From Massilicoli timonensis (GTDB lineage Bacteria; Bacillota_I; Bacilli_A; Erysipelotrichales; Erysipelotrichaceae): a stretch of DNA of 32,000 nt. Shown in pieces: positions 1 through 32,000 of this stretch; position 1 is the stretch's first letter, and every line of letters starts with the position of its first letter. Where the stretch lies: NCBI RefSeq assembly GCF_900199515.1, contig NZ_LT963434.1, positions 1,862,180-1,894,179 on the forward strand. Direction: 5' to 3'. Below the pieces are notes generated by a model that made no database searches, was not told where the DNA came from, and saw nothing but the letters and a program-made list of their open reading frames with translations. The translations under genes were made by a program, and so were the position numbers.

Positions 1-119
1 TGCTCATTTATGCGATTCGTGAAAGAAATTTTTATGATGTTACGGATTTAGCAGAAAAAGCAAAGCAGGCAGCTTTAGAGGATATTGTCAATGTGCGCAA
101 GCGAATGAATGAAGAATAG
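1..119 (+). CDS. 3' end of an unidentified CDS (partial, runs off window start)
   Basis: Open frame from position 3 to TAG 117-119 (...LIYAIRERNFYDVTDLAEKAKQAALEDIVNVRKRMNEE*). The next start is only 21 nt away, so it is probably in the same operon. 38 aa is too short to assign a family. Confidence 0.4.
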   Translation, partial: LIYAIRERNFYDVTDLAEKAKQAALEDIVNVRKRMNEE

Positions 120-140
120 GCAGAGGAAGGAGAGAAATAC

Positions 141-563
141 TTGTACGAGATGCTGATATTATCACACGGTGCTTTAGCAAGCGGGTATTATCAGACAATG
201 AAGATGATCTTAGGAGAAGAACCGAATCTTACATATTGTGCGCTGGAAGAAGGTGAATCAAGTGAGGAGCTGGAGCATAAGCTTGCTTCCATTATCGACT
301 GGGGAAGCGGTTCACCGTTGCTTGTCATGGCAGATATTTACAGCGGATCACCATGCCGTACTGCAATCATGCACCTATTTAAGGCAAAAAAAGAGTGCTA
401 TTTGATTGCCGGCATCAATTTACCACTGGTCATGGAAGCTTATATGCAAAGGAACAGTGACTTACAAACGGTGTTGGATCATCTTGTCGAAACCGCGAAA
501 GACAATGTGATAAATGTGAATGAACGATTATTAAAAGTAAAAGAAAACAGTGAAGATGAATAG
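141..563 (+). CDS. PTS mannose/fructose/sorbose-family EIIA component
   Basis: 140 aa. The N-terminal 'LILSHGALASG' matches the EIIA-Man phospho-His region. AAGGAG at 127-132 lies 8 nt before TTG 141; an alternative ATG is at 150. Confidence 0.85.
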   Translation: MYEMLILSHGALASGYYQTMKMILGEEPNLTYCALEEGESSEELEHKLASIIDWGSGSPLLVMADIYSGSPCRTAIMHLFKAKKECYLIAGINLPLVMEAYMQRNSDLQTVLDHLVETAKDNVINVNERLLKVKENSEDE

Positions 564-574
564 GAGATGAAATA

Positions 575-1351
575 ATGGAAAGTCTAAATTTTATACAGAT
601 TATATTATTAACATTGTATGCTTTTATCGCAATCAATGATGCGATCCACATGGATTTCGGATTAAACAGACCTTTGATTGCCGGCTGCTTTGCCGGATTT
701 GTAATGGGAGATCTTGCGTTTGGATTAAGTGTTGGTGCAACACTGCAGTTGATGGTGCTTGGTGTTTCTTCCTTCGGTGGTTCTTCGCTTCCTGATTTCA
801 TGAGTGCGGCACTGATTGGAACCGCGCTTGGCACGATCAGCGGAAAAGGAGTGGAATTTGGTATCGGCTTGGCAGTGCCGGTAGGTATGCTACTGGTGCA
901 GCTTGATGTATTTGCCCGTTTTGCAAACACTTTCTTTCAGCACCGTGCGGATCGCTATATGGAAAGCGTTAATATCAAAGGTATTGAACGCATGAATGTG
1001 TTGGGGGTATTCTGCTGGGGCTTATCTCGTGCCATTCCGGTATTTTTATGCCTGGTATTAGGCAGTGAATTGGTACAAAATTTTGTCGCTTATTTCCCGG
1101 ACTGGCTAAGCGCAGGCTTAAAGGTAGCAGGCGGACTGTTGCCGGTTGTCGGAATCGCAATCTTATTAAAGTATCTGCCTACTAAAAAATATACTGCTTA
1201 TCTGCTGATCGGCTTTGTATTGGCAGCATATCTAAGTATGCCGATGCTCGGGGTAGCACTTGTCGGAGCAGCATTAGCCTTGATGGCTTATCGTAAAAGT
1301 GGGGAAAAAGAATTGGTAAAGTCAATGGAAGGAGCGGATGAAGATGAGTAA
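575..1351 (+). CDS. PTS mannose-family EIIC membrane component
   Basis: 258 aa polytopic protein resembling ManY/SorA/AgaW. AGGAG RBS. Sits between the EIIA and EIID genes. Confidence 0.9.
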   Translation: MESLNFIQIILLTLYAFIAINDAIHMDFGLNRPLIAGCFAGFVMGDLAFGLSVGATLQLMVLGVSSFGGSSLPDFMSAALIGTALGTISGKGVEFGIGLAVPVGMLLVQLDVFARFANTFFQHRADRYMESVNIKGIERMNVLGVFCWGLSRAIPVFLCLVLGSELVQNFVAYFPDWLSAGLKVAGGLLPVVGIAILLKYLPTKKYTAYLLIGFVLAAYLSMPMLGVALVGAALALMAYRKSGEKELVKSMEGADEDE

Positions 1352-2135
1352 AATTTCATTGCAGGATATTAAAAAAGTACGTTATCGTTGGTTGTTGCTT
1401 GGTGAAGCCGCATGGAACTATGAAAAAATGCAGGGATTGGGATACTGTTATTCAATGATTCCGGTGCTGAAGAAACTATATCCGGATGAAGCAGATATGA
1501 AAAAAGCATTGCAAACGCATTTACAGTTCTTTAATACACATCAGGAATTTGCGGAGATCATTTTAGGAATTGACATCGCGATGGAAGAAAAAGAAGGTGC
1601 TGCTTCACTAGAGGCGGTATCGGCGATCAAAACTGGATTGATGGGTCCGCTTGCCGGTATCGGTGATACGCTGTTTGGTGTCATTGCCAATACGATCTTT
1701 TTCTCAGTTGGCTCTTATATGGCGCTGGAAGGGAATCCGATTGGTATCTTCCTGTATTTGATCTGGGGCGTCGTACGTGTTATCATGCGTGGTTATTTCA
1801 TTCGCATCGGTTATCGGGAAGGAACAAAACTTATTGAAAATTTAGGCGATAAAATGAATCGTGTAACCGAAGCCGCAAGTATCTTAGGATTAACGGTGGT
1901 TGGAGCGCTGATTCCAAGTGTGGTAAGTGCTAATGTGCCGTTTGTGTTTAAGAGCGGCGAAGTAGAGATGGAGCTGCAGGCGATCTTGAATCAGATCATG
2001 CCGGGATTGATTCCGGTGCTACTTGTCTTATTGGTATATACATTGTTGAATCGAAAAGGCATGACTTCTTTCAAAGCGATCATCTTCGTTATGATCTTAG
2101 GAATCGCGTGCAGTGCAGCCGGTATTTTAGGTTAG
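1338..2135 (+). CDS. PTS mannose-family EIID membrane component
   Basis: 265 aa. Carries the N-terminal 'WNYEKMQGLGYCYSMIP' EIID signature. Overlaps the EIIC stop by 14 nt. Confidence 0.9.
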   Translation: MKMSKISLQDIKKVRYRWLLLGEAAWNYEKMQGLGYCYSMIPVLKKLYPDEADMKKALQTHLQFFNTHQEFAEIILGIDIAMEEKEGAASLEAVSAIKTGLMGPLAGIGDTLFGVIANTIFFSVGSYMALEGNPIGIFLYLIWGVVRVIMRGYFIRIGYREGTKLIENLGDKMNRVTEAASILGLTVVGALIPSVVSANVPFVFKSGEVEMELQAILNQIMPGLIPVLLVLLVYTLLNRKGMTSFKAIIFVMILGIACSAAGILG

Positions 2136-2148
2136 TGGAGGAATCATT

Positions 2149-2637
2149 ATGACAAAAGGATTAGTTCATGTGCGCATAGATGATCGTTTGATCCATGGAC
2201 AGGTTGCAGTTTATTGGTGCAATGCGGTCAATGCGACCAGAATCATGGTTGCCAATGATGAAATGTATCAAAATGAAGTGCAGAAAGCAGCTTTAAGATT
2301 AGTAGTGCCGGCAGGCTTAAAGTCCTCGCTGTTAGATGTCGAAAAAGCAGCGCAGAATTTAGTGAGTGGAAAATATGAAGGACAGCGGGTCATTTTAGTC
2401 GTACGTCGTCCTGCCGATGTTTTAAGAATGATGGATCGCGGAGTAACTATCACACAAGTGAATATCGGTAATCTTCCAGCGCGGGAAGGAACGCGCAATA
2501 TCAAAAAAAGCATCAATATGACGATACAGGAAATGGAAGAATGCAGAGAATTAAATCGTCGCGGGGTAAAACTAACCGGGAAACAAGTACCGGATAATGC
2601 CGATGATGATCTAATAGAACTAATCAATAAACAATAA
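2149..2637 (+). CDS. PTS mannose/sorbose-family EIIB component
   Basis: 162 aa. 'VHVRIDDRLIHGQV' is the phospho-His motif of EIIB-Man/Sor. GGAGG RBS. Confidence 0.9.
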   Translation: MTKGLVHVRIDDRLIHGQVAVYWCNAVNATRIMVANDEMYQNEVQKAALRLVVPAGLKSSLLDVEKAAQNLVSGKYEGQRVILVVRRPADVLRMMDRGVTITQVNIGNLPAREGTRNIKKSINMTIQEMEECRELNRRGVKLTGKQVPDNADDDLIELINKQ

Positions 2638-2639
2638 GT

Positions 2640-2671
2640 GGAAGGCATCACATTATGTGATGTTTTCTTCC
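2640..2671 (+). terminator. Weak hairpin, possibly a partial terminator or processing site between EIIB and patB
   Basis: 'GGAAGgCATCACAttaTGTGATGttttCTTCC'. The inner 7-bp stem (2646-2652/2656-2662) is followed by TTTT. The 3-nt loop is short and there is no long U-run. Confidence 0.3.
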
Positions 2672-2704
2672 ATATCGAAAAAGAAATAGAAAGCAGGTGA
2701 AATA

Positions 2705-3886
2705 ATGTATCAATTTGACCAAGTATGCAGTCGGTTACATACAAGCTGTACAAAATGGGATCGTTATGAGAACCGCTATCAGCTGCATGATGTGATCCCA
2801 CTTTGGGTTGCTGATATGGATTTTGCATGTATGCCACAAATCAAGGAAGCAATGGCAAAGCGGCTTCAGCATCCTATTTACGGCTATACCGATCCATCTG
2901 ATGATGTATATGAGGCAATTATTGAATGGGAGAAACGCCGCCATGGCATAACCGTGAAAAAAGAAGAAATCGTTTTGAACACCGGAGTCGTCTATGGATT
3001 TTATGCTCTGATCGAAATGCTGGTAAAAGAAAATGAAAAAGTAATCGTCCAGCCGCCTGTTTATCCGCCTTTTTTCAACACGCCGAAAAGCCTGTGCCGT
3101 AAAGTCATATATAGTCCGCTTCTTCATGATGAAAATGGCTGGCATATGGATTTTGAAGGGTTCGAGGAACACTTGAAAAAGGATCCTTCTATATCACTGT
3201 TCCTTCTGTGTAATCCACATAATCCAACCGGTAACTGCTATACGCTTGAAGAGATCGAACGTATCATAGCGATTTGTGATCGCTATCATGTATGGGTCAT
3301 ATCTGATGAGATCCATGCGGATATTGTCATGCCGAATCAGCATCATGTGAGTGCGCTGAAATGTGATGCATCTTATCATGATCATTTGATCGTACTGGGA
3401 TCACCGACTAAAACATTTAATTTGGCAGGATTGAAAATATCGTATGCAATTGTAAAAAATAACGCCTTGCAAGCAGAGTTTGCGGCGAAAGCAAAAGCAA
3501 GCGGCCTTTCCAGCATCAATATTTTTGGCTTTGAGGCGCTTATTTGTGCGTATCGGGAAGGAGAACAATGGAATCAAGCATGCTGTACTTATATTTATGA
3601 GAATTTTCAGTTTCTAAAACACTTTATTGAAACGTATATGCCGCAGGTTGCATTCACAATTCCACAGGCGACTTATCTGGCATGGCTGGATTTTTCAAAA
3701 CTGCGTGTACCAAAGGACTTTGCGAGCAGACTAAAGTGGGAAGGTCATGTGGAGGTGCAGGAGGGAAGTGGTTTTGGCTCAGCTTATAGCAGCTATCAGC
3801 GTATCAATGTCGCCTGCCCGCGTGCAACACTTGAGGAGGGGATGAAACGGATCTATGCATGGCTGAAACAGCATAGTTATTTGTAG
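2705..3886 (+). CDS. patB: PatB/MalY-family PLP-dependent C-S lyase (class I/II aminotransferase fold)
   Basis: 393 aa. N-terminal 'TKWDRY...VIPLWVADMDF', 'CNPHNPTG', and the PLP-lysine motif 'GSPTKTFNLAGL' are typical of MalY/PatB cystathionine beta-lyase-like enzymes. Confidence 0.85.
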   Translation: MYQFDQVCSRLHTSCTKWDRYENRYQLHDVIPLWVADMDFACMPQIKEAMAKRLQHPIYGYTDPSDDVYEAIIEWEKRRHGITVKKEEIVLNTGVVYGFYALIEMLVKENEKVIVQPPVYPPFFNTPKSLCRKVIYSPLLHDENGWHMDFEGFEEHLKKDPSISLFLLCNPHNPTGNCYTLEEIERIIAICDRYHVWVISDEIHADIVMPNQHHVSALKCDASYHDHLIVLGSPTKTFNLAGLKISYAIVKNNALQAEFAAKAKASGLSSINIFGFEALICAYREGEQWNQACCTYIYENFQFLKHFIETYMPQVAFTIPQATYLAWLDFSKLRVPKDFASRLKWEGHVEVQEGSGFGSAYSSYQRINVACPRATLEEGMKRIYAWLKQHSYL

Positions 3887-3902
3887 AAATCGGAGGTAGT
3901 TT

Positions 3903-5825
3903 ATGATCTTGCTGAATGAACGCTTAAAAGAAATTATTCGCATACTAAAAGAAGCAGATAACTATGTGACGAGCAAACAACTGGCAGATGCCCTGAATAT
4001 CAGTGTTAGAACGATCAAAAGCACAATGAAAGGACTAAAAAAAGAGCTAGAGGGATATGGAGCCGTATTAGAAATTAAACGCGGTGTTGGATATCGTCTT
4101 TATATTATAGCAGAAGAAGCTTTTTTACCAATCAATAACCGAATCGCTAATCAGACATCAAAGCATTTTCCTCATACGCAAAAAGAACGTTCAATCTATA
4201 TCATTAAAAAACTGCTTTCACTTGATTATCCAATCAAATTGGATGATCTTGCTGATGAATTATATGTCAGTCGCAATACCGTTTCTTTAGATATCAGAGA
4301 AGTAAAGAGACTTTTACAAAACTATCACTTAACAATTGTACAATCAAATAACGGCATTATTGTGGAAGGCAGTGAGATCCAGAAACGGCTCTGCATCAAT
4401 GATTTCTTTTTTCAAGATGCGATGAAAGACTTTTTTGTTCAAAACAATATCATGTTTTCCAGTGAATACAATCAAAATGAGATTCGCTATATCCGGGAAG
4501 CGTTGTTGCATGTTTTGAATCAGCATAATATCCACTTTTCTGATGTATCTATTCAAAATATGGTGATTCATATCGTAATTGCTCTGCGCCGAAGCAAGTT
4601 TTATCAATATGTATCTTTTGATCAAGAAATCATCAAGGAAATGAAATCACTGAAAGCATATGAGGCGGCAGTTGCATTAAAAAAGATGCTGGAGGAACAG
4701 TTGAGCATTTATCTTCCTGAACAGGAAACGATTTACCTGACAATGCACATTTTATCGAAAACGGTCATGGGAAGTGAGGATATTCGCAAAGGTGATCTAT
4801 CTCATATGGACAGCCTGCTGGAAAAAGTATTTGCACGATTAGAGCAACGCTTTCATTTGCATTTGAAAAAAGATACGGAAATCTATGAATTCTTAAAACT
4901 TCATATCCCTTCGATGGCAGAGCGCATCCGTTTGCAGTTGACTCTGCGCAATCCGCTGCTTTTAGAAAACAATCGGCGTTATCCTTTTGCGGTAGAATTA
5001 ACATTAGAAGCAGTTGATGTGATTGAACAAACTTTACAGATTGAAATTGATCATAATGAATTTGGTTATCTTGTGCTTTATTTTAATCTAGCATGGAATC
5101 GTTACCAAAGCCGGATCAAAAAACGGCTGATACTGGTAAGCGGCTATGGCAGGCCGGAAATGATCATGACCTTAAACACCCTAAACGAAAACTTCAAAGG
5201 CTTGATTGATGAGATCATTACATGTGATGTCTTTGAGTTAGAAACATTTTCTTTTCAGCACAATGATATTATCATTACGACCATTCCGATCATGACCTGT
5301 GTAAGTGCTCCAGTGGTATTTATACAGGGAAAGGTAGAATATTATTATCATGAAATATTGTCCTTGTTAAAAAGTGAATACGACATCAATAATTCTATAC
5401 GGGAATATTTGCCGGAATGTTTGTACCGTGAAAGTGTCGCCTGCAAAACGAAGCAGGATGTATTTATGACGTTAAAGGAAATGCTGGAAACGATTGGCAG
5501 TGAAGAGCAGGCAAAGCAACTGATAAAAGGAATTTATCGCTTAGGAAATGAAGTGGGAAATGATATTGTGTGCCTGCATTCTCGCTACGATGCCAAACGA
5601 CCGCTTATAGCCTTTATCAGTTTGAAGAATCCTATGCTATGGGAAAAGCATCATGTACGCTATCTGTTTTTTATGAATATGAATGCGGAAACGGACAAAG
5701 AAATTGTTCATCATATGTATCATCTGATCTCGAATTGGGCAGATCAAAAGACAAGAATCAACTATTATGCGAAAAATCAGAGTTATGAAGTCCTGATTGA
5801 AAATTTAGACAACAGTAAAACATAA
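3903..5825 (+). CDS. PRD-domain transcriptional regulator, MtlR/LicR/ManR type (HTH-HTH-PRD-PRD-EIIB-like-EIIA-like)
   Basis: 640 aa. Two N-terminal winged-HTH regions ('VTSKQLADALNISVRTIK', 'LADELYVSRNTVSLDI'). PRD-like His motifs 'MVIHIVIALRR', 'YLTMHILSK' and 'LKLHIPSMAERI'. A C-terminal 'RLILVSGYGRPEM' EIIB-like region and an EIIA-like tail. No sigma-54 AAA+ module was seen. Confidence 0.8.
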   Translation: MILLNERLKEIIRILKEADNYVTSKQLADALNISVRTIKSTMKGLKKELEGYGAVLEIKRGVGYRLYIIAEEAFLPINNRIANQTSKHFPHTQKERSIYIIKKLLSLDYPIKLDDLADELYVSRNTVSLDIREVKRLLQNYHLTIVQSNNGIIVEGSEIQKRLCINDFFFQDAMKDFFVQNNIMFSSEYNQNEIRYIREALLHVLNQHNIHFSDVSIQNMVIHIVIALRRSKFYQYVSFDQEIIKEMKSLKAYEAAVALKKMLEEQLSIYLPEQETIYLTMHILSKTVMGSEDIRKGDLSHMDSLLEKVFARLEQRFHLHLKKDTEIYEFLKLHIPSMAERIRLQLTLRNPLLLENNRRYPFAVELTLEAVDVIEQTLQIEIDHNEFGYLVLYFNLAWNRYQSRIKKRLILVSGYGRPEMIMTLNTLNENFKGLIDEIITCDVFELETFSFQHNDIIITTIPIMTCVSAPVVFIQGKVEYYYHEILSLLKSEYDINNSIREYLPECLYRESVACKTKQDVFMTLKEMLETIGSEEQAKQLIKGIYRLGNEVGNDIVCLHSRYDAKRPLIAFISLKNPMLWEKHHVRYLFFMNMNAETDKEIVHHMYHLISNWADQKTRINYYAKNQSYEVLIENLDNSKT

Positions 5826-5838
5826 AGGAGGAAGAAAG

Positions 5839-6588
5839 ATGAAAGCTTGGCAAAACTATTTTCAAACGATGCAGGCAGTAGTGGAAGATGTATTAGAAAC
5901 ACAAGAAGAAGCAATTATGAAAGCTGCTCGCATATTGGCGGATACAACGAAGAAGGGTGGTATTATTTATGGGTTCGGTACAGGTCATTCGCATTTGGTT
6001 TGCGATGATGCATTTTGGCGTGCCGCAACCCCAGCGAACTACTGTGCGCTGTTAGAGCAAAGTGCGACCGGGAGTTTTGAAATTACCAAAAGCTATCATA
6101 TCGAGAATACCTATGGAATCGGCAAGCTGCTTGTAGATTATCATCGAATTACCCCAAATGACTGCATGATCATCATTTCTAATTCTGGCAATAACATCGC
6201 TCCGGTAGACGCGGCATTGCGGGCAAAAGAAAAGGGAATACCAGTCATTGCCATTACCGCATGTGCTTATAGTGATTATTTGCATACGAAGCACAAAGAC
6301 AATGTAAAATTGAAAGATGTGGCAGATGTCGTATTGGATAATCGTTCGCTTATTGGTGATGCGGCTGTGGAAATTGATGGATTTGATATGAAAGTGGGAT
6401 CGACCAGCACAATTCCAAATGTATTTTTACAAAATGCCATTTTAGTAGAGATGGTGGAATTATTGGTAGAAGAGGGCATAAAACCGGATGTTTATTATAA
6501 CGGACATATGGCTTTCATGAAGGAAGCATGTGCAGATCATAATGAAAAGCTGGTGGATAAATATTTTTATCGTATTCGCAATTTATAG
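5839..6588 (+). CDS. SIS-domain phosphosugar-binding protein (UPF0309-like, divergent paralog a)
   Basis: 249 aa. 'GGIIYGFGTGHSH' and 'CMIIISNSGNNIAPVDAALRAKEKGIPVIAITA' match the SIS fold pattern. AGGAGG RBS. Confidence 0.75.
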   Translation: MKAWQNYFQTMQAVVEDVLETQEEAIMKAARILADTTKKGGIIYGFGTGHSHLVCDDAFWRAATPANYCALLEQSATGSFEITKSYHIENTYGIGKLLVDYHRITPNDCMIIISNSGNNIAPVDAALRAKEKGIPVIAITACAYSDYLHTKHKDNVKLKDVADVVLDNRSLIGDAAVEIDGFDMKVGSTSTIPNVFLQNAILVEMVELLVEEGIKPDVYYNGHMAFMKEACADHNEKLVDKYFYRIRNL

Positions 6589-6596
6589 GAGTGCTT

Positions 6597-7340
6597 ATGG
6601 ATTATAGCAATCAATATTTAGGACATATCAAAGAACTGCTGAAACGCTTGGAAAAAGAGCAGATGGGGGTAATGCAAAAAGGTGCAGCGCAGATGGCAGA
6701 TGCTATCAAAGAAGGACATAGTATTTTTGTATTCGGTGCCTCTCATGCTGGTATTTTGGCTCAGGAGATGTTTTATCGTACTGGTGGTTTGGCTGTGGTG
6801 AACCCGATCTTCCCTAAAGAGGTCATGCTGGATGTGCGGCCGATTACCAAAACTTCGCAAATGGAGCGTCTAGAAGGATATGGATGCATCGCTTTGCAAA
6901 ACAGCGGTATCCATAAAGGCGATGTGTTGCTCCTGCACTCGGTATCCGGACGAAATACTATTGCTATTGATATGGCGCTGGAAGCAAAAAAGATGGGAAT
7001 CACTACCATTGCCATTACCAGTCTTGACTATTCAAAGCAAGTAACTAGCCGTCATGTATGTGGTATGAATTTATTTGAAATTGCGGATATCGTGATCGAT
7101 AATTGCGGAGAACTGGAAGATTCTTGTATGCAATTAGCAGGAATGAAGCAAAAAATCGCTCCTACTTCAACGATTATAGGAGCGGCAATCGTGAATTGTT
7201 TACTGATAATGATCGTTGAACGATTATTAGAGATGGGAGTAGAACCACCGATCTTTCATTCTGCCAATGTAGATGGTGGTGATGCATTTAATGAAAAACT
7301 GATAACTGATTATCGTGAACGCATCTTTTATATGAAATAA
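6597..7340 (+). CDS. SIS-domain phosphosugar-binding protein (UPF0309-like, paralog b)
   Basis: 'IFVFGASHAG...FYRTGGL...LLLHSVSGRNTIAIDMALEAKKMGITTIAITS...SRH' is typical of UPF0309 SIS proteins. AGGAG at 6587-6591 favours ATG 6597 over the track's GTG 6591. Confidence 0.75.
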   Translation: MDYSNQYLGHIKELLKRLEKEQMGVMQKGAAQMADAIKEGHSIFVFGASHAGILAQEMFYRTGGLAVVNPIFPKEVMLDVRPITKTSQMERLEGYGCIALQNSGIHKGDVLLLHSVSGRNTIAIDMALEAKKMGITTIAITSLDYSKQVTSRHVCGMNLFEIADIVIDNCGELEDSCMQLAGMKQKIAPTSTIIGAAIVNCLLIMIVERLLEMGVEPPIFHSANVDGGDAFNEKLITDYRERIFYMK

Positions 7341-7446
7341 ACCAGTAAGATAAGCAAGTGATACTTCTTAGGAGTGGCGACCAGTGCGGTCACGCAGCTC
7401 CCTTATAATGTTATCTAATCCATGTATTTACTGGCTTTTCACTGAT

Positions 7447-7525
7447 TACGGAGTTATCTCGTGCCTCCGTATCCTTGCTAATTTTAGGTGGTTTTATTGC
7501 CTGTGTTTTGCAGGAAATTAGCAAG
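7447..7525. other. Cluster of stem-loops in noncoding DNA (possible sRNA or element-end relic)
   Basis: A 7-bp stem TACGGAG/CTCCGTA (7447-7453/7465-7471). An 11-bp stem CTTGCTAATTT/AAATTAGCAAG (7474-7484/7515-7525) encloses an inner CCTG/CAGG hairpin. Confidence 0.3.
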
Positions 7526-7661
7526 CCGCCTGTAATTAGGGAAATGCTACAGTGTCAAATTCTTACCTCTCAATAACTTCATATGACCGCTTGTTTTATC
7601 GCAGTCCATATCGTTTAACTTGCTACTATTTTAACATAGCGGTTACAGAGTTACAATATTT

Positions 7662-7690
7662 TTTTAAGGTCGCAATTTGCAACCTCAAAC
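7662..7690 (+). repeat. Hairpin repeat A: TTTTAAGGT-N11-ACCTCAAAC
   Basis: 'ttttaaggtcgcaatttgcaacctcaaac'. The palindrome AGGTcGCAA-t-TTGCaACCT ends 7 nt downstream of the ORF6N stop. The 9+9-nt flanks are identical to repeat C at 8834-8862, with the same 11-nt spacing. Confidence 0.6.
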
Positions 7691-7691
7691 A

Positions 7692-8660
7692 TCATTCTTC
7701 TGTTTCCAGTTCCAACCTCTGCAATATATCTTTGATAATCCCCGCATCTTGAATGAGGTTAATGCCAAAACATTTTTTACCTGCGTCCTTCAAGGAAGCT
7801 CCCACATGGTAGGCTGTTTCTCGGTCAAGAATTAAGAAACGGTCATGGAATACCTTCGTATATTTCACTTCTAAGGTCGGATACTGTGCATTAAAATTCT
7901 CCGCATCCGTTTTCGTGAGCCTTGTCCGTTTCTGTGTGTAGATTGTCACAGACACATTCTCATTCTTCTTTGATAGCAAATTCAATGTTCCCACATCCAC
8001 ATATCCGTCTATCAGCATAATTTCCTTTTCCGCCTTTTGTATCAGGCTGACAATCAGGCTGAACGCATCATAAATCTGACCGTCAAAGAATACCTTTTGA
8101 CTGGCTTCTTCATGCTCGGATATGTACTCAAATATCTGCTCCAGCTTTTCATCCGTCTGCTTCTGGTATTCTAACTGCTTCAGCTCCACATTACTGATAC
8201 GCTCGAAGAGTAAGGCATTGTTGGCAATAAAACGCCGCATTTCTACAAAAGTATCCATAATGCGGATGCTTGTCTGAACAGCGACTTCACTTCTCAAAAC
8301 GGACGATAGCATAGCTATTCCTTGTTCTGTAAAAGCAAATGGTAATGTTCTTCTTCCACCATATCCGTTGCTTTCTTCATCTGAACCTGACATCACAATT
8401 TGTGATTTCAAGTTTTTGTATTCATCCTTTGTTAGCTGGAAACGAAATCTCTCTGGAAATCTTGTTATATTTCTTTTCACTGCCTGATTTAATGTTCTGG
8501 TTTCCACTTGATACAACATTGCCAAGTCATTATCTATCATAACCTGCTGATTGCGGACAACATAAATCATGCTCTTAATATCATATCCCGTCATTTCTAC
8601 ATTCGATACGGATGAATCAATATTCCGCTCTACCAAAGCTGTTTCTTCTGCTTTTACCAT
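7692..8660 (-). CDS. ORF6N-domain (KilA-N/Bro-N related) DNA-binding protein with a C-terminal PLD-like 'HDRFLILD' domain
   Basis: 322 aa. 'VRNQQVMIDNDLAMLYQVETRTLNQAVKRNITRFPERFRFQLTKDE...GGRRTLPFAFTEQGIAMLSSVL' is the ORF6N signature. The C-terminus reads 'FHDRFLILDRETAYHVGASLKDAGKK'. GGAGAG RBS. Confidence 0.75.
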   Translation of the reverse strand: MVKAEETALVERNIDSSVSNVEMTGYDIKSMIYVVRNQQVMIDNDLAMLYQVETRTLNQAVKRNITRFPERFRFQLTKDEYKNLKSQIVMSGSDEESNGYGGRRTLPFAFTEQGIAMLSSVLRSEVAVQTSIRIMDTFVEMRRFIANNALLFERISNVELKQLEYQKQTDEKLEQIFEYISEHEEASQKVFFDGQIYDAFSLIVSLIQKAEKEIMLIDGYVDVGTLNLLSKKNENVSVTIYTQKRTRLTKTDAENFNAQYPTLEVKYTKVFHDRFLILDRETAYHVGASLKDAGKKCFGINLIQDAGIIKDILQRLELETEE

Positions 8661-8714
8661 GCCTATCTCTCCTTTATCGTTTTGAGGTGCCGAATTGGTA
8701 TATCAAAACTAGGT

Positions 8715-8749
8715 AGAACTTGAAGTCACAATTTGCGACTTCAAGTTCT
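8715..8749. promoter_or_regulatory. Perfect 13-bp inverted repeat (hairpin B), a candidate operator upstream of the ORF6N gene
   Basis: AGAACTTGAAGTC (8715-8727), a 9-nt spacer 'acaatttgc', then GACTTCAAGTTCT (8737-8749). It lies 55 nt upstream of the ORF6N start and just downstream of a minus-strand TTGACA (8767-8772). Its core, GTCaCAATTTGCgAC, resembles repeat A. Confidence 0.5.
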
Positions 8750-8833
8750 AAGCTCGTGATTTTAAATGTCAATCTGAAAGTTTAAGTTTGTCTTACTATG
8801 CCAGAATAGCATTTCAAATTTTATGTATCTTCA

Positions 8834-8862
8834 TTTTAAGGTAACAGCCCGTGACCTCAAAC
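8834..8862 (+). repeat. Hairpin repeat C: TTTTAAGGT-N11-ACCTCAAAC
   Basis: 'ttttaaggtaacagcccgtgacctcaaac'. Same 9-nt flanks and spacing as repeat A, with a different 11-nt core. Imperfect stem AGGTAAC/GTGACCT. Confidence 0.55.
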
Positions 8863-9153
8863 GCTCTTTATCGACAAATTCATTATATCATGCGGCAGAT
8901 TTTTTACCACATAAATCTACAAAGAAAAAGGACAATCTTTTTTAACTGCCCCTCTCGGTTATAAATTCTTTGTCAATGATTTTGACAACGCCGCCATCTC
9001 TGGATTATCGAATAGCTTTAACAGCATTTCTTGGTAATAACATAAATTCATGTTGCTTAGAGCATCTCATAAAAGGCTGATATCCAATTGGAACAATAGT
9101 TCCTTTTCGGGAATATCTTTCTTTTATATCCTTCTTTTCTAATGGTTGTACGG

Positions 9154-9849
9154 TTCACCTCTTAGGAATTTTCCATGGCGGCGGGACCCTGTACTATGGG
9201 CTCAATGCCTTATCCGGCAACATGATTATAGCGAATTGCAAACAACTTAAAAATCCAAACAGTCTTATTCTGTGAACCCCAGGCAGCGGTAAAAGTTTCC
9301 CCGCGAAGCGTGAGAACACCAACGTGGAGATTCAGGACTGTCTTGTATGTCTCGATATCAAGGAACTTAGCAAGTAGCTAAAAAAACTCGTATGCTAACT
9401 ATCCAGAACCAGGTCTGAGGCAGGGTGACGAAAACCGTGAGCTGCACGCAAATAGCTGGTTCTACTGTGACGAGTTCCATCTGCTCCTGAAAGAAGAACA
9501 GACTGCCGCTTATTCCGTGTATATTTGGAAACGATTTAGAAAATGGGGCGGTATCCCGGCAGGTATCAGTCAGAACGTTAAGGACCTGCCTTCTTCCCGT
9601 GAGGTGGAGAACATCTTTGAAAACTCTGACTTCGTGTATATGCTCAACCAGATAGCCTGCGGCAGGGAAATCCTTTCAAGGAAATTTGCTATCTCCCCGC
9701 AGTAACTTTCCTATGTGACCCATTCAGGAACCGGTGAGGAGCTGATCTTCTATAGAAAATTGATACTGTCATTTGTGGACAGCTTCTCGCAGGATACGGA
9801 GCTGTACCGCGTTATGACGACCAAACCGAAAAATATTGGAGGTGATGGA
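9154..9849 (+). pseudogene. Decayed VirB4-type conjugative-transfer ATPase (Tn916/Tn1549-like ICE, 'CD1110-family' type)
   Basis: Translated fragments: 'GTLYYGLNALSGNMII..KQLKNPNSLIL*TPGSGKSFPAKRE' (Walker A at 9279-9296, in-frame TGA 9273). 'TNVEIQDCLVCLDIKELSK*' (TAG 9375). 'RMLTIQNQV*' (TGA 9416) in another frame. 'WFYCDEFHLLLKEEQTAAYSVYIWKRFRKWGGIPAGISQNVKDL...FENSDFVYMLNQ...ISPQ*LSYVTHSGTGE..LYRVMTTKP' (TAA 9703). About 230 aa is deleted after Walker A and the N-terminal ~430 aa are missing. Confidence 0.65.
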
Positions 9850-10290
9850 ATGACAGTTGAAAATTGGATTGATCTTCTCATTCCTGTAATAGGTATCATT
9901 GTAGCAGCAGTATCCGCAGCCTTTACTTACTATTTTGCAAAGAAACAACAAATTTCGGCAGATGAAAATCGCCTTAAAGAAAAGCATTACTTAAACTATA
10001 TAGAGGCAGTAAGTAATATAGTTATCTCTGATAATTCTGATAAGGCACGCGATCAGTTAGCAGACGCACAAAATCAATTATTATTGGTAGGTAGTGCTGA
10101 TGTAGTTGCAAGATTGATGATTTTCCATGATTATATAAAACCCTCAAATTCAAACAATTTTGTGTCAGAGAAACATGACGAACTATTGACTGATTTACTG
10201 AAAAGTATGAGAAAAGATTTATACAAAAGCAAAAAAGTCAATATCAATTACCCTATCATTCATTTAACTGGAAAAACTCCGAGAAAATAA
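9850..10290 (+). CDS. Small single-pass membrane protein of unknown function (AT-rich cargo gene)
   Basis: 146 aa from ATG 9850. GGAGG lies 7 nt upstream. The track ORF 9715-10290 begins in the VirB4 relic. TM helix 'LLIPVIGIIVAAVSAAFTYYFA' is followed by a helical soluble part. The gene is visibly more AT-rich than its flanks and has its own terminator at 10314-10340. Confidence 0.5.
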   Translation: MTVENWIDLLIPVIGIIVAAVSAAFTYYFAKKQQISADENRLKEKHYLNYIEAVSNIVISDNSDKARDQLADAQNQLLLVGSADVVARLMIFHDYIKPSNSNNFVSEKHDELLTDLLKSMRKDLYKSKKVNINYPIIHLTGKTPRK

Positions 10291-10313
10291 CTTAATGACA
10301 CTTGTAAGGCAAG

Positions 10314-10340
10314 GCGTTGCTAAATCAGCGGCGCTTTTCT
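10314..10340 (+). terminator. Rho-independent terminator after the small membrane-protein gene
   Basis: GCGTTGCT (10314-10321), loop aaatc, AGCGGCGC (10327-10334; 8 bp including two G-U pairs), then TTTTCTT. Confidence 0.5.
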
Positions 10341-10456
10341 TATGACTAAAATCAGGAGGTGAAGTCCGATTGTTTTCTGGCTTTGACTGATTAGCAGAAT
10401 TGGCTCTTGCTAATTGCACATTGCTATGCGTTCGATTTTTCTCGGAAAATAGAAAA

Positions 10457-10568
10457 CGCCGAAAACCTTGAACGTGAGAAACAAGTTTCTCACTGACGCG
10501 GGCGTCGCCAAAGGAAATGCAAGCATTTCCGCTTGGCTCGTGCCTCGCGCAAATCAAAGTTTTCGGCG
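10457..10568. repeat. Nested palindrome cluster closed by a 14-bp long-range stem; includes a degenerate second copy of the tRNA 3' end
   Basis: Outer stem CGCCGAAAACCTTG (10457-10470) pairs with CAAAGTTTTCGGCG (10555-10568) with 1 mismatch. Inner perfect palindromes: GTGAGAAAC-aa-GTTTCTCAC (10474-10493), GACGC-gg-GCGTC (10495-10506) and GGAAATGC-aa-GCATTTCC (10513-10530). 'ggcgtcgccaa' at 10501-10511 matches 'ggcgtcgctaa' at 10577-10587 (10/11). Confidence 0.55.
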
Positions 10569-10575
10569 GAGTTTT

Positions 10576-10620
10576 TGGCGTCGCTAAGAGGATTTGAACC
10601 TCCGACCTACCGCTTAGGAG
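10576..10620 (-). tRNA. Truncated tRNA-Arg(CCU): 3' 45 nt only (anticodon loop to CCA), a probable integration (att) scar
   Basis: Minus strand: 'CTCCTAA|GCGGT|AGGTC|GGAGG|TTCAAAT|CCTCT|TAGCGAC|G|CCA'. This reads as anticodon loop (CCT), 3' anticodon stem, 5-nt variable loop, T-arm, acceptor 3' strand, discriminator and encoded CCA. The sequence 5' of it ('gatac') cannot pair with the anticodon stem, and there is no D-arm or 5' acceptor strand. Confidence 0.6.
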
Positions 10621-10738
10621 GTATCATTTTTCTGTATTGGATCAAAAACAGAGTATTTCAAAGTTGTATCTAGAAGACTTTATCAGGCAAGCATGAAAAA
10701 CACTTTTTTTACATATAGTAGGTTGAAAGGGGCGAAGC

Positions 10739-11437
10739 ATGATACGGTATGAGATCAAGGGAAACGGGCGTGCGGTGATCTTATTGCATGGCTGGGGACA
10801 AAATATGGAAATGATGCGGCCGATCCAAGATCACCTTGCTAAGCGGTATCGGGTGCTCAACCTCGATCTGCCCGGTTTTTTCGGCAGTGATGCGCCGGCT
10901 TCGGTGTGGGGCAGTTTAGAATATGCCGCATGGCTGCATGAATTTGCCGAAGCCAATCAGTTGCAGGAACCGATTTTAATAGCGCATTCTTTCGGTGCCA
11001 GGATCGCCTTTCAATATGCCTTGCATTATCCAACCGCCTGTATGATCTTGACCGGTGCCGCCGGCATTCGCAAGCGAAGAACACTGCGTTACTATGGAAA
11101 GGTCGCGTTCTATAAAGTACGAAAAAAACTGCACTTGCCCATTTCTAAAAGCGGAAGTGAAGATTATCGGCAGGCACAGGGCATGATGCGAAAGATCATG
11201 GTGAAAGTCGTCAATGAAACGATTACACCCGATCTTTTTAAGATCAAAACGCCGACCTTGCTGGTATGGGGCGAACAAGATGAACAGACGCCGCTTTGGA
11301 TGGGGAAGATGATGGAAAAACAGATGCCGCATGCGACGCTGGTGGTTTTTCACCATGATGATCACTTTGCCTACTATCATCAAATGCCGAGGTTTTTGAG
11401 AGTGATCGATGCGTATTTAGAGGGAGGTTTTTTATGA
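10739..11437 (+). CDS. Alpha/beta-fold hydrolase
   Basis: 232 aa. 'VILLHGWGQN' oxyanion region, nucleophile elbow 'AHSFGA', and C-terminal 'HDDHF'. The stop overlaps the murF start (ATGA). Confidence 0.75.
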   Translation: MIRYEIKGNGRAVILLHGWGQNMEMMRPIQDHLAKRYRVLNLDLPGFFGSDAPASVWGSLEYAAWLHEFAEANQLQEPILIAHSFGARIAFQYALHYPTACMILTGAAGIRKRRTLRYYGKVAFYKVRKKLHLPISKSGSEDYRQAQGMMRKIMVKVVNETITPDLFKIKTPTLLVWGEQDEQTPLWMGKMMEKQMPHATLVVFHHDDHFAYYHQMPRFLRVIDAYLEGGFL

Positions 11438-12975
11438 GCTGTTTATGGGTCGCCGCTGCCGTGCTTTTCGCTGTCAAAATCATTCAAAAGGCCGCTTTTG
11501 TGTTTCAGCAGTGCCGTTATCAGAAAAGGCGGCTGCTCTATTGGCTGAAAGAACATTCTTTTCTCTTTCACAAGTATCTCTTGGCACATCTGTTTCTATG
11601 GACCGTATTTTTTCTGTTCCGACAAAAAAACATTCTGGTGATCGGTTTGTGCATAGAGGGACTGGCGGTGCTGTTATGGCGACGTCTTGAAGATGATCGG
11701 CCGGCCATTACTGCGCGCATGAAACGACTGCTGTCTGTTTGCTTTTTGCTGATTGTGGTGAGCGCTTGGGGCTGCTCTTATCATTTTGCGGCAATGTGGC
11801 TGTATGCCCTTTTTTTCCCATTGTGGTGCTGGATACTCTTTTTTGCTGTAGCGCTTTTGCTGACACCGATCGAATATTTGATCAAGCGCTGTTATGTGCA
11901 CATGGCAAAACAAAAGCTGCGTTCTCTTCGCACCCTTAAAAAAGTAGGCATTACCGGCAGCTATGGGAAAACCTCGACAAAGCAGATCCTGCTGCACCTG
12001 ATACGTTTAGAGTTCAACACCTGTGCTTCACCGGCCTCTTTCAACAATGAAATGGGGCTTACAAGAACGATCCGCGAACATTTGAAGCCGCGTCATGAGG
12101 TATTTTTAGCGGAAATGGGAGCAGATCATGTGAAAGAGATCACCCGTTTGGCAGCACTCATAAAACCTTCTATCGCCATCATTACCGGCATTGCTCCGCA
12201 GCACCTGCAGACGTTTGGGTCAATGGAACATATTTTGCGGGAAAAGATGCAGCTGGTAGAAGCATTGCCTGCCAATGGCACCGCGATCATCAATATGGAC
12301 AATCCTTATATTCGCAGCTATGCCATACAAAATCATTGCCGGATCATTCGCTATGGGATCGACAGTGCAGATGTTGATTTACGGGCGGTGCATGTCAAGG
12401 TCAATCACTACGGTACTTCCTTTTTACTGCTTTATGAAGGGCAAAGCATTCCCCTGCACACCCATCTGTTAGGGAAGCAGCATGTTTTGAATATCTTAGC
12501 GGCGATTGCCTGTGCACGTACGTTGGGCATCAGTTGGGATATCATTAGAAAGCGGGTCGCACAGATTCCCGATGTCGCACACCGTATGCAGCTTTTATGT
12601 CAGCGCGATTATTATGTGATCGATAATGCCTATAATTCCAATCCGGCTTCGGCTGCTTATGCCTTAGAAGTGTTATCCCAAATGAAAGGCAGAAAGATCG
12701 TCATGACGCCGGGATTCGTTGATCTGGGTGATTATCAGAAAGAGGCGCACCGCACCTTCGGCAAGCAGATCGCACAATGTGCATCCATAGTAATATTAGT
12801 GGGCAGACATCAGATACAGGCAATTTACGACGGCTTGCTGGAAGCATGTTTTGCCAAAGAGGCGATCCATATTGCCACAGATCGTGAAATGGCTTTTACG
12901 ATTTTGCGCAGACTAGTAAAAAGCGGAGATATCGTTTTGATTGAAAACGATCTTCCGCAAGTATTCAATCGATAG
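11434..12975 (+). CDS. murF: UDP-MurNAc-tripeptide--D-alanyl-D-alanine ligase (MurF) with a polytopic N-terminal membrane extension
   Basis: 513 aa. P-loop 'GITGSYGKTSTK', 'SFNNEMGL', 'LAEMGADHVKEI' and 'TGIAPQHLQTFGS' fit MurF central and C-terminal domains. Residues 1-150 contain about 5 hydrophobic helices in place of the usual soluble N-domain. Confidence 0.75.
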   Translation: MSCLWVAAAVLFAVKIIQKAAFVFQQCRYQKRRLLYWLKEHSFLFHKYLLAHLFLWTVFFLFRQKNILVIGLCIEGLAVLLWRRLEDDRPAITARMKRLLSVCFLLIVVSAWGCSYHFAAMWLYALFFPLWCWILFFAVALLLTPIEYLIKRCYVHMAKQKLRSLRTLKKVGITGSYGKTSTKQILLHLIRLEFNTCASPASFNNEMGLTRTIREHLKPRHEVFLAEMGADHVKEITRLAALIKPSIAIITGIAPQHLQTFGSMEHILREKMQLVEALPANGTAIINMDNPYIRSYAIQNHCRIIRYGIDSADVDLRAVHVKVNHYGTSFLLLYEGQSIPLHTHLLGKQHVLNILAAIACARTLGISWDIIRKRVAQIPDVAHRMQLLCQRDYYVIDNAYNSNPASAAYALEVLSQMKGRKIVMTPGFVDLGDYQKEAHRTFGKQIAQCASIVILVGRHQIQAIYDGLLEACFAKEAIHIATDREMAFTILRRLVKSGDIVLIENDLPQVFNR

Positions 12976-12985
12976 GAGGAATGAC

Positions 12986-14125
12986 ATGACTTTACAAGTA
13001 GGAATTATTTTCGGCGGCCCCAGCGTCGAACATGAAATCAGCATTTTATCGGCGATGCAGGTACTGCACACGATGGAAAGCGGCCCCTATAAGCCGATCC
13101 CCATCTATATATCCAAACAGCTTGACTGGTATTGCGATGATGCGTTATTTGATTTAGATAATTACAAGGATCTAAAACAATTATGCGCTAAGATGAAGCC
13201 GGTACAGTTGATCAGGCAGCGTCAGGAGCTGATGATCGTCCGCAAGAAAAAAGGATTGTTAAAAGAGTATATCAACATTGATGTCGTATTGCCGGTCATA
13301 CATGGCAATATGGGCGAGGATGGCTGCTTGCAGGGCTTGCTTTCCATGTACGGCGTTCCCTTTGCCGGCAGTGAAACCGCCGCAGCCGCAATCGGTCAGG
13401 ACAAGTGGCTGATGAAACAGATCTTGGAGGCGAACGGCATTGCCGTTTTGAAATGGCGCGGCATCACCGTTTTTCAAGATGCCAAGCAGTGGCAGAGCTG
13501 TTTTGATGCAATCAGCTATCCGTGCATCATCAAACCGGCAAAGCTGGGCAGTTCCATCGGCATTCAGGTAGCATCTTCTTATGAAGAAGCCTGTCAATCC
13601 TTGCAAAAAGCCTTTCAGTATGATACCCATGTGGTCGTAGAACCATATTTGAAACAAGTCAGAGAATACAATATTTCGATCTTAGGCGATGAGGAAAAAC
13701 AGGAAGCCTCCGTTGTCGAAGAAGTGATGAAAAATGATGAAATTCTCAGTTACCATGATAAATATGAGAAAGGCTCTAAAAGCAAAGGCATGGCGGGATT
13801 AAACCGCATCGTTCCCGCGGAACTGACGGATGCATTGCGCGAGCAGATGGAAGCCATGGCAAAAAACGCTTTTGTTGCACTGCGTTTAAGCGGTGTATGC
13901 CGCATTGATTTTCTATATGACGGCAAGCAGTTATATATCAATGAAGTCAATACGATTCCCGGTTCGCTCGCTTATTATCTCTGGGAAGAAAGCAAGGTGC
14001 CGTTTCGTCACCTCATCATGCGCCTGATCCAGATCGCAATTCGCCGCACCAGACGAAAAGACGCCATGATCACCACTTATGACACCAATATCTTAGCGGG
14101 AAATCACGGCGGTGTGAAAAAATAG
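12986..14125 (+). CDS. ddl: D-alanine--D-alanine ligase
   Basis: 379 aa from ATG 12986, with AGGAGG 6 nt upstream; the track's 12941 start lies inside murF. 'VGIIFGGPSVEHEISILSA' and the ATP-grasp motifs 'IIKPAKLGSSIGI' and 'INEVNTIPGS' are present. Confidence 0.85.
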   Translation: MTLQVGIIFGGPSVEHEISILSAMQVLHTMESGPYKPIPIYISKQLDWYCDDALFDLDNYKDLKQLCAKMKPVQLIRQRQELMIVRKKKGLLKEYINIDVVLPVIHGNMGEDGCLQGLLSMYGVPFAGSETAAAAIGQDKWLMKQILEANGIAVLKWRGITVFQDAKQWQSCFDAISYPCIIKPAKLGSSIGIQVASSYEEACQSLQKAFQYDTHVVVEPYLKQVREYNISILGDEEKQEASVVEEVMKNDEILSYHDKYEKGSKSKGMAGLNRIVPAELTDALREQMEAMAKNAFVALRLSGVCRIDFLYDGKQLYINEVNTIPGSLAYYLWEESKVPFRHLIMRLIQIAIRRTRRKDAMITTYDTNILAGNHGGVKK

Positions 14126-14126
14126 G

Positions 14127-14567
14127 TTAAGGCAGATAAAATGCGATCAGTTTTGTCAGATTTTCGGTATTGCCTTCCTGCATGCTTTGTGAAAGGGCAT
14201 CGGCACATTTGATGATCTGTGAAAAGCGATCGTGCCGTTTTGTTTTCTCACTGTGATGGCGAATGCCTGTTTCGATCATCGTTATTTCTGATTCTTTGAA
14301 ATGGCCGCTCTCTGCTAATTTTTTACGGATGAGCAGTGCTCCTTTTTGCGCATGCTCTTTTACGCCGTTATAGGCGAAGCGATAATAATCATGACAAAGT
14401 CCGCAAATATAAGCAAGTTCCTCATTTTCACCATAACGATCGGCAAGCAGCGCCGCAATCGCAGCACATTCAGCGGCATGAGCGATTGCCAAATGACGCA
14501 AAGCATCATCCTGAATAGACGCATATGCCTGAAAAACGAATGCTCTGACTGTTTCTAAGCGATCCAT
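14127..14567 (-). CDS. HD-domain protein (putative metal-dependent phosphohydrolase)
   Basis: 146 aa from ATG 14567, with AGGAGG 6 nt upstream. 'LAIAHAAE...GLCHDYYRF' provides an H...HD motif. It converges on ddl with a 1-nt gap. Confidence 0.6.
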   Translation of the reverse strand: MDRLETVRAFVFQAYASIQDDALRHLAIAHAAECAAIAALLADRYGENEELAYICGLCHDYYRFAYNGVKEHAQKGALLIRKKLAESGHFKESEITMIETGIRHHSEKTKRHDRFSQIIKCADALSQSMQEGNTENLTKLIAFYLP

Positions 14568-14641
14568 GCGCATCCCTCCTGTCTTGTTCATTCTTATCGC
14601 AGCATTTTCTCCCCTCATTTCGCAATTCTTGATGCGTGTGC

Positions 14642-15406
14642 TTATTTCAGATTAGAGAAGGTGCATTGTTTCACGATCGTACGATTTCTATCGGTAAGCT
14701 GATTATCTAATGTGAAAAAAGGTGATACGCTTGTTTGTTTATAAAAAACAAGATAGCCTTCTTTATTCACTTCATAGATGCAGTCGGTCGTTTGTTGGAA
14801 TTCCGGTTTTCCGTCATCATATTTTTTATTCTCTACCGCATGAATGATATAACGCGTACCGTTTTCGCTTTCCTCTTCCTGAAGCGAATATTCTAATAAA
14901 CCTTCTCCCTGCTCAGACATTCCCCAAAAAAGATAAGGGGTATTCAAAAAAATGTTCATGTTTCCCGGTGAATACTCATATCCGCCGTTATATTCCGCCG
15001 GCAAGATCGCATTTTCTCCGGCCTTTTGGGTGATTGGTCCTTCCGTGATCAGATCGCCTCTTTTTGTGGAAGGATCGACATTGTCATTTACCAGCATTTC
15101 ATTATAGTAGTAGCCTTCCAGAACACCGTTTTCAGCGTCGCTTACCGTTCCCTCAAAAGTGGTCTTAGAGTATTTGTAAAATTCATTGGCAGGCGTAGCT
15201 TCCCAAGAATAGGAGACGTCATAGCTCTTCACCGTTCTTGTTTTTTGCCAGGCATCATAAATGACATCTTCCGGTTCTTTTGCCTCCTCCTGCATTGCTT
15301 CCTCTAAAAGATCACTTCCCTGCGCATCGCTTTTTTTAGGCGCTTTGGAAGTACAGCCAAACAGCAGAAATACAGCACAGAAAATAATCCAAAACTTTTT
15401 CATCAT
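14642..15406 (-). CDS. Lipoprotein of unknown function
   Basis: 254 aa from ATGATG 15406, with AGGAGG 5 nt upstream. The signal peptide has the lipobox 'FLLFGC'. The mature part has no motif I recognise. Confidence 0.65.
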   Translation of the reverse strand: MMKKFWIIFCAVFLLFGCTSKAPKKSDAQGSDLLEEAMQEEAKEPEDVIYDAWQKTRTVKSYDVSYSWEATPANEFYKYSKTTFEGTVSDAENGVLEGYYYNEMLVNDNVDPSTKRGDLITEGPITQKAGENAILPAEYNGGYEYSPGNMNIFLNTPYLFWGMSEQGEGLLEYSLQEEESENGTRYIIHAVENKKYDDGKPEFQQTTDCIYEVNKEGYLVFYKQTSVSPFFTLDNQLTDRNRTIVKQCTFSNLK

Positions 15407-15531
15407 CCTATCCTCCTTTGATGATCCTACTTCTATTATAGATAGTCGTGTCCTATATTTCAATAAATGAAATTTAATGAGAAAAAAAAGGCAGATGATA
15501 GTATAATAAAGACAGAAGCGGAGGGATGACC

Positions 15532-16974
15532 ATGATAAAAGATCTAGGATTAAAAAAAGCGATCCTGCGGCAGCTGCACGCCCAAGAGGATCATGAACCG
15601 ACTGAAGAAGAACTGGCTTCCATTACCAAACTGAATGCCGGAAAATATGATATTGCGGAGTTAGACGGCTTAGAGGCCTGCGTCAATTTACGGGAGCTGA
15701 ATCTGACCGGCAATGCGATCGTTTCACTGAAGCCGCTGGAACAGTTAAAGCAGCTTGAAATCTTAAATGTTTCCAAAAATCAGATTCGTGATGTCTGGGC
15801 GCTGAACGGACTTTACAATCTGAAAAGATTAGACCTGTCCCGCAATAATCTGTATTTGTTGGATTTGTCCGGTATTGCTCGTTTGGATAACTTAGAGGAA
15901 TTGAATCTGCATCGAACAAAGGTAGATTCCATCAATGCGATCGAGGGGATGAAAAAGCTGCGGGTGCTTCATTTGGGTGTGATCTGCAATACGCTCAAGC
16001 TCACTTCTTTATCTACTTTACCGAATTTAGAGGAGCTGGATCTTTCCAGTATGTGGCTTTATGAGATCAGCGATCTTTATTATTTAGACCGGTTGCAGGT
16101 ACTGGATCTCTCTACTAATTTATTTCATGATTTATCTCCGCTCATGAATATGAAGCATTTGCGCAAACTGAATTTGTCTAATAACAAATATCTGAAAGAT
16201 TATACGCTGTTAGAGAAGATGAAAGAATTAAAGCATTTGGATATTTCTTATAATGAGCCGGCTGATTTTGCTTTTTTAACGCAGCTGGACGGCTTGACGC
16301 ACCTTTCGCTTTGCCAGACCCGTTTCAGTGATCTGACGCTGTTAAAGAATATGAAAGATCTTGAATATCTGGATGTCTCGAATAACCGCATCATTCATGA
16401 AAAGAGCCTCTCTAAGCATGAGCATCTGAAAAGCTTTATCGCCAGAGGCTGCCAGCTGAAAAACATCGACTTTTTACATCACTGCACCAAAATGAAGGAA
16501 CTGAATGTGTTTAACAATCAGATCAGCGATATTACGGTCGTCAAGAATTTCAAAGAGCTGGAGATCTTAAATGTATCGAATAACCGCATACGCAATATTG
16601 ACTGCATCAAAGAATTGGTCGAACTGCGTAAGATCTTGTTTGCGCATAACGCCATTAAAGATATTCATGCGGTATCGCAGTTAACCAAGCTGGTGGAAAT
16701 TGATTTCTATAACAATATCGTAGGCGATCTGATGCCGATGGCAAAGCTGCCGCATGTAAAACGGCTGCGTTTGGATCACAACGGTATCATTGATTTGGAG
16801 CCGCTGCGCAATATGAAAGAATTGACTTCTTTGACCTTAAAAGCCAACTATATCATCGACGTATCGCCGCTGATCGATCTGAAGAATTTATATGAGCTGC
16901 GATTAGACGATAACCCGATCGACGATGTATCTATGTTGGAGGATCTGGAATATTACGATAAGTTTTCGGTATAA
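15532..16974 (+). CDS. Leucine-rich-repeat protein (about 20 internalin/SDS22-type 22-aa repeats), no signal peptide
   Basis: 'LxxLxxLxLsxNxIxDlxxL' units run through almost the entire protein. GGAGGG at 15520-15525 favours ATG 15532 over 15526. There is no hydrophobic N-terminus, LPXTG motif or anchor. Confidence 0.75.
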   Translation: MIKDLGLKKAILRQLHAQEDHEPTEEELASITKLNAGKYDIAELDGLEACVNLRELNLTGNAIVSLKPLEQLKQLEILNVSKNQIRDVWALNGLYNLKRLDLSRNNLYLLDLSGIARLDNLEELNLHRTKVDSINAIEGMKKLRVLHLGVICNTLKLTSLSTLPNLEELDLSSMWLYEISDLYYLDRLQVLDLSTNLFHDLSPLMNMKHLRKLNLSNNKYLKDYTLLEKMKELKHLDISYNEPADFAFLTQLDGLTHLSLCQTRFSDLTLLKNMKDLEYLDVSNNRIIHEKSLSKHEHLKSFIARGCQLKNIDFLHHCTKMKELNVFNNQISDITVVKNFKELEILNVSNNRIRNIDCIKELVELRKILFAHNAIKDIHAVSQLTKLVEIDFYNNIVGDLMPMAKLPHVKRLRLDHNGIIDLEPLRNMKELTSLTLKANYIIDVSPLIDLKNLYELRLDDNPIDDVSMLEDLEYYDKFSV

Positions 16975-17003
16975 AAAAGACGCACAAAAATGTGCGCTTT
17001 TTT
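16974..17003. terminator. Bidirectional rho-independent terminator between the LRR gene and EIIA-Glc
   Basis: 'aaaaaagaCGCACAaaaaTGTGCGcttttttg': a GC-rich stem flanked by an A-run and a T-run. Confidence 0.7.
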
Positions 17004-17017
17004 GACGGAAAATAGAA

Positions 17018-17488
17018 TTATTTTAGCGAAAACAGAAGATCGCCTGTGTGGATCGCACCTTCCCGCATATTACCTAAAGACTTACTGCCGGCATTGGTCG
17101 CAATTACAATGGTCGTCAGATCAAGATCTTTTTGATGCAAGTAGGTTTCAGAAAAAGTGATGATCGGTTCCTGTGCTTTGATCGTTTCTCCTTGCTGATG
17201 CAGTTGTTGGAATCCGCTTCCCTTTAACATGACCGTATCAATACCGATGTGAACAAGCAGCTCGGTGCCGTCTTTGGCACGAATACCGAAAGCATGCAAG
17301 GTATCTGCTACTAAGATCAATTCGCCCTCGATCGGCGCACAGACGGTGTTATTAGACGGCTTGATCGCCAAACCATCACCCATCAGCTTTTGTGCGAATG
17401 TCGGATCGTTTACCTGCTCCAATGCAATGACAGTTCCGCTTATAGGCGCCTGTACACAAATACTTTCTTTCTTAAATAAATGAAACAT
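17018..17488 (-). CDS. crr: PTS glucose-family EIIA component (stand-alone, Crr-like)
   Basis: 156 aa. 'FAQKLMGDGLAI', 'HAFGI' and 'LVHIGIDTV' are the two-His active-site region of EIIA-Glc. GGAGGGA RBS. Confidence 0.85.
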   Translation of the reverse strand: MFHLFKKESICVQAPISGTVIALEQVNDPTFAQKLMGDGLAIKPSNNTVCAPIEGELILVADTLHAFGIRAKDGTELLVHIGIDTVMLKGSGFQQLHQQGETIKAQEPIITFSETYLHQKDLDLTTIVIATNAGSKSLGNMREGAIHTGDLLFSLK

Positions 17489-17500
17489 CGTTATCCCTCC

Positions 17501-17556
17501 AAATAAAAAGGCATAAGTCCACTCGATGAACTCATGCCTGATTCAACAGTAACATG
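17501..17556 (-). promoter_or_regulatory. RAT-like antiterminator target overlapping an intrinsic terminator in the crr leader (RAT3)
   Basis: Minus strand: 'CATGTTACTGTTGAATCAGGCATGAGTtcatcgagtgGACTTATGCCTTTTTATTT'. The terminator stem AGGCATGAGT/ACTTATGCCT is followed by a U-run, and its 5' arm lies inside the RAT-like sequence. From memory it resembles the B. subtilis ptsG (GlcT) RAT '...GTTACTG..TCAGGCATGAG'. Confidence 0.6.
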
Positions 17557-17572
17557 CCTGATTGTTATATAC

Positions 17573-17601
17573 ATGATAATGAGTTCTGTCTGATTTGTCA
17601 A
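17573..17601 (-). promoter_or_regulatory. Sigma-A-type promoter for crr
   Basis: Minus strand: TTGACA (17601-17596), 17-nt spacer, TATCAT (17578-17573). The predicted transcription start is just upstream of RAT3. Confidence 0.55.
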
Positions 17602-17704
17602 TATGAAGTTATCAATATTTGCATCTCTTCATTTCCTTTTTTTGATGTTGGTTTGTTCAGATTTGCCTTTCCAAAAATCACCGCGTTTTTTCGATAATTG
17701 ACTA

Positions 17705-17732
17705 TTGACAAAAGAGTAAAATATTCTATAAT
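17705..17732 (+). promoter_or_regulatory. Sigma-A-type promoter for the antiterminator-EIICB-malY-SIS operon
   Basis: TTGACA (17705-17710), 16-nt spacer, TATAAT (17727-17732). Confidence 0.65.
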
Positions 17733-17745
17733 GAAAGCAGATACA
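17732..17745 (+). promoter_or_regulatory. Possible cre (CcpA) site at the transcription start
   Basis: 'aTGAAAGCAGATACA' against WTGNAANCGNWNNCW. There is one mismatch, but it hits the central CG. Confidence 0.25.
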
Positions 17746-17807
17746 GGATTGTTACTGAAAAGGCAAGACCATATAACTGTTATTATAACAGCGATGGTCT
17801 TTTTTTA
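17746..17807 (+). promoter_or_regulatory. RAT + terminator module in the leader of the antiterminator gene (RAT1)
   Basis: 'GGATTGTTACTGAAAAGGCAAGACC' resembles SacY/LicT RATs (sacB-type 'GGTTTGTTACTGATAAAGCAGGCAAGACC', from memory). It overlaps the terminator AGACCAT...ATGGTCT (17766-17772/17794-17800), which is followed by TTTTTTT. Confidence 0.75.
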
Positions 17808-17825
17808 TCAGAAAGGAGAGCATGT

Positions 17826-18659
17826 ATGAAAATTGAAAAAGTTTTTAATAACAATACGGTGGCCACCCTCTCCAAAGATAAAGTCGAAATGATCGTAACC
17901 GGTCCGGGTATCGGATTTCAAAAAAAGATCGGTGATGAACTGGACGAACGCAAGGTAGAAAAGCGCTATTTGATCGAAGATTCGCAAAAAGGACGATTTT
18001 ACCAGATGCTGGAAAAAGTGCCGGTCGAGTATTTTGAAATATCAGAAATTATCTTCAAAAGGGCTTGGAAAGAGTTTAAGGGAGGTCTGAGTTCGCAAAT
18101 GGTATTGATGCTTACAGATCACATTGCTTTTGCTTTACAGCGTCAAAAAGATCATATCCAAGTACCGAATTTACTTTTATCGGAGATCCGTACGCTTTAC
18201 CATAAGGAATATCAGATCGGGGTATGGGCGTTAAAGTACATCGCTTTGCGTACCGGTGTTTCTTTGCCCTATGATGAAGCTGGATTTATTGCCATGCACA
18301 TCATCAATGCCAAAAGTGCTGATGGTGGGAAAACTGCGACGGATATCATGAATTTCAGTAAACAGATCATCGATCTGATTGAAAAAACGATGAAACTGGA
18401 TGTGCATGAAGATAATTTAGACTACAGTCGTTTGATGACGCACTTAAAGTATTTAGGACAGCGTATCTTTTCTAAAAAGAAAGAAGAGCTGAAAATGGAG
18501 GACAATCCCCAGATGTATGAGATGATGCTGGGAATGAATCCTAATTTATCTGTTTGTCTGGAACGCATCGAAGCATTTGTGAAACGTAATTATGATTATT
18601 GTCTAGACAAACAGGAATTATTTTACATCATGATTCATATTGTCAGAATCAAAAAATAG
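17826..18659 (+). CDS. BglG/LicT/SacY-family PRD transcription antiterminator
   Basis: 277 aa. The N-terminal CAT domain reads 'MKIEKVFNNNTVATL...IVTGPGIGFQKK'. Two PRDs are marked by 'LTDHIAFAL' and 'FIAMHIINA'. GGAGAG RBS. Confidence 0.9.
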   Translation: MKIEKVFNNNTVATLSKDKVEMIVTGPGIGFQKKIGDELDERKVEKRYLIEDSQKGRFYQMLEKVPVEYFEISEIIFKRAWKEFKGGLSSQMVLMLTDHIAFALQRQKDHIQVPNLLLSEIRTLYHKEYQIGVWALKYIALRTGVSLPYDEAGFIAMHIINAKSADGGKTATDIMNFSKQIIDLIEKTMKLDVHEDNLDYSRLMTHLKYLGQRIFSKKKEELKMEDNPQMYEMMLGMNPNLSVCLERIEAFVKRNYDYCLDKQELFYIMIHIVRIKK

Positions 18660-18719
18660 TAATTGTGACTGAAAAGGCAAGACTATTCTCATGGTAATAC
18701 ATGGGCATAGTCTTTTTTT
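18659..18719 (+). promoter_or_regulatory. RAT + terminator module between the antiterminator and EIICB genes (RAT2)
   Basis: 'GTAATTGTGACTGAAAAGGCAAGACT' overlaps the terminator AGACTAT...ATAGTCT (18680-18686/18707-18713), followed by TTTTTTT. Near-identical in design to RAT1. Confidence 0.75.
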
Positions 18720-18736
18720 AGAAAAGGAGAAAACTT

Positions 18737-20299
18737 ATGGCAAAAAAGAAAAAAGGCAATACTTGGCAGTTTTTTCAAATGCTAGGGAAAACATTTATGT
18801 TCCCGATTGCACTGCTCAGTATCTGCGGTATGCTTTTGGGAATCGGTTCCGCATTTACCAATGAGAGCATGATCGAAGCGATTCCGTTTTTAGGGAATAC
18901 GTATGTAAATCTGTTTTTTCAATTCATGGTGCAATTGGGGTTATTTGCTTTCAATAACTTAGGGGCATTGTTTGCAATGGCGATCCCGTTAGGACTGTTA
19001 AAGGAAGAAAAAGAATTTGGGGCTTTTACCGGGCTTGTCAGTTTTATGGCGATGCATATCGGTACTAACTTTTATTTGAGCGCTACGGATCAATTAGCGG
19101 CCGCAGATCAAATGAGCGAGGCCGGGCAAACGATGATCTTAGGGATCCAAACGTATAACACAAGTGTGCTGGGCGGGATCGTAGCCGGTTTGATGGCTTA
19201 TGCGCTGTATCGGAAACTGGCGACCTTAAAAATTCCGGAAGCATTAGGATTTTACAGTGGACCAAGACTGGCGCCGATCGCAATGTTGTTTATCATGGGC
19301 GTATTCGGTCTGGTCGTCGTACCGCTGTTTTGGCAGCCGTTCTATGCGTTCTTTAAGATGTTGGGAGAATGGATCACGACTTCAGGGCCGATCGGCTATT
19401 TCTCTTATGCGGTGGCAGAGCGTGTTACCATTCCGTTTGGTCTCAATCACCTTGTGACAAGCACTTTCCGTTTTACTCCGATCGGCGGTACCGCGATCAT
19501 CAACGGACAGGAGTATATGGGAACAGTAAATATGTTCTTGGCTTATGTTGCCAATAACATGGATATCCCACTTGATCTTGCAGGTAAGATGGAGCAGGGG
19601 AAACTGATGATCCAGTATGGATTATGCGGCGCTGCTTTGGCGATGTATCACTGCGCAAAACCGCAGAATAAGAAAAAAATCAAAGGCATGTTGATCACCG
19701 GCGCATTGACCGTAGTGGTTGGAGGCATTTCCGAACCGATCGAGTTTTTGTTCTTATTTGCCTTCCCGCCTTTATTTGTCGTACATACGATCCTAAACGG
19801 TTTGGCGAATATGGTGCTGCCATATTTGGGCGTGCTGATGGGTTATACCGGTGATTTGATCCAGTTCGTTACTTTCGGGGTATTGCGTGGCACGCGCACC
19901 GGATGGCCGATTGCGGTCGCATTTGCGGCAGGTTACTTTGTGCTGTATTATTTTATCTTCAAATGGGCGATCATACGTTTTGACATCAAGACACCGGGAC
20001 GTGAAGAAGAGCTGGAACTGGATGAAAGTGAAGCGAGTGAATTTGAGCAGCTTTCTGCTTATAAGGGGATCGCAATGTTAAAGGCGCTTGGCGGAAAAGA
20101 AAATATCATTGCCATTGATAACTGCGTAACCAGACTGCGCTTGGAATTAAAGGATGTTTCGCTGATCAATGAAGAGGAGATCAAAAATGCCGGTGGTATC
20201 GCGGTTGTGCATTTAGATGAACATGCCATTCAGGTAATTGTCGGTACGCAGGTATATGCGCTGCGCAAACAGATCAATAAAGCAATGGAGCTGTCATGA
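18737..20299 (+). CDS. PTS glucose/maltose/alpha-glucoside-family EIICB component (MalX/PtsG-like, no EIIA domain)
   Basis: 520 aa. A polytopic EIIC is followed by a C-terminal EIIB with 'IDNCVTRLRLELKD' (phospho-Cys motif). GGAGAA RBS. Confidence 0.85.
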   Translation: MAKKKKGNTWQFFQMLGKTFMFPIALLSICGMLLGIGSAFTNESMIEAIPFLGNTYVNLFFQFMVQLGLFAFNNLGALFAMAIPLGLLKEEKEFGAFTGLVSFMAMHIGTNFYLSATDQLAAADQMSEAGQTMILGIQTYNTSVLGGIVAGLMAYALYRKLATLKIPEALGFYSGPRLAPIAMLFIMGVFGLVVVPLFWQPFYAFFKMLGEWITTSGPIGYFSYAVAERVTIPFGLNHLVTSTFRFTPIGGTAIINGQEYMGTVNMFLAYVANNMDIPLDLAGKMEQGKLMIQYGLCGAALAMYHCAKPQNKKKIKGMLITGALTVVVGGISEPIEFLFLFAFPPLFVVHTILNGLANMVLPYLGVLMGYTGDLIQFVTFGVLRGTRTGWPIAVAFAAGYFVLYYFIFKWAIIRFDIKTPGREEELELDESEASEFEQLSAYKGIAMLKALGGKENIIAIDNCVTRLRLELKDVSLINEEEIKNAGGIAVVHLDEHAIQVIVGTQVYALRKQINKAMELS

Positions 20300-21459
20300 T
20301 GAGCCGTTTTGATGAATGGATCGATAGAAGGCAAACTTATTGTACGCAATGGGATTATGTAAAAGATCGTTTTCATGTGGATGGACTATTGCCCTTCACC
20401 ATTTCCGATATGGATCTTGCCTGTCCCGATGAAGTGCAGGAAGCGCTGCACAAACGGATCGCACATCCGATCTATGGTTATAGCAGATGGAAAAACGATG
20501 ACTATTTACAGGCAATTTGCGGTTGGTATAAACGTCGCTTTGACTGTGAAATCGATCCAGAGTGGATCTGTTACAGTCCCAGCGTAATGTATGCGGTTGC
20601 CAAGATGATCTGCTTTTTATCCGCAAAAGGAGAAGGCGTTGTAATCTTTACACCTGCATATGATGCTTTCTATCATGTGATCGAGCATAATGAGCGAACC
20701 TTGATTGCATGTGCGTTTCAGCAGGATCAAATGGACTATGAGATCGATTTTGAAAAATTGGAGGAATGTCTGAAACAGGCAAAGATCCTCTTGCTTTGTA
20801 ATCCACATAATCCAATCGGCAAAGTATTCAGCGAAGCGGAGCTGAAGAAGATCATCACGCTTTGTGAACGCTATGATGTCGCCATCATTTCCGATGATAT
20901 TCATATGGATATCACATATGGGAACAAACTGACGCCGATCCTGTCACTGCCTTGTAAAGTACCTTGTGTCATTTGTTCATCACCTTCTAAGACCTTTAAT
21001 ATTCCTTCGCTGGGCGGTTCTTATATTCTGATTCCCGATCAGCGGCTGTGGAAACGATTTGAAACGATGACGCGTTATACAGAATTTGTGAACTCACCGG
21101 CTATCTTAGGCGTGATCGCAACGGTTGCGGCTTATCAATGTGATGATTGGGTAGAGGAACTGAACGGCTATTTGTTGGAAAATCTTCGCTATGTAGATGC
21201 TTATTTGAAAAAGCATATGCCCTTATTGACGATGACTTTGCCGATGGGCTGCTATTTTGCATGGATCCATACCGATCGTTTAGGTGTGAGTGATGAACGG
21301 TTACAGGAAGCGCTGGTACAAGAAGGAAAAGTTGCGGTGATGTCAGGACAGGTATATGGGGCTGTGCATCGTCTGCGGCTCAATGTAGGGTGTCCAAGAA
21401 GAAAAATAGAGGAAGGATTAAAACGTATGCAAATTGCATATGACAAATTGGTGAAATAA
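20296..21459 (+). CDS. malY: PatB/MalY-family PLP-dependent C-S lyase (second copy)
   Basis: 387 aa. 'TQWDY...LPFTISDMDL', 'CNPHNPIG', and PLP-lysine motif 'SSPSKTFNIPSLG'. The start overlaps the EIICB stop (ATGATGA), the same synteny as E. coli malX-malY. Confidence 0.85.
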   Translation: MMSRFDEWIDRRQTYCTQWDYVKDRFHVDGLLPFTISDMDLACPDEVQEALHKRIAHPIYGYSRWKNDDYLQAICGWYKRRFDCEIDPEWICYSPSVMYAVAKMICFLSAKGEGVVIFTPAYDAFYHVIEHNERTLIACAFQQDQMDYEIDFEKLEECLKQAKILLLCNPHNPIGKVFSEAELKKIITLCERYDVAIISDDIHMDITYGNKLTPILSLPCKVPCVICSSPSKTFNIPSLGGSYILIPDQRLWKRFETMTRYTEFVNSPAILGVIATVAAYQCDDWVEELNGYLLENLRYVDAYLKKHMPLLTMTLPMGCYFAWIHTDRLGVSDERLQEALVQEGKVAVMSGQVYGAVHRLRLNVGCPRRKIEEGLKRMQIAYDKLVK

Positions 21460-22064
21460 TGAAAGAGATCATACTGCAAACGATTGAACGGGAGATACAG
21501 GCACTGCGGCTTTTGGAACAGTGCTGTATGGAAGAATTGGAACAAGTTTGTGCGGCGATTGTCGAAACCAAGGGAAAAGTCGTATTTATGGGGATCGGGA
21601 AATCCGGTCATATCGGGAAAAAACTGGCTGCGACTTTTTCCAGCTTAGGCATACGAAGCATTTTCGTGCATGCGGCAGAAGCCGTGCATGGTGATCTGGG
21701 GATGATCGATGAAGATGACTTTGTGATACTGATGTCAAACAGTGGTACAACAACAGAAGTATTGCAGAATCTTGAACCATTGACAGCACGACATATCGTT
21801 TGCGCATCATTTACCGGAAACCGGGATTCTGCACTGGCTCAGGCATGTGACTATCACATTCACTATCCAAAGCCGACAGAAGCGGATGAATGGAATCTGG
21901 CACCGACATCGTCTACCACGATGATGCTGGTGCTTGGTGATGCGCTCGCATGCGCTTTGTCTTCTGCAAAACAGTTTCAAAAACAAGATTTCTTCCGATA
22001 TCATCCGGGTGGAAGTTTGGGGAAACAATTAAAACAGGAACAAAATAAGCACTGTGTGAATTGA
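21459..22064 (+). CDS. KpsF/GutQ-type SIS-domain sugar-phosphate isomerase lacking the CBS pair
   Basis: 201 aa. 'FMGIGKSGHIGKKLAATFSSLGIRSIFVHAAEAVHGDLGM', 'LAPTSSTTMMLVLGDALA' and 'HPGGSLGKQL' closely follow the arabinose-5-P isomerase SIS domain. The protein ends where the CBS domains would begin. TAATG overlap with malY. Confidence 0.8.
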   Translation: MKEIILQTIEREIQALRLLEQCCMEELEQVCAAIVETKGKVVFMGIGKSGHIGKKLAATFSSLGIRSIFVHAAEAVHGDLGMIDEDDFVILMSNSGTTTEVLQNLEPLTARHIVCASFTGNRDSALAQACDYHIHYPKPTEADEWNLAPTSSTTMMLVLGDALACALSSAKQFQKQDFFRYHPGGSLGKQLKQEQNKHCVN

Positions 22065-22084
22065 TCATACAGTGCTTATTTTTA
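22045..22084. terminator. Bidirectional rho-independent terminator (end of SIS gene / end of pyrG)
   Basis: ATAAGCACTGT (22045-22055) pairs with ACAGTGCTTAT (22069-22079), followed by TTTTT. An A-rich run lies on the other side. Confidence 0.75.
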
Positions 22085-22113
22085 GAAAACGGCTGTGCCT
22101 GAAATGCCAAAGA

Positions 22114-23745
<1,632 letters not shown>

Positions 23746-23755
23746 TTATGTATGA

Positions 23756-25177
23756 TCACAGTGTTATTTCTGCGGATGTTCTGTCAATATCGCAAATGTA
23801 CGGTTTGATTTGTGCAAGATAATGATCTACCTGTTCCACACATCTGCCGATATATCGTTCCGGCTTCAAAAGTTCTTTCATTTCCGCCTCACTGAGTCCA
23901 AATTGCGGTTCTGCGCTCAAAAAGTGCAGCAGATCGCAAGTCCCGCCGTTTCGCATCTCTTCCACCGCTCTCATAGAGCAGGTGCGGATGATCTCATGGA
24001 TCTGTTGGCGATCGCCGCCGCGCTTGACTGCTTCCATCATTAAGTTTTCCGTTGCGATAAACGGCAGGTATTCCTGTACTGTTTTGGCAATGATTTTTTC
24101 ATTTACATGAAGCCGGCTTGTCACATTTTGTGCTAAGCGCAGGATCGCATCGGCACAAAGGAATCCTTCCGGCATGGAGATGCGGCGGTTAGCGGAATCA
24201 TCAAGAGTCCTTTCCAGCCACTGGGTAGAGGCGGTAATGGCCGCATTGCCGCTGTCAAAGATGAGATATCTCGCCAAAGAACAGATACGTTCTGTCCGCA
24301 TGGGATTACGTTTATAAGCCATGGCGGAAGAACCGATCTGATTTTTTTCAAAAGGCTCTTCCACTTGTCTGTCATGCTGGAGCAGACGAATATCGTTTGC
24401 CATTTTGTAGCAGCTTTGGGCGATTACGGAAAGGCAGTTTAAGATCCTGCTGTCTAATTTGCGCGGATAAGTTTGTGAGCAGATCGGATAACATTGATCA
24501 AAGTCAAAATCATGAGCGATCAAACGATTCATTTCATCGATTTTGTCATGATCGCCGTCAAACAGCTCCACAAAGCTGGCTTCGGTTCCGGTCGTGCCGC
24601 GGCATCCTAAAAAACGCATATGGGCGAGTACAAAATCAATCTCCTCTAAATCGCTCATCAGATCCTGCAACCAAAGGGCAGCCCGTTTGCCGACGGTTAC
24701 CAGCTGTGCCGGCTGATAGTGGGTATAGCCTAAGGTAGGCAGTGCTTTGTAGGTTTGTGCGAAATCAGCGAGATTTGCGACTACCTTTAATAATTCTTTT
24801 CGTAAATAGCGTAAGGCGTCTCGATAAATAATGAGGTCGGCATTGTCCGTTACATAACAGCTGGTAGCGCCTAAATGGATGATTCCGGCAGCCGATGGCG
24901 CTGCTTTTCCATAAGCGTATACATGTGCCATGACATCATGACGAACCTCTTTTTCTCTTTGTTTGACACATTCATAATCAATGTCGCAAATATGTGCTTC
25001 CAGTGCCGCGACTTGTGCTTCGCTGATCGGCAGTCCCAATCGGGACTGGGCTTTTGCTAAAGATACCCACAGCCTGCGCCAAGTCTGATAGCGGTTATCC
25101 GCTGAGAACAAGGCGAGCATATAGGGAGAGGCGTATCTGTTTGATAATGGAGATTCATATTGTTGTTTCATTTTCAT
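23756..25177 (-). CDS. purB: Adenylosuccinate lyase
   Basis: 473 aa. 'SPLSNRYAS' at the N-terminus and 'GSSAMAYKRNPMRTE' (fumarate-lyase signature). ATGA overlap with the purA stop. Confidence 0.9.
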   Translation of the reverse strand: MKMKQQYESPLSNRYASPYMLALFSADNRYQTWRRLWVSLAKAQSRLGLPISEAQVAALEAHICDIDYECVKQREKEVRHDVMAHVYAYGKAAPSAAGIIHLGATSCYVTDNADLIIYRDALRYLRKELLKVVANLADFAQTYKALPTLGYTHYQPAQLVTVGKRAALWLQDLMSDLEEIDFVLAHMRFLGCRGTTGTEASFVELFDGDHDKIDEMNRLIAHDFDFDQCYPICSQTYPRKLDSRILNCLSVIAQSCYKMANDIRLLQHDRQVEEPFEKNQIGSSAMAYKRNPMRTERICSLARYLIFDSGNAAITASTQWLERTLDDSANRRISMPEGFLCADAILRLAQNVTSRLHVNEKIIAKTVQEYLPFIATENLMMEAVKRGGDRQQIHEIIRTCSMRAVEEMRNGGTCDLLHFLSAEPQFGLSEAEMKELLKPERYIGRCVEQVDHYLAQIKPYICDIDRTSAEITL

Positions 25178-26463
25178 TCTTCCTCCTTGTTTTTGATGAT
25201 GATGCTTTCTCTTTCCGCACCTACTGAAATATAGCGGATCGGACAGGCAATCGTGTCTTCTATAAAGCGCAGATAGACTTTAGCGGCTTCGGGCAGATCT
25301 TTCCATTTGCGAATCGCTGAGATATCACACATCCAGCCGTCAAAATAGCGAATGATCGGCGCTGCTTTAGCAAGGGCGGCGGGGAAAGGAAAGCGCGTAA
25401 CTGTTTTCCCATCGATCTCATAGGCGATACAGACCGGGATCTTTTCCATCGTGCTCAGTACATCCAGCTTGGTAATGACAATTTCGGTTGCGTCCTGTAT
25501 GGCAATGCCATATGCAGTGGCAACCAGATCCAGTGCGCCGACCCTGCGCGCTCTGCCGGTCTTTGCCCCATATTCTCCTCCGGCTTCCCGCAGCTGCTTA
25601 GCCGCTTCGCCGAACAGTTCACTGACAAAAGGTCCCTCACCGACACAAGTGGAATACGCTTTGACAATGCCCAGCACCTTTTCTATTTTTATGCCGGGAT
25701 AGCCGCATCCGATCGGCGCATAAGCCGCGATGGTATTAGAAGAAGTGGTATAGGGATAAATACCGAAATCCAGATCACGAAGCGAGCCGAGCTGGGCTTC
25801 AAACAAGATCTGTTTTCCCGCTTCTTCTGCTTTCTTCAAATAGGCGCCGGTATCGCAGATAAACGGCTTGATCTGTTCGCAGTAAGTGTGCAGCCATTCA
25901 TCCAGCATGGCTTCGGTATAAGGCTTGGCCCCGTAGACCTTTGTCAATGTGAGGTTTTTCCATTCCATAAGATCCAGTAACTGTTCCTTTAATGCTTCCG
26001 GGTAAAACAATTCTCCTGCCAAAACGGTCTTTTTCTGATATTTGTCCGAATAAAACGGGGCGATCCCCTGTTTGGTAGAACCGTATTTTTTATCCGCAAG
26101 GCGCATTTCCTCAAGTGCGTCCATCTCTCTATGCCATGGCAGCAGTAAAGAAGCGCGTTCACTGATCTTCAAGTTATCCGCAGTGATGGCTACGCCCTTT
26201 TCACTTACCTGTACGATTTCCTTCCAAAGGCTTTCCGGGTCAAGCGCGACGCCGTTGCCGAGCACATTGACGACTCCTTCTCTGAAAATGCCTGAGGGAA
26301 GAAGATGCAGGGCAAATTTGCCTTTATCATTGATGATGGTATGTCCGGCATTGCCGCCGCCCTGATAGCGCACCACGACATCATAATGCGCAGTCAGAAG
26401 ATCGACCATTCGTCCCTTTCCCTCATCTCCCCAGTTAATACCTACAACTACACAGTTTGCCAT
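25174..26463 (-). CDS. purA: Adenylosuccinate synthetase
   Basis: 429 aa from ATG 26463, with AAGGAGGA upstream. 'VVVGINWGDEGKGRMVD' and 'GGNAGHT' are present. The track's extra 10 N-terminal codons are unlikely to be real. Confidence 0.9.
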   Translation of the reverse strand: MANCVVVGINWGDEGKGRMVDLLTAHYDVVVRYQGGGNAGHTIINDKGKFALHLLPSGIFREGVVNVLGNGVALDPESLWKEIVQVSEKGVAITADNLKISERASLLLPWHREMDALEEMRLADKKYGSTKQGIAPFYSDKYQKKTVLAGELFYPEALKEQLLDLMEWKNLTLTKVYGAKPYTEAMLDEWLHTYCEQIKPFICDTGAYLKKAEEAGKQILFEAQLGSLRDLDFGIYPYTTSSNTIAAYAPIGCGYPGIKIEKVLGIVKAYSTCVGEGPFVSELFGEAAKQLREAGGEYGAKTGRARRVGALDLVATAYGIAIQDATEIVITKLDVLSTMEKIPVCIAYEIDGKTVTRFPFPAALAKAAPIIRYFDGWMCDISAIRKWKDLPEAAKVYLRFIEDTIACPIRYISVGAERESIIIKNKEEE

Positions 26464-26477
26464 AATGTCCTCCTTTA

Positions 26478-27191
26478 TCAAACTTGGCCGCAAGCGCGTT
26501 TCATCACTTCGCCATATGCTTCTTCAACGCCGCCTAAATCATAGCGAAAGCGGTCTTTGTCAAGTTTTTTCCCGGTTTTTTGATCCCAGAGCCGACAAGT
26601 GTCCGGACTGATTTCATCGGCGAGAAGGATCCTGCCGGCTGTATCTTTTCCAAACTCAATCTTAAAATCCACTAAGGTAATGCCGCGTTCATCCCAAAAT
26701 CGCTTCAGCTCTTCATTGATCATAAAGCCATATCGCTTGATCGTTTCGATTTCTTCCTGCTCGCAAAGGCCTAATGCTACCGCATGATACGTATTTAACA
26801 GCGGATCTTCCAGCGCGTCGTTTTTATAGGAAAACTCAATGGTTGCGGCAGGAAAGGGGATGCCTTCAGCGATGCCGTATCGCTTCGCAAACGATCCCGC
26901 GGAAAGATTACGGACAATGACTTCCAGCGGGAAGATGCTTACTTTTTTTACCAGCGTTTCCCGCTCGTTTAATTCTTTTACAAAATGAGTCGGTATGCCG
27001 GCTTTTTCCAGTTCCTGCATGAACAGATTGCTCATTTTGTTATTGATGATGCCTTTTCCTTCGATCGTTCCTCTTTTGTGCCCGTTTTGTGCAGTTGCAT
27101 CATCTTTGTAGGAAACGATGAGAAAAGCGGGATCATCGGTTTCATATACTTTTTTCGCTTTTCCTTCATACAGCAGTTTTTGTTTTTTCAT
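26478..27191 (-). CDS. purC: Phosphoribosylaminoimidazole-succinocarboxamide (SAICAR) synthase
   Basis: 237 aa. 'LLYEGKAKKVY', 'PLEVIVRN' and 'LADEISPDTCRLWD' match PurC. Confidence 0.9.
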   Translation of the reverse strand: MKKQKLLYEGKAKKVYETDDPAFLIVSYKDDATAQNGHKRGTIEGKGIINNKMSNLFMQELEKAGIPTHFVKELNERETLVKKVSIFPLEVIVRNLSAGSFAKRYGIAEGIPFPAATIEFSYKNDALEDPLLNTYHAVALGLCEQEEIETIKRYGFMINEELKRFWDERGITLVDFKIEFGKDTAGRILLADEISPDTCRLWDQKTGKKLDKDRFRYDLGGVEEAYGEVMKRACGQV

Positions 27192-27214
27192 ATCGATCTA
27201 CCTCTTTCTTTTTT

Positions 27215-27601
27215 ATCAATTAGACAAATGCCTAATAGCCGATCAGCATAGGTTGGAAACAGCTAATACTGTTTTGCGCTAACACATTCGGCTTCATCAG
27301 TGACCATACGTAGTTTTCCCATCTGATCGCACAAGCTATCATAAGCAGCCGCTGCTTTTTCAAGCAGATCTTCTGTCAAAGCGGCGATACGCACAATGAC
27401 ATCTGCAAGTTTGATGAGCAGGGCATTTCAGATGATTGACTTGCTTGTAAGCGATGGTCTGGGCATCTCTTTGTTGTATGCTTCCACTGCCCGCTTTTTC
27501 ATCGCCTTTCTTAGCGCATGATAGCTGTCAGTGGGAAGCACAGCCTCCATCACTCTGTCATCGAAAACGTTACTGCCGAAAATCGCTGTTGCGCGGCTCA
27601 T
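27215..27601 (-). pseudogene. glnN: Relic of a type III glutamine synthetase (GlnN) gene with a large internal deletion
   Basis: Minus strand from ATG 27601, with AAGGAGGA RBS: 'MSRATAIFGSNVFDDRVMEAVLPTDSYHALRKAM...' matches the GSIII N-terminal pattern (xVFDxxxMxxxLPxxxYxAL). It stops after 57 aa. It then continues with '...MGKLRMVTDEAECVSAKQY*LFPTYADRLL', resembling the GSIII C-terminus (...LR...D..E.....YWPxPxYxDLLF) with TGG->TAG. About 1.8 kb of the gene is missing. Confidence 0.55.
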
Positions 27602-27620
27602 TCCTTATCCTCCTTCGATC

Positions 27621-27671
27621 AAATAGAAAAAGGCGTCTTTAAGGGTATGAAAACCACTTAAAGACGCCTTT
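27621..27671 (-). terminator. Strong hairpin plus U-run in the leader of the glnN relic (attenuator-like)
   Basis: A 15-bp perfect stem AAAGGCGTCTTTAAG (27629-27643) / CTTAAAGACGCCTTT (27657-27671) with a 13-nt loop. On the minus strand it is followed by TTTTCTATTT and then the glnN RBS. Confidence 0.6.
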
Positions 27672-27686
27672 GCCTTTAACGAAGAA

Positions 27687-27715
27687 ATACTATCATAGGA
27701 ATGTTTGCTTGTCAA
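27687..27715 (-). promoter_or_regulatory. Sigma-A-type promoter of the glnN relic
   Basis: Minus strand: TTGACA (27715-27710), 17-nt spacer, TAGTAT (27692-27687). Confidence 0.45.
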
Positions 27716-27787
27716 TGCGTTTCAGCAGGCTTTCCTGTTTGATAACCGTTCTTTTTGATCGGAGCATAGAAAAAAAGAAGATAGATA

Positions 27788-27796
27788 TGTTATAAT
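27788..27796 (+). promoter_or_regulatory. Extended -10 promoter element upstream of glnA
   Basis: 'TGTTATAAT' (TGnTATAAT) lies about 77 nt upstream of the glnA ATG. The -35 is poor. Confidence 0.4.
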
Positions 27797-27872
27797 TTTA
27801 AGCAGTTGAAGTAAAAAACAAGATCATCATAAAAACAGATATATACACTTGATCAAGGAAAGAGGTAGTTTT

Positions 27873-29084
27873 ATGAAATATGCAGAGGAAGAAGTAAAAC
27901 AGTACATCAGTGAAGATGATGTAAAATTTATCCGGCTCGCTTTCTGTGATGTATTTGGCAGACAAAAAAATATTTCGATCATGCCGACGGAATTGGATCG
28001 TGCTTTTGCGGATGGCATCGCTTTTGATGCGTCCTCGGTGCAGGGTTATGGCGATGAAACGCACTCCGATCTGTTCTTAAAACCGGATAGTCAAACACTG
28101 ATGGCGCTTCCTTGGCGTCCGGAGCATGGCAAGGTCGTCAGGATGTTCAGTGAGGTAACCTATCCTTCCGGTGAAATTTATGAGTGCGATACCCGATATC
28201 TGTTAAAAAAAGCGATCCGGGATGCACAAAAGGCTGGGGCTTCTTTCTATTTCGGTGCAGAGCAGGAGTTTTATCTCTTTGAACTGGATCAAAACGGGGA
28301 AGCGACGAAAAAGCCTTATGATCATGCGGGCTATATGGATATTGCACCGGATGATAAGGGGGAAAATATCCGCCGTGAGATCTGCCTGACATTGGAACAA
28401 ATGGGGATCCGACCGGAAAGCTCTCATCATGAAGGCGGTCCGGGACAAAATGAAATTGATTTTCGCTATTCGGACCCGCTTACGGCTGCCGACAATGTCA
28501 TGACCTTTCAAACGATCGTGAAAACGGTTGCTTACCGCAATGGTCTCTGTGCTGATTTTACGCCGAAGCCGCTTGAAGAAGAACCGGGCAACGGCTTCCA
28601 TATCAATGTGTCGATCAAGAGTGATGACGGGGCCGATCATCTGCATCATGTAGTGGCAGGGATCCTTGATAAAATTGCGGAAATGACGGTTTTTCTCAAT
28701 CCGAGCGAAGCGTCTTATCTGCGCTTTGGCCATAGTCGCGCACCGCGCTATATTTCCTGGTCCAGTGAGAATCGAAGCCAGTTGATCCGCATTCCCGCTG
28801 CCCGTGGGGAGTATCGTCGTGCTGAGCTGCGCTCTCCTGATCCGATGGCAAATCCTTATCTTGCGTTTGCCTTGATCATTTATGCGGGGTTATATGGAAT
28901 CCAAAAGGAATTGACCATGCCGCAGGCAGTCGATCAAAATCTGTTTAAGGCAGATGCGGATCTACTTGCGCACCTGCAAAAACTGCCTGATTCTTTGGCA
29001 GAGGCGCGTTTGCTTGCCAAACAGAGCACATTTATCGCAAAACATGTGCCACAGGCAGTCGTAGATATTTACTGCAAGAAATAG
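27873..29084 (+). CDS. glnA: Glutamine synthetase family protein (type I-like, short form)
   Basis: 403 aa from ATG 27873, with GGAAAGAGG RBS; the track's TTG 27849 start is unlikely. 'VKFIRLAFCDVFGRQKNISI' (beta-grasp), 'HHEGGPGQNEIDF', 'NGFHINVS' and 'RIPAARG...ELRSPDPMANPYLA' are present. Confidence 0.85.
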   Translation: MKYAEEEVKQYISEDDVKFIRLAFCDVFGRQKNISIMPTELDRAFADGIAFDASSVQGYGDETHSDLFLKPDSQTLMALPWRPEHGKVVRMFSEVTYPSGEIYECDTRYLLKKAIRDAQKAGASFYFGAEQEFYLFELDQNGEATKKPYDHAGYMDIAPDDKGENIRREICLTLEQMGIRPESSHHEGGPGQNEIDFRYSDPLTAADNVMTFQTIVKTVAYRNGLCADFTPKPLEEEPGNGFHINVSIKSDDGADHLHHVVAGILDKIAEMTVFLNPSEASYLRFGHSRAPRYISWSSENRSQLIRIPAARGEYRRAELRSPDPMANPYLAFALIIYAGLYGIQKELTMPQAVDQNLFKADADLLAHLQKLPDSLAEARLLAKQSTFIAKHVPQAVVDIYCKK

Positions 29085-29118
29085 TTTTCATGAAATCAGG
29101 GAAGGAGGGAGCGATGCC

Positions 29119-29703
29119 ATGTCTTTACAAGAACGTGTTTACAGTGTGCTGGTCGTTTCCGCATCAAAACACTTTCAAACGGTTATGACGGAGCTGCTCC
29201 CTGCTTCTGGATATGAACCGATTTGTTTTGCGGGCGGTGTGAATCAGGCGAAGCGTCTGCTCGCAGTGCGTACATTTGATTTTATCATCATCAACTCGCC
29301 GCTGACAGATGCCACAGGCGTTCATTTTGCGATTGACTGCTGCCGTGGTCAAAATACGGTAGTGCTTTTGTTGGCGGGTGCAGATGTGCATGATGAAGTA
29401 CATGAAAAGGTTGTGGCATATGGGGTGTTTACCTTGCCGAAGCCAACCAGCAGAGCCACTTTGCATCAGGCGCTTCGCTGGATGTCCAGCGCCAGAGAAC
29501 AACTGCGCCGACTGGAACAAAACACTTCTTCCATTGAAGAACGGATGGAAGAGATCCGGATGATCAATCGTGCCAAGTGGCTGTTGATCAGGGAATTGCA
29601 GATGTCAGAGCCTGAAGCGCATCGTTATCTTGAGAAAAAAGCAATGGATCACTGCATTTCTAAAAAAGAGGCTGCCAAGCATATCATCAAACGATATGCC
29701 TAA
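29119..29703 (+). CDS. ANTAR-domain RNA-binding regulator with an N-terminal receiver-like domain
   Basis: 194 aa. The C-terminal 'IEERMEEIRMINRAKWLLIRELQMSEPEAHRYLEKKAMDHCISKKEAAKHII' matches the ANTAR helical pattern. GGAGGGAG RBS. It lies directly downstream of glnA, as in clostridial glnA-glnR. Confidence 0.8.
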   Translation: MSLQERVYSVLVVSASKHFQTVMTELLPASGYEPICFAGGVNQAKRLLAVRTFDFIIINSPLTDATGVHFAIDCCRGQNTVVLLLAGADVHDEVHEKVVAYGVFTLPKPTSRATLHQALRWMSSAREQLRRLEQNTSSIEERMEEIRMINRAKWLLIRELQMSEPEAHRYLEKKAMDHCISKKEAAKHIIKRYA

Positions 29704-29750
29704 AGCTAAAAAATCCTGTAACATCACGCATATGGAAAAACGATGACAGA

Positions 29751-29792
29751 AAACAAGGATCGACTTATGAAAATCAATCCTTGTTTGTTTTT
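29751..29792. terminator. Bidirectional rho-independent terminator (ANTAR gene / pepF)
   Basis: AAACAAGGAT (29751-29760) pairs with ATCCTTGTTT (29777-29786), followed by GTTTTTATTT. Confidence 0.7.
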
Positions 29793-29815
29793 ATTTCATT
29801 TTTACCATATGCTTT

Positions 29816-31573
29816 TTACATCAATTCTTTTAATTGCTTCAGCACATCTTCAAAATATGTGAAGGCATCGTCGTAGACCGCATCGCTTCTTGGATCGACG
29901 CCGGCATGTACCAGTTCATCGATCGGCGATTCACTGCCGCCTTTGCTTAAGAAAGCGAGATAGTCTGCTACTTCACCTGCTTCGATCTTCTTGACGAAGC
30001 TTAAAGCGACTGCCATTCCCAGCGTGTATTTATAGACATAGAAGTTGTAGTAGAAGTGTGGAATATAATAGCACTTATAGCCTTCTAATTCGTCAATGCA
30101 GACACTTTCTCCGTAATAGTCTTTTGACAGCTGAATGAAATAATCAGTCAAAACAGAAGAAGATACCGGCTGATCCTGTTCGATCAGTTCATGCAGATGG
30201 CTTTCAAACTTCGCATACATCGGCTGACGGTATAATGTGCCGACCAGCTGTTCCAGCAGGTTTGCCAAGATGTATTTGCGGTATTGGCGATCATCGCTTG
30301 TCTTCAGCAGATAATTGTTTAACAAGATCTCATTGACCGTGCTGGCAACCTCCGCCACAAAGATACGATAATCGGACAGCAGCGGGCGCTGGGTGGTGCG
30401 GGAGAAATAAGAGTGCATCGAATGGCCCAGTTCATGCGCCAGGGTGCTGAGGGAATCATAATTGCCCGTAAAATTTGTTAAGATATAAGGAAGGGAATCA
30501 TGACAGCCGCCGGAATAAGCGCCGCCGACTTTCTGTTCATGCGGGAAGCAGTCTACCCAGCGTTCTTCCTGCGCACGCGTCAATAGTTTTCCATAGGTTT
30601 CGCCTAACGGCGCCAGCGCTTTGCGAATGATGTCAAAGCTTTCTTCGATCGTATAGGAAACATTGACGTCCTTGATATAAGGAAGCAGTAAGTCATATGT
30701 GTGCTGTTCTTTTAATCCCAGTTGTTCTTTACGGAAGGCAAAATAGTCATGGCGTGCCTGCTTGTATTTTTCATTTGCCATATGCAGCACTTTGTCATAC
30801 AGCGTTTGATCCGCGCCATCTGCGAATAAACTTGCTTCCAGCGCCGATGAAAAGTTACGCATTTTGGCGTTAAACACCTGTCCTTTCGCATGCCCTTTCA
30901 GCATCTGGGCGAGTGCATTGCTATAACGCTCGTATTCCTGATACAGATTCGTAAAAGCTTGTTTACGGACCTCGACATCAGGGTGAAATAAGAAAGAGGT
31001 ATAGGTCGCATCACTTAAAAACTGCTCTTCTCCATCTACCATGACCGGATCAAAACGCATTCTGAATGCGTCATAGATCTGAGCAGGGGCTGTGGCGATT
31101 TCACCGATCTCTGCCAACAGCTGTTCTTTTTCCGCGTCGAGACGATGTGGAATGGTGCGAAACAGCTCGCTCATCGGATAGCGGAAATCCGCGCATGCCT
31201 CATCCTGCAAATAAGAGTCGATCGCTTCTTTTGCTTCGATCAGTTCTACATCACAAAAGCTCAAGCCGGTCATCGCCTGCTGATACACCTGCATCGCTGC
31301 GGCTTTATTCATCGTATTTTGGGGAATGGACGGCTCTACATCACAGCTCATATTCGCATAGACGATGCACTGTTCCAGATAGCGCTCCATATCCTCCTTC
31401 GTTTCCATATAGCAGATAAAATGGTCTTTGGTATCTGCCAGATGTCCTTTCATCGCGATCAGCGCCGCTAATCCTTGTTTGGCCTTGGCAAGCGCATTGT
31501 CAAAAGCCTGCTGATCGGGGAATAGTTTGGTTAGATCCCAAGTGTACTTGGTTTCGATCTCATTTCGTTTCAT
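29816..31573 (-). CDS. pepF: Oligoendopeptidase F (M3B metallopeptidase)
   Basis: 585 aa. 'TLAHELGHSMH' is the HExxH zinc motif. The N-terminal 'ETKYTWDLTKLF' is typical of PepF. Confidence 0.9.
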   Translation of the reverse strand: MKRNEIETKYTWDLTKLFPDQQAFDNALAKAKQGLAALIAMKGHLADTKDHFICYMETKEDMERYLEQCIVYANMSCDVEPSIPQNTMNKAAAMQVYQQAMTGLSFCDVELIEAKEAIDSYLQDEACADFRYPMSELFRTIPHRLDAEKEQLLAEIGEIATAPAQIYDAFRMRFDPVMVDGEEQFLSDATYTSFLFHPDVEVRKQAFTNLYQEYERYSNALAQMLKGHAKGQVFNAKMRNFSSALEASLFADGADQTLYDKVLHMANEKYKQARHDYFAFRKEQLGLKEQHTYDLLLPYIKDVNVSYTIEESFDIIRKALAPLGETYGKLLTRAQEERWVDCFPHEQKVGGAYSGGCHDSLPYILTNFTGNYDSLSTLAHELGHSMHSYFSRTTQRPLLSDYRIFVAEVASTVNEILLNNYLLKTSDDRQYRKYILANLLEQLVGTLYRQPMYAKFESHLHELIEQDQPVSSSVLTDYFIQLSKDYYGESVCIDELEGYKCYYIPHFYYNFYVYKYTLGMAVALSFVKKIEAGEVADYLAFLSKGGSESPIDELVHAGVDPRSDAVYDDAFTYFEDVLKQLKELM

Positions 31574-31613
31574 CGTATCACACTCCTTTATGTTTTAGTA
31601 TAACCCTTTTTTC

Positions 31614-31641
31614 TTGAAGTGCCAATACTTTATGTTATAAT
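31614..31641 (+). promoter_or_regulatory. Promoter upstream of deoD
   Basis: TTGAAG (31614-31619), 16-nt spacer, TGtTATAAT (extended -10, TATAAT at 31636-31641). Confidence 0.5.
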
Positions 31642-31684
31642 GAAACCAAGAGCATAGGGCTCATCAGAAAAAGGAGGTTGTTAT

Positions 31685-32000
31685 ATGTCTACACCGCATA
31701 ATCAGGCAGCAAACGGCGAGATCGCTAAAGTGGTGCTGATGCCGGGAGATCCGCTGCGCGCCAAATACATTGCCGAAACATTTTTAGAAGATCCGACGAT
31801 GTTCAATACCGTGCGCAATATGTACGGCTATACCGGAACTTATAAAGGAACACGCATTTCCGTAATGGGAAGCGGCATGGGGATGCCTTCGATCGGCATT
31901 TACTCCTATGAACTGTTCTCTCACTATGATGTGGAGTGCATCATTCGCATCGGCAGCGCCGGCGCTTATACCGAGGAACTGCATTTATTCGATCTGGTAT
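31685..32000 (+). CDS. deoD: Purine nucleoside phosphorylase, DeoD type (5' part, runs off window end)
   Basis: From ATG 31685, with AAGGAGG RBS: '[69 protein letters not shown]', very close to the canonical DeoD N-terminus. It is absent from the ORF track because there is no stop in the window. Confidence 0.9.

What the first reader, a model, noticed from the sequence alone, without database searches (positions are those of the whole stretch)
141..7340. Mannose-family PTS operon combining a PatB/MalY PLP lyase, an internal PRD regulator and two divergent SIS paralogs, with no hydrolase, kinase or aldolase
Eight tightly packed co-oriented genes, with gaps or overlaps of 0-70 nt, encode EIIA-IIC-IID-IIB(Man), a MalY/PatB-type C-S lyase, an MtlR/LicR-type regulator, and two 249-aa UPF0309-like SIS proteins that are only distantly related to each other. 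SIS enzymes in PTS operons are known as phosphosugar deglycases (FrlB, GfrE/GfrF), etherases (MurQ) or deaminase/isomerases (AgaS). PatB/MalY enzymes cleave C-S bonds of cysteine conjugates. To my knowledge no described pathway couples these three functions. The same logic recurs at 17018-22084 using unrelated parts. Inference: this is an uptake and catabolism route for a sugar-amino acid conjugate, such as an Amadori/Heyns product or an S- or N-linked cysteine/amino-sugar adduct. In this model the SIS pair splits or isomerises the phosphorylated sugar moiety and the lyase handles the amino-acid moiety.
Basis: partly seen in the sequence, partly recalled or inferred. Interest (0 to 1): 0.7.

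Follow-up and report, generated by a model that had tools for sequence, protein, structure and literature searches.

The report
Gut-bacterial sugar-uptake operon with PatB lyase
This is most of an 11-gene sugar-import operon from the human gut bacterium Massilicoli timonensis that couples a mannose-type transporter to a cysteine-conjugate-type lyase and three sugar-phosphate enzymes of a family with only one characterised member; the gene linkage is real and conserved, but the nutrient it handles is still unknown.

Summary
However, the window cuts the operon. In Massilicoli timonensis contigs it has 11 genes: SIS-C, IIB', IIA', IIA, IIC, IID, IIB, PatB, PRD activator, SIS-A, SIS-B.

The SIS proteins are not FrlB/GfrE/AgaS/MurQ-type. 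They belong to UPF0309 (NF002805), whose only characterised member is NagS, the Streptomyces GlcNAc-6P dehydratase. They are 28-36% identical to it and keep its catalytic H53/R64/E94/D179. All orthologues of SIS-A carry fixed S91Y and N228H changes.

Most relatives of SIS-B sit in a different context: a PRD regulator, a galactitol-type PTS and one SIS, with no PatB (78 of 80 loci). PatB linkage to a mannose-type PTS and SIS-A recurs in four different gene orders in Erysipelotrichaceae-like genomes. One of these has PatB fused to a HAD sugar-phosphate phosphatase. NanE, NagA-like and NagB-like neighbours point to an N-acetylhexosamine-type substrate.

The second locus (17018-22064) is a true parallel: a MalX-type EIICB, a PatB and a KpsF-like SIS.

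A PTS paired with MalY has been known, unexplained, since E. coli malXY. The sugar-amino-acid-conjugate idea is plausible but unproven, and an Amadori route is disfavoured. I rate this a new variant of a known kind, of moderate interest.

The parts
3..119 (+). C-terminal 38 codons of a second EIIA-Man paralogue (IIA'). This gene is cut by the window edge, so the operon continues upstream with SIS-C and IIB'.
   Evidence: The translation aligns with the C-terminus of the 138-aa EIIA-man of Longicatena. The full gene appears in L081 at 9147-9545.
141..563 (+). PTS EIIA, mannose family (140 aa).
   Evidence: PF03610, 73.8 bits. The best NCBIfam match is AgaF, below its cut-off. The N-terminal 'LILSHG' motif carries the expected histidine.
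575..1351 (+). PTS EIIC, mannose family (258 aa).
   Evidence: PF03609, 258.9 bits. The exact protein occurs in 910 blocks of the public collection and is named from Massilicoli timonensis.
1338..2135 (+). PTS EIID, mannose family (265 aa). It overlaps IIC by 14 nt.
   Evidence: PF03613, 311.9 bits.
2149..2637 (+). PTS EIIB, sorbose/mannose family (162 aa).
   Evidence: PF03830, 160 bits. The 'RIDDRLIHGQ' motif is present.
2705..3886 (+). PatB/MalY-family PLP-dependent beta-lyase (393 aa), with the catalytic motifs intact.
   Evidence: TIGR04350, 410 bits, cut-off 340. PDB matches: 6qp3 PatB at 4.5e-86 and MalY 1d2f at 5e-66. The PLP Lys (TKTFN), SDEIH, NPHNP and RIN motifs are conserved.
3903..5825 (+). 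MtlR/LicR-type PRD-containing transcription activator (640 aa).
   Evidence: HTH_11, Mga and 2 PRD domains. A C-terminal EIIA_2 domain scores 29.9 bits, cut-off 27, when that part is scanned alone.
5839..6588 (+). SIS-A, a UPF0309/NagS-family SIS enzyme (249 aa). It is the most conserved enzyme gene of the locus and has an altered sugar pocket (S91Y, R123N, N228H; NVDGG replaced by HMAFM).
   Evidence: NF002805, 237 bits. PDB matches: 3cvj at 4.5e-42 and 9eol at 2.2e-29. Residue table. AlphaFold model with pLDDT 87; TM 0.92 to both 3cvj and 9eol.
6591..7340 (+). SIS-B, a UPF0309/NagS-family SIS enzyme (249 aa from the GTG at 6591, or 247 aa from the ATG at 6597). It keeps all NagS catalytic residues; the only changes are S54A and A65T.
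   Evidence: NF002805, 285 bits. PDB match 9eol at 1.3e-50. Residue table.
17018..17488 (-). Parallel locus: EIIA-Glc, divergent from the operon below.
   Evidence: PF00358, 151 bits.
17826..18659 (+). Parallel locus: LicT/BglG-type antiterminator.
   Evidence: CAT_RBD plus 2 PRD domains.
18737..20299 (+). Parallel locus: MalX-type PTS EIICB (520 aa).
   Evidence: TIGR02004 (PTS-IIBC-malX), 547 bits. This is the best family match but falls below the 632 cut-off.
20296..21459 (+). Parallel locus: second PatB/MalY-family lyase (387 aa), 33% identical to the first.
   Evidence: TIGR04350, 354 bits, cut-off 340. Identity by BLASTP.
21459..22064 (+). Parallel locus: single-domain SIS protein, KpsF/GutQ-like but without CBS domains (201 aa).
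   Evidence: PF01380, 96 bits. TIGR00393 scores 181 bits, below the 204 cut-off.

Best explanation
The region is the distal eight genes of an 11-gene inducible catabolic operon of Massilicoli timonensis. The operon takes up an as yet unidentified hexosamine-type sugar derivative through a mannose-family PTS.

Proposed order of events:
1. The PTS (IIA, IIB, IIC, IID) imports and phosphorylates the substrate. The extra IIA'/IIB' pair probably also feeds phosphorylation signals to the regulator.
2. The MtlR/LicR-type PRD activator switches the operon on.
3. The three UPF0309 paralogues (SIS-C, SIS-A, SIS-B) act on the phosphosugar with the chemistry of their only characterised relative, NagS. That chemistry is ring opening (R64/D179/H53), proton abstraction next to the carbonyl (E94), and then elimination, addition or isomerisation at C2/C3. 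SIS-A has a fixed, re-tooled pocket (S91Y, N228H) for a different substituent.
4. PatB, an ordinary-looking PLP beta-lyase, removes or degrades an alpha-amino-acid moiety that has a beta-leaving group (Cys- or Ser-type, S- or O-linked). This step yields pyruvate, ammonia and the sugar part.
5. The resulting HexNAc-6-P enters the NanE/NagA/NagB route, which is encoded elsewhere.

Shown by evidence: gene content, family membership, conserved catalytic residues, and conserved linkage. Inferred: the order of steps, the nature of the substrate, and that PatB acts on the imported molecule.

Linkage is kept through rearrangement in the following cases:
- Identical 11-gene order in Longicatena (PatB 71%, SIS-A 87%).
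- A 10-gene order lacking SIS-B in MAG species (PatB 59-61%).
- A GntR-controlled version: SIS-C-PatB, then a PatB-like gene with NanE on the other strand, then GntR-IIC-IID-IIA-IIB-SIS-A-SIS-B.
- A divergent version whose PTS is only 30-35% identical. It has a single 662-aa ORF fusing a Cof-type HAD sugar-phosphate phosphatase to PatB (59% identical), followed by a SIS-A-like gene (51%).

PatB is absent from 78 of 80 loci that hold SIS-B relatives. Its presence here is therefore specific to the SIS-A-containing systems.

The catalytic tetrad of NagS is conserved in all three paralogues and all their orthologues, and SIS-A shows fixed substitutions at two substrate-contacting residues (roles from PMC12680351).

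Amino-sugar genes lie nearby. NanE is co-oriented with a second PatB-like gene. A NagB-like gene lies upstream in L087. A NagA-like amidohydrolase is present in L099. MurK/NAGK-type BadF-family ATPases lie next to SIS-B relatives in 13 loci.

An independent PTS-PatB-SIS triad lies in the same window.
Against: There is no experimental or expression data.

The substrate is unknown. Firmicute UPF0309 homologues tested by the NagS authors had no GlcNAc-6P dehydratase activity, so the chemistry is extrapolated from a relative that is 28-36% identical.

Operon-linked PatBs differ from stand-alone PatBs of the same clade at only 2 group-specific positions. That fits a generic C-S lyase better than an enzyme adapted to a bulky phosphosugar conjugate.

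One SIS-A orthologue (80% identical) sits in a locus without PatB.

The linkage is phylogenetically narrow, confined to Erysipelotrichaceae-like genomes. PatB homologues at 48-52% identity and the Listeria PatB are stand-alone.

No deacetylase, deaminase or aldolase is encoded in the operon, so completion of the pathway depends on genes that were not seen.
Confidence: 0.45

Rival explanations
1. PatB is a clean-up enzyme for by-products rather than an enzyme of the main pathway. NagS-type SIS dehydratases make reactive 2,3-unsaturated sugars and, after deacetylation, enamine/imine species. These can add to cysteine or damage PLP enzymes. A co-expressed cysteine-S-conjugate beta-lyase would then destroy such adducts. 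In this model the imported substrate is an ordinary amino sugar such as ManNAc or a HexNAc derivative.
For: The NagS product and its deacetylated enamine/imine are toxic (PMC12680351). The operon-borne PatB has an essentially unmodified generic active site. NanE and NagA/NagB-like neighbours fit a plain HexNAc substrate.
Against: Beta-lyase cleavage does not regenerate cysteine, so the benefit is unclear. A HAD-phosphatase-PatB fusion suggests that PatB acts in line with a phosphosugar step. No such adduct chemistry has been demonstrated in any organism.
Confidence: 0.15
2. PatB is mainly a regulatory 'trigger enzyme', like E. coli MalY. It would bind and modulate the operon's transcription activator, and its lyase activity would be incidental.
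For: E. coli MalY, encoded next to the PTS gene malX, represses MalT by direct binding (cited in PMC5845896). In two architectures patB lies immediately upstream of the PRD-activator gene.
Against: PatB is retained where the PRD activator is replaced by a GntR/UTRA regulator and where no regulator is adjacent. It is fused to a HAD phosphatase in one lineage. All catalytic motifs are strictly kept.
Confidence: 0.1
3. The substrate is a 2-amino-2-deoxy-aldonate such as glucosaminate, mannosaminate or a relative. PatB would play the role that DgaE plays in the Salmonella dgaABCDEF system, which pairs a mannose-family PTS with a PLP ammonia-lyase. It would perform alpha,beta-elimination on the 6-phospho-amino-acid sugar to give a 2-keto-3-deoxy-6-phosphoaldonate.
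For: From established knowledge (not tested here), the only known PTS for glucosaminate is of the mannose family and is coupled to a PLP elimination enzyme. PatB-family relatives include enzymes that eliminate beta/gamma-hydroxyl groups; the next-best NCBIfam hits after PatB itself include GntC and VioD.
Against: No KDPG-type aldolase is in any of the four architectures. This scheme gives the three SIS enzymes no obvious role. DgaE belongs to a different PLP family.
Confidence: 0.08
4. This is an Amadori/Heyns product route (fructoselysine- or glucoselysine-like), with the SIS proteins acting as deglycases.
For: Mannose-family PTSs import glucoselysine and fructoselysine in enterococci and Salmonella (established knowledge). 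SIS enzymes can catalyse the required isomerisation.
Against: The SIS proteins show no sequence or fold relationship to FrlB/GfrE/GfrF/AgaS-type double-SIS enzymes. A deglycase route needs no PLP lyase. A PLP enzyme cannot bind an N-alpha-glycated amino acid.
Confidence: 0.07
5. The juxtaposition is chance: a housekeeping patB happened to insert into a PTS operon.
For: PatB homologues at 48-52% identity and the Listeria PatB are stand-alone housekeeping-looking genes. The operon copy is barely differentiated from them.
Against: The linkage survives four different gene orders, a change of regulator type, divergence of the PTS to 30-35% identity and a gene fusion. A second, unrelated PTS-PatB-SIS triad lies 10 kb away.
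Confidence: 0.03

Closest known systems
NagS (SCO4393), the GlcNAc-6-phosphate dehydratase of Streptomyces (PDB 9eol; PLoS Biol 2025, PMC12680351), and the uncharacterised BH3325 (PDB 3cvj)
   Same: Same family (UPF0309 / NF002805 / SIS_2) and same fold (TM 0.92). The same essential residues H53, R64, E94 and D179 and the same phosphate-binding serines are present. The proteins are likely dimeric, with an active site built from two chains.
   Different: Identity is only 28-36%, whereas NagS orthologues are at least 58.7% identical, linked to dmdR1 and restricted to Streptomycetaceae. Firmicute homologues tested by the authors lacked the activity. Here there are three paralogues inside a PTS operon, and SIS-A has changed two of the sugar-contacting residues (S91Y, N228H).
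E. coli malX-malY operon (a PTS EIICB plus the MalY beta-C-S lyase) and the L. sakei LT-13 PRD-PTS(Lac)-aminopeptidase-MalY cluster (PMC5845896)
   Same: A PatB/MalY-family PLP lyase is co-encoded with a PTS permease. The window's second locus even uses a MalX-type EIICB. In all cases the physiological substrate is unknown.
   Different: Those systems have no SIS enzyme. malXY is controlled by MalI, and MalY moonlights as a MalT antagonist. The PTS at 141-7340 is of the mannose family.
MurP-MurQ (a PTS plus the SIS etherase for N-acetylmuramic acid)
   Same: The logic is the same: a PTS delivers a substituted HexNAc-6-P, and a SIS lyase removes a C3 substituent through a 2,3-unsaturated intermediate. 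By the NagS authors' phylogeny, NagS is the sister clade to MurQ.
   Different: The MurQ model scores 20 bits against a cut-off of 168, and the fold match is only TM 0.54-0.58. The PTS family is different, and MurP-MurQ has no PLP enzyme.
The usual genomic setting of the UPF0309 family in Bacillota, as found in this study: PRD regulator, EIIA_2, PTS_IIB, EIIC-GAT and one SIS
   Same: Both have a PRD activator of the same architecture and a UPF0309 SIS as the catabolic partner of a PTS.
   Different: In 48-50 of the 80 loci the PTS is galactitol/ascorbate-type, only one SIS is present and there is no PatB. The Massilicoli operon uses a mannose-type PTS, three SIS paralogues and PatB.
Gfr (fructoselysine/glucoselysine) and Aga (GalNAc/GalN) mannose-family PTS operons with FrlB/GfrE/GfrF/AgaS SIS enzymes
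   Same: A mannose-family PTS is combined with SIS-domain enzymes for amino-sugar or glycated-amine substrates.
   Different: The SIS enzymes there are GlmS-type double-SIS (PF01380) deglycases or deaminases and are unrelated at family level. Those operons have no PatB. The Aga operon also encodes a deacetylase, a kinase and an aldolase.

Membership tests
Mannose-family PTS (EIIA/EIIB/EIIC/EIID) | All four family-specific components are present, including the family-unique IID. | tested here: met
   PF03610, PF03830, PF03609 and PF03613 all score far above their cut-offs.
Mannose-family PTS (EIIA/EIIB/EIIC/EIID) | Phosphorylatable histidines in IIA (N-terminal HG motif) and IIB (N-terminal IHGQ motif). 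| tested here: met
   Read directly from the translations: 'LILSHGALASG' in IIA and 'RIDDRLIHGQV' in IIB.
Mannose-family PTS (EIIA/EIIB/EIIC/EIID) | Assignable substrate subfamily (Man, Aga, Sor, Lev, Gfr, Dga). | tested here: inconclusive
   The best NCBIfam equivalogs (AgaF, AgaW, ManZ-type) all score well below their cut-offs.
PatB/MalY C-S beta-lyase family (TIGR04350) | Score above the curated family cut-off. | tested here: met
   410 bits against 340 for 2705-3886, and 354 against 340 for 20296-21459.
PatB/MalY C-S beta-lyase family (TIGR04350) | PLP-binding lysine and the fold-type-I motifs (NPxNPTG, SDEIH, S/TKTFN, RxN carboxylate-binding Arg). | tested here: met
   All motifs are conserved in the window protein and in six operon-linked orthologues.
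PatB/MalY C-S beta-lyase family (TIGR04350) | Beta-elimination activity on cysteine S-conjugates or cystathionine. | not testable with these tools
   This needs an enzyme assay.
UPF0309 / NF002805 SIS_2 family (NagS, BH3325) | Family model score above cut-off, and the family fold. | tested here: met
   SIS-A scores 237, SIS-B 285 and SIS-C 257 bits against a cut-off of 135. The SIS-A model matches 3cvj and 9eol at TM 0.92.
UPF0309 / NF002805 SIS_2 family (NagS, BH3325) | Catalytic residues H53, R64, E94 and D179, plus phosphate-binding S119 and S121. | tested here: met
   Conserved in all 16 sequences compared.
NagS orthologue group (GlcNAc-6P dehydratase) | At least ~59% identity to S. coelicolor NagS, divergent linkage to dmdR1, and restriction to Streptomycetaceae (PMC12680351). 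| tested here: not met
   Identity is 28-36%. The organism is an Erysipelotrichaceae member and the gene is in a PTS operon context. The paper reports that Firmicute homologues are inactive on GlcNAc-6P.
NagS orthologue group (GlcNAc-6P dehydratase) | Sugar-contacting residues S54, S91 and N228. | tested here: not met
   SIS-A has S91Y and N228H. SIS-B has S54A. Only SIS-C keeps all three.
FrlB/GfrE/GfrF deglycases and AgaS (GlmS-type double SIS) | Two PF01380 SIS domains, with sequence or fold similarity to FrlB, AgaS or the GlmS isomerase domain. | tested here: not met
   Each protein has a single SIS_2 domain. No such family appears in the NCBIfam hits or the PDB sequence hits, and none is among the top 50 Foldseek matches.
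MurQ etherase | Score above the MurQ family cut-off (NF003915). | tested here: not met
   20 bits against 168. Fold similarity is TM 0.54-0.58.
MtlR/LicR-type PRD transcription activators | HTH (HTH_11/Mga), two PRD domains and C-terminal EIIB-like and EIIA(Mtl/Fru)-like domains. | tested here: met
   HTH_11, Mga and 2 PRD domains. EIIA_2 scores 29.9 bits against 27 on the C-terminal 241 aa. The EIIB-like segment was not detected by Pfam, so that single domain is inconclusive.
malX-malY-type operon (window's second locus) | A MalX-type EIICB immediately followed by a MalY/PatB lyase. | tested here: inconclusive
   The EIICB's best family is TIGR02004 (malX), at 547 bits against a cut-off of 632. 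PatB is met. The regulator is a LicT-type antiterminator rather than MalI, and an extra SIS gene follows.

The most novel reading that the evidence does not exclude
The Massilicoli operon, its MalX-type twin 10 kb away and the HAD-PatB fusion variant define an undescribed class of PTS pathway. In this class a MalY/PatB beta-lyase and NagS-family SIS lyases together dismantle a hexosamine that is S- or O-linked to a cysteine- or serine-type amino acid. Possible substrates are glycosyl-serine or glycosyl-threonine remnants of host mucin, S-glycosyl-cysteine, or a muramic-acid-like ether or thioether. If true, this would also give the first physiological rationale for the PTS-MalY pairing known since E. 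coli malXY (1991), and a first function for Firmicute UPF0309 proteins.
Probability: 0.15. Interest if true: 0.8.

Novelty: new variant of a known kind. Interest (0 to 1): 0.55.

Why it matters
Massilicoli timonensis and its relatives are frequent in public metagenome assemblies. The IIC protein alone is indexed in 910 blocks of the public collection. This operon is one of their conserved nutrient-acquisition loci, and its substrate is unknown.

Two open questions meet here. The first is what UPF0309 SIS enzymes do outside Streptomyces. The authors who characterised NagS, their only characterised relative, found Firmicute homologues inactive on GlcNAc-6P. The second is why MalY/PatB lyases are repeatedly encoded with PTS permeases.

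Cultured strains carry the locus: M. timonensis DSM 103513 and Longicatena caecimuris DSM 29481. The parts list is short. The question is therefore directly testable by growth, induction and enzyme assays.

Tried and rejected
- The metagenome-contig scan with PatB returned only three short loci and added nothing.
- A cre (CcpA) site search in the full operon gave 8 matches against 7.2 expected, so no signal.
- The promoter/terminator scan of 1-9800 was at or below shuffle expectation. No + strand terminator was seen after SIS-B.
- Literature searches for UPF0309, MalY/PatB + PTS, malX/malY, Massilicoli, and mannose-PTS + aminotransferase + SIS found no description of this pathway.
- The Listeria PatB (40% identical) was checked as a possible well-studied PTS-linked example. 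It is stand-alone.
- I looked for positions that separate operon-linked from stand-alone PatBs, as a sign of a new specificity. Only 2 were found, so I dropped the idea of a visibly re-tooled PatB.
- I considered filing the SIS proteins as MurQ-like etherases or FrlB-like deglycases. I rejected both on family scores and fold.
- I considered a SIS-A/SIS-B obligate heterodimer, because the genes are 2-8 nt apart and the NagS active site spans two chains. SIS-B is absent from one architecture, and no tool here can test a heteromer, so this remains an idea only.

Full report
OBSERVATION

Pfam and NCBIfam give these assignments:
- 141-563: EIIA-man.
- 575-1351: EII-Sor (IIC).
- 1338-2135: EIID-AGA.
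- 2149-2637: PTSIIB_sorb.
- 2705-3886: PatB-family C-S lyase (TIGR04350, 410 bits, cut-off 340).
- 3903-5825: a regulator with HTH_11, Mga and two PRD domains. Its C-terminal 241 residues also pass the EIIA_2 threshold when scanned alone, so 'MtlR/LicR-type' is correct.
- 5839-6588 and 6591-7340: two SIS_2 proteins that match NF002805 (237 and 285 bits, cut-off 135).

Spacing runs from a 14-nt overlap to a 67-nt gap. No hydrolase, kinase or aldolase is encoded. The two SIS proteins are 28% identical.

THE OPERON IS LARGER THAN THE FINDING

Bases 3-119 of the window encode the last 38 residues of another EIIA-Man. Exact-sequence look-up of the IIC protein found it in 910 blocks of the public collection. 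Six long contigs show the complete locus: SIS-C (240 aa), IIB', IIA', IIA, IIC, IID, IIB, PatB, PRD regulator, SIS-A, SIS-B. This locus is preceded by a two-component system and cdaA-ybbR-glmM, and followed by a convergent ORF6N gene.

Cluster names identify the organism as Massilicoli timonensis, a human-gut isolate related to Erysipelotrichaceae. The real unit is therefore 11 genes, with three SIS paralogues and duplicated IIA and IIB.

A pair of TTGCAC-N9-GTGCA palindromes upstream of SIS-C is conserved in Longicatena. It is a candidate operator, but it lies outside the window.

WHAT THE SIS PROTEINS ARE

By sequence, all three paralogues hit only two solved structures strongly (E from 1e-50 to 2e-29). 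One is 9eol, 'UPF0309 protein SCO4393'. The other is 3cvj, BH3325.

SCO4393 is NagS, described in 2025 as a GlcNAc-6-phosphate dehydratase (PMC12680351). An AlphaFold model of SIS-A (pLDDT 87.4) superposes on 3cvj and 9eol with TM 0.92. GmhA, KdsD-SIS and MurQ reach only 0.45-0.58, and no FrlB, AgaS or GlmS chain is among the top 50. The MurQ family model scores 20 bits against a cut-off of 168. The proteins are therefore members of the UPF0309 family, not deglycases, deaminases or etherases of the known kinds.

They are not NagS orthologues either. Identity is 28-36%. The NagS paper restricts orthologues to Streptomycetaceae, with at least 58.7% identity and dmdR1 synteny. It also reports that Clostridium and Paenibacillus homologues had negligible or no GlcNAc-6P dehydratase activity.

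I mapped the mutationally defined NagS residues onto 16 sequences. H53, R64, E94, D179, S119 and S121 are invariant. SIS-C keeps every listed residue. SIS-B has S54A. SIS-A has S91Y, R123N, N228H and HMAFM in place of NVDGG in all six orthologues.

SIS-A is also the most conserved enzyme of the locus (81-98% among orthologues, against 55-71% for PatB). These changes are therefore a fixed specialisation and not decay. In NagS, S91 and N228 are proposed to assist the elimination step. The natural reading is that the ring-opening and proton-abstraction machinery is retained while a different C2/C3 substituent or leaving group is handled. This is an inference.

A scan of one genome per GTDB species with a SIS-B alignment returned 80 loci at 49-67% identity. 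I then ran tblastn with the eight window proteins.
- Only Longicatena caecimuris has the collinear operon (IIC 91%, IID 89%, SIS-A 87%, PRD regulator 80%, PatB 71%, SIS-B 67%).
- Copranaerobaculum intestinale has a rearranged version.
- The other 78 loci have neither PatB nor this PTS.

Clustering their neighbours and scanning representatives gave the usual setting of this SIS clade. It consists of a ~660-aa PRD regulator (48 loci), EIIA_2 (44), PTS_IIB (39), EIIC-GAT (50) and a single SIS. Thirteen loci add a BadF/BcrAD-type ATPase, the family of MurK/NAGK sugar kinases, and a second distant SIS. UPF0309 enzymes are thus generic PTS partners, and PatB is a rare addition.

Starting from PatB, the homologue list shows a distinct clade at 43-71% identity and then a drop to generic PatBs. 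Contexts were as follows:
- 59-61% identity: SIS-C-IIB-IIA-IIA-IIC-IID-IIB-PatB-PRDreg-SIS-A, without SIS-B.
- 55-56%: SIS-C-PatB, then a second PatB-family gene and NanE on the opposite strand, then GntR/UTRA-IIC-IID-IIA-IIB-SIS-A-SIS-B.
- 59%: a single 662-aa ORF fusing a Cof-type HAD phosphatase (residues 5-253) to PatB (297-651). It is flanked by EIIA-man and a SIS-A-like gene (51%) and faces IIC-IID-IIB-SIS-SIS. The PTS parts are only 30-35% identical to the window's.
- 57%: the upstream side is uninformative because the contig ends there.
- 52%, 48% and Listeria at 40%: stand-alone genes.

Starting from SIS-A, at least 120 clusters at 80-88% identity exist, and nearly all that carry a source name are labelled Erysipelotrichaceae MAGs. 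Two of the three contexts examined contain PatB. One does not: HAD-ZnADH-SIS-A-MatE, with three more tandem SIS_2 genes and a NagA-like amidohydrolase nearby.

In summary, the linkage survives four gene orders, a change of regulator type, strong PTS divergence and a gene fusion. It is a functional linkage and not chance, but it is confined to a narrow lineage.

THE SECOND LOCUS

The region 17018-22064 encodes EIIA-Glc on the - strand, a LicT-type antiterminator, an EIICB whose best family is MalX (547 bits, below the 632 cut-off), a second PatB-family protein (354 bits, cut-off 340; 33% identical to the first) and a 201-aa KpsF/GutQ-like SIS without CBS domains.

This locus closely recalls E. 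coli malX-malY. A further PTS-MalY cluster is described in L. sakei (PMC5845896). The PTS + MalY/PatB pairing is therefore known but unexplained. The addition of SIS enzymes is what is new here. No paper in the searchable library describes such a pathway.

PATB ITSELF

PatB is catalytically intact in every operon-linked copy: the PLP lysine in TKTFN, SDEIH, NPHNP and the RxN arginine are all present. Only 2 alignment positions are fixed in the seven operon-linked copies and differ in all four stand-alone copies. The enzyme looks like an ordinary beta-C-S lyase.

This fits an S-linked cysteine-type leaving group, or a side role, better than a dedicated glycoconjugate lyase. The sample is small, however.

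MECHANISM

The best-supported model is an inducible PTS catabolic operon for a hexosamine-type derivative.

The amino-sugar assignment rests on four points:
- NanE co-oriented with a PatB-like gene.
- NagB-like and NagA-like neighbours.
- MurK-type kinases next to family members.

That PatB is a metabolic participant rests on its retention independent of regulator type and on the HAD-phosphatase fusion.

The exact substrate, the order of reactions and the idea of an amino-acid moiety with a beta-leaving group are all inferred. I put 0.45 on this model as stated.

The rivals are a by-product clean-up role for PatB (0.15), a MalY-like regulatory role (0.10), an amino-aldonate route analogous to Dga (0.08), an Amadori/Heyns route (0.07) and chance (0.03). 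The remainder is unassigned.

NOVELTY AND SCORE

Each part belongs to a known family, and PTS-SIS and PTS-MalY pairings are both known. The conserved triad of a mannose-type PTS, PatB and multiple NagS-family SIS paralogues is not described, and neither is the specialised SIS-A subfamily. I rate it a new variant of a known kind with interest 0.55.

It would not astonish a specialist. It does offer a compact, culturable and directly testable entry to two open questions: the function of Firmicute UPF0309 enzymes, and the reason MalY/PatB lyases travel with PTS permeases.

Noticed in passing
window 1-119, and L081 7805-9545: The window starts inside an EIIA-Man gene. The operon's first three genes (SIS-C, IIB', IIA') and its promoter lie upstream of the window.
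   Followed up: yes
L081 7687-7743; L001 1507-1572; L087 4391-4411: Two tandem palindromes, TTGCAC-N9-GTGCA(A/T), lie about 60-120 bp upstream of SIS-C in M. timonensis. A matching pair sits at the same position in Longicatena, and one similar site is present in the L087 species. They are a candidate operator for the PRD activator.
   Followed up: partly
L003-L080 (genome loci holding SIS-B relatives): The usual context of this UPF0309 clade is a PRD regulator (HTH-Mga-PRD2-IIB-IIA), EIIA_2, PTS_IIB, EIIC-GAT and a single SIS. This five-gene module appears to have no described function. Thirteen loci add a BadF/BcrAD-type (MurK/NAGK-like) ATPase and a second distant SIS.
   Followed up: partly
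L101 5011-6999: A single 662-aa ORF fuses a Cof-type HAD sugar-phosphate phosphatase to a PatB that is 59% identical to the window's. It lies between an EIIA-man gene and a SIS-A-like gene.
   Followed up: yes
L099 8978-16409: A SIS-A orthologue (80% identical) sits without PatB, between a Zn-dependent dehydrogenase and a MatE transporter. Three more tandem SIS_2 genes, a GFO/IDH/MocA oxidoreductase and a NagA-like amidohydrolase lie nearby.
   Followed up: no
L002 3579-5485; L095 10260-12154; L098 4337-6243: A second PatB-family gene (339.6 bits on TIGR04350, at the 340 cut-off) lies next to NanE (ManNAc-6-P 2-epimerase) on the same strand, in the GntR-type version of the locus.
   Followed up: partly
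window 10739-14125: An alpha/beta-hydrolase gene is followed by overlapping Mur-ligase-like (513 aa) and D-Ala-D-Ala-ligase-like ATP-grasp (394 aa) genes. This may be a peptide-ligase or cell-wall-related cluster.
   Followed up: no
window 7692-8750: A convergent ORF6N-domain gene (322 aa) lies downstream of the operon. A perfect 17-bp-stem hairpin at 8714-8750 sits just upstream of its start.
   Followed up: no
window 15526-16974: A 482-aa protein made almost entirely of leucine-rich repeats (LRR_4/LRR_8, with a weaker, sub-threshold match to EndoS-type LRR).
   Followed up: no
window 27849-29703: A glutamine synthetase gene is followed by a response-regulator/ANTAR antiterminator gene. This resembles a clostridial-type nitrogen-control pair.
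   Followed up: no
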